A stretch of 64,000 bases of DNA. Origin: Gonapodya sp. JEL0774 (taxonomy: Eukaryota). Under the pieces are notes generated by a model that was not told the DNA's origin, made no database searches, and was given only the letters and a program-made list of their open reading frames with translations. Of this stretch, positions 1-64,000 are shown one piece after another. The position numbers were made by a program, and so were the translations under genes. The first letter of the stretch is position 1. Each line of letters opens with the position of its first letter. Where the stretch lies: assembly GCA_027604505.1 (NCBI GenBank), contig JADIIX010000021.1, positions 124,001 through 188,000 of the forward strand, given 5' to 3'.

Positions 1-45
1 CGGTCTTTGCCCTGCGGTGGATTTCAAAATCACCTGACCTTTAAG

Positions 46-711
46 GATCGGGCAAGTCCACCCTTCTGTCCCTCATCACAGGTGACAACCCGCAGTCCTA
101 TTCGAACCGCATCTCCCTCTTCGGCCAGCCCAGGGGTTCAGGGGAATCCATATGGGAGATCAAGAGCCGTCTCGGCCTCGTCTCCCCCGAAGTCCACTTT
201 TACTTCCACGAGCCCATCGTCGCAGAACGTGTTGTGGCCATGGGGCTTCCGGCAGGTGTGGACAAGGAGGAAGGCCAGAAAAGGGTGACCAAGTTGATGG
301 AGGAGTTTGGACAACAGGCGGTGGTGGGGAGGAGGTGGGACGAGCTCAGTGTTGGGGAGCAGAGGCTGCTGCTCATTATGCGATCGCTCGTAAGTAAGAT
401 TTTCGCCCTTTATTCGAAATATGTGGCCGGGCGCCGCGCGTTCTCGCTACTGGTTCACCCCTTCTTCGTGTTGCAAATACGGGCGATCTGTTCTTACCCA
501 CCTGCAGGTGTCCAACCCGGAACTCCTCATATGGGACGAACCCTTCCAAGGTCTCGACCCCACCCTCGTGTCGCAAATCAACTCGTGGATTGAGAGTCAT
601 CTCCGACCCGACCAGACGCTCATCTTTGTGACACACAGTGAAGACGAACTACCAGCCGTAGTGGACAGGAAGTTGAGACTGGATGAGGGTGCCGTCGTCG
701 AGGTGGTGTGA
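46..711 (+). CDS. ModF-like ABC ATPase, C-terminal nucleotide-binding domain (5'-truncated by window edge)
   Basis: Exon 46-389 reads GSGKSTLLSLITGDNPQSYSNRISLFGQPRGSGESIWEIK...LSVGEQRLLLIMRSL. After intron 390-507, exon 508-711 reads VSNPELLIWDEPFQGLD...IFVTH. Walker A, signature, Walker B and H-loop are present, and the ITGDxPQxY...FG..RGSGExIWxIK segment is typical of ModF. Confidence 0.85.
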
Positions 712-866
712 TTATGAGGAGGAGTCAATACGTACATGGTGACGTCTATAAGTTAATATCTATGCAATGGTGCCAAAACCAATCGAAAAAAACAATGTAC
801 AGTGTACACTCAGTTGCCCAGTGCCCAGTTTTCTTTATTCCGAAACGTCCTCGAATGGTAGGTGTT

Positions 867-2569
867 TTAACATCCTCCCGCCCAGTCCCCTCCGGTCCCC
901 CACCACGCTCCGCCCAATACCAGGACAGACACCAACATTCCCCCGACGATGGATACCGCACCATACGTGTAAGCTCTCCGCAATGCGATTCGGCGGACCC
1001 CGTCGGAAGAGCCGGGCGGTGAGTGAGCAATGGTAGAGAGCTCTAGGCAGAAGGTGGAAATGGTGGTAAGGCAACCTGGACAAAACACGAATCAAACGGG
1101 TTGCAGGGTTGCAGATCAGCAAGGCATGACCGAAGGCCACCAGGCGCTGCTCAACATCGACACAAATGTTACACCAACCACAAAACCCGTCCCCCACAGC
1201 CGCGACCAGACCACACCCCCACTCATTCCCTCGCAACACGCCCGACATTCTCACAGCCGTTACGGCACAGAGCACAGCGGTGCCGAGCATGTTGGCGGCA
1301 AAGGTACCCAGAGGGAAGTGCGGACGCCGGGGATTGAGCGATGAGAGGCGCATACGAAGGATGGTTCCTGGTATGAGGGACCGAGTGAACAACTCGCGGA
1401 ATCGTAATTCTCAATCCTTCCGAGACTCAACAAACCTGCAGGACCCATCAGCATAGCCAGCCCCGTCGCTCTGGCACCCGATGCTCCCGCACCCACGATT
1501 CCCGCCGCAACGACGAGCGCCACAACAGCCAACACGAGGTTCACCGCATCCCACGCACGATGCGGTCGCGCAAAGAGGCGCCAAGGATCGTACCCCTCCG
1601 GAACGAGCAAAATCTGGCGGGCGGCGAGTCGAGGAGGGGGTGGAGGTTGGTGCGGGGATGTAAGTGGGGTGGAAGAAGAGGATGAGTCCAAGAGGAGGTG
1701 GGGCATTCCGTGTAGGTTGCCGTTGGATTCTGGTTTCTGTTTGAGATTTCTTCTTGTGCTCTGCCAGAGGAGCATCGGATGCCATGTGTCCGGGTCTGTC
1801 AGGGGCACCAAGTCGATGAGATGGCGACCGATGAGCAAACCCGAGAGGGAGGTGGTGAGGCCGAACAACAGAATGCACGTGCCGGCGAGAAACTGATGGT
1901 GAGGGTGGAAAAGTCGTCGTTGGAGCGAGTCAACCATTAAACAGATCGAATGCAATTGATTGCACGTCACGTTTCCCTGGCGTAAACAAGAAAGAGCCTC
2001 ACGTTATGTCCACCCCCCGGCGCGCCTTCGAGTCCGAAGTAGACCCTCGCTGCCGCGACGATCCAGCTCGAAAACGTGGTTATGGACCCGCACAGTCCCG
2101 TTGTCCACCAGGTGAACGCCGGGAAGTACGTCGCCTGCCACGAGTCTCGTCGGAGAGCGGCCCAGCCCATGATGAGGCATCCGACAAAGTTGGGGTACGC
2201 GACGGAGAAGATGGGTTGGTCCGGGTAGGTGTGGAGCGAGATGAGGCCGAGGCGAACGACAACGCCGAGGATGGAGGAGGAGATGAGGGAGGCGAGGATG
2301 GAGAGTTGGTTTTGGGGGACGCGGAGGATGTTAAACGTGTCGTCTGTGGACGGTTGTGCCGAGAGTGCGTGGTCTGCGGGAGGTGGGAGCGGGGATGGGG
2401 ACGGTTGCGGAGGTGAGGCCTCGTGGTCTGAAGGGTCCAACGGGAGGATGGCGATCGCAGTCACGGCTGAAGTGCGCGTAATCGAAGAACGGCGATTTGA
2501 GAGAGCGCGGTGGGCGTCGGGGGTGTGACGGGTGGTGGTGGCCGGTGGGGAGGCTTCCTGGGCGTCCAT
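867..2569 (-). CDS. FEX1: Fluoride exporter FEX (two CrcB/Fluc domains)
   Basis: Spliced exons ~2569-2003, 1892-1436, 1367-~1180 and ~1075-867. First Fluc domain YPNFVGCLIMG...TTGLCGSITTFSSW; second FPLGTFAANMLGT...DGFCG|CLTTISTFCLE. Confidence 0.9.
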
Positions 2570-3771
2570 GGAAGCGAACACATGGGTCAGCCGAGATACA
2601 GAGATAATGGACAGAGAGGAGAGAAGGGGAACGAACGAGCGGAGACGAGACCATAGACAGAAAGGGCAGTCCCGCACGGACCCAAGACGACTCGAAAGCT
2701 CTTGATGCAACCAGGTCCTAGTGACTCGTACCCCTAACTCTCCCACCCGAACCAAGTTGTGGGACAAATATTCCAACGAGCCTCCTAGCCAATTCTTGCT
2801 GAAAGCTCATGGAGCACGAAGTTTTGGATTGAAAACGACGTCGACTGGAGGTGGACCGTGAAACCCCGACGATGCTCCTGGGGGTCCAGTTCAGTCCCCT
2901 CGACACTCTAAACTGATCAAACTAAAATATCCACATATCCATGCCTCCACGCAGAGAATATCTGCAGGTAGCTCTACTGGACACGAGTCTGCCATGACGT
3001 GGTTTTCATTGTCTTGGGAGCATTGCTCAAGTCGGTTCGAGAGCTACGCCCCATCCCACTCGGCGGATCCATCTGGACTTTCTGAGTCGAAAGCGTCTAC
3101 GCATGTGTACGCGTAGTCCATTCACGAACTTTTGTATGTGACCAGACCCCAAGCTCCCAGCGGTTGATTGATAGCTTCATTCAACATCCCCCCATCAACC
3201 ACAAGTTCCTGGACTGGCTGCCGGCATCATCCGTAGATTTCTCACTCAAATTCCCTCGCATCATCGATCATTATTGGTAAAATCGCCCCGAGATCCATTC
3301 TATGTCTTTGTCGGAGTTCCTCCCACCGGATTCTCCATAAGTCTTGGCGCTCCAACTACCGACCTTGACGTCACCCAAACCGCCATGTTCGGGCGGATCG
3401 GCCACCACGACTACCGCGACCGCGCCGGTAGGAAAAGTTTGCAGTGCGGGTTGGGCCGGGACGGCCATTGGGGTTGACGTGGTGGATGAGAATGTAGCCA
3501 CTGTGGGCTGCCCAGCAGGATCAACCGTGCACACAAAGAATCTTGCACACGCGTCCAACCCAAGCAACCCCACGCAGTCTCTCCACACATCGCCAATGGC
3601 TCAAACCCCCGCCCCCGTCGCGACATCAACTGCCAGAAGTCCGCGCATCATCCGCGACAGCGATTCCCCCGCGGCCACCCAACCCGCCACCGCCCAATCG
3701 ATCTTCCTCAACAACCACTCCCTCGACCCCCGCAAGGAACATCCTTATCGACATCCCCACCTCTTTCTGCA

Positions 3772-5374
3772 ATGGAAATCGTTGCTTGCAAATCCATCCG
3801 TCCATCCACATCGGAAAAACCTCCTTTCAGAGTGGGCAAGGTGCCACCCCCGCAACCACCTCCTCCCCTCTCCGCTCCATATGCTACTCGATCCAAAATC
3901 AACATTTCACCATCCATCAGTGCGTCTCCGTCATCCCGGTCTCATGACGCAACGGTGAGTCGTCAGACTGGCTGCTCCTCCCGTCACCTATTACCCCCAT
4001 CTTCAATGGAATCAATCCTGCTCTCTTCAGATTCGTAGGAAGGATAATTTGTCACAAGCGAATGTTTCGTTGAAGCCAGGTCAGGCACGTCCAGTCGCAA
4101 CATCTCGCAAACGACCCCCCTCCATCCCCTCTGCCAACGAAACCGATAGTAGCGTGAAGCGTTCTTGGCGCAACCGAGTGTCTCCAAGCTGCCCGCCTGG
4201 TACTAAGGTGAGCTACTATGGGCCGTTTGAAATGGACGGTCGCGGATGGTGACACGGGAACAAACAGCCCGCTGCAAAACAGCGCACACTCTCCCCACGC
4301 GAAGGCGGGTCACTCGGTGCGCCAAAATCCCGGAAGAGCTTCACAGACCTTCCTCCAGAACTCCTTTGCGAAATATTTGGACACATCACGTCGGTAGAAT
4401 GGTTCAGGGTGTATCGTCACGTGTGTCGCTCATGGTTCTACACCATCATGGACGTGATCAATCCAGAGGGGCGACTTCCTGTAGCTGTAGGAGTCAACAT
4501 TGTGAACGGTTTGGGTCGCCCACCGCGCGAGGAAGAAGACCTCATGCAGCCTGGATTCAACGTCATTACTCCGCGACACCATCTCTACACGCCTTACGGT
4601 GCTCTAGTTCCAAGGGACTGGTACGGCTGCGAGGTCGCCACGTATGCGAAAACTTTACCTGGCGACTACGGATCCTCCTGCCAACACCTCTCTAAGATCG
4701 ACCCAAGGGAATTTGCACGGCGCTCGCCTGGCGCTCTGCATCTCACCGACCCGTTAACAGACATATTGTCTGCTCCACTGTATAGGAAACCCTACGAGAC
4801 CCTTCTCCTGGAGAACAAAGCCGTTGCGCGGAAGTTGCATGGTGATCCGAATTGGCCCTGGAATAGAGGTCGTGACGTTCGTGTTGGACTCTTGACAAGC
4901 GTGAGCATGTACTACAAGCAACCGAGTCTGGGGGAAGTTGCAGTATGGACAGTTGCAGATATTGAGGAGTTGGCGTGCCGTGCAGTTGAGAGGCAGCTCA
5001 GACGACCCATTCTTTGCAGATTTGGCAGCATAGAGACGCCAGATTGGAAGGCTCCAGAGATGCTGCTTGACATCGCGTTCTACACGAATGCTAGTGGGAT
5101 AGGACATGCCCATCGTAGTGACTTTCTGACTGAACATGGGTGGCAGGTGAAATGGTCGTTGATTGATGAGGGTATCACAGAGAAAATGTGGCGAGCACAC
5201 AAAGTTCAATGCTTTCGTAATGAATCTCCCTAGGAAATACATCTTCTTAAAGTGCCTTGGTCTGGTGGTCTGTGCGTACATGCTTGGGTCATCATGGGGA
5301 TCCATCCCATCTTTCTTGGAATTTCTACAATTCGTCAGCCGAGACATGACGTCTCGCGGTGGCTCCGGCAAGAG
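3772..5374 (+). CDS. F-box domain protein (lineage-specific type); 3' end uncertain
   Basis: Phase-compatible introns 3955-4030 and 4208-4267 join the Pro/Ser-rich N-terminus to frame 4331: RKSFTDLPPELLCEIFGHITSVEWFRVYRHVCRSWF (F-box consensus LP.ELL.EIF.......L..VCR.W), continuing into ORF 4409-5233. Confidence 0.65.
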
Positions 5375-5413
5375 GTAAGCCTCATGCGCTTTTAGGCTGG
5401 TAGATCGACTTCG

Positions 5414-6890
5414 ATGGACGGCCCAATCGCCTCCAGTTGTCTTGTTTGCCTCCTGTGGCCACTTCCCGCTTCCGGCTGCGCTGGCAGCTTTGACATCGGC
5501 AAGCACGAGGGAAAGATTCTTAAGCTTATAAAAGCGGATGGCATTGTGTCCTTCAAGGCGTTGGCGGAGATGTGTCCGGAACTATCCTGGGCCAGGAAAC
5601 CAGAAGTTCGCCAGGCAGGCTTTAGATGAGTTCGTGGTGGATTTGATCAAGGATCGGAGATTTCCGTATGATTCGGACCAAGAGAAGGACTTGCTTGCCA
5701 AAAAGCTTCTGAGGACCATGTTCAAAGGTGGTCACTACGACAATGCTGACCTTGCCTACCACCACCCGTGAGGGTATCATGTGCTCCATTGGTGTTCATA
5801 AATAAACGAAGTTTTACAGGTTCTTCTGTCCTATAGGTCCAAGATGAATGTTCTCATGGACCCTTGGGAGTTTGATCCACGAAGGAGAAACACACAACTC
5901 CAGGGATACTTTCGTGACGTCTTCAAAACTGTTCCACTTCGGAAATCGCTACAAGTCCATCACGAAAAACTCGTGCGGTTCGCACTGACTCAACTGCAGC
6001 AAGGCGTGACACATCATGGGGTCAGAGGGACTGACATTGGATACACCAGCGAGGCGGAATTTGCATCGAAATGGGAAGCTGAGCTACACCCCTTGCAAAC
6101 GATTGTGATTTTGTGGTACGTTGTGAGACAAAACATGAGCGTTTCTAAATATGGCGCATTCTCAACACGCCAAATATAGGTGGAGCCTTGTCCCACTGCT
6201 TAATGCTTTCAAAGGCTGAGCCTTCAAAAGTGAAGAAACCACTACCATGTTCACCAGTCTCTTTTTAGAACTCCTTACAAAGCAGATGCCTTGGAAAAAC
6301 CTGTATCAAAACCAAAAGCCACCAAGGGGGAACAAGGATGACCAGCCCGATGAGACGTGGACAGCAAGCTCACGTAGTGTGCTTGAATTTGAGGCGACGA
6401 GTCCCAACAATGTTCTCTTTCCAATGGACGTGATGAAAGGCACTGCAGCTGCGCGCACTCTGTAAAAGGAAGGAGGAAGGCGATTTGCACAAGGAAGGAT
6501 GGAGAAGAGCAGATTGAATCGCTACTGGCACTTGGCAAAAGGCCCGTTCTCTTCGTGTATTCAAGCGTAGGGCCTTACAGAGTGAGTGGCGTGGCTGTCA
6601 CCATGCCCATCTGCGATCCTTGTACCATCCCTACCAAGTGTAATGCTCCTGTGGAAGAGGTGGTTGGGTTTGTCACGTATGTCTCTGCACTCTGCGAGCG
6701 GGCCCATATATCGGGTGAATTGTTCGTAATGACAATGGAGAATATGCTGATGGCCAATGCATTGGAGAAAAAGGACATCAAAGGAAAGGGCAAGGCTGTA
6801 CAGAGAGAGTCATTGACGATAGATGGTTCTGGAGCGTTTTCTGCAGCTGGCCCTGCGCCCGCGGAGTTCGATGGACCTGGGACACCAAGG
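5414..6890 (+). pseudogene. Decayed coding sequence of unknown family (may be the 3' part of the upstream F-box gene)
   Basis: Protein-like ORF pieces (5414, 5538, 5844, 6247, 6555) with clean introns (5768-5837, donor near 6116). Joining them needs frame changes: a CAGG duplication at 5612-5619, a shift near 6215-6222, and TAA at 6463-6465. Confidence 0.45.
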
Positions 6891-7447
6891 TACGTGGGCT
6901 CAGAGTCCCATCAATTTCAGTCACGTAACCTCTCACCTCCTGGAAAACTCAAACTTAAGTGCAAGAGTTCCCATTACTCCAGCAAGTGACAAGTGAGTGA
7001 CATCAATGATTGTTGATGTTTCTGCTGTCTTTGTTCAATGTCATGTATGTACTTACAGCAGCACTCCAAAGACCCCACCATGGTATGATGTTTCTGGTTG
7101 TTGTCCTTGAGGTGTTGATGATATGTATGTTTTTTGCTTGACAGGTCAACTCCACCCAAGATTCCAGTACGCGTGACAGAAACCTCCAAAATGAGAGCTT
7201 CAAGATGGGACACAAAAGCAAATGGTTCATCGTCCACCGCTCCTCCAGTGAAGAAGACCGCCCATCGCACTGCAAAATCAGCGTAACAATCATGCCGGAT
7301 ATATATTGGAGAGATGGCAGGCGGCGACAAGGAAAAGACGTGATCCTAGTTATTTTGGAGCCAAAAGCACATAGGTAATAAGTAGTGTGTACAGTAATAA
7401 AAGTACAGTGTATGTAGTAAAAAGACTGAATAATAGAGAAGCAGCTC

Positions 7448-7910
7448 ATGAAAAAACTGGATCTGGGATGGATCGCATTTCTAATCACGTTGAAGTGGAG
7501 CATGGAGAAGGGAAAGAAGGAGCCGGCAAATCACGCTGGAGATTGCCCAGGGTTTGCTCACTGGGAGTGCCATTGCCATCCAAATGGGCACGGGATCAGG
7601 CATCATCCTTGTTGACGTCGACGATGTGGAAGGGTGGCAGAAGATCCTGGCGGAAAAGGGTGAGATGGCACGTGACACAGTGACTGCGCGATCGCAATGT
7701 GGTGGTATTCACCACTACTTCAAATTTACAAATGAGGATGCGGACCTCAAGTCCACGTCCGCATTGCTTCGCAGGTGCGTCGACGTGCGCAAAAAGGGCG
7801 GAATGATCATTGTGCCGCCAAGCACGTTCCAAGTTCCTGGAGAGCCTGCACAACACGAGTATACGTGGGTTCCTTTTTTAGCACTTGTCTGGGAATATCA
7901 ATGTGACTAA
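7448..7910 (+). pseudogene. Prim-Pol (bifunctional DNA primase/polymerase, AEP superfamily) fragment, frameshifted and truncated
   Basis: Frame at 7448 reads MKKLDLGWIAFLITLKWSMEKGKKEP. After a shift near 7521 it reads RQITLEIAQGLLTGSAIAIQMGTGSGIILVDVDD...TVTARSQCGGIHHYF...VDVRKKGGMIIVPPS. This gives Prim-Pol motifs hhhDhD, T.sGG.H.YF and hDhR..GG.hh.PPS. Confidence 0.75.
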
Positions 7911-8172
7911 GCTTGGGGAATCATTCCTGCATGCTGAAGTAGTATTTAGTGGCACGATTTCACCTCCTTCAGTGACACAGAGTGGGAACACTAACAATAC
8001 AAAGAACCGCCAAACTCTGCAGATTTGCAGTGGAGCAACTGTCACAATTAACTATGTATGCTAGTAATGAAACTAATGAGCCTGTTTTGTGGAGAGTTCC
8101 AACGTCTGCACACTAATTACAAACAAGCATTAAATTGAGAAGAAACTAACGCGCACTATACACTAGTGGTCC

Positions 8173-9630
8173 TCAAAATTTGGCCCCAATGGCAGGGTCG
8201 CGGCTTATGATTCTCCCATTTGCAACAGTAACACTACCATGCCCGTTCCAACCCTGGTATACCCTTGGCCAGCTTTGCAGTTGGAGCGCAATTTCTGTCC
8301 ACCTCAAAACCAGCACTTCAACCTTTAAATCACGATTGACAGCAGCAAGAAGCAGTGTCAGGAAGCTGCCAAATGCTGGCAACAGAATGTCTGGTGTCGT
8401 TTGGGCTTGAATGCTGAACATCAGATGGCCGAGGTTTGGAAAGAGGAAAGAAAGAGTGGTCAAAAACTCGGTGACTTCACTTGGGGAGCAGTGGGGTGTT
8501 GCAACTTGACTGGCATCGCTGGGGAGTGTGAATTGTACCTTTCGGATACTGGTGAGAGATGGTGTAGAATGAGCGGTGGCAACTCGAAGAAACAAACAGC
8601 CATGTTCAGATTTGCCCAAAAGGTTGAGCTCAAAAACACCGAGCTCTTCTAGATTGGGATACACAGCTGTTGCTTGAAGCAATTCCAGATTGTGCCTGTC
8701 ACTGCTGACGTTGAGTGTTTGCACAAGGAGTGTCTTCACCAGTCTACGACGCTTTTCTGGGATATTGGTTATCAACTGAGGCCGTGCTATCATGCTAAAG
8801 CCTTCTGCCAATATTGGATAAAAGTCTGACCCACTGAGACTAGCGGCATTTGGAAACAGCTCAAGCATTCGGGGAACATCTGAAACCGTACTTCCATCAG
8901 CTCGGAATTGCTGGGCGGCACCAGGAACAATTAGAGCCACAACAGAGTCTAAAACCAGACCCTTCGGTAGCACTGGAAGGAGTTGACCAGAATCGTGTCT
9001 TAGTCCCCCAAGGCCGAAATGACGGACGCAGCCGATTTCCTGCATAGACACTACAAAATGTCGGAACATTTCTCCAAACGCTTCCCATCGTCCCATGTGC
9101 GAAGGGGGGATGAAGGGAGTGACAGAGAATGTCCTGTTGAAATGTGTAACAACCGCACTATCGATGGCCACCTTTACGCGCTGCCTTCGATTTCGCAAAG
9201 CATTTCGGGCGATAGGTTTGATGTTGAGAGTCTCGATTGTGATGTCCCGGAGCCAGTCAATTCGAAAATCGGGCATCGTGTTCCGCGAATTCGCTGAGCA
9301 AATCATATTTGAACGAAGTGAAGCCCAAACGATCCCGTGAGGTCCATGAATTTGCCGAAATGCTTCCAAAATGCCAGTCGTAGTTTTAGTCGTATTCGAA
9401 CTTCCATTGCCAAACGCAATGACATAAGCGACGGCGAGCTGATCCCCGGCGCAGCCTGGTACAGCATCCAGAGAAGCCGCTTGGAAATAATGCGACAGAC
9501 GCGGGATAGTGCCGTAGAATGTTTTCGGAGGAAGAAAACGGAATATGTGTTGGAGTGTTTCAAGCGGAATCGACGTAATGGTTGGAGACGGCGGTGATGT
9601 CGGCATTAGGGGGCCCGCAGGTTCCGTCAT
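8173..9630 (-). CDS. Intronless F-box protein with possible degenerate LRR-like C-terminus
   Basis: 485-aa ORF from ATG 9630. N-terminal ITSIPLETLQHIFRFLPPKTFYGTIPRLSHYF is F-box-like; LFPNAASL, VYPNLEEL and LFPNLGHL recur downstream. Confidence 0.7.
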   Translation of the reverse strand: MTEPAGPLMPTSPPSPTITSIPLETLQHIFRFLPPKTFYGTIPRLSHYFQAASLDAVPGCAGDQLAVAYVIAFGNGSSNTTKTTTGILEAFRQIHGPHGIVWASLRSNMICSANSRNTMPDFRIDWLRDITIETLNIKPIARNALRNRRQRVKVAIDSAVVTHFNRTFSVTPFIPPSHMGRWEAFGEMFRHFVVSMQEIGCVRHFGLGGLRHDSGQLLPVLPKGLVLDSVVALIVPGAAQQFRADGSTVSDVPRMLELFPNAASLSGSDFYPILAEGFSMIARPQLITNIPEKRRRLVKTLLVQTLNVSSDRHNLELLQATAVYPNLEELGVFELNLLGKSEHGCLFLRVATAHSTPSLTSIRKVQFTLPSDASQVATPHCSPSEVTEFLTTLSFLFPNLGHLMFSIQAQTTPDILLPAFGSFLTLLLAAVNRDLKVEVLVLRWTEIALQLQSWPRVYQGWNGHGSVTVANGRIISRDPAIGAKF

Positions 9631-11144
9631 TATGACTCGCTGCAAAGTATTTCACGTTGCCTTTTCGAATGCCGCTGGTCAAATTGAAATGATCGGCAAT
9701 AATATATTAGGACATCAGCTGAAGCCCGTCAGCTCCAATATTTTTGAATCTTTCCCCGAACACAATTCCCCCTTCTATCGCAACAAAACTTCATTGTCCA
9801 TCGCTTGGTCGTCGTACATCTTGTTGCTTGGTGCTATGGCTTCCCCTCCCCCCACCCACCCCTTCCTCCTCGCTTCCATCCATGGATGTCCTAGCCGTTG
9901 TGCGGAAATGTGACGCGTTGGCGGAAACAGGCGTCGTGATCATTAAATTATTATGGAACGTATCTCATGTGGTGATGGGTGATGGTGGACGGAGGTATAT
10001 GAATGATGGCGTTAGTCTATCATGTTGGTTGCCCATTCCGCTCTTCTTTTTCAACAAAAGTAATCTGACATTCCTATTTCTAAGACCTTGCTATCGTGAC
10101 TCTTCTTCTGCTGGTTCTCCCTTTCGCCTCCTGTTTGCATCGCATGTCCGAGCTCGCAACAACACTCCCAACTACCTTCTCACCGACGATTCAACCCTCT
10201 CATCAGTGCACGAAACACGTGGGATCTCTAGACGTACAGTGTCGCCAGGAAGCTCTTACAAGCGGCTTGGGTCGGGGTCAATGTTCCTTCGGCAAACATC
10301 GTTCAAAAGTTGATGCAATTGCATGGGAGGTCACAATATTGAATCAATCATTGCATGTCGTGTCCCTCCTCCCCTGCCAAGGCGCGTCTGTGTCTGATAC
10401 AGCTGGTGGATCGCTCGCATCTTCAGGAACTGTGATAAGGACACGAGTTGGTAGACAGAGCAAAACCAGAAGTGATACATGTACTTCACTAAATTTTTTT
10501 CTAGCAAGCGAGCCCGCTTCCTTGTACTCTTCCTAGTTGATCTCTTATTCCCCAGACAAACACCGCCGGAGGACGTGATCTCAGCAGGCGATGAGTGGCA
10601 CTATCGAGCTAAAAGTAACGGGATCAGTAAATAGATGCTGATACATTTTGAATTTAATAAACACTGCTTCAGGTTGGATATCTGGATGCACAAGTACATA
10701 GCCGAGGCTTCACGCACCCACAGCCCCCAACACATATTCCTTGTTGCTGCTTTTTCACCTGGGATTCGTCCCCGTAGAAACCTTGACGACAGGTGAGCAG
10801 CCGTCCCTCAAAGTGCCGATGGACAAGCGATGCCGGTTGATGAGCGAGGCCGCGCGGGATGGGATGGTCTTGTCGCCTGGAGCGACGTCACCTGCTGAGT
10901 TTCTGGGCGGGACACCGAACAGACGTTCTTGTACCCGATTGTCCTATCGACCATCACCTCTAACGTTTCTTGCTGCCTTTTACTCTCCCGCTCTTGGTTC
11001 GGGCTCCGTTCCGTCGGCTTGCCGTTGTCGACCGGAACAGTTCGACAAGCTCCAGTCGGACACTGCGCGCTGTTAAGCTCGTCCAAAACCACCCACACAC
11101 CGTCTCCGAGCAAATTTCCTCCCCCAATCCTCCCCCGTGTCGCA

Positions 11145-11687
11145 ATGTCGTCTTCTGGCTACGCTCCCCTGTCGACGGGCGACAACGGTCACCCCCCGCC
11201 CACCCCGCTGCCTTGGACGACCATCCTGCTCTCCCTGGGCATCCTCATCTCCGTCGCATTCCTCGCCCCATCTGCATACTCGTTGTCCGTAGGGTTCTCC
11301 TTCTCCCAAACGGTCGTGTGCGTCCTGTGCTTGGCTGCCCTCTTTCTCTCGTGTGGAGGCCTCTACACCTGGCTCCGTGGAGAGAACCCACATCACCGAG
11401 ACCTCGTCGCATCCTACCACAGCCACGTGTTCAACTGCCTGCTCGGACTCATTGTCCTCTTCAACGCGCTGTTGAACCCAGGTTCATTCTCGGGGATCAC
11501 ACAGCTCGTCCTCGGGTCCGTCATGGTCGTCCTGGGCATCCTCGGTGGGTACTACGTCTTCCGCTCCCGGGGCGGTGCCCCAGTCAACTGGGGGGTTCCG
11601 GCAGCGTCGTCTGGAATGGGAAGAGGGTTCAGCTCCATGGCACCACCAGAGCCAAAAGGGTACAGGCTCGACGGCGGGATGGCATGA
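11145..11687 (+). CDS. Small 4-TM membrane protein of unknown function
   Basis: Single-exon 180-aa ORF from ATG 11145 (MSSSGYAPL...) with four hydrophobic segments and GC3-rich codon use. Confidence 0.7.
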   Translation: MSSSGYAPLSTGDNGHPPPTPLPWTTILLSLGILISVAFLAPSAYSLSVGFSFSQTVVCVLCLAALFLSCGGLYTWLRGENPHHRDLVASYHSHVFNCLLGLIVLFNALLNPGSFSGITQLVLGSVMVVLGILGGYYVFRSRGGAPVNWGVPAASSGMGRGFSSMAPPEPKGYRLDGGMA

Positions 11688-12300
11688 TGTGAAAGCGAAA
11701 ACCGGGTTGATCAAGGGTCTCTTGAACAGCCTTTTGGACGATCGTGGAGTTACAATGCCTCTTGTGGTCTTGTCTTGGGAACTGGGCTGTGGGAGTTTGC
11801 GGTGTTTCAAAGCTTGAGTGATTGGGAGATGGGGTCGCGCCCTTGTCGTTTGTTTCAGTTTTAGTTGTTTTCTTGTGAGACTGGGGAGTCTCTTTCTCGC
11901 ATTTGAAGCGAATGTGAATATAAACTCGTCACTCATCAACTTGCTTGAGCGAGCTCGGTTCATCCACTGCAGTTGTATGCACTAAGTACGAAGTGCACTC
12001 GTACTTCTTCTGGTGACGGAAGGCAAATGAGAAGCACTTTTTTAATTCAGACTGAACAACAAACTGTCTCTTTTGAATCGCAAGCAAAGGTCTCAACACA
12101 GACTTGTTTCTTCCCGCATTTTCAGTACAAAGACTGAACGCAAAAATGCAGACACGTGACTCCCCGTTTCGTGCATGTTTCCGTCAATTCCTTTGTTCCG
12201 TTCATGTATAAATATTTTGGATCGGGCGGGCAATCGGTCTCGAGGTTCAACCGTCCGAAAGCCGTCTATCCCGATTCTGCCCAACCCCCATCACGCCCCG

Positions 12301-14577
12301 ATGGCCCGTCTAGCAGGTCTCGATGCCCAGCGCGCAAATCCCCAAGAAGATGGATCGGGTTTGTGGGGCCTTTATCAAGGGCTGCGAAGGAGGGTCACGG
12401 GGGAGACAAAGGGTGCGGAGACCTCGCCAGGCGGTGAGTTGCGGTGCGGTGCGGTGGTGGAAGACGGGGGCGGTGAAGGTCGATGGAGGGAAAATTTGAT
12501 TCGAAAATTGGGGAGAACGAAGGTCGTCGGTGAGACCGGCATTCATACCTCTGACCATTTCTCGTTCCTCTGATCCAGCATCCACCCCTCCACTCGTTCC
12601 ACCCCCGGCGTCCGATTCTGTGAATGAATTCGGCATGGACACGGTCTGCAATTTCAGGGATGTCCTGGCGGGGAAAGTGGGCAAGGGGGGCCGGTGAGTG
12701 GGCAATTGCGGAGCCGGTGGGAGGAGACGGAATACGCGAGCTTTCCTTGTCGAATCTGTGTCAATGGCGGAGCGGGAGTGACGGGGATTCGCTTTTGAAG
12801 CGGTGTTCTTTCGCCGTGTGAGATCTGTGAGAACGAATTTTGAAAACGAGTCGTTGTCGTGGTGGAGAGGTGATGTCTTCATACCGATTCCCGTCACACA
12901 GCCTGGTTGAACTGTGCCTACTTTATCTTCTTTTTCTGATTCTATACACTGATGTATCCTTGAACACATGGTCTTTCCCGACTCACTGCCAGAGCCCTCA
13001 CCCCCGGCCTCATCTTCCGCTCAGCAACAATGGGTAAGCAAACGAGCGTCCCCTATAGACCCAAAATGGATTCTGCGACCCTTGTCTCACACCATCGTGC
13101 ACCGTCACCACGTGACGACGTACCGTATCCTTTCGTATCGTGTCAGACATGGCCTCCGTACACGACACCAAGACCATCCTCGACGATCTGGGCGTTCGCA
13201 CCATACTGGATTTGCGGAGAAAGTGTGCATACTCGTCGCTGTTTGCTATTTCTGTCTTTGTGAATCTCTCGTCGTGTCCCGTAGAGACGAATCCGGTAGT
13301 TCTGACCTGCACAAACCCTTCCGCGTCGTCGCCAAGCCTGCCGAGGTGAGTTCCGGCGGTGGCAGGTGATTCACGATCCCCTAGTTGTTCCTACCTCTCA
13401 CTCCTCCGACCCCCAGATCAACGCCATCATCGCCTCCCTCCCAAATTCCTACACCCCGGACGAAAAACCGACTCCACCGCCACCACTCCCTCGAACGGTG
13501 TTCAAGCTCGACTTGATGTCCAAAGTCACCAGAGCGTTGATGTGGGAGATGAAGTGGTGGGAGATCGTGTGAGTGGCGTGGGAGGCGGGTGTTCGTGGTG
13601 CGGTGTGGAGTGCGGTTCAACACCACAGGAGGCGGTTCCTCATCGGCTTTCCCCGCATTTTTAGTGTGTTCATCGTCCTCATGTTGTGCTGTCTTCGAAA
13701 CGTCGCGGTGAAGTTCGCCGTGAACCGGTAAGTTCCGGTCGTTGTGCCTTTACTAGATGGTAATTGCGAATGCCCGTAACAAAATTTTCTCCCCTACCTA
13801 TCTTTGTCTTTCTTCCGTCGTCCTATGGGTAGCACGATCGTCAAGTGGGACGATAATTTGGCAGGCATGTCCAAGCGAATGATGGAAAAGTCGAGGGAGG
13901 AGATGAGGCAGGTGCGTAGGTCTGGCGTGAACCGTGCATAATAGATGAGGTATCGGCCTCACAAAGGAACAAGCACAAGGGGCCCAAACGGTTGGGAAGC
14001 AACTGCATGTGAATTTCATCGGTCGCCGGACCAAACCCCCGCCCTCCACCCCGCCCAACCCACCCAGGCCTTCCTCCTCCTCTCTTACTCCTCTACCTAC
14101 CCTCTCGTCTTCCACTGCTCCGCCGGGAAAGACCGCACAGGCCTGGTCGCACTCCTCCTCCTGACCCTCCTCGGCGTGCCCCGAGCCACGGTGCTGTGGG
14201 ACTTCCAGCGCTCCGAGCTCGAACTGGCGTCGGTTCGGTGGTTTCTCGTCGAGGAGGTGGAAAAGCAAGGACTTGGGAAGGAATGGGCCGAGGCACCGAG
14301 TTGGGTGGCCGAACGCGTGTTGGAGTACGTGGACGGGGCGTACGGTGGGGTGGAAGGGTACTTGGAGAGTATCGGTATCACCGAGGAAGATCGGGCCCGG
14401 ATCAAGGCGAACTTCACGGTCGCCGGAGTGGACGCTCGCGAACTGAAACCACCTGCCGGTCGTGGCGGGGACGTGAAGCGACGCGGGTCTGTGCCGGAGA
14501 AGGCTGCAGTGAGTGGAATCAAGGTTGGAGTCGCGGAAGAGGTGCACGAGGGAATTGGGTTGGCGGAGCAGGAGTGA
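12301..14577 (+). CDS. Protein tyrosine/lipid phosphatase-like (Y_phosphatase3 family)
   Basis: Spliced motifs appear in the expected order: VCNFRDV (~12644), PGLIFRSATM (~13003), LGVRTILDLR (~13188), PLVFHCSAGKDRTG (14101-14142, CX5R loop), and a C-terminal YGGVEGYLESIGI. Confidence 0.85.
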
Positions 14578-14624
14578 GAAACGGGGGGTAGGGGGAGGAG
14601 GAGCGGGTGGGGTGGGTTGGGAGG

Positions 14625-15060
14625 GTGTACTTGTGCAAGATGGGTTCTGTCCTCGTGCGTAAGGTTAAATAAGAGTTGGGGCGACGTCGGAAAGTTGGAA
14701 TGTGGACCCAGGCTGTCGTGATGGCGGAACACTGACCCATCCGCGTTTTTGGTGTCATCAAATCATTTTTATGAGCTACCGTCTTATGTAATTCGGTACC
14801 TCCTCGCACAAAACGTCAAGAAAATGAACAGAGTCTTTGAAACAGCCATTTGTCGAGACTCCAGCACTCTGGAGGCCCTTGCACTCGTATCGGGGGTATT
14901 CATTCTCACATATAATCCAGAAAAGAACCACAAAAGAAAGAAATACGAATATCAATGCGCGATTGTTTTCACAGAGTGTGAAAAAAAAAAGAGCAAAATT
15001 CGCACGATAATCATATGTACTCACGACGCCCCTCCCCCACCCGCCCCCCCCGTGTTCATT
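14625..15060 (+). repeat. Diverged direct repeat, copy 1 (pairs with 17945-18310)
   Basis: Collinear shared blocks, e.g. tgtcctcgtg..aataagagttggg..cccatcc.cgttttt.gtgtcatcaaatcatt..taccgtctt.tgt.attcggt..aagaaaat..ccagaaaag..aagaaat.cgaatat.aatgcg..acagagtgtg..cccgtgttcat. Confidence 0.8.
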
Positions 15061-15988
15061 GACTGCGAGACATGGCAGGGAGGATGGAACGCATGTGGAA
15101 TGTTTGAATTCCTGTCTTCCCGTGCCCCGAGGGATCTTCCGCCGATGGAAATTTCGCGTTAGCAGACACTGCGACGACGCCGCTGCTGGACCATCAAACA
15201 TCAACAATCCATCCACGCCTCGAAAGGGACGTCTTCCAGTTCTTGGCAGTCACCTTTCAGTACAAGACAACGCTTCTTCCGACCCTCGCCTTATCCGTAA
15301 CTGCAACCTATAGCGCACTTGGACTTCAGTGTGTGGACATGCAAGTGGGTTGGTTCGTGGGACGTTGACGTACCAGGTGGCGTAGTCATCGCTTTCTTCC
15401 GTCTTCGAATTCTACACTACCTTTGAATCGGCCACACCCAAAGTTGACTCTATCTACATCCTGCTCCATGTATGCGGCCGGTGCTCTCGTCACCCCACAC
15501 AGACATTGTCTTTGCTTGTCCTTTCAACCAGGGCTGTAAACTCGAGGTGCTGTTTGGGTATAGCACAAAGGCTGGAGCGCGGGCGGGGGGGAGAACCGGT
15601 GGCCAGGGTGGTGGATGTTTCTGAACAGTCTCGTTGCTGGCGTTGCCCTCCTCCCCCCCTCAAAAAAACGCGATTCCAGCGCGACCGTGACACCCCTGCA
15701 CCACTCCACGACAACAACCAGGAGTTCACACAACACTCGTTATTCACTGCGACGGCCGATGCGTGAGGCGATCTCTTTGTTCCCCGCACCGAGGCAGTCG
15801 AGTGATGATGGGATGGTTTTGGCACGTGCACGACGTCACGGTGGCAGAACTTGATACTCCCTTAAAATCTCCTTTCCCCCACCTCCCCTTTTCCCCCCTT
15901 CCCTTCTATTAAAACAAATATAAACAAATATATAACATGAAATACTTTGATGATCACGGAACTGCTACTGCTACAACCTTCCCCTCTT

Positions 15989-17648
15989 TCAATCGTCATC
16001 GAGCTCATAGCCCTTCAGAAGAGCAAATCGAGACTCCCACAACTTATTTTCATCGGTCATATTGCGAAGACTTGGTGCACAAGGGTTGAGCATTCCGAGT
16101 GGTGTGAAGACCTGACACGTGAGCCCGTTCCCCCAAGCGATGTAGTTATTTCGATCGGGCCACTTTTTCACCTTCCTATACCCCTCCGTAGCAGCAATCT
16201 CCGAGATCTTTTGGCAAGAGTGCTGTCGCAAAGTGTGCTTCATGAGTGATGTCCATGCAGAACTCGACATGGCCGTCGGTGCCAGCGCGCCGATACTCTG
16301 GAACACCGCTGGTGCATCCCGCACTCCACTCCATACACTCCATACCCCGCATACGGACGTGAAAGCTACAGATGCGTACGCACTCGCAGTAGGGATAATC
16401 CCAGCTGCTGCTGCGGCCCTTTTGGTCGCTTCTTCGGAAAGACCCAAGAGCTCAACGTTTGTGACCAGGGCCTTGACCGCGGAACCTGTACTTTCTGCTG
16501 CAATATCAAGCGCCACTTGAGTGTCCTTCAACGGGTTCATCGAAAAAATTTTCCGCACGATTTGCGCTGCGGTTCCGACCGGACGGGGGTTACTTTCAGC
16601 GATGTGTGCCCCGATTTCCAAAGTTCGTTTAGCATTTCGGTACTCCGCAAGGCTGTGGCTGAACCGGTCTGCGACGACCATATGACCATTATCCACCGCC
16701 TTTTGACCTAGATGCCACATCGTAAGGTAGATGCCAACGTTTGTGAGCGAAATGGCGTTGAACAGAGTGCATGTTGCGGCTGCAACCGCAGCAGGTCCAG
16801 CGTAAACCACTCCGGTACCTGCTGCAATGGTGTGAGCCGCTGTAAGGCCCAGACAATTGGCCGTGTGCCACCAGGTGGTGCTGTCAATGTGTGGGACGCT
16901 TATTTGACGTATCTCGCCGACCTGCAGGGGAACGTAAATTCAGTGCGTACGCCATGCGACCCACGAGATCAATCACAGTCACGTTGTGGGGGCCCCCGTA
17001 AATACCTGGGGGTGGAGAATATTGACAATGTTTGGTCGCGCAAGGTAGTTGACGCAGTTGTGTTGAAGCCACGCGACCTCATCAGGGTCGGCGACGCCGC
17101 CTCCCACACCAGGATTGTCCACTGCCACCACTTGCATTCGAAAGGTGGCTCCAACAAGACTTGCCATGGCTGCCCCGAGCGAATGGCCCGTGACGGCAAC
17201 AACTCGGTTCAAGAAACTAGACGTGAATGGGGACATGATCTTTCTGACCGCCGCTCTGATTGCGTGGTGAGTGGATCCAAGTTGAGACGCCAAATCGGTT
17301 TGTAAGTCATCAAAGGAACGTATTTTCTTGATGGCGTCCTCTGTCATGGCGGGACGCTGGCCCAATGCAAGTCCCAAGTCCGACAGCATGTTGAGCAACC
17401 CCGCTCGTTCCCCGAAACGCAACCACCACGTCCCCCCCTCCCGTCAGAAACGCCCAAAAGCCACTCTGAACTCGCTCGTAGAGAACAACACGAACGTCCC
17501 AGGTGTTGTGAGCCTCGATGATGCGAAGTACTTTCCATTCGTTGCCTCGGATATTGATGGTGGATCCCTCCACGAGGTCGGTCGCGTAAACGTGGCTGGA
17601 GAGTTGAATGCAGGTGAGATGCAGTTCTGGAACTGCGATTGGCGCCAT
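15989..17648 (-). CDS. Class-3-like lipase (GHSLG) with Ala/Gly-rich hydrophobic C-terminal extension; one apparent frameshift
   Basis: ATG 17648 leads to VVVAFRGTSG; an extra G at 17399-17402 shifts the frame. Then LLNMLSDL...VAVTGHSLGAAMA...AVDNPG...PNIVNILHPQ, intron 17005-16922, VGEIRQI..., and in-frame continuation into ORF 16810-15989. Confidence 0.75.
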
Positions 17649-17710
17649 GAAGTGCGTTTTGAGTTTTGCCGACCAAATTAACCTTTGGGGTTTGGGGGGG
17701 GGGGGGGGGG

Positions 17711-17720
17711 NNNNNNNNNN
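17711..17720. other. Scaffold gap (10 N) preceded by a poly-G run
   Basis: nnnnnnnnnn in the sequence. Confidence 0.99.
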
Positions 17721-17944
17721 CACCTCCGCTCGTGCGTGGCATGCGTCTCTTTCTCTCCTCCCTTTTCCCCTTGCCCTGCCCCGGGGGCCGCCGGGGGGGC
17801 TGCCGTGGGGGGGGGCGGGTTAGGATCGTGTGGCGTAGACCTTCAAGGGGTTTGGGGTTTGGCGTCGTTTAATTTCATACACAATATCATATGTCACGAC
17901 ACACGGGGAAGTACGGGGATGCAGGGGGATGCAGGGGGATGTAA

Positions 17945-18310
17945 TACCTGTGCAAGGTGGCAGTCCAGATGGTTTGTATGGTTTGTCCTCGTGTAATGTT
18001 GAATAAGAGTTGGGCGCAGTCGCAACTTTTCAATGTCGACGCTTGGTGTTCGTGACGGTGCAACAGTGGCCCCATCCACGTTTTTTGTGTCATCAAATCA
18101 TTCATTTGTGACGAGTTACCGTCTTGTGTTATTCGGTGCTTCGTGCGCAACAAAGTTAAGAAAATTCGTTCGGGGTAATTTCCGGGTATAATTTCTCACG
18201 TACAATTCCAGAAAAGGCAAGAAATTCGAATATAAATGCGAGACTTTTTTACAGAGTGTGTGCAAAAAATGATACGAGGGGGCTCACCACGCACCACGCC
18301 CGTGTTCATG
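17945..18310 (+). repeat. Diverged direct repeat, copy 2 (pairs with 14625-15060)
   Basis: Same ordered blocks as copy 1, with indels. Confidence 0.8.
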
Positions 18311-18905
18311 CCCCGTCCCCATCCCCCCTCGCGAGAAACCAAAGGTCGCTGTGCCATGCAATGCTTTTGGGTGGTGCAAATCTCGACCCGACCTCTGAGA
18401 CTCTCCACTGCACCTCGCTTCCACGCTGGATCCGTCGTGCACCACTATCCACCACCTTCCTCTCTCCCGCAATACCCCCTATCTATCATACAACCGGCCA
18501 GCCCACACGCGCGGCCATCATCCGCACCAGCCCGCAGCGCACCTGCTGCACCCACGATTCCCACACCGGTCACCAACCGTCCAACTGTTCGTTGACACGG
18601 TTCGGTTACTACCGTTGGACGAGGTGTACTTGGTGCAGTGCGGGTGTGTAGCGGGGTGGCCGCGCCCGAGTTGGCGGTGGGGTGCGGATTGTGCTAGCGG
18701 TTGGTTGGAGGACCTCGGCAGCAACAGTACCAGAATACCATTCAGAGCCAGCACCGCGATTGGGACCACGAGAGTCTCCATCCCGAGTCCCAGCAGCTCA
18801 CGAATCCCATCCGATTCCATCTGGCCAGATGAGTAGCGTCACCATGTTCCATATCGCCTCATCATCCTTGAGCAAACCCCAACACATCCCCCGTCGACCC
18901 ATCCC

Positions 18906-20849
18906 TCATTCCCTCCTCGCCACTCTCCCCGCACGTGCCGGGCCACCTCCACGTCCACCTCCAGCTCCCGCACCCCCACCACGGGGGGCACCTGCTCCGG
19001 ACATGCCGCCGACCCCGCGAGGAGAGGGCCGAACCGGACGAGACGACGATCTGAGCGGAGACGATGTCACAGAGATGGGATCGGGAGCAGCCGGTTGAAT
19101 TTTGAGACGGGCTCTGCCGGCGGGGGAGAGGGTAGTGGAGGTGGATGTGGATGCGGGTTTCGCGCGCGTGGTGGGCCGGCGGTCGGATTTCGAGGCGGAT
19201 CGGGTGAGTCGCGAGAGTGGGGTGGGACGGGGGGGTAGTGGGTGTGTGGGTGGAGAGGTGGATGTGGACTTGGATGAGCTGGGCGAGGGTGTGGTGGGTG
19301 TGAGGAGGTTGCCTTTGGAGGGGGTGGGGGTGACGGTGGTGGCAGGGGCAGTGATGGCCGGTGCTGGAGGTGGTTTGGAAACGGGATTGGGTTGTGCGGT
19401 GCTTGGTGTAGGAACGGACGTGGACGTGCGCGCACGGGATGCCGCAACGCCGACCGAGCCCGACGGAGGTGCGACGAGCACACCAGCCGCCACGGACACG
19501 GGTTTTGCCGACACGTGAGCATACGACTGCTGCTGCGTGGTGGACGCCGGCGCCGCGGTCTTCGCTGTGGTGGTCAAGACCGCAGGGGTCGCTGTCATTA
19601 TCTTGGCGGACACGGTGGTGGTGGTGGTGGACAAGGTGGTGGTGGTGGTGGACGCGGCAAACTCGGGAAACTCGTGGTAGAGGAAGGAAGGCAAGGGCTG
19701 GTACGACGCCAAAGGTGGAGTCGATGCGGATTTGATGGCGGCGTGGATGGCGGCGACGAGTGTGGCCTTTGAGGGGGATTGGGGACGGGGTTTGTGGATT
19801 GCGAGGGTGGAGGAGGGGGAGGAGGGGGACAATGGAGGGCTGCGACGGGTGAGGGCATGGCGCTGCAAAGAGGATGCGAGAGTGGTTTTTGTTGGGGTGG
19901 TGCGGATGGGACCACCGCCGACGGGGTAGGTGTCTGTTCGCGGGACTGTTGCAGTTTGGGAGGTGGAGAGAGTGTGTGTGGGAGGGTGAATGGGAGGGTG
20001 AGCACGAACAGCCGTTTGGGGTCGCAATGATGCGTGAGCGGAGGCGGAAATTGGAGGTCGTTGAGTTGACGGTGTGCCAGGTTCCGGTACCGGCTGACCA
20101 GGTGTCCGTGCTGCCCCTGCCACTGTTACTGCCCCCGCCACCGACGCCGTCGCCACCACGACTCTGGCGCGAGCGTCTGCAGCAGCTCTCTTGACTACTT
20201 TGGACCTCTCCAACTCGGCCAATTTCCTTTTCAGCAGATCCTTTTTTTGTGCCACAAGAAGGAGTTGCTCCGACCTGGAGGGTTCGGCCGGCGGCTGAAG
20301 ATGCGCAGGAACGTAGACTGGAAAACCTTCGTCATCTTCGTCGTCTTCGTCGTCGTCGAAATGGATTATCAGCGGGGGGTCGGCAAGAGGCAGATTGAGG
20401 TGGGCGCGGAGTCTGGAACGCCAGCTAGGCGGGTGCGAAGAGTGCGCGCTGGAATTGGCGCTGCTGTACGGGTGAAACAGACGTGTTGGCGAGTGCCGTG
20501 TTGGGTTCACGGGACCACACAGCGCTGGGAGTGGGGTTGACGGAGGGCTGGACGGAGAAGAGACCGCGACGGCCGCCACCTCCACCACCGGGCCCGATCG
20601 CCCCCCCGCCGTCGAGACTGCGGCAACAGCGGTCTCTGTGGATTCGATTTGTGCGAATTCTGGGCTGGAAAGGACGGAAATAACGGGCATCGGTGGGGTC
20701 GTTGGCCGGTCAGACGGCAGCTGTACCGGCACCGGCACGGGCACAGGATCGAGTCTCTCCCGCAAAAGTGGAAATTCCGATGATGAGAATAATGCCGGTG
20801 CGAAGGTCGAGCTCGACCCGGACGCCGTCTTGGCTCTTCGCCTGTTCAT
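18906..20849 (-). CDS. Low-complexity Pro/Ser/Thr-rich protein with a short coiled coil and RGG-like end; 3' end uncertain
   Basis: 647-codon open frame with an acidic patch DDDEDDEDDE, coiled-coil-like KKDLLKRKLAELERSK and C-terminal RGGGAGAGGGRGGG. No recognisable domain. Confidence 0.55.
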   Translation of the reverse strand: MNRRRAKTASGSSSTFAPALFSSSEFPLLRERLDPVPVPVPVQLPSDRPTTPPMPVISVLSSPEFAQIESTETAVAAVSTAGGRSGPVVEVAAVAVSSPSSPPSTPLPALCGPVNPTRHSPTRLFHPYSSANSSAHSSHPPSWRSRLRAHLNLPLADPPLIIHFDDDEDDEDDEGFPVYVPAHLQPPAEPSRSEQLLLVAQKKDLLKRKLAELERSKVVKRAAADARARVVVATASVAGAVTVAGAARTPGQPVPEPGTPSTQRPPISASAHASLRPQTAVRAHPPIHPPTHTLSTSQTATVPRTDTYPVGGGPIRTTPTKTTLASSLQRHALTRRSPPLSPSSPSSTLAIHKPRPQSPSKATLVAAIHAAIKSASTPPLASYQPLPSFLYHEFPEFAASTTTTTLSTTTTTVSAKIMTATPAVLTTTAKTAAPASTTQQQSYAHVSAKPVSVAAGVLVAPPSGSVGVAASRARTSTSVPTPSTAQPNPVSKPPPAPAITAPATTVTPTPSKGNLLTPTTPSPSSSKSTSTSPPTHPLPPRPTPLSRLTRSASKSDRRPTTRAKPASTSTSTTLSPAGRARLKIQPAAPDPISVTSSPLRSSSRPVRPSPRGVGGMSGAGAPRGGGAGAGGGRGGGPARAGRVARRE

Positions 20850-21084
20850 GAGTTTCTGGTTGAATCTCTGAGATGGCGACCAAGGACTTTTGTATGCCCA
20901 TCACCCAACTTCGCAATTATCCCAATTAAGCGGCAAACAGGCAGAATGACAGAGCGAATGCCATTTGCCAGGATATTTCTTCAAAGTACAATTCTGTATG
21001 GCTGAGCTGTTCCCGCCGTCATTGGTTCGGCAGAAGATTAACAAGGATACATGAAACCCGAAAGATAAACGCTCGGAGAAAGAC

Positions 21085-21740
21085 GCTCAAATATGTCTTC
21101 ATTGTACTCTTCTATTCTATATGCTGTTCCCCTCTATTAATCATACACCAACAAACTGTATAATGTAAGGCGAGCCTTTAGCCGTCACACCCGTCCATGA
21201 AAGAACGAGCGCGACGTTTCCAGGGTGCGCGCGTGGACGCCGCTCGCCAATGGCACCCCGTCCTGCGTATCCTCGGTCCCGCGTCTCCTCAATCCTGCGG
21301 TTCCTCAGTCCCGACCAGCGCCCCCCATCCTGATGGCGACGTGCTCCGACGCACGCGGTGGGATGGTCTCCTGTCAGGACAGGGCAGACCCCAGGGTAGG
21401 GAACACAGGGTCCTCCCGCCGTAGCCTGGAATTGACCACCCACAGTTCCCTCCGACGGGAATGGCCATGTTACACTCACGTAAGCTATCAATACATGTGG
21501 ACTTGATTGGAGTCGCATACGAGGGTCCGGCGGCGGTCTCGCGGTCTGGGCGCGGTTTGGCGCAGTTCGAGGTGGGTGAACCTAGGAACGCCAGAACGGC
21601 AAGCTGCAGGACGACCGAAGCCAAACGCGCGCTCTCTTACCGTTGGCGTCTGAGCTTCATAGTCGCGCTTTGTTGAAGTTCCGGTTTGTCAAATTATTGA
21701 TCAGATGGGCAGAACGGGCAAGCGATGGGGCGAAGTTCAA
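21085..21740 (-). repeat. Long inverted repeat, left arm
   Basis: The reverse complement matches 22320-22975; the core 21165-21530 is nearly identical. Confidence 0.92.
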
Positions 21741-22145
21741 CATTATAATAGAAGAATAGTTGCGTACCATAAATTGGGTACACATAACGTGAACACAATA
21801 AAACACTGTTTTGTATCAGCATTCCTTGTTATGGCTACGTTTCTACATTATGAAAAATTCAAATTGCTGTTCGTTGATTACACGCCACGGATTGTGGCCG
21901 TTTGGAGCTCGAGTTTGTGCTCCCGACAACTGGACCGCACGACATTGTACAAAGAACTGCACCTACCTTCTATGACATTGTTATTGCTTGGGAAGGCGCA
22001 AAGCACGCCGATTATCGGACGTGTTGGCGTGTTTGGCACTCACTGTTCTCGAGCGGGAACCCGGAGGGAGGTCGGCGTGGTGGTATCAGGCTTTGCTGTT
22101 GGAGTAACATCTGATGATATACGACACAGTGCTCACAAGTCACAA

Positions 22146-22310
22146 TTCAGAGTTCAGTGTGTTGGGTCAGGGTTCAGTGCACGGAGGTCAGACTTCAGTG
22201 TGTCGGGTTCTGCAGAGTTCAGTGAGTGTAATAGGTCAGACTTCAGTACATAGGTCAGAGTCAATTTATTTAGGTCAGATTTCAGTGAGTTGGGGTCAGA
22301 CTTCAGTATC
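22146..22310 (+). repeat. ~20-bp period tandem array, consensus GGTCAGAnTTCAGTG, about 8 copies
   Basis: GGTCAG units start at 22165, 22186, 22234, 22253, 22273 and 22294, with partial CAGAGTTCAGTG units at ~22148 and ~22213. Confidence 0.85.
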
Positions 22311-22319
22311 TTGCTTCTT

Positions 22320-22975
22320 GTATTGTCCTTCCCTTGCTTGCCTGTTGATCAATAATTTGACAAACCGGAACTTCCACAAAGCGCTACCACGAAGCTCAAA
22401 CGCCAGCGGTAAGAGAGCGCGTTTCTCTTCTGTTCTCCTCTCTGTCGTCCTGCAGCTTGCCGTTCTGGCGTTCATAGGTTTACCCACCTCCAACTGCGCC
22501 AAACACCCAGACCGCCAGACCGCCGGCAGACCCTCGTATGCGAGTCCAATCAAGTCCACATGTATTGATAGCTCACGTGAGTGTAACATGGCCATTCCCG
22601 TCGGAGGGAACGGTGGGTGGCCAATTCCAGGCCACGGCGGGAGGACCCGTGTTCCCTACCCTGGGGTCTGCCCTGTCCGGACGGGAGACCATCCCACCGC
22701 GTGCGTCGGAGCACGTCGCCATCAGGATGGGGGGCGCTGGTCGGGACTGAGGAACCGCAGGATTGAGGAGACGCGGGACCGAGGATCCGCAGGACGGGGT
22801 GCCATCAATTGGCGAGCGGCGTCCACGTCGCGCACCCTGGAAACGTCGCGCTCGTTCTTTCATGGACGGGTGTGACGGCTAAAGGCTCGCCTTACGTTGT
22901 ACAGTTTGTTTGCGTATCAATAGAGGGAGAACAGTGTATAGACTAGAGGAGTAAAATAAAGGAGATGTTCGAGGG
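22320..22975 (+). repeat. Long inverted repeat, right arm
   Basis: Example: ...catggacgggtgtgacggctaaaggctcgccttac (22861-22895) is the reverse complement of gtaaggcgagcctttagccgtcacacccgtccatg (21165-21199). Confidence 0.92.
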
Positions 22976-23338
22976 CATCCCTTTTTGCATGTACGTAATC
23001 ATTCTAATTTTGTCCTCTCCGTTCGTGAGATATGTTTAGTGCGTTCACCATGACCCGATGGTGAACAATCATTCCACCAAACCTTCGCGACAGCTCCCGA
23101 ATCGAATGGAACCCACAACAAGAGTGTAAAGTATTACGCTTGCGGGCACAAGGAGTGTAAAGTATCACGCATGCGGTCAGAAACGTTGCTCACACTAGAC
23201 AACGGGAGCAGGCCTTATTGAGACGAGGGTACACTAACTTCAGAATTCGTTCATCACGGGTAATACTAGTACACACTTCTTTACGTCTGATGTTACTTGC
23301 AGCTCCGTACAACCATCGAGAAGAGACAAATAAATAAT

Positions 23339-24208
23339 TCACACTTTCGCAGGCGCAGGCGCCGAGACATGGCTGTCAGGGGAGACAGAACTTGTGTTTG
23401 TTTTCATCATCATCGTTCCGGAACGTGCCGTTGCAGAAGCAGAGGTCGCCGGCCCACTTTGGTTGGAGCCTTTTCCGGAAGCCGAGTTGCCACGTTCAAG
23501 CATGATGACGACCATTGCCGTGCCAACATAGATGGTAATGTTGTCACCCCAAGCTCTGCTGAGTCCCGACGCTGCATTCAGGACCGGAATCAACAACAGG
23601 AACCACGAGAGGCACCTCACGAGCACCAAGACGCCAACTTTGGATGCACGACTGTTGACATAGGCTGAAATGAACTTGGAAACCTCGGAGTTGTGGGTGA
23701 TGCGGATTCGCATCATGTGGCATGCGATCTGGACGATCAAGAAGGCTGCCAAGAGACCCTGAAGGCCCGTTGTTGCGGTGCCTGGAGTGCTTGTGAAGTT
23801 TTGAATCCAGTATGGTCCGATGGCGTTGTAGCACAGGAGAACTTCCCTCACAAAGGCCGTGAGGATGCTGAGGATGGTGGTGGCCCAGTTGACGTACTCG
23901 ACGATCCCTCTCTTTCCGACGACCAATTTGTCGCCAAACGTTGCCAAGAGCAGTGCTTCGGATGATTGAGTCAACCAACTGAAAGTTCGAGCGATGGCAT
24001 AGGTAGCTTGTGCACCGGTGGAGGCAGGGTCCATGTATGTGTAACCGAACATGAGGACAAATGTGAGCAAGTAGCCTGGTGCGATCACTCTTCCGGACCA
24101 AGAGAGGAGAGTGTTTGTCTTGTTGGAAATCATGAGCTGGTTGTGCACGAAGGCGATGGATGCGGTGACCAATGTCGCACATCGAGTCATTTGAGTGACG
24201 GTCGTCAT
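23339..24208 (-). CDS. Intronless ~7-TM membrane protein (GPCR-like architecture, family unassigned)
   Basis: 289-aa ORF with about seven hydrophobic segments and a Ser/Thr-rich C-terminal tail. Confidence 0.7.
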   Translation of the reverse strand: MTTVTQMTRCATLVTASIAFVHNQLMISNKTNTLLSWSGRVIAPGYLLTFVLMFGYTYMDPASTGAQATYAIARTFSWLTQSSEALLLATFGDKLVVGKRGIVEYVNWATTILSILTAFVREVLLCYNAIGPYWIQNFTSTPGTATTGLQGLLAAFLIVQIACHMMRIRITHNSEVSKFISAYVNSRASKVGVLVLVRCLSWFLLLIPVLNAASGLSRAWGDNITIYVGTAMVVIMLERGNSASGKGSNQSGPATSASATARSGTMMMKTNTSSVSPDSHVSAPAPAKV

Positions 24209-25276
24209 GGTGACAAGCTCGGTTGGACTATTCGCGTAGAAGATGGGACAAGACCTGAGAGTAACCTGGAAGGGGAATAGGTTGAAGTTTGCGGGGAACT
24301 TGACGGCATGCAGCGCTTCGGTTGTGATGGACGCTTCAAACCTACCAGCGGAGGGCGGATTTTTCGCAAGAACGGGTAGAAATTGCAGGGGGGTTTCGCA
24401 CAGAAGATGAGATGAGTGCCATGAGTGCCTGAATCGCTGCCTTCGCCTTGAGTGTGGAATTCAGGGTTTCAGGTAACAGAGCGAATGGACTGGATCTGGT
24501 GCTCTGGTCCGAATATAAAACAGTGTTTCTTAGCGAACACCTACCGAATACTGCTGTATGCACCAGGTGTTCATCTGCAAGGGCGGAGACATACCGTAAT
24601 AGTGAAAGAGATGTTGACTCGACAAAAGTTGCCCGATGAGGACACTTTCATTCCGTCTTTCTCCGCCCCGTTTTGATTTCTGTAATTAACTCATTTGATT
24701 GTGTGTGTCCAGTAACGACAAAAAATACCAGGAGAGCACAGGGAAATCGCCATGATATCCAAGGATAATTCCATTGGGGACGGAGTTGCCCTTTACGCGC
24801 TCATGTACTCTTATATCTCGCGAGCCTTCGTCGGACAGATGCGATAATAAAATGCATAATCCTTGAACGGATAATAGGAAACCAAGAACAGTTTTGGTGT
24901 GTCCGGGTTCTTGGGTCGGGCGAACCTGGGCCGGTGAGTCACCGAGTACCCAACGCCGGAGGCGGAGAAAGGTTTTAGACACCAGCGAGCGGCCGATTTC
25001 TGCTGAACGACAGAGCGAACAAAAAAAGCACAAAGAAAACTGGAACGAGAAATGACGTCAGAAGGCGGCGGAAGTGGAATTGCCCCCATGGAGCTTGGAA
25101 ACCGACACTTCTGGCTCTGACTCAAGGTGGAACATCATTCTTCCTCCAACTCCAATATAAGAGGGACAAAGAACCCGCGTTCACTTCAATCTCAGATTTG
25201 TTTTCCTTTTTTTCTGTTTCACACGCTTTTGCGCTTTTTCCATTCCCGTTTCCCACACCAAATTAATTTCAAGTCA

Positions 25277-28200
25277 ATGCTCACATCTTCCCGCGCTCCC
25301 ATCTCCCGCTCGATTCTGATCCGCGCATCGGCGACATCCTCCCTCCCGCTCAAACCTTCTCCCATTTTGCCCGCTTCTCCGGTTTCAATCGCATCGAAAT
25401 CGACCGGATCCCGCCGTTTCAATGGAACCCGGACTCCCCTTGCGCACCTGGCAGGTCGGATCCCCCACCGAAACGGGTTCGCAACGCAAGCTTCTCCTGC
25501 CGGCGCTCGCCATTCCAGTGCACAAGAGACATTGCTGGTGCTCTATGGCTCGCAGGTGTGTATGAGATAACGAGGTGGTGCGGTGAAATCAATGGAAATG
25601 GACTGGGAGGTCGGACTTCGAAGTTCCCCCGCGTGTCTGAGTTAATACTTTGACTTTCCGGACGAAACCCATGCGATCCTCAAATTTGATCGCGTTTTGA
25701 ACTCCGCGTCATGGAATTGATGTGCCCGAACCTTTTTGGCGTCACCTCCGTGCTTCGAAACCCCGTAACTTGCGTCATGTGGCGCCTGTACCTCTTTTTC
25801 TCTCCTTTTGGGGGAATTTTCCTCCATCTTTGTTTCCATTCTAACCTCATGACTTGCGTATCTTCCTCCACTCTCGCCTTGAATTTGTACCCCGCCTCTT
25901 TCCTTCTCCCCACTACGCCCGCCCAACCCCACTTCGCAATCCCCCTCCACCCTCAGACCGGCACCACCGCCTCCTACGCCCAGACCCTCGCCTCGTTCGC
26001 CCGCTCGCGTGGCATCGCCGTGCGTGTACAAGATATGAAGGCCTTTACGGACCAGTGGGGCACCCAAGGGGTCGTCAAGGGATTAGCCAAGGAGGGAAAC
26101 GTCGGTGGGTTCGACTTTTTTGCTTTGTTGTTTTGTTGGTTGCTGGGAGTGAGCGTGGACAGGGATGGAACGCGGTGTGGTGTACATGATCGGGTCCTGA
26201 GATGTGCCGTGAGGTGGAGGAATTGTATTCTCCGCAGTGTTCCCGCCCTGGTCCGCTTGGAATAATTTCAATGAACTTTTCTGACCATGAACGTTGCCTC
26301 TGTTTCTATCTTCCCCTCCTCCCATCCAGTGTTGATGACCTCGACGTTTTACAACGGTGTGTTCGCATGTTCTCTGTCTGTTGATCACTCTCACCCACTG
26401 ATCCACCTTTCCTCGCACGCACCTTCCCTCACACAATTAGGAGAGTTCCCGGATAATGGTACGGGCCTATATTTTCGCTTGGTCGTTCACACGATACCAA
26501 TGCGTACTTGAACACCACTCGCTCCAACCACCCGTAGCCCTATCGTTCTGGACCGCACTGTCCAAGGCCGATCCATCCACCGCACCGGCGTTGCTGGCCA
26601 ACACCAAGTTTGCCATCTTTGGCTTGGGAAACAAGTCCAACAAAGTAATTGACGGACCCCACCGTTTTGCATAGCATGATCACCGCACGCAGGCTCATCG
26701 CAAAACTCGACCAAATTCATTTTCCGCCTTCCGATCGCTCGATCCTGACACGATCCGTGCCTGACCGTTACCCACCACGCCAAACCCATCCCACAAGTCC
26801 AACTTCAACCTCGCCGCGCGCCGTCTCGAGCAGAGGATCAAAGAACTCGGTGGACGGGAATTTGTTCCGGCAGGTGTGTGTTGGTGTGATTTGCAGGATC
26901 TACTGCTCTGTCGCCTCGTCCCACATGCTGAGCTGACTAATCGACCCCTCACACGTCGCGCATTCCACATAACACCAGGGTACGGCGACGAACTGGCCGC
27001 CTCTTCCCACGAATCATCCTTCCGCCCCTTTTTGAAATCCATCTGGTCCGCCCTGTCCGCCTCGTCCACCGCCACCTCCCTGCCGTCCTCCTACACCGTC
27101 TCACCCGCTCCCCAGGGTGCAAAAGACGATACCGCTGCTGCTCGTGGCGAAGGCTTCAGGGAGGTGCGCGTGACGGGGAACAAGGTGTTGTCGGGGAAGG
27201 GAGTGCAAAGGGAGATCAGACTCGTTTCGGTCGCGGTGGAGGGAGGAGAAACTTACCCCTTGGCGGGTCATGTCTTGGTAAGTTGAAAGATTTCTTGAAT
27301 TGTGTTTCCTTCGGCATTCAAGATCAAGGCAAGATCAAGGTGTGAATGAACCTCTCGCTGTTCCACCTAGGTTTCCGTTCCGAACCCTTCCAGCTTGGTC
27401 TCGCGCGCCATCAGAGCACTGGCCCTGGGTCCTACCATCACCCCGACGACTCTCCTCTCCATCACCCCGACCACCGCCTCGTCCTCTTCTCCCCTACCCG
27501 CTACCACCACCCTCTCCTCGCTCCTCACACACCACATCGACTTGCAGGGGTTGGCGACAAGGAGCTTCTTGGAGGCTCTCAGCGTCGTGGCCACAGATAA
27601 GAGGGAGAAGGAAAGGTTGCAGGAGATCGCAGAGGGGATGGGAGGAGTAGGCGGAGATGGGTACGCGAGGTTGACCGAAGGCGAGGTGGGTGTTGCGATG
27701 GGAGGGCGGCTCTCGAGTGGGTGGCTGAACGGTGACTTTGTACCGTTTTCTCGGTAGATCTTCTCTTATGTCGATGCTATGGAGATGTTCCCTTCTGCCC
27801 GACTCTCGATCGACCAGTTGATGTCTATCGTGCCACGGATACAACCCAGGTGAGCGTCTCGTCAGGACTGAGAACCCTCACTCGAACGATGCCGGTTCTT
27901 GTTCACGCACGTGCTTGATGTGCTCGCTCTAAACCTCCTCACTCCTCCCACGCATAAAGGTACTACTCCATCTCTTCCTCCCCGCTCGCCCAACCCTCGG
28001 CCATCGACATTATCATCTGCAAAGACGTGTGGCCCACACTCTCCAACCCCGAGAACAAGTTCCAAGGGTTGGCTAGCAGTTACCTGTCTGGGTTGAAGAA
28101 TGGGGACAAGGTGCTGCTCAAGTGGCAGGAGAGTCCGGTCAAGGTTGATGCGGGGACAAAGGTCGTGGCGGTAGGACTAGGAACGGGCATCGGTGTACCC

Positions 28201-31200
28201 CGTGGCATTTTGCAACATTTCTCGGCACTCAAGAAGCAGGGGAAACCCGTCGTGCCGATGGAATTGTTTTATGGGTTCAGGCATGCTGAGAAGGATTTGG
28301 TCCTCGAAGATGAACTGCGCGGGTATGAGACGGAGGGGTTGTGCACGGTATGCTGTTTGAAACTACTCAGTTCACAGACAGTGGTGATTCACACACTCGC
28401 ACACTGGCACTTTGCTTTTTTCAAAACGCATGCACCATCTCAGCTCTCTTTCTCCGCCATGGATCAAGGCTCTCTCGTTACTGCAGCTATCTCCAAAACT
28501 CCCACTGTTGCCTCTACACTGCTCGACAACAATGGAATATTCCTGTACACCGGCCCGGGTGGCGTCGTTCCCCAAGCAGTGGAAGTAGCCGTGCAAGAAT
28601 CCATCGCTACTACTCGCTCCATCCACCCGCAATCGGCGGCATCGGAGCTCGCTGATCTCAAGGCTGACCCGTCCAGGTGGATTGTGGAAGCGTACTCGAG
28701 GGAAGCGGATGTGGAGAATCTCCTCAAGTCTTACACCACCAAGTTGGACTCGGAGAAGCCGCTGGCGAGCGTGTTTGAAGGAAGTAAGATGCTTTGCTTT
28801 CAGTGCGAGCAAACATTCCAAGGGAAGGGTTGTACCACGTAAGTTCTTGTTCTTGGAGAAGAATGTATAAACAGATAAACCAGAGTTTATGAAACAGGGT
28901 CGGTGTGTGTGGGAAGACTCCAGAAGGTTTGTTTTTCTGCGCTTGTCGCTGTCAGCGCATTCTGACCTGTCCACACACTCTCTCCCTCACTAGTTGCCGC
29001 CCTCCAAGATCTACTCGTTGACGTTGTTAAGCGCCTCGGCTGGGTGAACCACCAGATTCGAACTCTTGCGGGCTCCTCCAGTGGTCTCAATGACTCCTTA
29101 CTCAACGCGGTCAACAGCCGCGAATCGGACAAGTTCACCATGTTGGCGTTGTTCTCGACCTTAACTAATGTAAACTTTGATCCGGCATCGATCAGGGACT
29201 ACATCGTGAATGTTCGGTGAGTACAAATAGTCCCATCTGATTCGTTTGCAATGTGTGACCTGACCTCCTGCCCAGATATCAAACTGCTGCGCGCACGAAA
29301 GTCTACAACGACCTTTGTAAATCTCTCAACGTTGCTCCAAACACATGTCCGATTCCTGACCTCTCTGGGAATCTCACGGATCCCGGTGCCCTAGCCAAAA
29401 AGGGTGAACTTGTCGGCGTCCTTGCAAAGTTCCGCACGGTGAAGAACGACGTAGTGGTTGGATTGGCAGAAATGTTAGTGTACGGTCTCAAGGGAGTTTG
29501 TGCCTACGGGGACCACGCGGTGCTTCTCGGAGAGGAGGACGCCAGAGTTTTTAACTACCTCAACGAGGCACTCGCGTTCTTGATCAGTCCTGAGAGTGCA
29601 AATTTGGATGCGGTAGTGCAGATGCTGCTTCGATGTGGTGAAGCGAACCTCATCACCATGGATACACTCCATCGCGCGAACACAAAGCGTGAGTTGTGTG
29701 GGAGCATTACGATCGCGTCGCTTTATTGAAACATTTTGTACCTTTCAATGTCTACAGACGGCGCTCAGTCTCCCGCTTCCGTGACGGTGGGACCGACTCC
29801 TGGAAAGGCAATTCTGATCTCTGGTCACGACATGAAATACCTGGAGGAACTCCTCGAACAAACGAAGGGAACAGGCGTCAACGTGTACACACACGGCGAA
29901 ATGCTCCCAGCGCACGGCTACCCCAAGCTCCGTGACTATGGGAACCTCGTCGGACACTTTGGCGTTGCGTGGCAGAGGCAGAGTAAGTCTCTCAAATTGG
30001 TTGAACATGAAATCTTGTGATGAATTTGACGCTTTCCCATCGTCTGCTGTCTTTTGACTCCAGCCGTGGAATTCCCGCACTTCCCGGGTCCAATCGTCAT
30101 GACCTCCAATTGTCTGGTGCCACCCAAGGATGATCTCAAGGACAGAATATTTACTGCTGGGTGAGTGTTCGGAAGCCGCGTTCCCGTTGCTGAGCCATCA
30201 CCATCATCTCTTGCTTAGGGCGGTCGCGTACCCGGGATGTCCAACAGTCGACTCCAGCAACTACGACTTTTCCGCTGTGATCAAGAAGGCACAGGAGATG
30301 ACAGGCTTCAGGGAAACCGACACCGAGTTCACGTATCCCCTTGATCGTGAGCGCCATTGTTAGGTGCACGAGTTTTCGCACCGAATCTGATCAATACGTC
30401 TTTCTCTGAATCACATCAGCTTTCGGCAAGCCCGCCAAAAGCTACAATGTCGGTTTCGCGTACGAAACCGTGCTTTCCGTGGCCCCGCAGGTGATTTCGG
30501 CGATCGAGAAGGGCGACATTACCCGGTTCTACTACATTGGGTGAGAGATCTCATGTGGTTTGGTTAGAATTGTCGGATACTGAATTCTCCACTTGATTGA
30601 CAATACTAGAGGGTGCGACGGGTTTGAGGGAGAGCGCAACTACTGTTCGTACCACGTAATTCGTGGGTCTGGGTCATCGTAAGCTCACTTTCTCTTCCAT
30701 CAACGTCATACAGACACCGAACTCATGGAAAACCTGCCTCCCACATCTGTGGTCCTCACCTCTGGGTGCGGAAAGTACCGGGTGTTGGGCGATAAGCTCC
30801 AGTATGCGACGATTGGTGACACCGGGATCCCGAGATTGCTCGATTTGGGCCAGTGCAATGACGCGTAAGTGTGTTGTTTGATCACGTGACTATGGCCGGG
30901 TTATCAGAGTTGTGGTCTTTAGATACTCGGCGATCAAAATCGCAGTTGCCTTGGCTGAGCATTTCAAGTGTGGCGGTGAGTCAAAGGCCGTGGCTGTTTC
31001 GTTCTCACGGTCATGGAGTCATTCATGGTGTTGTTTTCGATTAGTGAACGACTTGCCTCTCAACCTGGTCGTTTCTTGGTTCGAACAGAAGGCCGTCGCC
31101 ATCTTGCTGACACTTCTTCACCTGAATCTGAAGGGCGTAAGTTGAAGTGCTCGGCGTCCAATATTTTGAACCTTTTACAAACTCAGCTCACTGTTTCCAC

Positions 31201-31337
31201 CTGAACAGGTCCGAATCGGTCCCCGCCTTCCAGCTTTTATCCGTCCAGCAGCATTGGAATTCTTGGTGAAAACTTTTGATTTAAAGGCCATTGGAGATGC
31301 ACAGGAAGATCTTAAGGCGATGACTGGACAAAACTAA
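25277..31337 (+). CDS. hcp: Fusion protein: mitochondrial-type presequence + CPR-like diflavin reductase (flavodoxin/FAD/NAD(P)H) + hybrid cluster protein (hydroxylamine/NO reductase family)
   Basis: About 23 exons. Flavodoxin: [88 protein letters not shown]. The same exon (28444-28838) continues into [26 protein letters not shown]. Hcp motifs follow: [56 protein letters not shown] and IGPRLPAF. Stop TAA at 31335-31337. Confidence 0.93.
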
Positions 31338-31600
31338 CGCCACGAGGGAGGAGAATCTGATCTGCATGGAAAAATTTAATTCGAATAATGCACTGGTAGA
31401 TATCGCATGACTTGACATGTACAGTCTGACTCAAAGACTTTCCAATATTGAAATCAAAATTGCCTTTGACAAATGGGTTCAAGAAATGTCAAACAGCACT
31501 GTAGAGACGCGCGACAAGTACATGTAAAGTAAATTAAGCGAGAGTGCCGATTGGCAGTGTGTTCCTACAGTAGCTTCTAATACACCACGCCGATTGTTCA

Positions 31601-32533
31601 TTAAGTTGCACGGCATACAACTCTTCCAGCCGCACTATTAAACGCGCAGATCTGCGGTCGAAGGGCCTGGATCTGTTTCTTGTCCTTTGGAATCCTTTGC
31701 ACAGGCCGCGTGCACACGCAACCGTTGTCCACATACCCAGGTGCGCAATTATCACAGCATGACTATTGCGACAGTGATTTGGCAATAATCAGACATTGAC
31801 GTTGTGCGTACGTCACCGGGACGGGAGGTGGGTGGGAGGGGGGGGGGGAATAAGAGGTGGGATGTGTCCAACAAACAAAATGGACAAAGTGTCATTTTCG
31901 CCACGACGGTCCAAAGTCTGGTCAAGTTTGCCCTCACTGTTCCAAAGATAGTCCGTATGCAACAACTTTGAAGGGGGACAGAGAGTGAGATTTTGAAGAC
32001 ATGATGCGAGGCATAGAGGCGGACACTCACCATCCTTGAGGTTTCCAGTATGTGTTTAGGTCAAGCCAACAAGCAACTCCGTCATCACGCCATCCTGGCT
32101 GGCATTTTTGCAGGCAATAGACTGGCAGACGGGTCAATCGTCAATCCACGAAAGGGGGAACATAAATCGCAAACCACGAACAAGCCGGATTGGAATCACT
32201 GGTTGCAATTAGAGGATCCTCGAAGACAACTTCGTATCCAAAAGGACACTTCTCGACTAAAATCGATCAATCACGTCACCAAAAACTATGTTCGTTGCTT
32301 CAGCGGATGGTATTCACGAACTCACGACAGAACAAACGGTTGTCGCGGAGTGTAAACACTTTGAAGCGATCCGGGGAAGAACACTCTGCTGACTCTCCCG
32401 TTTTCAAATCTGTTTTCAATATCGCAGCAGCATAATGCCGGCCGTGAACGACTATCAGGAACAGCCCGATGACCACTGTCCAGACTGTTCCGATCACGAA
32501 GCTCTGACGAGTCCTGCTTAAAGGTGAGTTCAT
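31601..32533 (-). CDS. Small Cys-rich secreted/anchored protein (5 exons)
   Basis: Phase-consistent splicing gives MNSPLSRTRQSFVIGTVWTVVIGLFLIVVHG...AECSSPDRFKVFTLRDNRLFC|LEKCPFGYEVVFEDPLIATSDSNPA|FYCLQKCQPGWRDDGVACWLDLNTYWKPQG|CCCIRTIFGT|SCCDNCAPGYVDNGCVCTRP...VVCRAT*. An alternative start exists at 32578. Confidence 0.75.
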
Positions 32534-32811
32534 CTGGTGGATCGATATCGCGAATCGTGTGGATTTAGAGCTTTTCATAAATACGGATGCGTCCGTTATT
32601 ATTGGCACCGCCACCGCCGCAGCCACAGTGGACTGGTTGAGTATACTTGTTCCCCTCCTCCCTATTTTTTTTCTTGTTCTCGTCCATCAATTAATTTTAT
32701 GCAAGGAGGGAAGAAAACGAAATCTGGTTCCCTTGCACGAGGAGAACGTTCGTGAGAATCGCTATTAATCGTGTCGCTATATTTGTAAGTGAATGAATAA
32801 ATAATGTCTTC

Positions 32812-35800
32812 CTATCTGGGCTGCTCCTTGTAGTCCAAACCAGAGAAGAATTTGTGCTTTGTCACTTCTCCCGTCGTTGGCCGTTTTGATGGATCTCGCA
32901 AAAGCATCAAATTCAATAGCTCAAAAGCCGAATCAGAAACGGCATAGGGATATCGTATCTCCTTTGCCGTGATCTCAGCAACATCCCGAAACGGATTCTC
33001 TGAAAACAAAAGAATGTAAAACAGGATTCCTAAAGCCCACACATCCTGCTCAGGACCTCGGTAGGAGTTGCCTTCGAGGACTGAAGACCCATTGTAAGTA
33101 TTGGTGGAGGTAGTGGGGGTATCTCGCAAGATCCACTTATTTCACGTACCTTCAGGAGCAGCATAATCGAGCGTTCCACAAAAGGTTTTGAACACCACCC
33201 CGGGCTTGTAAAATGCAGCAGAGCCAAAGTCGACGATTGTTACATCCAAGCTGTCCGAGATAATTACATTCTCATCCTTAGAGGGAGGGTACCATTCAGT
33301 TCGCGCACTACCAACTCCACATTGACGGCTGAAACAAGGAAATTTCTAACCCACCTTTATGTCTCTATGCACGATCCCATTGGCGTGCAAGTACGCGACA
33401 CCATCGACCACCTGCTTGAAAATATGCTGCACAATCTCTTCCGGTATGCGATTGCTTCCCTTTCCGAGATACATCTCCACATAGTCAAAAAGGTCTGCCG
33501 ACCCCAAACACGGCATAACGACGTAGAAATATTGATCGTCCGAAAAAAAGTCCACGAGGTGTGCAACGTATGGCGATCGCCGAGGATCTTGACGGATCTT
33601 GTGCAAGACCAGAATCTCTGTTGGAACCATTCCCAGATCGGGGTCACTCGAGTAACGTGAGAGCGCAATCGAAGACCGCAGACAGTGCTTTATTACGTAG
33701 GGTGTCCGCGTTGGATCTCCTTTGAGGTACGCCTTCCTCACAAATCCGAAAGCTCCAGGAGATCCCAAACGTTCCCCAACAACGTACTTGGCCAATCCAA
33801 TTCGAGCGTGTTTGAGGGTTGGTGCAAGAGGAGCGATCGATGCAGTTTCCAAGCCCAAGTTGGATGCAGTGGGAGTCACTGTTTCGGTGTGAGATGCGAG
33901 ACTACGCTCCGAATTGAAACCTTGCACAGTGTTCATCTCCGATTCAATTGTCAACTCAGACCCGTGTTGACGTATCCCTTTGTCAGACGCCACATTCACA
34001 TCATCAATTACTCCATCAGCTCTTCCCTCTACACCCTCCAATCCTCTGTTAAGTGATTCCTCACCCAGTTTCATTCTGGTAGCAGAGACACTAGCTACCT
34101 CGCGGAGCTTGACCATAGCCACATGCCCCAGATTGCTTTTCATTAGTACCGCGGACCGAGCAGGGTGGTGAGCAGTCGAATTGGACAGAACAGAGCCTCC
34201 TATGGCTCCAGGTGCGTGATCAGATACGGCAAGCGGCGAGCGAAGACTTGAAACGTTGAAGGTGCTCCAAGATGACGTCGGGGCGACACCCTTGTGTAGA
34301 TTCCTCCGCCGATATGTTATCCACAGCGCCCACAAGTCGCCCCTGGCTTCCCTCACTCTCCTGACCCGCACGTCCACCAGAATCTTGGTTCCGTCTCTAT
34401 GCACGGCTTCCACCCTCTTGGTGTCCCCGTCCGGAATTTGCACGATTTCCCTGAAGGAGGGAAACAACCGCTCGACTGCGACTGTGCCTAAAGACTCCAC
34501 GTGGGCGCGAGAGAGACCAAGCATATACTTGGCAATGCTACGATTGAGGCTGGCTATGCTGCCAAGTGTCATCATCGGGGCCGGAGCGGAGCTGGTCGGA
34601 GCTTGTGCGGCGACAGTACTGATGTCAGTCCTTTCGTTCGAATCTTCAGGGTCGAACGGCCGGACGGATACCAATCCCGCAACGTATGGCATTGCGTGCA
34701 TCCTGAGCTCCACGACATCCTCCTCTTCCTCCCTCGTCCCACGACGACCGAGTTGTCTTTCTCCCTCTTCCACGACTCTCACAACACAAGGAAACGCCTC
34801 ACCTGAAGCATCAAGCCCACAAAAAAACTTATCGCGACGAATTACGGCGGGATCCAGCGAGGGCGCAACAGCAGATGGAGTCGCAGAGGAGCTGGCGAGC
34901 GCGGGCACGAGAGACCACAAGGTTCGGCCGATGAGGTCAGAAGAGGGGACGCCGAAAAACGCAAGAGAGGAGAGAGAAGAGGATGTGATGACACCCTAGG
35001 AACGACGAAGACCAGATAAATTAGATGTAGATATGGAGAAAGAAACGCCAAAGGGGTCTCCCCCGCGCTCACATCTCTCCGAACCGCGATCACACAATCC
35101 ACTTCCTCCACCGGTTGAAACATCCAGACGTAAACTCTCTGTCGGTCCTCCTTCACTTGGTTTTCAAGATCTTGTGGCGTGTCCGTCTCGGTCATAACCA
35201 GAGGGTCCACAGCGCCCCCCAGCGGGGCCGCTCTGACCCACTTTTCCTTGAGCCACAAGCTCGCTGGCGCAGAGGACCCGTCCGCGCGATGAATCCTCAC
35301 GACCTTGCCGTTCACCAAGACCTCGTCGTCTTGACCGTCCTTTCCCACCCTTGCTCTGACGACGCGCTCGGCCCGGTCCCCGTACCCGGTCCAAAAGCAC
35401 CTGTACACGCTCATGCCGAGCACTTCTTCGGGCTCGTACCCGAATAAGGACAGGAATGCCGGTGGTTGGGCGACCGTCAGGATCGTTCCTGACGAGGTGG
35501 TGGTGAGGAAAGTGGACGTGGTGGTCGCAATGAGAGTGGGTGTGTGAAGAGGTTTCGACGTGGAGGGAGAGAGAGGAGATGAAGATGACGACGGGGAAAA
35601 CGCCGCACGGTCCGAAATGAAGGCTTGTGCACCGTCCGTAGCGATACTGCCCAAGGTGTGGGAAGAAGCCGGAGTTATACCGGAGCCAGAGCCAGAGCAG
35701 TCGAGGGGAGCCTGTTGGGAGCTCACCGTCGACTCTTTTCTGTGTGGCCGTGGCGGGGAGGCGTTGAGCGCGGATTCTGTGGGCACGTCGGGCGTGCTCC

Positions 35801-37289
35801 AGACTCTGCTCGAGTCATTCAACGCGATGAAGGAGGAACCAGAGGGGAACGAAGTGGAGGATGTGATGGAGGATGGGGAGGTGAGATCCAAGGGGGACGT
35901 GCTTTGGCGGTGTTGGTTGTCGTTTGATGGGTCGGTCAGGGTTTCGCTAGCTTGGGAAAGGTTGCGGAGAGCAGCGAGCGGGGGTGGGGTGGGAAGAACG
36001 AACGATGTTGGAGACACTGCGGGGTCCGCGGAGGCCTGGAGTGGCCCCGAACCAGCACCAGGTCGCTGTGGAAGGTCAGCTCGTTGGGCAGCCACCAGGC
36101 CCACGCTACCGACACTGTCACCCGCACGGTCTCTCTTGAGGGCGGATACTCCAGCGATCCCATTGACAGATCTGGCGAGGAGCACCCTCCCTGAGCTGGC
36201 CCAAAGCCTCTCGCCGATGTCTGCCCTGAGCGGGGACATGGGAGAGGCTTTGGAACGTTTGGCTGGAGCGAAATCCGAAGGAGAGTATGAGAAGGAGAGA
36301 GGGGAGTCGGTGGAGAAGGTAGAGAGGGAGGATGGAGGCGACGACGATGGTGTCGAGGGGGATTCGAAGAGGGGTGAGTTTGATTGATGCGAGGTTCCTC
36401 CGGCAACGAGACGCTCTATGGCAGCGCTCGAAGAAAGGTCAGGGATCGCGTGGGATGTACTGAGACGGCCGGGAAGTGGGAATCGCGCCACCTGCCGCGG
36501 CCGCTGAGGCTGATGGGTGGTGTGCATTTGGATGTGTGGGTCGTTCCGTTCGTGCACAGGAACGAGGGCCGCCGCCGACGGATTATTATCCGACGAGTCA
36601 CGTTGTGGTAACAGCGGCATGCCAGCTGCCGATGCGAACAAGCGGCGAGGCAGGCTGGCCGATCTGACTGGAGGGCGGGGTCCGCTCGCTGCGAGGCCGC
36701 GCAACATACTACCTCCCCGGCAGCCGCTGGGCCCCGCACCGTTGGGACTGTCGTCGTCGCTGCCACCACAACCATAAAATGCGTCACCACGATAATGACT
36801 GCTATCCTCGTCGCCATCGTGGTCACCCTCCTCACGAATGAACGGTAGGGCGGACATGATCAACGGGTTGAAGGAGTCGAGCGATTCGAATCGCAGGTTT
36901 GCAACAGTGCCAGCTCTGGTGCCGGTGGGTCCGCAGTCATCTGCTGTCGCCCTCGTTCGACTCGAGTTGTCACAAGGGGCGGTGTAAATACACGATGGGT
37001 CACGAGTGTCGGCATGGTGTGTGTCGTCGGCTCTGGAGACGTCCCTCATTCCTCCTCCGCATTCCCCCAAGCCCCCAGACCAAGCGTCCAGACCGTCAAG
37101 ACCAAGACCAGCAAACGCACGGCGTTGCCGAGTGGGATCCGCCCATGTCTCCGACTTTAAAAAAGCGATTTCAAGCTGGTCGTCGCTGGCTGCACTGAGA
37201 CTCTGCGGGAGGGCGGGCAGAAACGAGTCCACGGACTTCGCCAACACTGGCGTCGCCGTCGCAGCGTTGTTGGACGATTGGCGATTCAT
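32812..37289 (-). CDS. PAS-domain serine/threonine kinase (PSK/PASK family)
   Basis: PAS-like segments LFGYEPEEVLGMSV...RIHRADGS and AVHRDGTKILVDV. Kinase motifs GAFGFV, HRDIK|DENVII, VDFGSA, FCGTLDYAAPE|VLEGNSYRGPEQDVWALGILFYILLFSENPF. Confidence 0.9.
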
Positions 37290-38018
37290 TCTCAAATAGG
37301 CCGATTCTGCGGGTTCCCGCAGGCTGTCAAATTCTGATCGCTGTCCGGGAATTTTCTATGCATTTTAAACTTGTTGCCCAAGGCTCCAAGGGAACAAACA
37401 GATCAGCGAAGACACCAGAACAAGCACTAAATTCACCTGAAGTTTCCACCAAAATGCCACGCCTGGATTAACAGCAATTATAAGAGTCCGATTTAAATCA
37501 CTTCTTTGCAAGAGTCTTGAGAACCGTAACTTTTATGCCGTCCTAGGAAAGTGGTGTCCACCCAACGCCGAGTCTGGTTCGGCACACCCCGTCCTACCTT
37601 CTTTCTCTCTCTCTTAGATGATGAGACAGAAGCTCAAATTTTGACATTGACGTTCCACTTGCGCACGAGCGAGGCGCTGGCAATATTACAGTAAAAGCAA
37701 ACAACTGGGACTCTTCGCTTTAACCAGTAACGGGGCAATCTCGCCAGAAAAATATGACAAAGGAAAGAGGCCATGTATAAAGGCAACAGTTGCAGCTTTC
37801 AACCCCAAGTAAATTATTCCAGGGGAGCGCCATGACCATTGACCCGGTTGTTGTGCTGTTATTCACAAATGGGGTACGCAGAATCACAGATTTTCGCATT
37901 GAACGTTTGCAAGAGAGAATTTACAACGCGATCGCAACTCAAATTCGAGCCGAAAGCGAAATCCAAATAATCTTGACCGTCCGTCGCCGTTGGAGCTGTC
38001 CCCCGACTCGATTCATCA

Positions 38019-41000
38019 ATGCTCCCCTCTGCCGCCGCCGCACGCAACAACGGCCCCACGACCAACGGGAACGCCCCCGCCCCCGCCACCACCGTGACGA
38101 CGCTCGCGGCTACGGCTTCCACGCTGCCGCCGCTTCCGTCGCCACGCACATCGCTCAAGCCACTCGCTCAGCCTCAGCCTCTGTTCGCGTTCCCGGCCCC
38201 GTCCATCCCGCCCCCATCACTGCTCGTCGCCTCGCCTAGCTCACACCGCCTGAATCCTACGGAACCCATTGATGAGGATGATATCGATTACCTGAGATTG
38301 GTCCTCACGGCCCGCGTGTACGACGTGTGCATTGAATCGCCCCTCCAACACGCACCTCGACTCTCTACTCGCTTTGGAAACAAGCTGTTTCTCAAACGAG
38401 AAGATCTCCAACCCGTATTCTCCTTCAAATGTCGTGGTGCTTACAACAAAATCGCAAATCTCAGTCAAGAGGAGCGTGACAAGGGCATCGTCACAATGAG
38501 CGCAGGTGAGACCTCTTCTCTCATAATGTGACTGACAAAAACGGGCAACGTGCAACGGCAAAATGAAATATATATACGGACGGACGTCGTGCGATACCTC
38601 AAATCGAGCTACGGAGTCGTCACGGACCCATTCTCAGCATCACCCTTCACCAGTCTCGCTCGAACAGTCCAAAGAAAACCATGTGTACTCTAGCATTGCA
38701 AAGCCACCTCCTGCTTTCTCTCAATCATATCATTCTCTCCCTCCCGACTCCTTATCCCTGATGCCCCAATTCTTGTTGACCATTCGGACCACGCCCACCC
38801 CCCTCCCGCCCAGGCAACCACGCCCAAGGCTGCGCCCTCGCCGCACAAAAACTGGGAATAAAGGCGACCATCGTCATGCCCACTTTCGCTCCGGTGAGTG
38901 TCGCGTGTGTCGGTGCCGCCCGGTGGATTTTGGCGGATCTCGCGAAAATGGTGCGGTCGGTGTGCAGACCACCTGTGTGGTCATTATGGGAATGCAAGAA
39001 CACGGCGTTCCCTGATGTACTCACCCATCTGACCCACCGGAAGAGGGATGCACCCTGGACCGCACCCATCCCTCTACCCCCGACCATACCCCATTTTCCA
39101 TCCCTTCGTCGTTACCCGTGCTCCCGTTGACTCCTGCCACCCGCCGCCCTCCCCCACCTCTATTCCCACCCCACCCATAGAACATCAAAGTGTCCGCCGT
39201 CCGCGCGTTCGGCGCCAACGTGGTCCTACACGGGGACGATTTCGACGGCGCAAAGGCCGAGGCGATGCGCTTGAGGGACGAACAGGGGTTGACTTTCGTG
39301 CCGCCTTTTGACGATCCGTGAGTTGTGGGAGGGAGGAAGGAAAGGAGCAGAAGGATTCCGGGGTGGGGTGATTTCGGGAGCTGGGTTGATGACACAGATG
39401 GCATAGGGGTGGTCAAGATAAGAGCGTGGCCAGGGAGGAACGAATCGGCAAATCGTAAAAATCGTGGACCAATTCTAAGCCGTGTTTGTCTCAGTGGAGG
39501 GAGGTGATCGGCAGGGCTCTCTACGCCCTTGTGCTGAGGATATGAGAAGAACCTCATATCTCGAGAAGACAGACACTCTGCTGCAATGCCCTTAACAGGG
39601 GGCGCTCGCTCAGTTGTGACATTCTCATCTTCTCAACATTCACAAACAATCGACGCGCTTCCGGACCGCTGGGTCCCACCCCCATCGCTTCCATACAATC
39701 CGACCACGGCAGCTACGTCATCGCCGGGCAAGGCACAGTGGGCATGGAAATCCTTAAGCAACTCAAGCAAGACCGCTTGGACGCGGTATTTGTTTCGGTC
39801 GGCGGAGGAGGTTTGATCTCCGGAGTTGCGGCGTAGGTAGCGGTTTTTGTCCCTAAGTTGCCATCATCCTCAAATTTTCTCTGATTCAAAACGACGCTAG
39901 TTACATCAAACGTGTACGGCCGGAAGTGCGCATCATTGGTGTCAACGCCAACACCTCCACGGCCATGATGCAGTCCCTTCAACAACACAAACCCGTGCTT
40001 CTACAAACCTGCGGACTGTTTTCCGATGGGACAGCAGTGAGACTCGTCGGGAACGAGACGCTCAGGCTGTGCGAGAAGGTCGGTTGTGGAGAAACGAACA
40101 GTTGCGTCTTCATTAACCGAACGACGGCGCTCTAACTCGCCATCTTGATCCTCAGTACGTAGGTGGGTTGTGTGGCCGGGCATAGCACACTACATCGTTT
40201 ATGTGTTTGCCTTATCGACCGACGTGAACCCATACTCAGACGATTTTGTCACTGTGGATAACGACGAGATATGTGCGGCGATCAAGGACGTGTTTGAGGA
40301 CACCAGGGGTGTCGTAGAGCCAAGCGGAGCACTGGGCGTCGCTGGGTGGAAGAAATATGTGCAAGGCAACCCTCAGAGTACGTTTGTTCGGCCATCCGAC
40401 GGCATTGTCCTCACCCCAATGTTGCGAATGACCTCGGCCATTTGCTTTCTCATTGAATCTCAACAGTCAAAGACGGAGTGTTTGTGGCCATTCTCTCAGG
40501 CGCAAATGTCAATTTCGACCGACTCAAGTACATCGCAGATCGCGCCAACTTGGGACAGGGCAACGAGGCACTCCTTGGAGTGAAAATTCCGGAGTACAGA
40601 GGAACGTGAGTTCTCGATCGATACATTGAAGACCCAGTGTCTTTTTTTCGACTTTGCTCCGTCCAACCCAATATAAAACGCTCATTGCATCCCTTCCCTC
40701 AGCGTCCTGGAGCTCTACAAGGCAATTGTCCCACATGCGGTGACAGAGATCACATACCGAAAGGAGTCAGAGAACGCGACAGTCTGCGTGAGTCGGGCGT
40801 GTCTCCATCTCTCACAGGGTTATGAGGGATCGCCCACTGAATGATTTAACTATCGGACTGTTGATTTCTGCAGACGGCTTTTATGGCTTTTCAAGTGACA
40901 CCGAGCTCAGGTAGGAGGTGCCTTGCATTTTTTATCGAATCTATTGTCGATACATCTGTCCGTTAATGGTACTTGTATCCAATTCAAAGAGAAACCTAAT

Positions 41001-41544
41001 CCTGAAATCGCCCAGGTCATGAACGCCATTCGCGCCACCAAACTCTGTTACGAGCTGGTAGATTTGACCGATAATGACGTGGGTTGTGTTATTTTACGTT
41101 TGCGAGCTTGAACGATTGTTGCCGACGCATTTTTCGTTCACACAGTTTGCAAAAGACCACCTGCGTGTATTCGGTGGCCATCGTCAAGCAGGCCACCATA
41201 ACGAGCGTGTCTTGCGCATTCGGTTTGCCGAACGGCCTGGTGGCCTCTTTGAGCTTATGGGTGCTGTTTTCAATCGTTTCGAGATCACAATGTTGCAGTA
41301 CCGCAACACGGGGGGAGATACCGGGAGGTTGCTGGTAGCCTTTGAGGTCTCACAAACGGAAGAGGATGAGATGAAGTGGAAAATATTCTTAGAAGAGCTG
41401 GCAGGGAGGTGTTATGACTGTCGGTGTTCTGTGTCCCATCCTTTGGTGTGAAGAACTGGGACTGACCCTTTATCTGTTCACGTTGTTTTTCCAGGGGCAG
41501 ACGAGACACAAAACGTGGCCTTCAAAACTTTCTTCAAATCTTGA
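38019..41544 (+). CDS. ILV1: Biosynthetic threonine dehydratase
   Basis: [74 protein letters not shown], plus C-terminal regulatory domains ([15 protein letters not shown]). Confidence 0.95.
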
Positions 41545-41784
41545 GCAATCTGCAACCGGGGAAATTTGGAACTCGCAAGGCGAGGGAAGGAATGGGGAAG
41601 ACCCAGTCATGATGAGGTTGCGCCGAATGAACCGACCTACCACCACCAATTTCTTTCCGGATTATGTAGCGACTAGTGAATTCTCCAGCCATAAAAGCAT
41701 TATGTATTGTGAAGAAGGTTACGTTGCTGCCCACAGAGTCGACTATTAAAATTGTATTTATTCGCCGAACTACAGTCGGCATCG

Positions 41785-43079
41785 ATGTCCGCAACCACCG
41801 AATCCGTCCGAGCAAATCGCCCGGCGCCACCTCGTCCTCGTCGAAAGCCATCGATCTTGGTGGTGCGTGCCTCGTACGATTATACGGCACGTTCGGACGC
41901 CGAACTATCCTTCAGCGAGGGGGACACGCTCTAGTACGTACAACAGATGATTCAATGCTTCAAACTAGAAGCACCTGGTCAGCGTTCATCTGGAGATTGT
42001 GGAATCGGCGATGGCTGTTTGATGGCTTAATGATGTTTCGGGCGTGATGTGATGTTACGGTGCATGTAACTGATCCAACACCTGGCATTTAGCATTGTCG
42101 AAAAGGAAGGCGAGTGGTGGAAGGCTCGAAAGGATGGGGAGGAGGGTTTCGTTCCGGCATCATATGGTGAGTCCTGGTGCTGGGTTTCAAATTGGTATTT
42201 CTAGTACTTCGTTCACTCCATTTCGCCCTCTTTCCATCTCTTTCTGGCCCGTTATCCTCTGGATTCCATTCATACGGTGAATTTGTCTCTGCTCGCTCTT
42301 ACAGTTGCCGCCAACACCTCGCCAATCAATCACCCTGTCCATGACGCATGTAAACGCGGCAACACCGGGTTCCTGAGGGAGCTGCTCGCCCAAGGCGCAT
42401 CCGTGAATGAACTTGACTTTGCTTCGAATGTGCCGCTTCACTGGGCGTGTCGTTCGGGAAAAGATGACTGTGTCAAAATGCTGCTCGAAAAGAATCCGGT
42501 TGTGGATCAGGCGGTAAGTTTATTGATAACTTATTGCAGCTTGGAACGTTTGCGTCTATTTTGGGTCGCGCTGGGTCTGTTTGCCTTTGATGGGAGTCTG
42601 ACAACTCCTCAAGCCGCACACTTTGAACCACCCTTGTGGTACACGAGGTTGCCGGAAACCACACAAACACGAGAGAGAATATTGTTAGCTGAAAATTGCT
42701 CACCGGAAAGCGGATACTTGGGCTCATGGTTGACGTCAACGCTTCACTAGAATCTTCTCATACCTGACTCAATTCCCTCACCGCGTAGAACAACATCGGA
42801 GACACTCCCCTCCACTCTGCATCATGGGGTAGTCACGCCAACTGTGCCGACCTCCTCCTGTCACATGCACACGCCAATCACAGCCCTTCGTTCGTCTTGC
42901 AAATGCTCATGGCCCGTAACCGTGCTGGAGAGACTCCATCAGATGTTGCCCGAGGTGTAGATGTGAAGGCTGTGCTGCAAAGGTGGGAGAGGATCTCCGC
43001 GCAGGAATCTGGTGGAAGTGGCGTTTCTGCGAGCTTTGAAGCACTCGCAGGTGCAAGTGAGGATGAAGGAGATGATTAG
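41785..43079 (+). CDS. OSTF1: OSTF1-like Pro-rich + SH3 + ankyrin-repeat protein
   Basis: RPAPPRP, then SH3 VVRASYDYTARSDAELSFSEGD...EWWKA...GFVPASY, then ankyrins PVHDACKRGN, PLHWACRSG, GDTPLHSASWG, and an acidic tail EDEGDD. Confidence 0.85.
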
Positions 43080-43236
43080 AATATCGCCTTTCCGAGTATT
43101 GGACTACACACGCTGTGACTCGAAAGTCATTTTATTGATTAATTTATCAAACCTCCTGTCTCCTGTGATCCCTTATTCATCTGCTGCCCCAACCCAATCA
43201 AAACATTGGGAACAAAAACCACCGTACCAATCGCAG

Positions 43237-43755
43237 ATGCGGAGTCTAGTCGTGCTTGCTATCTTCACCGTCATTTTACTCGCGGTCCCCCAGCCGATCG
43301 TCGCCGATGATGATGGAAGGGAGAGGCATCGACATGTCTTGGAACATTTACCACAGGGGAAAGACAAGTTCAAGTTCTCGGCCAATGAAGAGATTTATGT
43401 CATGTTCCTACTCCATGATATTGATCGTGATGGAAAACTCGACGGAATTGAACTTAGAGCAATGATAACGGTGACATAGACGATCTCTCCATCCGTTCCT
43501 CTCCCTTCTCATTGATTGTTACGATAGGACTCGTTGTCTCACGACGCCAAGGTGCCAATAATGAATCTTGAGGAGGCTGACTACTTGGTGGAAAAAATGC
43601 TCGATGCGGACGACTCCGATGGCGAGTGAGTTCCTTTTCCTCTCCCCTTTCTTCCTTCTCTCACAATCCCCCTGTCTCCTTTATTGCAATGGTGAAGTGG
43701 CAAGATATCCTGGCCGGAGTACTTGCAATCGACAAAAGCAAAACAGCCGGCGTGA
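43237..43755 (+). CDS. MCFD2/Ssp120-like secreted two-EF-hand protein
   Basis: Signal peptide MRSLVVLAIFTVILLAVP; FLLHDIDRDGKLDGIEL; second EF-hand DDSDGD|GKISWPEYL; three exons. Confidence 0.85.
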
Positions 43756-43855
43756 TATTCGATTGTCGCATCATCGCGATTCAAGAAAATGGTACATATC
43801 TCAAAGTTGTTTACATCTCCACAGTGTAAGAAGTAAATATAAACAACAAGAAACA

Positions 43856-45110
43856 TCATGAGAGCCGTTCCCGCGATTTCAACCTGTTCACTTGGTATTC
43901 AGGTCTCCACTTCCGTCCAAGAAAATCTCCATAGTATGTACCGTGTAATATATCAAGAAAGGGAAACGGGAACGCGTAGTTGACATTCACAAGCTCGTGG
44001 TGTGAGTCGTGATCCCGCGTGTTGTAAATACCAAGTGCAGACCATCGGATACCGCTATGGTCCATGATACCGGTGACCCCACACACTGCCATGTACCCAA
44101 GCCACACCCATAGAGTGAGGCCACCAGGGTAGAAGAATTGCACCAAGTGTGATGAAACCTCGGAAGCATCCTTGCCATACTCGAAGTTTAGGCGCAGAGG
44201 GAACATTCCACCATTGACAACATGCTCCAAGGTGAGTGCAAAACGGGGAAGGCAAATTTGCGAAGGGCCAAAGAGTATGAAGTAGTATCCAACTACATCG
44301 GATGGAGATAATTCGAAAATCTGTGGTCCAATATTGATATCATCTTCATTAACTTACATGCCTCAATTGGATGGATCATCATATCGTCGAACACTTCCGG
44401 GGAAACGTAATAATGGTGGTAGCGATGAAGCTTGTCATACAGCCATGGGAGATGCTGCAAGGGAATTTGTCATTCAAAAACTCACCCCTTAAAGTACGGG
44501 TATCTTACCATGAGACGGTGCCAGTAGTACTCTAAAACACCCTGGAAACAGTGTGCAAATATTGTACCCAACACCGCGTGCGAGAGATTGAATGAAGGAA
44601 AGCGCGCATTGCTCGGAAGAACGACGCAGGTGGTCTCTTCTGGTTGTGTCAGGATCAATTGCGTGGACTGATTGTTGCGGAATGCGGACACCTTTGTTGT
44701 TCGTTGAACACCAAGGTAAGTTAGTACCAAATATTATTCCAGATGTTGTTGCACGGCGGGCATCCCAACTCACCATTCTTCAACAAGCACTGGCACCGCT
44801 CAACAACAACCAAACTCACCATTCCCGCAAAAACAGAACTCATCAGAAGGTTGAATGTGCCTATGAGCCATAAAAACTTGTGTCTCCTTGCCTTCCTATT
44901 GTTTAGTATCGGAAGCCACCACTTGATCGCCTCGCTGCCAGTATTGATGAATCTATTCTTCGGTACAGTTTGTACTTTCCAGCATGTCACAGAGTCCCCC
45001 TGTAAGTAGTAAAACCAATATTGAAGGCATGTTGTGAGCAGAAGATAACCGACGAGTATCGAGATGGATGTTATGATGGCTGCCGGTTCCACATTGTAGA
45101 CAGATGCCAT
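43856..45110 (-). CDS. Fatty acid hydroxylase / sterol desaturase superfamily enzyme
   Basis: His boxes YYWHRLM|H, LHRYHH, IMDHSG and HDSHH, followed by NYAFPFPFLDILHGT; multiple TM segments. Confidence 0.88.
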
Positions 45111-45309
45111 TTAGTGGGTCTCCAAGCAGCTCCGAAATAAGTGTGTCTCCAAGAAGTTCCGAATGTGTCCCGTTCTAGGTGGAAACCTGAGGCCTTCGAT
45201 GATTTGATTATATTACATATAACGAAGTCCACAATGATACCTTTCACTTTCAATTTCTTTCCTTTTTACAACGATGGCGATGTAGAAGCGTCAAGATGTT
45301 ATGTACATG

Positions 45310-48300
45310 TCATGAGGATTCCGTGTCCAGCAATGCCCTGGCGACGGGGAACTCTATGCAAAACTCCCGTTCACCCTTCGAACGCACCTCCTCCACATAC
45401 AAATCGAAACTTCGTCTCAGTATCGTCAGTCGTTCAGCGTCTGTGGGGTGACTGTCCAGCCAATCGGAGTATTGTTGATGTGTCCATGAAAATCGTTCGG
45501 TGGGAAGAAGAAGAGTGCCTGCGGGTGACCTCGCAAATACGTGCTGGAGAACCAAGGGCAGAGGTAGCGCGGTGATGGAATTGGTAGAGGACGAAGTTCC
45601 CTTCATAGTGCGATTTGGAGAGTGGTTCGAAGGTGAGTTGGATAGGAAGGTTTCAGGTGATGAAGCAGCAGGTTCGTGAACTTCGTGTGACTGCTGCCTC
45701 GCCGATGTAATGTCACTGAGCTCCATAAACAAGAGTGTTCTCAACGATCTGAGGGCGCGGTAATTGGCAGTCAGCTCAGGATCCTTGCCCTCTGCTAATC
45801 CGCCTTTGACGCTGGAATCCGACATCCAAGAGTTCACAACAAATTCAAATTGGGCCAACTCATTCGCGAGTCGCGACCTCCCAGCATTGCGCAGACGGAT
45901 CATTGTGGCGTGTCGCAAGAAAACTTCCACCAGTCTATTCGCAAGTGTCCGAATCCAACTTCTTGGCTCGTCACTCTCAGAAGGTAGTGTGGCTGGGGAG
46001 AGCTTCGAAAAGACTGTGGTGGTAATCCATCGAAGCTTTGTGCTGAGTTCAGATAGATAGACCGAAGTTTCACTGTTACGAGCAATTGGGGCACTTGTTG
46101 TGCTCTCAGTTGGTCCGGGGGCCGGGGAGGCACGCCCGAGTTGGGTGCCACCCCTAAAGCGAAAAACATCCAGTGATCAATTACACAAGGGCGGTAAACT
46201 TGATCATCTCTCACCTCCCATAGTCCACGGAATGCATCTTCAGAATGACCAACTCCAACTCCCGCGCCAACCCTCGCATGAGAGGCTCAACTACGCTCAT
46301 GATAACATTTCTCACTCTTCCAAGATCCGAATGCACCTTGTTGTAGAGTAGGCCGACGGGTTCCACCCTCGGCGCAACAACGGCACCACTACCTGGGACC
46401 TCGAGAGTCTGAGGAGGCTCGAACTCATCCACGAGTTTCCAGCACCCTTCTTCGAACGTCCAAAGTGCTACGACCAAGTCCAAATTATTGACGAGAGGTA
46501 CTATAGTTGCCGCCGTACCCAACGAAGCACCCGAGCCACCCGATGTAACAATTGGGACAAACACCGCGAACGGTTCATGATTGACCATTGCATCACCGCG
46601 CTTTGCAACTTCTCCAACGATGGAGGCCACAAGTAGCACAATCTTCTCGAAAAACTCGCGGTGGAAGCGAGCGATTTCCAATTCCGAATGGATTGCCCGG
46701 ACGCATTTATCCGCATCGCCAGAGGTTGGCATTTGGGCGCGAGCGGCGTTCGGGAAGGCAAACTGCACAGGTTCATAGAGACGAGCTTGAGAGCGAGAGA
46801 GGTACGCAGTTTCAAAAGGCTGAAGGATAATGTCGAAGCTGCAACAGAAGTTGTGGAGCGTTTAGTTGTGATGGACTTGGAGTATATGAGACACAGAATG
46901 CTACCTCTCAACAACATTCCTTCGTTCTGATCCAAGTCCATCTTCGATTCTCCGTACCCGGCTCCTTCCCTCCTTCACGCTATCGGCACCGTCAACCTCT
47001 GCTGCCGCCACCTTTTCAGACAACTCCTTCACCATTCTCAGCAGCTTGGGATAGTTTCTTTGAAATGTCGCTTGCACATAAGGTGATTGGGTACCGGCAG
47101 ATTTCAGAGAAGAAGCCGTCGCCAATGTAACATGATGCCAAAAGTAAGTTACGGGCGTTGGTCGCACATCATCTTTCCCTGGAGGAGCTGCTCCTGGATC
47201 TCCCCAGGTCGCACCCCACCCCCAGCCAGGCGCTCTGATAAGCTCGTCAAGGAAGGCAATCCGAGTCTCAGTGTCTCTCCTTCGAGCGAGGACCCTTTCA
47301 AGCACCAGAACGCGCTGAAATCCAGCATAAGTCGCATCAGCAGCAGCATCAAATCGAGACCACAGATGAGTTGTAAAGGCAGTAGACTGAGGAGGGGTCG
47401 TTGGGTCATAGATAGAGGTGGTGGGACCCGGGGACGAGAAGGGAGGACCAGGCACACCAGGTGTCAACGTCCGCTTCAGAGTACTCGGAGTACCTGATCC
47501 TGGTGGTGAAATACCAGCTGCTAAGGATATGGCGGGGACATCAGAAGCCGCCCGCCACGCGTCACGGACCTGTTCCACAATGATACTGAGAGTAGAATGG
47601 ATACGGCGTGGTAAAAATGTCCGATCGAGGTTGCGGTGTATTACAAGAGCAGATGAGAGGGCGGCGAGGTCACTGGAAGTTGCGGGCGGTGTGAGGTGTG
47701 GAACCGGCGCGGAGGATGTGTGTTCAAGTTCGGTTGTCCGTTTCAGCCCGAGTACTCTATCAATGATGTTATCGGCACAAGAAACAATCTCATGTCGCGA
47801 TGAGATAATGAATTCGAGCTCGGCATCAACGACTGAGATCCCCGACAAATCTGAATTGGCCCGGAGTTGCTCGATTTCTGCGATAGTCAAGGCTGCCGCA
47901 GCAAGCTCAACTTCACGAGAAGGGACTACGGAGGAAGAAGAGGAAGTGACAGTAGATGGGACACCAGATTCGAGCACCTGTGTGGGCAGCGCCGCGGCTG
48001 CCGACTTCATTTGAAGAGACAGTCTTTTGTGGAGAGAGAGGAATCGAATGACCTTACGAAGACAGTCGGCCGCGAGAAGAACATGAGAGAGTTGTGTCGT
48101 AAGACCTGAGAGGGTATTGTAAGGAACTGTCGTTTTCGCTTTCAGCCTAGAGGATCCAAGTAATTCCAAGTCCAAAATGTGAAGATTCTGATATTGCACT
48201 GGAGACAAGTCACCTGTTGACACTGCCCTGAAGAGCTGCAACAGCGTCTTTCACGGTCTTAAGCTGCGAGCTGAGATCACCGATGCCAGTCACTTGTTGG

Positions 48301-48845
48301 ATGAGGTCCGAGTGATGAAGCGATATCTGTTGAGATGAACACACCATTGTGTTTCAATCAGCGCAAGAGAAAAAATGGACTCGAAATTAATGTTTCATCC
48401 ATCATATGATAGAAATGGAAATCTTTGTGTCACTCACATTGTCGTGAATGCTTCTGGATATCACTTCGAGCTGCACTTGCAATCGAGCGATAAGAGGTGC
48501 AATATCCGGAAATGCCGCTTGCTGAAGTGATTCAAGGTCCATCGACTCTCTTTCTTCCTTCTGTCCGTCTCGGCTGTCCCACGTGATTTGCGACGCCTTT
48601 AGTTGAACATTAGTCTCTACTATGCTGTCGATTCCACTTGCACGAACGTTCCCCGATTCCGACACATCAGCGGCAGCCTTTTCCGAAGATCCATGCGACT
48701 GATGTGTCACATAGGCAGCCAGAAGTTCCGTGGCGTGAGATTCAGGATTGAACTTTGAATCTCCGAATTCCCGAAGAATGGAATTGAGCGCCACGGCGGG
48801 GGTCGTCCCGCCATGGCGGGAGGACGCACCCACGCGAAGGGACAT
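45310..48845 (-). CDS. COG5: Conserved oligomeric Golgi complex subunit 5
   Basis: N-terminal coiled coil (ISLHHSDLIQQV...RLKAKTTVPY), NYPKLLR, and C-terminal QHVFARSP...WTHQQYSDWLDSH...YVEEVRSKGEREF as in COG5. Confidence 0.85.
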
Positions 48846-49244
48846 GGCGTGGACGATGGGGCCGTTCGGTTGGGGATGGGGGGAGGAAGTATATAAATGA
48901 TGGGTGGACCACTATGATTGTGCGCCTGGGATCACTAACAACAATAATCACTTCGATTCACGAAAATACAATCAATAACGTCAGATAACAGCAGTGGAAA
49001 AAGCCTGCCAGCAGTTGCCCAATGATTTTATGCCACTGGAGTGGGCCTCATTCACGTATGTATACGAATAAAGAGCACCGAGTTTGCGTGAGCGTGCGCT
49101 CATGTCATGCTATAGTCTCACCAAAAAGTGAATGCGAATCCTTTTTGAATGCGTCCCAAATTATATTTTGGGGCGGCAGGACCACACGCGCAAGGCCGAA
49201 ACTCCACCGTACAAGTTGTACAGAAAACGTCCAAGTGAACCCAA

Positions 49245-50750
49245 ATGGCCATCTCCGAAGTTCTCATCCAGCGCATCGCTGCGATCGAGAATGCTCTCGC
49301 GCCAATCGTGGACCCGATCGAGACAGTGGCCGGGAAAATCCTGTCTTCTGTCGCAGACACCGAGCGAATGAGAAAATGGATGGCCGCGAACGCGAGCAAA
49401 CACACAGCACGCTTGCCTCTTATGAACCCTGTGAGTTTTATAGACCCATTCGACGGCTGGCCCCATTTATCAGGCATGTGGTGTCAATCGTTCTCCTGTG
49501 AATGTTGTGAAACAACCAAACCCAATCACCACTTGGTGTCCGGCACCTGATGATTCATGCTCTAGAAGGGCTGCTATCTCTTATGCAGTGTATCAGTGAA
49601 CTAATCATTTTGATGTGACATCGCTCTGACTCCTATATTGGGTTCTTCACCTCTCCAAGTTCCACGTCATCCTCATCATCTCAACGTACCTGGTGATCGT
49701 GGTCGCCGGAAAACGCGCCGCAGCGAATCCCGCTATCCCCAAACTCGAGGTCAAGCAGTTTGCTCTCGTCCACAACTTGCTCATGGTGGCGCTCTCCGCG
49801 TACATGTGCATTTCCGTTCTCGCCGCCGCCTTCTTGAGCAAGGACTCGATTGGCTACCGCTACTCTCTATGGGCAAACCCTGCGGACGAGACGGAGACGG
49901 GATGGGTAATGGCAAGGAGTATTTGGGTGTTGGTTTCAATGATCATTGAATTTCGTCTTGAATTTGAACTGACTTCAGTTTGCCTGCTACAGATTTTACT
50001 TCTCCAAAATTCTTGAATTCAATGACACTGTGAGTCTTGCGATCCTTTCTTCACCTGTCTTCGTATCCGGCTCATCAGTTTTCAACTCACGCAACTCCGA
50101 TCGCCACCTCAAGTTTATCATGCTGGCAAAGAAAAACTTTCGCCAAGTCTCTTTCCTCCACGTTTACCACCACAGCTCGATTTTTTCTGTGTGGTGGCTC
50201 GTCACTTTCATGGCACCGACTGGTGAAGGTTTGTGTAATGGTCCCATTACCTTGATGTTTTTGCCCACAATGGTGACAATTAAGTTTGTTCTTCGCATTA
50301 GCGTACTTTTCTGCGGCCCTCAACAGCTTTATTCACGTTGTGATGTACGGATATTACTTCTGCTCCGCAATCGGTATCAAGCAGGTTTCTTTCATCAAGA
50401 AGTACATCACCATGATGCAGATGACCCAATTTTGCATGATGATGTGTCAGGTTTGTCCAGAAATCTGATCTACCATTCGTTATCCCGATTCCTCACAGCG
50501 ATCAACACTTCAGGCCACTTATGATATTGTCCACGCCATTTTCATCGCCCCGGGGCTTCCATCTCCCCAACCGCCGTTCACAGCGACTACGTACCCACTT
50601 CTCCTCTCTGTGATTCTCTTCTTCTACATGATTTCAATGCTCGCATTGTTTTATAACTTCTACCAGGCGGATCGTAGGAGGGAGAGGGAAGCAAAGAAAG
50701 CAAGTAGCAAGGTTGCGAATGGCGTTGCAACTGGGAAGAAGGAGGAGTAA
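49245..50750 (+). CDS. ELO-family fatty acid elongase, PUFA (delta-6 elongase-like) type
   Basis: LPLMNP|FHV, VHNLLMVALSAYM, FYFSKILEFNDT, QVSFLHVYHH, LNSFIHVVMYGYY, ITMMQMTQF, and a basic C-terminus GKKEE. Confidence 0.9.
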
Positions 50751-50813
50751 TTAGAATTCATGTGATGTGATCGTGTCATAAGGATCGTGCTCCACATGAT
50801 ATAATTGTTTCCG

Positions 50814-53800
50814 ATGTACTTCGCAGTGGGATCAGCCACGGAAGTACAGCTCGATGTCCGACTTTCTCCTACTCGCCCGCGACGACAGTTTGAGGGCCGA
50901 AGCTCGATTCGTCGTCGTGAATCGTTTTTGAAGATCCCAAGCTCGACAGCCGACCTTTCCTCAACACATGAGACTGATGAAAAGCCTGTTGCGCCGCCAA
51001 TTCCCTTGAGAGCTCCTCCCGCTGAGCCCCAAAGTCCTCCGACGCAATCGCAAAGCGCAACAGGTCCCCCACGTATCCCACTTCTGGACACTCGTCGGTT
51101 GGAGACGGAGGAGCAGCAATTTCTTGTTCGACGGAGCCCGAGCGGCGCACATTTTTTAATTATATCGGATTGTGAAGTTCAGGTGTGGAAAGCGTCGGTG
51201 AGTTTGGTTTCGCTTGCCTGTATGAAGGTGTGATATCCGAATGTTCAATTCGTGGCGAATCTCTTCACAACTTAAAAAACACATGTTGATGTCGATCTGT
51301 ACCTTTTGTACCGTTGCTTCCTTGGGCTCCAGCCTCTGGTGCTGGTGGGCTCTGTTCAGCGAGACTCGCAATCTCTGGAAACATTCGGTACAAACGTAGA
51401 CGCAGTGTGGCGACCTCCCCGTCAACAACCCCATTTCCATCCGCAAGAGACACAGAACTCGCGGACCTCTGACTCTTCGGCTCCATCACTCGAAAATGAA
51501 GACGAGGATCGAACCCCCGATGTTGGAAAGGACTCTTCAGACGATGCAGTGAGAGCCCCAGCCAGCAAATCTATTGGAAGCTCATTTTGGAGCTGGGTTT
51601 GGGGCACCAGTGAGGGAGATGATGGCGTGCAGGGTGAAAAGGGCTCCAAACCGCTTGCCGCTCGTACTGGAGGTGACGATCAAGCACCTGAGGATTGGTC
51701 CTCTGAGTTTTTGGCGGAGGAATGGGAGGACTCGGAGTTTGTGGAACAGTTTGCTGTCCTTGTGGGTGGTTCCTAACTGGCGTTCTCAGAGACTATTACT
51801 AGAAGGACAACTTCTCACAGACATCCACTCATCGTCACCTACTCTTCTTTACTCTGGAACATTCGGCCCCAGACTTACCGATAGCAAGTTTGAAGTCCGG
51901 ACATTTGCCCAATCGAGAAGTTTTGAGCGAACGCGCCCTTGAATTTACCCTCGGGTTCAGCGACAGAAAATCGGACGCTCGAGCGGCCGGCCCTCATGGT
52001 GCCGGCGAAGGGCTCGGTGTTCTCAACTCTGCAATATTTATTTCTGGATGGTGGGAGCTTCCAGACTTGATTTCGGTTGAAGATGTGGCAGCTCCGAAGG
52101 AGAAGGGGTCGTGTCCAGAGCAACATTCTCGGTTGTCGGCTTCGCAAATAACCGCCATTTCATCGACAGCTGGTGACATTGTAATTGCTACTTCGTCGGT
52201 CCGATTGGCGGTAAACCCAGTTCCCTGCAGTGGCGCTACAACCGTGCGGAGCTCTTATCTTCACCGTCTTTTGTGGCCGAACCCGTTCCAGGGGCAACTA
52301 GGCAGGGAAGAGAACAGAATGCCCACGTTTTTCGAGCTTCCGTTCTCGCGACCACTGCTGGATATAGCTACTTTGAACCTGACTGCTCCTGTGATATCCA
52401 AAACCTCTAATTCGGAACAACCCCACATCGAAGTCACGCACATCAGCCCACTGCTTCTGCCATCGCATTTGAGCTATGTCTCCACATCTTTTGCCTACGT
52501 TCTGGGTCTTTCGACGATGGAGGCGATAATAGCCCTTCCACCGCCGAATGTCATTCGCGGCAGTGATAGGCGAATCACTCGGACAGATGAAAGGAGCCAC
52601 TGGTTGTTTTGGAGACTCGCACACGGAGCTACTTTTGAGGAGCACGAGCACATTTCCGCGATTGAAGTTAATGAAGTGTTTGGAGTTGTTGCCGTTGGAA
52701 GGGACAGGTGCGTTTCTGGCTTGCACTGCTTTGGTGGCTTGCACTTACATGACCTCCAACTTCCGCAGTGGTCTTGTTACCACCTATCAAGTACCACGGC
52801 AACTTCCGGCTTATGTATTTCAGGCGGACACATTTCATCGAGAACTTGGTGCCAATGGTGTTCTTATTCCACTCGCCACATATCGACCAGTCTCCACCAA
52901 ATTATCTCCCACTACCCCACATGCTGGAGGACTGCTGCATCCCTTGAATTCGGTCACTCTTGCCTTTACAGGAGACGGATGTGCTTTGGCAATTGGGTGG
53001 GAGAGAAGTGGAATTCAAGTTGTTAGCGTTTTTGGAAAAGATCGGAATAGTGGAAGTGTTCAAATGGGGGACGAGTATTTTGATAAAAGATCCTCCTCAG
53101 AGACGTACATGAAGGGAGTCATGGACTTGGTAGGTGACAAGTCCCGTTGTGAGGACAACTCGATCGTAAACGTAGTCGCCGGTTAGTTCTGGGACGCTTC
53201 CTCTACAACGCTGTTTGCAGTGCCTTCAATCAACACTCTGCCCACCTCCAACACTTATGTTCAACGGTGGCCACTGTGTGGAGTTCCATTCGCGAAGTTA
53301 GCTGCGACCAATCCGCCAAATATGGAATCCACGGCAAGTGCAAATACACACGCAAAATACTTAGTACTCAGTGGACGGAGCTATATTTTACTCGGAACGA
53401 CTGGATTGGAGGTCGATGTTTCCAAGTTAGCGAAGTCGCGGAATCGTCGCGGTTCCCAATCCAACCGGCTCCGCCTCGATAACACATTTCAACAAATCGA
53501 CATCCCATTAGCTTATAGCACCTTCTGTCTGCCAATTTCGGTGGTAGCCGTTTGTCCATTTCCGGTTGGATCTCATGTTGCTGTTGCGGGAACCTACGGA
53601 TTAGCAATCTACAATATCGAACAACGAAAGTGGAGGCTATTTGTTAAGGAGAAGCACGAAAAAAGCTTCAAAGTGGAAGGGGGTCTGGCATGGCTCTGCA
53701 TTCGACCATTGAAGGTGGATAGAACCCTTGGTGGTCAGAGCGGGACTGTTGGATCTGCTGTTCTGATTGCGGGTTGTTTCGATTTTGAAACGAACACGTA

Positions 53801-56800
53801 CTCTGTGAGATTGTCATTCGATGCTTCCGGTTTGCAGTTTTTTTTTTTTTTTTTGAATTACAACTTATTTAGCTCAGGTTCTTTAACCCGGATGCCAATT
53901 TGGACTTGACTGCATGTTTGCACACGGAACAGCTGTTGAGCCGAGTAGTGGCGATGCACGCCCGCAACCACAGTGTGCTTGTCCTTACAGCGGACGGTGT
54001 TCTTCGACACTACCTCATATTGGTTTCGCACGGAGGCCAGTCGAAGGATGGCGGGCTAGTCGGAAAAGGTGGGTTCATGTTGCCTCATTATGATTGAATG
54101 TCTGATCAATATCAGAATTCTATTTGTGTCGCTTTCGCTTCTTTCTCTGTGTCTAGCGCTCTCAATTCACGTTCAGATATTTTCCGAAACATCTATCCTT
54201 CCCATCATCGCATGGCCAGAAAGAGTCCGCGCGATTTGCTGGTATCCCGTGTCTTTTGGTGAGTATGAAATGAAGATCGCAGTGTTGATCTTAAGATCCA
54301 TGTTAACATGCAAATCGCGGCATGTAGAGAGTAGATTGTCCGCATCAACCCTTGACAGAAGCCCTTTGCTCATCCTCGACGGGTCTCAGTTAATTTATCT
54401 GGCTCCGCAACAGGCGGTAAGACACCACTTTATCGTATCTGGAATTTTGCTTCACCATTCGATGGACAGGAACCCGGCAGACCACATGAAAGACAGATAA
54501 CCGCCACCTTACTTTCGAACTTCGTGGAGACGTTCCTCGTGTGCCCTTATCAAGACAGCGTAGGAGAGCTTCTGAACAGCTTGTGGGTCGTATGTGGCGG
54601 TACTAGACTCAAGGTGTGGACGAATTTGGGGGTGCATAACGAACCTCACGCCGAGGCGATACCTTCCTTAAAGGGTAATTAAACCACCTCGACTGAGCTG
54701 GGATGTTTATTGCTAACCCCGATTTCGCGAATGATAGATATTAATACAGGTGACAGAGAGAGCCAGTTGTTGTGGGAAGATAGAGCGGAGGTGCCACCCA
54801 GATGGCGCCAAGAGCTTTTGGGACACATAAGTCAGGAGTCATTTGTTATTCAAGCTCACGGGTATCCGATTGGTGAGTGGTATGTTCCCTTGACCACGCA
54901 TTCCGATGTGGTGCAATAACTCTTTTCAAGGTCTCAACATCCAAAGTGGGCTGGTATTGGGAGTGTCTCAGCATGCATTTTTTCGAAAGCAGCTTGGGCG
55001 GACGTCGTTTCGTGTGGAAGCCAGCGTCCGTATCCAGCGATCTTCAGATAACTCCGTAAATCCACCTCGTTCAATGGAATTTACTTTTGCAGTCTTCGCT
55101 TTTCCTCCCCTCTGTACTTCGTTTTCTCCTCTCGAACTTGTAAGACAAAGCGATTTACTCCAAAGCCCGCACTGTCTCAGTTTTCATGATTAGCTTGCAG
55201 GACGAAGCGATTTGGTTTGCGCACGAGTTTAAAAGCCTGCCATACTTTGTACATGCTCTGGAGTTGCTCTTGCATGAAGTGCTTGAAACAGAAGCTCCTA
55301 GCTTTCCTCCCGCACCGAAAGGTGAGATTTGATTGTCCAAACGCAACAGTGGTCAAAACACTGAGCGAAGCCCCAGCTGCGCTATTACCGCACGTTGTAC
55401 TCTTCCTGGAATCCTTCGACGAAAGTTTAGACGTTATTGGGCAATGCGCACGAAAGTCCGAGTACACGTACTGGAGCTATTTGTTCTCTATTACTGGGGA
55501 TGCCAAAGAACTGTTCCAAGTGAGTAATGAGTCTTTGGAGTATGAACCAGTAGGCCGAACAAACAGTTGATGTTCATGAGTCAGAAATGTGTGACACGGG
55601 GGAAACTTCTAACTGCGATAACGTTTTTGATCATCATCCAAACAATGGAGTCCGCCGCAGTTAGCTCCAAGGTTAGTTAGATGCAACAGAATTTACTTCC
55701 TGGGCCGCCGATCGAAGTGAACTTACCTGCGCCTTTTAGTTGGCGCTTGCACTGTTGGAGAAAGCACTCCAAGTCAATGATTTTAATGTGAGTTATGTGA
55801 AGGCCTACATAGATATGTATATACACCATTTTCACATTTCGCGAACAGCTTTGCAGCGAGCTAGTCCGCTTCCTTGCATCCATATGTGAGCGTAGACTTT
55901 GTATGAAACTCTTATTCACCTATTCACATCACACGATGACTTGACCAGCGCACGCCAACCGTGATCCCCAAATGGAATGGTTCGATTCCAGTCCCACAGA
56001 CGGTGCTGTCCCTCACGAATCTAAAACTCTACCAGATGGAACTGACATGGTGGGGTTCGCTCAATCCTGAATAGGGAGCACCGTTGCACAACTAATTGTG
56101 TGACGTTCTTTCATCATGCAGTTCTACATCGAAATTCTGGTTAATCAACATGCCCGTCGCATGCTCAATGCGATGCAACTTCGTCTTCTAGGGAAGATGG
56201 CCAGACTTTTGCGATTCCCGTTGGCGACTTGGCTGGAACGGGAACGGTTAGTCTCAGCTAACGGTGTTGTTTCGGAGTTTTGGAGTGAATTCTTCTGACA
56301 CTGACAGTTCGCATCCTGCTCAGGAAATTGCGAGCTCTTGAAATTCCCTCCTGGCCCGCAGCACTTCTCGCTCTACACGTACAGTTCGACCTGCCACCCC
56401 CTCCGTTGAACTGGCAACGAGCCCACCCTCCGAGTCCAACAATCAGTCCGCAGTCTACAACTAGAGCGTTTGCCTTTGATTTCACTATCGCTGCGCACGG
56501 CACGGAGAGTGAGTCAGCGAGTCCGTCCAGTCATGTATCCTGGCTGAAGCAAGGTGAAGGAGGCACTCAGGAGATGGGACAACCCGCATCGCTGATGAAA
56601 AGGAGAAACTCTAGAGGAGGCAAAAGCAGTGTAGACCATGAGCTGAGGTAGGTTTTCGGTACCGGAAGAAGTCACGACGTCTGTTCCGCCGCTCATTCAC
56701 GTCCGCAGATTCCTTCAATCCACATTCCGGCGCGCCTCTCTCGGAGGCCACCTCCTCATTCTCTCCACTCTCCTTCTTGATGTTCGGTCCTGTGTGGAGA

Positions 56801-56973
56801 TCCTTTCTGACCCTTCGAACCCTTCTCAGGCTAAGCTTGTGGCCCAGTGGCTCGAAATGGTCGGAGAGGCATCTCACGACAGCGTTCCAGAGGGCAGGAA
56901 GGGTAACGGCTACATAGAATTCGGCGAAGCAGTTGTCGGACTACTAAGATTGGGTGGTGTGCCCGGGCTGTGA
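50814..56973 (+). CDS. RIC1: RIC1 (Rab6/Ypt6 GEF subunit)
   Basis: Starts MYFAVG. Beta-propeller-like region VAVAGTYGLAIYNIEQRKWRLF. RIC1 domain LPYFVHALELLLHEVLE...IGQCARKSEYTYWSYLFSITGDAKELFQ...LCSELVRFL. Confidence 0.88.
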
Positions 56974-57534
56974 GCATTGTGAATGTACAAATCTTGGACA
57001 GTGGATACCCCAGCAGCAAAAATAAATTGGACGACCTCAAAGAGGCGGTAGCTCAAGCATGCTGATAACTCCCATCATTTTACACAAAGAACCTACGAGA
57101 ACGAGTAGGGCACTCCAAGTAAAGGGTAGGTACAAGATACAGGAATCGTATGCATGATACAGACGCTGATTGTGACACATACTGAGAACAGACAGACAAA
57201 CGAACGCCCCGAGGGAGAAAGGAGAAGGTGACTGTCCGTAGAAGCGGGATGCGGGTCGGAAAGCGAAAGAATGGAGTGTTTGCCAATGAACCGAGAGCAA
57301 GTCCGCGCATCTCAGTCTCCACTTCTAGTCCCCCTCGCTCCCATGCCGCCTCCAGCCCCATCGCTCGTACACCGTGCTCCCACCTCCCTTCACCGCTCGC
57401 CATTCACACGCAATCACGCACGCATCCCGTTCCGCTTGCCCTGATCCCTTGCCAAAGCTCCTTTCTCGCCCGTCGTCTTCATCGCTCGCTCGGTCTTCCA
57501 TCCTTCTCCCAAACTCTCTGATATTTGATCGATT

Positions 57535-58811
57535 CTAGAACCCGTGCACCTGCACCTGATCCTTGGTGGCGATACCCTCCGTGAGAAGGAAAGTCGACAC
57601 CTTGACGCGCTGATCGCCTTGAAGCTGGATAACCTCGCCGTGCTCTTCGTCGTCAATGATACTGCCGTTGCAGGCAAAGTCCTGACGAAATGGACAAGGT
57701 GTTATGGTTACTTGAAGTCATACACGGTATCCCCATATGTTCGCGAGGAAACAGAGACTCCGTTTTCCATCCAACTGTCATCTATGAATTCAACCGTACT
57801 TTTCTCAAAGCGTCCCCATTCCATCAGCAAACTGCAAGCGCTCCTCAAAACGACAGAACACTCATGGTTTGAAGAGGTTCACCCAGCCTTTCCATCCTCT
57901 CCCTCCACTCACCTTCTTGAAAGCTTTGAGTAGTTTCTTTTGGTCCAACTCTGCAGGCAAGCCTGCGACAGTGGTGAGCGTCTTGCGACCGTTACGTTGT
58001 TGAATACGGATGTCTGCGAGTGGTGCCATAATCATGAATATTGTGATCGTAAAAGTCAAACACAAAGCACCGTGACAAAAGGCGAAATACGGTCGCAGAG
58101 GATGAACTCTAGGAAAGCACATCCTTGTGTTCCCTCATTCCATCCACGAGAGAGACACTGGGGCGTCCTGTCACTCATTCTTATATGACTGACCGTGCTC
58201 CCTATGTTCCACTGGTTTATTCCTGCTGATTTCCGACTTCTGTTATAATTAGGACTGTTTGGTTCGAGCTTTGTGGGTGGTGCTCCTGACACTTCGAAGT
58301 GGGGCGTTACGTGTGGTGTGATGGAATCGCAATGTGGCCCGCTGTTTCTCCGAACCATCACACCGAGCTATTCAACGTACTCCCATTTGGTTGGCGGTAT
58401 CGAGCATATCCTCTCGTTTGGCCGTTGGTAGTAATTCGCGGTTTGTCTCCAACTCCTTCCCTCTTCCGCACCTTAACCCCGCCACAATACTCACGTATTT
58501 TTCCCGAAACTTTTAAGTCTACCACGAGAGTCGCCGGCGCCCGACGGAATTTCGACCGACACGATAACCCAGGCGGTTCCCGATCGTAGGAAACAAAGTC
58601 CGAGAGCATTACGAAACTGTCAGTAGAGACTCCAAGGAACACGAAGAGCACATCGGCAATAAAACTCATCGCCCATCCAGTCCTTGGTCCTTCTCTTTTC
58701 TCATGATCCTCCTTCCACAACACCAACTTGTCCCGTTGTCGCCTCAGACACACCTTCGGGTTCGCCGACGTCTGCAAAAGGGTCATAGGATTTGAGGTTC
58801 TCAATTGACAT
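57535..58811 (-). CDS. SUI1: Translation initiation factor eIF1
   Basis: MSIENLKSYDPFAD..., micro-exon at ~58495-58518, HIRIQQRNGRKTLTTVAGL...KKLLKAFKK|DFACNG...GEVIQLQGDQR...VHGF*. Confidence 0.96.
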
Positions 58812-59851
58812 GCAACGGCGGTGGCGGTGGAGTTGAAAGCGAGGGGAGGAAGGAAAAGTGGGGGTTGGGGAAGTGTGATGGAATAAGAACTGGCGAGTGT
58901 GTGCCTGGTTGTACGCCACTTGCTCGTTCCATCGTTCAAATTGAGCGCATTCGGCGCATATTTTTAATCTAGAGGAGAAGTGCATAACGGTAATGAGATA
59001 AGTGCTCCCATAAATTTTTCTCTTTGATACGAGATCTGATCAATAGTCGCTTTTGGCTCCACTGCCATCTGGTTTAGTGGAGCTGTGCAACTGCTCTGCA
59101 AACTTGTCTTTCGATTCTGGACTTCTGGTGAGGTGGAAAAAGAGGCGGCGGAGAGTCTGAGAGCTTCCAGATATGTACGCTGACAAGAAGAACGAGACGC
59201 GCGCAGAGCATTTTGAGAACATAATAAATGAACATCTCTTATGCTCTATGTAAGTATTCACAAAAGTTGTCCCCGTTGCGCGGGGCGAACTTCAAAAGGT
59301 CACCTTGCGCCTTCCTGTCCTTCCTTCCTGACGCCTTCCTTTCCCGTCATGGCACGGCCCCCAGTTCTCGACTCGGCCTGTTTGCAGAAATTTTCTGATT
59401 CCCCTCCCCAAACTGGACTGAGCTCCCAGTATACTTGTTGGGTTCTCGCTGTGTGCCCTGCTGTGGCGGTGCCATGGGTGGACTATGTTTAACACCCTCC
59501 GCTCCCCTCACCCTTACCCTTGCTTGCCCAACGTCACTGGCTATCTTTTGGTGAATCAATGTCGCAACGTTGCAACAGTCGTGTTGCGATAATTGCCTAC
59601 CTGGGTATGAGGACAACGGTTGCGTTTGCAAACGAAGTCCACAAAGGAAAACAAAGGAGGAGAAGCAGGTCCAGAGCCTTCATCCACAGGTCTGCAAAAA
59701 GAATGCGTCGGACAAAGATATCTGCCGTGATACATGATCAACAGTGGGGGGTACATAGAGCAACTGGAGGAACAAGGAACTATCTATCGTCAATCGCATA
59801 ATTTACTGTATACTGTAAATCTGCAGTTGTTGTTCTTAATGAAAAGAAACG

Positions 59852-61720
59852 TCACGAAGTTCCAGAACGCCCCAACATCACGATCAAATTCCCTCTCGCC
59901 CTTTCGCCTGCTTCTTCCATACCCCATTCTTTCCAATCTGCGAGTAAGCTGACCATGGACTGAACCGCAGGCTCAACGCGAGCGGGGGAGTCGCTTGTTC
60001 GTATTACAGCGGCGCGGTGACCAGCAGGATATGTGCCGAGTGAGAACAAAGACAATGCGTTCAAAATCAGGAACTTTGCCTCGCGACTTTTCCGCTTCCC
60101 GTTCAAACTCACTAGTCACTCTCCACCATCACTTTGCCTTCCTCCACGCTTTTGACCTTTTCCTTCCACCTCTCCGCTTCTGATCTACCATTTATCGCCG
60201 TTGAAAACGAACACCACACCATCCCGCGAGTGGCTTTTCTGAGCCGCATAAGGGTCTCCACCGAGCCCGAATACGAATGCATATGCAGCTTCAGTGGAAA
60301 AAGAGACGGAACGGGCTCTGGAACGGCCCCACCGGCCAACGCAGTCCTCAGAGCCTCCTGGTCTCGAGGTGCCAATTGCTCCCATCTAGTGACACCGCAT
60401 ACGCGCTCCACCGTGTCCACGAACACACCCCAAGCTCCCACGCCGTGGCATGATGCGGGGCGGTCCATGATGCGGGCGAGAAGTAGTTGAAAGTGAAGGA
60501 TGGAACGTTGATGAGTGAGACTGGGGCGGAGTGTTGGGAGGGAAGGGAGGGTGGCGAGGGCATCTTGGGTGGCATTTGGCATTTCTTTTTTCTTCATCTT
60601 CCAAGACTACCGAGAACTTGGACATACCTATCCCAACCTCCCCGACCACAGCCCAGGGGTTCCTTCTCAACCTTAATACCAACTCGCGACTCCAATCAAC
60701 GAAGGGTGTTGCTCGAGCGTAAAGGAACGCCGCAAAGGCGCGGGCGTGGGGCTCAAAATCCGCGTCGGGTTCCCGCAAATCAGAGGGTTCGTTAAGGTGA
60801 TCGAAGTCACTTTTCTGAGAGTGACGAGAGGCGCAACTGGCTACTTGGGAATTCAGAAACTCGCGGTATACGGTGCGGGATGCGATGAGGACCCGCGGCA
60901 GACGTTGTGATTCACATGGAGTGATCGAGGTTGAAGGGATAGGAGGGTGGGCGGATGGAGACGAGTCAAGAGCGGTGATCAAAGATGAGAAGTGACATGA
61001 TCCTGTTTCGTGGAATGATGGGGTGCTGTCGAGTTCGGTTGAAGTGACGACTGCTCGCGTGCTTTCGAGTTCAGTTGAAGTGACGTTAGTCGCTGCAGGG
61101 ATAGCATCATTGCCCGTGTTTGCTGTTGTTCTGCCTCGTCTGGGTTTAACAAGATCAAACATGCCTTCGGGGGAGTCGAGAGATGTTTCAATTGCGGGAT
61201 ATACTTTGGGTTTGGTATTTGGTTTTGGCGCTTTCATTGCCTTCGGTAGTAAAGCCTCATCCCCCCTCCCCTCACTGCCATCCCCGGATGCAGATATAAG
61301 TTGGGGCAATTCGGGGGGGCAGCGAACAGTCCACGCGTACCAGGGGTGCGTGCCGAAAGCTGGCACGACATATGGGTGGGGAAGGGGAGGGAGAGAAGGT
61401 GTGCAAGCAGTCCTTTCAGAATTATTGTCCGTAGAAATAGGTGGTGGGGCGAAATCCGAGTGCGGGGAGAGAAGAAATGGAGAACTAGAAGCAGAAGCCG
61501 GTGATGGAGACCGAGATGGAGATGGGAACATTGATGCACACGCCTCGACCGTGTCAAAATCAGCCGTTTCAACCGACATGAGCACCATTGGATTCACGCG
61601 CAAGGCGAGTTCACAGAGTGTGGAGACGAAGTCGGCGGGAAACTGCGAGCTTTCTACACCTGGGCCGTGTGACCAGGGGTAGAGCGCATCATGTAAATGT
61701 AAGTGCGCATCGGAAAGCAT
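59852..61720 (-). CDS. TatD-like metallo-dependent hydrolase (Scn1/YMR262W-type) with long low-complexity insertions
   Basis: DAHLHLHD, PAFGTHPWY, VVGEVGI, RPASCHGV, HMHSYSGS, SFSTAIN and VMVESD motifs in order. Confidence 0.85.
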
Positions 61721-62042
61721 CTGGATTCCCGTGCGGTGGCGACGAGCCGAGAGATCTGTGTATCCCGCTAGTGATGGCGCTCAATCGTGAGGACAATGTC
61801 GAGTCCCCAAAACTCGAGAATCAAGGATCGAATGCAAAGCTCCGAAATGCTTGTTAAAATTAGTTTAAATTTTTTAATGCTCTCGTATGAGCTCCGGGTT
61901 CCTTCCTGTTCGTCCACCCCAGATCAAAGTCATACGGCACCGATAGTGCCGGTTAGACCGTTTCCAAGTCTTTGCTCCGTATTCAAAAACATCATATACT
62001 ACAAAACAGTGGTATAGCTAAAAAAGAAAAAAAAGAGACTCC

Positions 62043-64000
62043 TCACTTCTTTCCAAAGAAAGCCGTCAGCTTCTGCTGCCCCTTATCCTCCTTTTTGTCT
62101 TTGTCCTTGACCTTCGTACCAGCCGCCTTGCCCGCACTTGCAGGTGACCCTTTCACCTGAACCTTGTTTGGCGCAGGTGAAGAAGCCAAATGCTTCTGGG
62201 CGGTTATGGGTTTCGAGGGTGTTGTGGATCTGACTTCATTGGCGAACTTGGCAAGTCCACTGTCAGAGGGTCCCTCTGCCTTCTTCTTCGCCGGCGGTGG
62301 TGTCAAAGTGTCCGACGTAGTGCCCGTCCCTCCATTGCCCCTCGACCTCTCACTCTTCCCTCTTTCCTCGTCCTCAGAATCAGTCTCCAACAACCGCTTC
62401 CTCTTCCCCGGCGTCACAAGAACGTTGCCTTGTGCCCCATCGCCTGTCCTACTTGCAAAGTGACCGTTTTGGTCGACCACACCGAGACCCGTCTCCGCGG
62501 CCGCGCTGGAGGGCACTGGGGAAAGAGACTCGCCGTGGTCTGGCTCTGGCGCGTCGTCCCGGGGTATGTCCTCGTCTTCGTCCGAGACGGGGATCGCATC
62601 GGGTTCCATGTCCATTTCTCTGCTCGAAGCAGCACCGTCAGCGGTGGCAGACGCGGGCTCAGTCGTAGCTTGGTGAGGTTGAGTGGCAGGTTGGTTCTGA
62701 TCTCGCTGGCTCTCTTTTCCCCTCATCGTCGTAGGCTGTTTACCAAAGAAACCTGCTATACTCTGCAATCCACGTTCGTTTCCTAGATTGGATTTCTTGG
62801 CCCTCGCTGCTCGTGCCACGGCGTCAGGATCCGCAGGACGGGTGAGTTCCTGTGCAATGTCCGTATTGGCGTCAGCAAAGACTGTCGCACCAGTGGCATG
62901 TACAAAGCCACACGGGACGGGTGACTGGTCATAAACCCCACCTCTCCATCATTCTTGATGTTGCCCACGTCCGGGGCAACCGCCCACCACTCAATCTCTT
63001 TCCCTTCAAACGGTCTCAGAAGCTCCACGATTCGCGGGTCCGATACGGGAATGGAGTGGTCGAGCCAGAGGTCTATGGCGGTTCGATGGGGTTGCTTGGT
63101 CGGGGAAGAGACTCTGGACGGTGAGAGTGGAAGTGGAGATGGCGAGAGAATGACGGGCATACGGTCGTGGAGCCAAGATAAGGCCGGAGATGACGAAGTG
63201 GTGATGATGGTGTAGGAGTAGACGTCGTTTCCTGTTTTTGAGGAGTGTGAGAGAAAGGGGTCAAACTCCCGCGAAGGGGGAACCAGAAACGGTACCATCG
63301 AGTGTAGCTTTGTCCCAGAGTCCTGCCATGAAGAAAAGATCTTTTCGATCATCGTCGGTGGGCCGTGTGGGCGCGTCTGGTTTCGTCTCTGTATCGTCTT
63401 CATCTTTCATTCGCTCGATCCCAACGTCCCGCTTTGGACTGCATTGCTCCTCCACCACCGTGGTGCTCCTAGATCGTACGCTGTCCGTGCTACTTGTAAC
63501 TCCACCGTCTCCATCTCCGTCCATGGGCAACCTCATGCTCCCTGGTCGGGGATGAACGTAGTAAGGAACTTTGGCAGACATGCCGCGAGATTTGTCCCAT
63601 TCGTAGAAGCTGGTCGAGCGTCATGCGGGATGTTTCAGGGAGGGAGATGAGAGAAAGGACGAGCTGGTCTGCACCGCCCCCCGCCACTTACCCTTCCGCC
63701 AAGACGACACAGCGCCTCTTGTTCTTCACTGCGCGGAACATGCTCTTTTCACTCGGTCCCGGCAGGATGGAATCGTCCCTGGCGTTGATTGTGCGGGCCA
63801 TGGAGGCGTAGTCGGGTGTGCTGAGGAGATTGGGAACAATTGTCACAATGTGAACGGAGAATCGACTCCTTGTCCCACAATGTGTGAGCTTACTCAACAG
63901 TTTTACGCACCTCTTTGACCAAAATGGAATAAGTCCCCATTTGTGGGATCGTAGAACTTTGTTCCCGCTTTCGTCGAACACAATAACGGGCTGCATTCGA
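62043..64000 (-). CDS. SRAP/HMCES abasic-site processing protein (5'-truncated by window edge)
   Basis: KWGLIPFWSK, TINARDDS, RRCVVLAEG|FYEW, FMAGLWD, SYTIITT, WLHDRMPVIL, then a disordered tail with QSIAGFF and QQKLTAFF (PIP-box-like). Confidence 0.9.

What the first reader, a model, noticed from the sequence alone, without database searches (positions are those of the whole stretch)
25277..31337. Single-chain diflavin reductase-hybrid cluster protein (CPR-Hcp) fusion in an intron-rich, probably fungal genome
Seen: a complete flavodoxin + FAD + NAD(P)H reductase ends in RWIVEAYS (28675-28698). It runs through a ~30-aa linker into the Hcp N-terminus MLCFQCEQT (ATG 28789) within one exon, with no stop or splice site between, so the fusion is not a gene-model artefact. 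The Hcp has CX2CX8CX5C cubane ligands (class I spacing) and the hybrid-cluster ligand motifs (GHD, HGE, SNC, GCDG, GCGK, GQCND, WFEQKA). Established: Hcp is mainly a prokaryotic anaerobe protein implicated in NO/hydroxylamine reduction. In enterobacteria it takes electrons from a separate Hcr (FAD/2Fe-2S NADH oxidoreductase), and eukaryotic copies are patchy. Inference: this is a self-sufficient NAD(P)H-to-FAD-to-FMN-to-[4Fe-4S]-to-hybrid-cluster enzyme, built like P450BM3/NOS but with an Hcp acceptor, possibly for nitrosative-stress defence or as an electron sink in hypoxia. I do not know of this architecture being characterised.
Basis: partly seen in the sequence, partly recalled or inferred. 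Interest (0 to 1): 0.93.

Follow-up and report, generated by a model that had tools for sequence, protein, structure and literature searches.

The report
Flavin reductase–hybrid cluster protein fusion
An aquatic fungus carries one intact gene that joins an iron-sulfur enzyme, which bacteria use against nitric oxide, to its own two-flavin electron-supply module; the same fusion occurs in many unrelated microbial eukaryotes, and it likely works as a self-contained nitric oxide reductase (predicted to be mitochondrial and to accept NADH), which would make this enzyme class's unknown electron donor directly testable.

Summary
Confirmed. One 23-exon ORF (25277-31337, 1279 aa) encodes an acid-free, presequence-like N-terminus, an FMN/FAD diflavin reductase, a 31-aa linker and a class I-type Hcp with every cluster ligand. 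The junction lies inside one exon.

It is not unique. 75 sequence clusters share the fusion (fungi, ichthyosporeans, oomycetes, glaucophytes, euglenozoans, Chromera, a pelagophyte); every organism-named one is a eukaryote. Each half forms one clade and the two trees agree, so one origin is likely. Fungal monophyly is rejected, pointing to transfer between eukaryotes or old paralogy.

New inferences: NADPH-binding residues are lost; the linker aligns to the NOS C-terminal tail, with a near-invariant Asp at the offset of nNOS Arg1400, suggesting NADH use. The catalytic-Cys position is Thr in this lineage.

In print I found only a table footnote (Cyanophora) and no biochemistry. This scan found the fusion before in Basidiobolus-type genomes.

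The parts
25277..31337 (+). Whole gene, 23 exons, 1279 aa. Exons: 25277-25555, 25957-26104, 26330-26356, 26441-26458, 26538-26644, 26798-26873, 26979-27277, 27371-27685, 27758-27849, 27960-28347, 28444-28838, 28898-28926, 28994-29216, 29276-29688, 29758-29982, 30064-30160, 30219-30346, 30420-30540, 30610-30644, 30714-30864, 30923-30975, 31045-31136, 31209-31337
   Evidence: 22 of 22 introns GT..AG, no internal stop; agrees with P0001 at 605/613 and 554/555 positions outside the two places where P0001 differs
25277..25528 (+). N-terminal extension aa 1-84, likely a mitochondrial presequence (aa 1-83: 9 Arg, 2 Lys, 16 Ser, 12 Ala, no Asp/Glu)
   Evidence: chance of no acidic residue about 1e-4 at the protein's own D+E rate; the orthologue P0002 has a similar 84-aa extension with one Glu. 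No targeting predictor was available; inference
25529..27061 (+). Flavodoxin (FMN) domain aa 85-246, exons 1-7; phosphate loop YGSQTGT, STFYNG and GLGN motifs; net charge +5
   Evidence: Pfam Flavodoxin_1 on homologue P0003, E 2.5e-26; motif table; charge. The short exons alone gave no Pfam hit
27164..28143 (+). FAD-binding and connecting domains aa 281-515; RYYS (Arg454, Ser457), GLAS
   Evidence: Pfam FAD_binding_1; fold matches to BM3/CPR/NOS FAD modules, Z 37-39, rmsd 2.5-3.2 A on homologue model
28144..28695 (+). NAD(P)-binding domain aa 516-667: GLGTG; Ala588-Met589 in place of the Ser-Arg 2'-phosphate pair; Thr619 at the catalytic-Cys position; Glu665; FAD-stacking Tyr667
   Evidence: alignment to BM3
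28348..28443 (+). Intron 10, 96 nt, in frame and without a stop
   Evidence: absent from homologues
28696..28788 (+). Linker aa 668-698: conserved D-x-E-N (Asp672 66/67, E/D674 67/67, Asn675 65/67) starting a predicted helix that aligns with the NOS C-terminal tail
28784..28789 (+). Donor-like GT site used by public model P0001, which removes the cubane motif; judged a gene-model error or minor isoform
28789..31337 (+). Hcp domain aa 699-1279: cubane Cys at 28795, 28804, 28831, 28908; hybrid-cluster ligands His 29826, Glu 29898, Cys 30111, Cys 30614, Cys 30767, Cys 30854, Glu 31083; Lys 31089
   Evidence: Pfam Prismane on exons; NCBIfam hcp equivalog 593-636 bits against cut-offs 361-367 on orthologue P0002; alignment to solved Hcps; coordinates

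Best explanation
The gene encodes one polypeptide in which a two-flavin reductase is joined N-terminally to a complete class I-type hybrid cluster protein, and it likely acts as a self-sufficient nitric oxide reductase: NAD(P)H (probably NADH) would reduce FAD, the FMN domain would swing to pass single electrons to the [4Fe-4S] cubane, and the hybrid cluster would reduce NO to N2O, likely inside the mitochondrion under low oxygen. Shown: the single ORF, domain order, ligands, family conservation, joint inheritance of the halves. Inferred, with my odds: electrons pass from this reductase to this Hcp 0.85; through FMN 0.7; NADH usable or preferred 0.6; NO is the main physiological substrate 0.55-0.6; mitochondrial in this species 0.75; the linker helix gates the flavins like the NOS tail 0.45.
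For: Junction within one exon and conserved in 75 clusters, including full-length EukProt/MMETSP transcript-type records. Both halves monophyletic (97/93; 99) with congruent distances (Mantel r 0.875, 32 taxa). Cubane Cys 67/67 and hybrid ligands 65-67/67; FMN and FAD motifs kept. Homologue model pLDDT 87.6, pTM 0.82; FMN domain not in the closed CPR pose (rmsd about 9-11 A to closed CPRs while the FAD module fits at 2.5-3.2 A). FMN domain near neutral (family -5 to +8, window +5) against -17 to -21 in three CPRs, which suits the negative surface around the cubane access of class I Hcp (PMC10210160). A natural flavodoxin-Hcp form lacking the FAD module (P0118) nests in the clade. BM3 Arg966/Lys972/Tyr974/Trp1046, whose joint mutation shifts BM3 towards NADH (PMC5817062 table), are all replaced. 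NO reduction is the favoured role of bacterial Hcp, hydroxylamine and peroxide being judged side reactions (PMC10210160). Acanthamoeba Hcp is mitochondrial and anoxia-induced (PMC13632651); G. prolifera comes from submerged fruit and has an anaerobic-type Ura9 (PMC8520639).
Against: No activity, cofactor or transcript data for this gene. The catalytic-Cys position is Thr619 (Cys in 56 of 67; Thr in the 5 monoblepharid sequences), which may slow hydride transfer. The public annotation removes the cubane and the FMN phosphate loop. Many family members start at the flavodoxin with no presequence, so location is not a family trait. None of the papers I read shows NO reduction by a eukaryotic Hcp. 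No nitrogen or anaerobic gene was among the Pfam hits of 50 window ORFs scanned out of 114 listed. The Asp672/Arg1400 equivalence rests on offsets and alignment end points, and the nNOS profile alignment carries a 3-residue shift somewhere in the tail.
Confidence: 0.55

Rival explanations
1. Same internal wiring, different job: the enzyme mainly reduces hydroxylamine or peroxide, makes S-nitrosothiols, or serves as an electron sink that reoxidises NADH in fermentation.
For: All these activities are reported or proposed for Hcps and the role is called elusive (PMC10210160); Chlamydomonas HCP4 is proposed to oxidise ferredoxin (PMC8003979). Sequence cannot tell the substrates apart.
Against: Hydroxylamine KM is millimolar and peroxidase turnover 0.05-0.17 per s, both judged non-physiological.
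Confidence: 0.25
2. FAD reduces the cubane directly, as FNR reduces ferredoxin, and the FMN domain feeds other acceptors.
For: The cubane is tethered 33 residues after the FAD-stacking Tyr, with tight length conservation (31-35 in 55 of 67); the terminal E-x-Y/F resembles FNR/CysJ/NOS rather than CPR; pTM 0.82 implies the FAD module is placed confidently against Hcp (my arithmetic).
Against: FMN motifs are kept in nearly all full-length members; P0118 keeps flavodoxin + Hcp and lacks the FAD module; the usual diflavin route is FAD to FMN to acceptor (PMC3509625).
Confidence: 0.1
3. In this lineage the fusion is partly degenerate: the reductase is a poor hydride-transfer catalyst (Thr619, Ala588-Met589, GLGTG), or the cubane-less splice form is the main product, and Hcp takes electrons from another donor.
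For: Thr619 is confined to monoblepharids; reductase halves evolve 1.6 times faster than Hcp halves; P0001 uses the 28784 donor.
Against: Reductase domains are 60-69% identical to the G. prolifera orthologue against 25-32% for presequence and hinge; Thr is shared by all five monoblepharid copies; the skipped segment is 26/28 identical; the donor is weak.
Confidence: 0.08
4. Two neighbouring genes or an assembly or gene-model artefact.
For: No transcript of this locus was seen.
Against: Stop-free junction within one exon, no N nearby, and the same junction in 75 clusters from several eukaryotic supergroups.
Confidence: 0.02

Closest known systems
Class I hybrid cluster proteins (Desulfovibrio 1E2U/1GN9, Methanothermococcus 8CNR)
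   Same: Cubane spacing, all hybrid-cluster ligands, fold (Z 46-47.5, rmsd 1.8-2.0 A over 536-541 residues)
   Different: Stand-alone, with an electron donor stated to be unknown (PMC10210160); here a reductase is fused in front
E. coli Hcp-Hcr (class II Hcp with its NADH oxidoreductase)
   Same: Hcp paired with a dedicated NAD(P)H flavoenzyme for NO reduction
   Different: Two proteins; Hcr is an FAD/[2Fe-2S] enzyme (reference title); class II cubane insertion absent here (68 of 68 fusions have 8/5 spacing)
Cytochrome P450 BM3 and nitric oxide synthase
   Same: Diflavin module fused to its acceptor; same FMN-connecting-FAD-NAD(P) order; the linker aligns with the NOS C-terminal tail
   Different: Acceptor is C-terminal Fe-S, not N-terminal haem; separate reductase clade from BM3 (NOS was not in the tree); NADPH-binding residues replaced
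NADPH-cytochrome P450 reductase (CPR/POR) and sulfite reductase flavoprotein CysJ
   Same: Fold and domain order, about 25% identity
   Different: Outside both clades; no membrane anchor; no terminal Trp; CysJ model score 148 against cut-off 668; FMN domain not strongly acidic
Diflavin fusions of anaerobic protists (PNO, CysJ-fused [FeFe]-hydrogenase; PMC4989108)
   Same: A diflavin module grafted on an anaerobic Fe-S enzyme in eukaryotes; the nearest non-Hcp relative found is such a module in a ciliate fusion, P0377
   Different: Those modules are C-terminal. PNO and hydrogenase modules were not among my sequences, so kinship is untested
[quoted passage not shown]
   Same: Almost certainly this family: the Cyanophora record P0095 has the same architecture and sits in the clade
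   Different: One footnote, no analysis; the reductase is not CysJ

Membership tests
Hybrid cluster protein (Prismane, hcp) | Prismane/hcp profile above cut-off | tested here: met
   Pfam on window exons, 3 of 5 above the 27-bit cut-off; NCBIfam hcp equivalogs on P0001-P0003
Hybrid cluster protein (Prismane, hcp) | Four N-terminal cubane Cys and the His/Glu/4Cys/Glu hybrid-cluster ligands | tested here: met
   Cys402, Cys455 and Glu490 of 8CNR named in PMC10210160; roles of the other ligands recalled
Hybrid cluster protein (Prismane, hcp) | Bound [4Fe-4S] and hybrid cluster; NO or hydroxylamine reduction | not testable with these tools
   needs purified protein
Class I Hcp | CX2CX8CX5C without the class II insertion, full N-terminal helical domain | tested here: met
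   full-length match to class I structures, while class III 7E0L aligns over about 414 residues only
Class II Hcp-Hcr system | Cubane insertion (X11) and a separate FAD/[2Fe-2S] Hcr | tested here: not met
   spacing 8/5; partner is a fused diflavin module
Diflavin reductase superfamily | Flavodoxin + connecting + FNR-like module in one chain with FMN/FAD motifs | tested here: met
Diflavin reductase superfamily | Ser/Cys/Asp hydride-transfer triad (role recalled from CPR) | tested here: inconclusive
   Ser457 kept, Asp is Glu665 (65 of 67), Cys is Thr619 here (Cys in 56 of 67)
CPR/POR orthologues | Membership of the CPR clade; N-terminal membrane anchor; terminal Trp; Ser596/Arg597/Lys602 | tested here: not met
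   tree; motif table; BM3 alignment; residues named in PMC3105092
CysJ | cysJ equivalog score and clade | tested here: not met
   148 and 155 bits against 668
BM3/NOS-type flavocytochromes | N-terminal haem domain with C-terminal diflavin module | tested here: not met
   order reversed, acceptor is Hcp
PNO / hydrogenase-CysJ diflavin modules | Common origin of the reductase module | not tested
   no PNO or hydrogenase fusion among the sequences fetched; only P0377 as a proxy

The most novel reading that the evidence does not exclude
A eukaryote-specific, single-origin enzyme family: an NADH-driven one-chain NO reductase built back to front relative to BM3/NOS, in which the NOS-like regulatory tail serves as the interdomain linker and its conserved Asp sets cofactor choice. 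It supplies the missing electron donor of class I Hcp, works in mitochondria in this fungus, and has moved between fungi, ichthyosporeans, oomycetes, glaucophytes and euglenozoans by eukaryote-to-eukaryote transfer.
Probability: 0.3. Interest if true: 0.82.

Novelty: new variant of a known kind. Interest (0 to 1): 0.6.

Why it matters
The electron donor of class I Hcp is stated to be unknown (PMC10210160) and the role of eukaryotic, mitochondrial Hcp is open (PMC13632651). A one-chain enzyme that needs only NAD(P)H removes the missing-partner problem, so substrate, affinity and turnover can be measured with a physiological donor. It is also an unusual diflavin design (acceptor after the FAD-shielding residue, natural loss of NADPH determinants) and a marker of low-oxygen nitrogen metabolism in early-diverging fungi and protists. 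The architecture itself is already in databases under automatic names, which caps the surprise.

Tried and rejected
No whole genome is held for this window, so paralogues and anaerobic pathway genes could not be searched in it. No sequencing run was listed for the locus; this is no evidence on expression. A fold of the natural flavodoxin-Hcp protein P0118 gave pTM 0.83, between my rough estimates for an unplaced (about 0.76) and a docked (about 0.90) flavodoxin: inconclusive. Stand-alone orthologue of the reductase: none close among 42 shorter hits, 22-36% identity. ESM Atlas gave only generic diflavin clusters; a second Atlas query on the neighbouring ORF did not complete. The careful reductase tree did not finish; the quick tree is cited. 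Trees used LG+G4 without a mixture model. Repeats in 24400-32000 were short two-copy chance-type matches. Literature: searches found no study of the fusion; van Lis 2020 (PMID 31361397) is not held; Hagen 2022 and the MitoTOL companion paper were not seen; supplements of PMC8003979 and PMC13632651 were not opened and may list such fusions.


Full report
Observation. The stretch 25277-31337 (+) holds one gene. A 23-exon model with 22 of 22 GT..AG introns gives 1279 residues and only the terminal stop (two earlier attempts with a wrong exon edge are). The reductase end (28675-28698), the linker and the Hcp ATG (28789) lie in exon 11 (28444-28838), within a stop-free frame 27958-28842. Exon-level Pfam gave FAD_binding_1 and Prismane; the short flavodoxin exons gave nothing, but the homologue P0003 scores Flavodoxin_1, FAD_binding_1 and Prismane. 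The four cubane Cys and the hybrid-cluster ligands are present. The window's 10 N lie far away, at 17711-17720.

One correction. A donor-like GT sits at 28784. The public protein P0001 (named by NCBI as Gonapodya sp. JEL0774) matches my model at 605 of 613 and 554 of 555 positions in two blocks, but starts in another frame and splices out residues 697-724. This keeps the fusion and loses the cubane. I judge it a model error or a minor form: the site scores 3.6 bits against 8.1 for the donor at 28839, 23 of 199 exonic GT sites score as high, and the skipped piece is 26/28 identical in G. prolifera. No RNA run was listed to settle it.

Family. Two homologue searches (91 hits, best 120 of 146) gave 75 clusters at 90% identity with a reductase plus Prismane, 71 of them with all three Pfam domains. 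32 carry an organism name and two more are named through cluster members. All are eukaryotes: Gonapodya, Hyaloraphidium, Polychytrium, Podochytrium, Siphonaria, Basidiobolus, Creolimax, Sphaeroforma, Aphanomyces, Thraustotheca, Achlya, Chrysophaeum, Chromera, Cyanophora, Cyanoptyche, Papus, Rhabdomonas and Euglena mutabilis. The rest are unnamed. Several full-length members are transcript-type records, so relatives make the fusion as one mRNA.

Origin. In a 273-row FastTree the 68 fusion rows group together (95) with two stand-alone rows from short contigs nested inside. In a 61-row IQ-TREE the 34 fusion rows form one clade (97/93), next to stand-alone Hcps of Alphamonas and Pygsuia. In a 61-row quick tree the 32 reductase halves form one clade (99) apart from CPR, CysJ, BM3 and the NDOR1- and MTRR-like rows; the nearest outside row is the diflavin module of a ciliate fusion, P0377. 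Distances in the two trees agree (Mantel r 0.875, p 0.001, 32 taxa; related taxa inflate this). Inside the clade, chytrids and ichthyosporeans join oomycetes (100/100). AU tests reject monophyly of the 10 fungal rows (p 0.0012) and of the 12 opisthokont rows (p 7e-5); both groups were tested after I had seen the tree, under LG+G4. One fusion event followed by transfer between eukaryotes is the simplest reading; old duplication with loss is not excluded.

The reductase is not CPR. It lacks a membrane anchor and begins with an 83-residue stretch rich in Arg, Ser and Ala without any Asp or Glu, read here as a mitochondrial presequence; many members lack one. Against BM3 the Ser-Arg pair is Ala588-Met589 (family Ser-His; Arg in 6 of 67), the downstream Lys and Tyr are replaced, the Asp is Glu665 (65 of 67) and the shielding Trp is Tyr667 (Phe 47, Tyr 20). 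These are the CPR 2'-phosphate residues (PMC3105092, one passage) and the BM3 positions whose joint mutation shifts it towards NADH (PMC5817062, table passages). The Cys of the hydride-transfer triad (role recalled) is kept in 56 of 67 but is Thr619 in the five monoblepharid sequences; this counts against full activity. The FMN domain is near neutral (63 members, -5 to +8; window +5), against -17 to -21 in three CPRs, -8 and -9 in two BM3s, -3 in one CysJ and +2 in one NDOR1.

The linker is structured. From Tyr667 to the first Cys is 31-35 residues in 55 of 67 members, and a D-x-E-N motif is nearly invariant. The homologue model (pLDDT 87.6, pTM 0.82, 69 sequences) puts a helix there. The structural alignment runs past the shielding aromatic in nNOS (to 1411) and cyanobacterial NOS (to 1463), while CPR, BM3 and CysJ end at it. 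Sequence profiles also extend into both NOS tails, without net shift for cyanobacterial NOS and with a 3-residue shift for nNOS. Asp672 lies five residues after the aromatic, as does nNOS Arg1400, which contacts NADPH phosphates and locks the FMN domain (PMC6451115 and PMC12922734, passages). I did not see this pairing residue by residue; it is an inference that again points to NADH and to gating by the linker.

Mechanism. The usual diflavin route is NAD(P)H to FAD to FMN to acceptor (PMC3509625, passages). The model's FMN domain is not in the closed CPR pose. A natural flavodoxin-Hcp protein without the FAD module and without D-x-E-N (P0118) nests in the clade, which favours FMN as the direct donor; its fold was inconclusive on docking (pTM 0.83), and the complex predictor was not available. 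For the substrate, NO to N2O is the favoured role of bacterial Hcp, with hydroxylamine and peroxide judged side reactions (PMC10210160, introduction read whole plus passages). Acanthamoeba Hcp is mitochondrial and rises in anoxia (PMC13632651, passages). G. prolifera is from submerged fruit and has an anaerobic-type Ura9 (PMC8520639, passages). Neighbouring ORFs with Pfam hits are housekeeping genes (13 of 50 scanned had a hit).

Prior knowledge. Searches found no study of this architecture. The one mention is a Table 4 footnote for Cyanophora (PMC8003979, passages and part of the tables section). The passages shown from PMC1484493, PMC8219788, PMC2275785, PMC13198582 and PMC4989108 did not mention it; the last describes C-terminal CysJ-like modules on hydrogenases and PNO. 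van Lis 2020 is not held; Hagen 2022 and the MitoTOL companion paper were not seen; no supplements were opened. Earlier notes of this scan report the same fusion in Basidiobolus-type genomes and head-to-head hcp/reductase pairs in Naegleria and diatoms. I confirmed the former at family level and did not test the latter.

Verdict. Real, intact, and a new variant of known parts: an uncharacterised, widespread eukaryotic family rather than a singular find. It makes a stated open question, the donor and substrate of class I-type Hcp, testable with one protein. Interest 0.6.

Noticed in passing
P0118 (756 aa, Logan and ENA): Flavodoxin joined directly to Hcp, with the FAD/NAD module and the D-x-E-N helix missing; nested inside the fusion clade.
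   Followed up: partly
P0184 and P0296: Other donor fusions: Hcp + cytochrome b5 + b5-reductase-like domains (P0184), and cytochrome b5 + Hcp (P0296, 10 cluster members).
   Followed up: no
P0174-P0176, P0178, P0179 and related: Group of about 715-725-aa Hcps fused to rubredoxin and flavin-reductase domains (PF21349, PF00301, PF01613), placed far from the eukaryotic group.
   Followed up: no
P0377 (Muranothrix gubernata, 1560 aa): DAO-family FAD oxidoreductase + BFD [2Fe-2S] + Pyr_redox + DUF1667 (glycerol-3-phosphate dehydrogenase-like, my reading) fused to a C-terminal diflavin module that is the nearest relative of the Hcp-fused reductase.
   Followed up: partly
P0324 (1839 aa, JGI): Protein of six tandem flavodoxin domains resembling this family's FMN domain.
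   Followed up: no
P0204, P0225, P0244: Soluble diflavin reductases ending without a shielding aromatic; P0204 groups near CPR, not with the fusion. They may be the Hcp-adjacent reductases of earlier notes, which would mean an independent recruitment; adjacency not tested.
   Followed up: partly
P0004, P0005: Both Gonapodya species have a second fusion paralogue; the duplication appears to predate the Gonapodya-Hyaloraphidium split in the Hcp tree.
   Followed up: partly
window 23339-24460 (-): 373-aa open frame divergent from the fusion gene, about 800 nt upstream, three moderately hydrophobic segments, no Pfam hit.
   Followed up: partly
window 45-63650: Housekeeping neighbours by Pfam: ABC transporter, CrcB/Fluc, F-box, tyrosine phosphatase, protein kinase, PLP enzyme, ankyrin, COG5, ELO, RIC1.
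   Followed up: no
window 17711-17720: Run of 10 N, an assembly gap.
   Followed up: no

What the first reader, a model, noticed from the sequence alone, without database searches (positions are those of the whole stretch)
25277..25555. Mitochondrial-type presequence on the CPR-Hcp fusion
Seen: the first 83 residues have no Asp/Glu, are rich in Arg/Ser/Ala/Leu and include RRFNG, RNGFAT and RHSSA cleavage-like sites. There is no hydrophobic ER anchor of the kind canonical CPR carries. Inference: the protein is imported into the mitochondrial matrix, next to ISC Fe-S assembly and the NADH pool. This would be an anaerobe-type redox module inside a fungal mitochondrion.
Basis: partly seen in the sequence, partly recalled or inferred. 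Interest (0 to 1): 0.7.

Follow-up and report, generated by a model that had tools for sequence, protein, structure and literature searches.

The report
Self-fed Hcp enzyme with mitochondrial-type tag
A water-mould-like fungus has an intact gene joining an iron-sulfur enzyme of the hybrid-cluster type to a two-flavin reductase predicted to feed it electrons, with an extra acid-free leader that probably sends it into mitochondria, as already shown for unfused versions of the enzyme in an amoeba.

Summary
ATG 25277 opens a 23-exon, 1279-aa diflavin-reductase–Hcp fusion. The first Asp/Glu is residue 84, with 11 Arg/Lys before it. The locus matches Gonapodya sp. JEL0774 HDU93_003558, whose public model uses an out-of-frame start and a poor donor and loses this leader.

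For import: the G. prolifera orthologue has an 85-aa leader of similar make-up. The ancestral start Met aligns with a TTG here, so the leader is needed to start translation. 34 of 65 fusion proteins have basic leaders, and Hcp is mitochondrial by microscopy in Acanthamoeba.

Against: there is no N-terminal amphipathic helix. The cited cleavage sites are chance-level. The missing ER anchor is uninformative, because no relative examined has one. A threonine dehydratase 12 kb away also has an 81-aa acid-free leader that its orthologue does not keep clean. Other named fungal fusions lack the leader, and a Gonapodya paralogue starts acidic.

Mitochondrial at least in part: about 0.65. The NADPH 2'-phosphate residues are replaced, which suggests NADH use. 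The scan found this fusion, and Hcp–reductase pairs read as mitochondrial, on other DNA before. This is a modest new variant.

The parts
25156..25160 (+). TATA-like element 121 nt upstream of ATG 25277 (putative)
   Evidence: Seen directly; function inferred
25197..25259 (+). Pyrimidine-rich block just upstream of the ATG, as in many fungal core promoters and 5' leaders (recalled)
   Evidence: 15-18 pyrimidines per 20 nt in the bins from 25200 to 25259
25277..25528 (+). 84-codon N-terminal leader, acid-free to residue 83, 11 Arg/Lys; candidate mitochondrial presequence
   Evidence: orthologue leader of 85 aa
25412..25429 (+). RRFNGT, an R-10-type processing motif (definition recalled); chance-level
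   Evidence: 41% of shuffles contain one
25422..25424 (+). Out-of-frame ATG used by the public gene model P0001, together with a weak donor at 25518
   Evidence: donor score -2.0, against 3.7-10.7 for the 21 other donors of the gene and 8.9 for 25556
25439..25471 (+). Most amphipathic 11-mer of the leader (residues 55-65, muH 0.60)
25469..25486 (+). RNGFAT; the F-A-T-x-S words recur at a similar distance from the domain in the orthologue; candidate maturation region
   Evidence: Alignment; RxxF[SA][ST] occurs in 9% of shuffles
25532..25534 (+). TTG (Leu86) aligned with the start Met of leaderless relatives and with the internal Met of the G. prolifera orthologue; purine at -3; possible minor near-cognate start
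25529..25555 (+). First strand and phosphate loop of the flavodoxin domain, split by intron 1
   Evidence: strand E2-6 in the AF2 model of P0003
25556..25956 (+). Intron 1 (401 nt, GT-AG, phase 0)
25529..28700 (+). Diflavin reductase module (FMN, FAD and NAD(P)H domains; about residues 85-668; exons 1-11)
   Evidence: Pfam Flavodoxin_1/FAD_binding_1/NAD_binding_1; best solved relatives by sequence are CYP102-type reductases
28453..28464 (+). SAMD (residues 587-590) at the site where BM3 has the NADPH 2'-phosphate Ser-Arg; family consensus S-H-D
   Evidence: Asp in 61 of 65 rows, Arg in 6 of 65
28795..28910 (+). Hcp cubane motif C-x2-C-x8-C-x5-C (C701, C704, C713, C719), split by intron 11; absent from the public model
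   Evidence: all four invariant in 65 of 65 rows
28795..31337 (+). Hybrid cluster protein module with all hybrid-cluster ligand positions (H960, E984, C1028, C1129, C1157, C1186, E1220, K1222)
   Evidence: ligand roles recalled from Desulfovibrio Hcp
25277..31337 (+). Whole gene: 23 exons, 22 GT-AG introns, 1279 aa, no internal stop
   Evidence: 75% identical to G. prolifera P0002 over 1197 columns

Best explanation
The gene encodes a 1279-aa fusion of a soluble two-flavin reductase and a complete hybrid cluster protein behind an 84-residue basic, acid-free leader that probably acts as an atypical cleavable presequence for import into the mitochondrial matrix. Shown: the exon structure, the leader, both modules, every cluster ligand, the absence of a membrane anchor and the altered 2'-phosphate site. 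Inferred: import through TOM/TIM23 and cleavage somewhere in residues 46-82. Inferred: cluster assembly by the ISC system. Inferred: electron flow NADH > FAD > FMN > [4Fe-4S] > hybrid cluster, reducing NO to N2O (or hydroxylamine) under low oxygen, by analogy with bacterial Hcp-Hcr. Inferred: the leader was added upstream of the ancestral start in the Gonapodya A lineage, while paralogue B, with an acidic start, stays in the cytosol.
For: The leader is translated: L86 (TTG) aligns with the start Met of leaderless relatives, the next in-frame Met is residue 120, the ATGs at 25422 and 25545 hit stops after normal splicing, and the 25556 donor scores 8.9 against -2.0 for the public model's. The orthologue P0002 (sister in both trees, support 100) has an 85-aa leader with first acid at 69, 10 Arg/Lys before it and a similar S/T/A/P share (0.54 vs 0.52). 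The two leaders do not align better than shuffles: composition is kept and sequence is not, as expected of a targeting peptide. An acid-free 83-mer has a chance rate of 2-3%. 34 of 65 fusion proteins have a basic leader, many of MRR/MLRR type. Hcp is mitochondrial by microscopy and induced by hypoxia in Acanthamoeba (PMC13632651, passages). An unfused Hcp is listed in the Diplonema mitoproteome (PMC12699882, supplement row). Hcp is placed among LECA mitochondrial proteins (PMC13777428, passages). There is no PTS2 match, no PTS1-like end and no signal or anchor hydrophobicity. The cofactor site lacks the equivalents of BM3 R966/K972/Y974 and has an Asp; those residues were changed to shift BM3 toward NADH (PMC5817062, table passages).
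Against: There is no N-terminal amphipathic helix: muH is 0.31 and 97% of shuffles score higher; the orthologue scores 0.39, at its shuffle mean. The first 15 residues hold only 2 Arg/Lys (orthologue 1), against a median of 3 and a minimum of 2 in the 32 other basic leaders. There are six Pro in the first 40 residues. The cleavage motifs are chance-level and are not shared by the orthologue. The in-window control cuts against the acid-free argument: threonine dehydratase P0121 has an 81-aa acid-free P/S/A/T leader (only 4 Arg/Lys), its G. prolifera orthologue starts M-E, and the Boothiomyces protein has no leader. Only 2 of 11 named fungal rows have a basic leader; the closest outside relative, Hyaloraphidium P0003, has none as annotated. 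The family works without a leader in many lineages, so mitochondrial ISC is not required. No predictor, RNA or proteomic data were obtained.
Confidence: 0.5

Rival explanations
1. The leader is translated but is a disordered, low-complexity tail with no targeting role, and the enzyme is cytosolic like its leaderless fungal, ichthyosporean and oomycete relatives.
For: Weak amphipathicity and chance-level motifs. A neighbouring gene has a similar acid-free leader that is not kept clean in its orthologue. 21 of 65 fusion rows have under 10 residues before the domain, including nearly the whole sister clade. A stop-free frame is easy in this C-rich DNA (62% of Markov copies).
Against: Both Gonapodya A leaders are basic (11 and 10 Arg/Lys before the first acid, against 4 in the control), of equal length and nearly acid-free, although their sequences have diverged. 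The family often carries presequence-like leaders.
Confidence: 0.27
2. Dual location: a weak presequence gives a mitochondrial form, and leaky scanning to the old start position (TTG 25532 here, an internal ATG in G. prolifera) gives a cytosolic form.
For: ATG 25277 has T at -3, while TTG 25532 has A at -3. G. prolifera keeps Met at that position, and leaderless relatives start exactly there.
Against: An out-of-frame ATG at 25422 lies between the two and would catch scanning ribosomes. The threonine dehydratase start also has T at -3, so that context may be normal in this genome. A separate paralogue could already supply the cytosol.
Confidence: 0.15
3. The leader is not translated: the real transcript starts downstream or splices as in the public model, and the leader is open 5' sequence.
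For: The public model P0001 starts at 25422. The Hyaloraphidium model has no leader.
Against: The public model uses the worst-scoring donor, loses flavodoxin strand 1 and also drops the cubane cysteines. No in-frame ATG exists between 25277 and residue 120. The orthologue has the leader. TATA-like and pyrimidine-rich elements lie upstream of 25277.
Confidence: 0.08

Closest known systems
Acanthamoeba castellanii mitochondrial HCP (ACANB09472; PMC13632651)
   Same: Eukaryotic Hcp, anaerobe-associated, mitochondrial by tagging and proteomics (passages)
   Different: 648 aa and unfused (supplement row); localisation shown there, only inferred here; amoebozoan, not fungal
Annotated diflavin-reductase–Hcp fusions of Basidiobolus, Polychytrium, Podochytrium, Sphaeroforma, Aphanomyces, Saprolegnia, Chromera and Chrysophaeum; the Cyanophora 'HCP fused to sulfite reductase' footnote (PMC8003979, Table 4)
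   Same: Same domain order and ligands; 42-53% identity over the Hcp region for these named rows; the footnote was seen
   Different: The named non-monoblepharid fungal, ichthyosporean and oomycete members have 0-6 residues before the domain; the long acid-free leader is confined to the two Gonapodya A proteins among 11 fungal rows
E. coli Hcp-Hcr (class II Hcp with its NADH oxidoreductase; PDB 7de4)
   Same: Hcp fold (best sequence hit; TM 0.93 on the target) fed by a pyridine-nucleotide reductase; NADH oxidoreductase named in a reference title
   Different: Hcr is a separate FAD/[2Fe-2S] protein, whereas here an FAD/FMN module is fused in. The cubane spacing is x2-x8-x5, not the longer class II spacing (class spacings recalled)
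CYP102A1 (BM3) reductase domain and ER cytochrome P450 reductase
   Same: FMN-FAD-NAD(P)H domain order, RYYSISS and GxGxG motifs
   Different: No ER anchor and no P450. The 2'-phosphate Ser-Arg/Lys/Tyr residues are replaced, the catalytic Cys position is Thr619, and the C-terminal aromatic is Tyr and is followed by the Hcp

Membership tests
Cleavable mitochondrial matrix presequence | N-terminal, translated extension ahead of the first folded domain | tested here: met
   (genomic and homology evidence; no RNA)
Cleavable mitochondrial matrix presequence | Net positive, almost no Asp/Glu, rich in Ser/Ala/Leu/Arg | tested here: met
   0 D/E and 11 R/K in 83 residues; 2-3% by chance
Cleavable mitochondrial matrix presequence | Amphipathic helix near the N-terminus (TOM20 element) | tested here: not met
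   muH 0.31 in residues 1-30, below 97% of shuffles; no phi-x-x-phi-phi match; best 11-mer is at 55-65 with 0.60
Cleavable mitochondrial matrix presequence | MPP/Oct1/Icp55 cleavage motif (definitions recalled) | tested here: inconclusive
   One R-10-type match at 46 (41% by chance), no R-3 match, not shared with the orthologue
Cleavable mitochondrial matrix presequence | Directs import and is removed | not testable with these tools
   No TargetP/MitoFates/DeepLoc, proteomics or import assay available
Peroxisomal, ER or secretory targeting | PTS2 nonapeptide, PTS1 end, or hydrophobic signal/anchor | tested here: not met
   No PTS2 match, C-terminus TGQN; maximum hydropathy 0.80
Hybrid cluster protein | Four N-terminal cubane cysteines | tested here: met
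   C701, C704, C713, C719
Hybrid cluster protein | Hybrid-cluster ligands and Hcp fold | tested here: met
   Eight positions present; AF2 model of relative P0003, pLDDT 87.7, matches 1e2u at TM 0.93 on the target
Hybrid cluster protein | NO or hydroxylamine reductase activity | not testable with these tools
   Needs the purified enzyme
Canonical NADPH-cytochrome P450 reductase (CPR/POR) | FMN, FAD and pyridine-nucleotide domains in one chain | tested here: met
Canonical NADPH-cytochrome P450 reductase (CPR/POR) | N-terminal ER anchor | tested here: not met
Canonical NADPH-cytochrome P450 reductase (CPR/POR) | 2'-phosphate residues S596, R597, K602 (PMC3105092 legend) | tested here: not met
   SAMD aligns with BM3 Ser-Arg; family S-H-D. 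It works like a diflavin reductase but is not a CPR orthologue

The most novel reading that the evidence does not exclude
Gonapodya keeps two copies of a self-sufficient NADH-driven Hcp: one re-routed into the mitochondrial matrix by a newly gained, non-amphipathic presequence, and one in the cytosol behind an acidic start. This would be a two-compartment NO/hydroxylamine-reducing, NADH-draining system in a fungus with ordinary mitochondria, and a one-chain model for eukaryotic Hcp and its electron donor.
Probability: 0.35. Interest if true: 0.65.

Novelty: new variant of a known kind. Interest (0 to 1): 0.42.

Why it matters
The role and electron donor of eukaryotic Hcp are open questions: the Acanthamoeba paper only hypothesises NO removal or nitrogen metabolism. 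A single-chain enzyme with its own reductase makes substrate and cofactor directly testable. Two paralogues with opposite N-termini would let compartment and function be compared in one organism. If import is confirmed, it adds a fungal mitochondrion to the list with anaerobe-type redox enzymes, bearing on the claim that Hcp was mitochondrial in LECA; the tree here fits a later re-targeting in this lineage at least as well. It also corrects a public gene model that lacks the leader, flavodoxin strand 1 and the cubane cysteines.

Tried and rejected
No whole genome is held for this window, so paralogue B's gene structure and genome-wide N-termini could not be examined. Sequencing runs: none was listed; this is not used as evidence. 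My first splice model had three wrong junctions (only its N-terminal alignment is used) and was corrected. Cleavage motifs, TOM20 element and PTS2 were tested against shuffles and dropped as evidence. The missing ER anchor was rejected as evidence for import. Third-position codon bias did not separate frames. ESM Atlas gave only unnamed bacterial clusters at 0.86 for the leader and generic diflavin reductases at 0.77 for P0002, both below a useful level. The idea that the reductase derives from pyruvate:NADP oxidoreductase was not supported: the two long non-Hcp hits I checked were other fusions. The bacterial promoter scan is irrelevant to a fungus. Rfam had no hit in 20900-25600. The threonine dehydratase meant as a positive control turned out ambiguous and counts against specificity. 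van Lis et al. 2020 is not held. No paper on the oxygen tolerance of Gonapodya was found; one paper notes a Cys in its Ura9 like that of anaerobic fungi (PMC8520639, passage). The Euglena mitoproteome supplement had no Hcp term. No diflavin or flavodoxin term was found in the 4 readable Acanthamoeba supplements.

Full report
1. Observation. ATG 25277 opens a 279-nt first exon. The first acidic residue is E84. Residues 1-83 hold S16, A12, R9, P9, L7, T6, I6 and K2. The highest 19-residue hydropathy mean is 0.80, so there is no anchor or signal peptide. An acid-free 83-mer is uncommon: 415 of 18,929 stop-free 83-mers of the window, 7 of 285 Met-initiated ones, 3.2% of open Markov copies and 0 of 65 mature fusion bodies. 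An open frame alone is not surprising in this C-rich DNA (62% of Markov copies).

2. The gene. A 23-exon model (25277-31337; 22 GT-AG introns) gives 1279 aa without a stop. One exon is 100% identical to Gonapodya sp. JEL0774 HDU93_003558 (P0001), which identifies a monoblepharid fungus. The model is 75% identical to G. prolifera P0002, 69% to Hyaloraphidium P0003 and 62-63% to a second pair, P0004/P0005. P0002 is the orthologue: it is sister in both trees with support 100. Its listed contig length also equals that of the G. prolifera threonine dehydratase, just as P0001's equals that of the window's (synteny inferred).

The public model P0001 starts at the out-of-frame ATG 25422 and splices at 25518. 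That donor scores -2.0 on a matrix from the gene's 21 other donors (range 3.7-10.7), against 8.9 for 25556. P0001 thereby loses the leader and flavodoxin strand 1, and elsewhere it drops the four cubane cysteines. In-frame Mets are at 1, 120 and 145 only. Leu86, a TTG codon, aligns with the start Met of leaderless relatives and with an internal Met in P0002. I infer that the leader was added ahead of the old start, which has since decayed here.

3. The enzyme. Residues 85 to about 668 are a flavodoxin-FAD-NAD(P)H module whose best solved relatives by sequence are CYP102-type bifunctional P450 reductases. It is soluble and is not a CPR orthologue, so the lack of an ER anchor says nothing about import: none of the 74 rows exceeds a hydropathy mean of 1.32 in its N-terminal part.

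Where BM3 has Ser-Arg...Lys-x-Tyr for the NADPH 2'-phosphate, the window has S-A-M-D. Across 65 fusion rows the site is Ser 59, His 46 (Arg 6), Asp 61, and Phe 48 at the Tyr position. Those residues bind 2'-phosphate in CPR (PMC3105092, figure legend), and R966/K972/Y974 were changed to shift BM3 toward NADH (PMC5817062, table passages). NADH use is therefore likely but untested, and it also holds for leaderless members, so it does not locate the protein. The catalytic Cys position (Cys in 54 of 65) is Thr619 here.

The Hcp module keeps C701/704/713/719 and all eight hybrid-cluster positions (roles recalled). An AF2 model of relative P0003 (62-row alignment; pLDDT 87.7, pTM 0.80) starts its first strand at residue 2 and matches Desulfovibrio and E. 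coli Hcp at TM 0.93 on the target.

4. The family. One search returned 119 long Hcp-containing proteins from 7997 scored candidates. I took 73 with the reductase-Hcp layout plus the model. For the tree I dropped P0001, the internally short P0039 and seven near-identical Aphanomyces copies, leaving 65 rows. My rule for a basic leader was at least 10 residues, no acid in the first 15, and net charge at least +2 in the first 30. By it, 34 rows have a basic leader, 21 have none and 10 are other. Thirty-two basic leaders are outside the named fungi, many of MRR/MLRR type; two records with the same source label differ, one with (P0044) and one without (P0034). Among 11 named fungal rows only the window and P0002 are basic (P0018 is partial). 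The B pair starts M-A-D-I-E-D-L. The sister clade of the monoblepharid proteins (Basidiobolus, chytrids, Sphaeroforma, oomycetes) is almost wholly leaderless. The root is not inferred, so gain versus loss is not settled. Many leaders come from automated gene calls.

5. Is the leader a presequence? For: P0002 has an 85-aa leader with first acid at 69 and 10 Arg/Lys before it, with the same S/T/A/P share. Its sequence does not align better than shuffles (score 31 vs mean 37), so composition and length are conserved without sequence. There is no PTS2, no PTS1-like end and no signal.

Against: the first 30 residues are less amphipathic than 97% of their shuffles, and the orthologue's are at chance. 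The R-10-type match occurs in 41% of shuffles and is absent from P0002; there is no R-3 match (motif definitions recalled). Basic residues are sparse in the first 15 positions: 2 and 1, against a median of 3 in the 32 other basic leaders. A Pfam scan of 139 of 146 long ORFs (the 7 antisense to this gene left out) found a threonine dehydratase 12 kb away, a family that is mitochondrial in yeast (recalled). Its N-terminus is acid-free for 81 residues but has only 4 Arg/Lys; the G. prolifera orthologue begins M-E, and Boothiomyces has no leader. So long acid-free P/S/A tails occur in this genome without clear targeting value. The Hcp leader differs in being about three times as basic. I put mitochondrial location, whole or partial, at about 0.65.

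6. Literature. Acanthamoeba Hcp is mitochondrial by microscopy and rises under hypoxia; the same paper says earlier reports for Chlamydomonas and Nyctotherus await validation (PMC13632651, passages; 648 aa, supplement row). A 593-character unfused Hcp is in the Diplonema mitoproteome table (PMC12699882, supplement row; the main text has no mention). MitoTOL counts Hcp among LECA mitochondrial proteins (PMC13777428, passages). A review footnote records an Hcp fused to 'sulfite reductase' in Cyanophora (PMC8003979, passages). PMC1484493 (passages) covers patchy distribution and does not mention this fusion in the passages shown. Searches listed no paper on a fungal Hcp's location or on the fused enzyme's biochemistry. 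van Lis 2020 was not held, Hagen 2022 was not read, and four MitoTOL supplements were too large to open, although G. prolifera is in that study's species set; these may bear on novelty.

7. Earlier scan notes (unchecked AI notes) describe the leaderless fusion in Basidiobolus-type genomes, and head-to-head Hcp-reductase pairs read as mitochondrial in Naegleria, a diatom and another protist, one with an NADH switch. They agree, which I ran before reading them, and they are not independent support.

8. Verdict. The leader is real and translated on genomic and comparative grounds. It is probably, not certainly, a mitochondrial presequence of atypical form. Mitochondrial Hcp is known and the fusion is widespread. 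What is new is a fused, leader-bearing fungal form beside an acidic-start paralogue, and a corrected gene model. New variant of a known kind; interest 0.42.

Noticed in passing
window 21097-21703 and 22346-22961: Inverted duplication, 90% identical over 623 columns; no Pfam or Rfam hit; possibly a mobile-element remnant.
   Followed up: partly
window 38019 to about 41450 (+): Threonine dehydratase (P0121) with an 81-aa acid-free, Pro-rich leader; the G. prolifera orthologue starts M-E and a chytrid one has no leader, so this enzyme may not be mitochondrial in these fungi.
   Followed up: partly
window 7494-7907 (+): ORF with a Prim-Pol bifunctional primase/polymerase N-terminal domain (E 5.5e-13), a family mostly known from mobile elements (recalled).
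   Followed up: no
window 838-2806 (-): Two CrcB (fluoride channel) domains, probably one FEX-type gene (FEX recalled).
   Followed up: no
window 26795-26797 and 27957-27959: Two of the 22 introns of the fusion gene end in AAG rather than YAG.
   Followed up: no
P0004, P0005, P0126: A D-[IM]-E-D-[LF] word near the N-terminus of both B paralogues and of one unfused Hcp; behind it the B proteins have a basic amphipathic stretch (muH 0.69-0.76), which could be a masked or alternative presequence.
   Followed up: partly
P0032, P0033, P0036, P0042, P0045-P0052 and related rows: Many unnamed fusion proteins carry, after a short basic leader, a roughly 60-residue segment with a recurring Cys/Trp word ahead of the flavodoxin domain: possibly an extra small domain.
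   Followed up: no
P0101: A different Hcp fusion: Hcp followed by cytochrome b5 and b5-reductase-type domains, an independent route to a self-fed Hcp.
   Followed up: partly
window 28795-28910 versus P0001: The public model splices out the Hcp cubane cysteines, which are intact in the DNA.
   Followed up: yes
window 32815-37355 (-), 46904-48250 (-), 49630-50521 (+), 53187-55567 (+), 60115-60606 (-), 62786-63620 (-): Ordinary neighbours: protein kinase, COG5, fatty-acid elongase, RIC1, TatD and SRAP domains; nothing links them to the Hcp gene.
   Followed up: no
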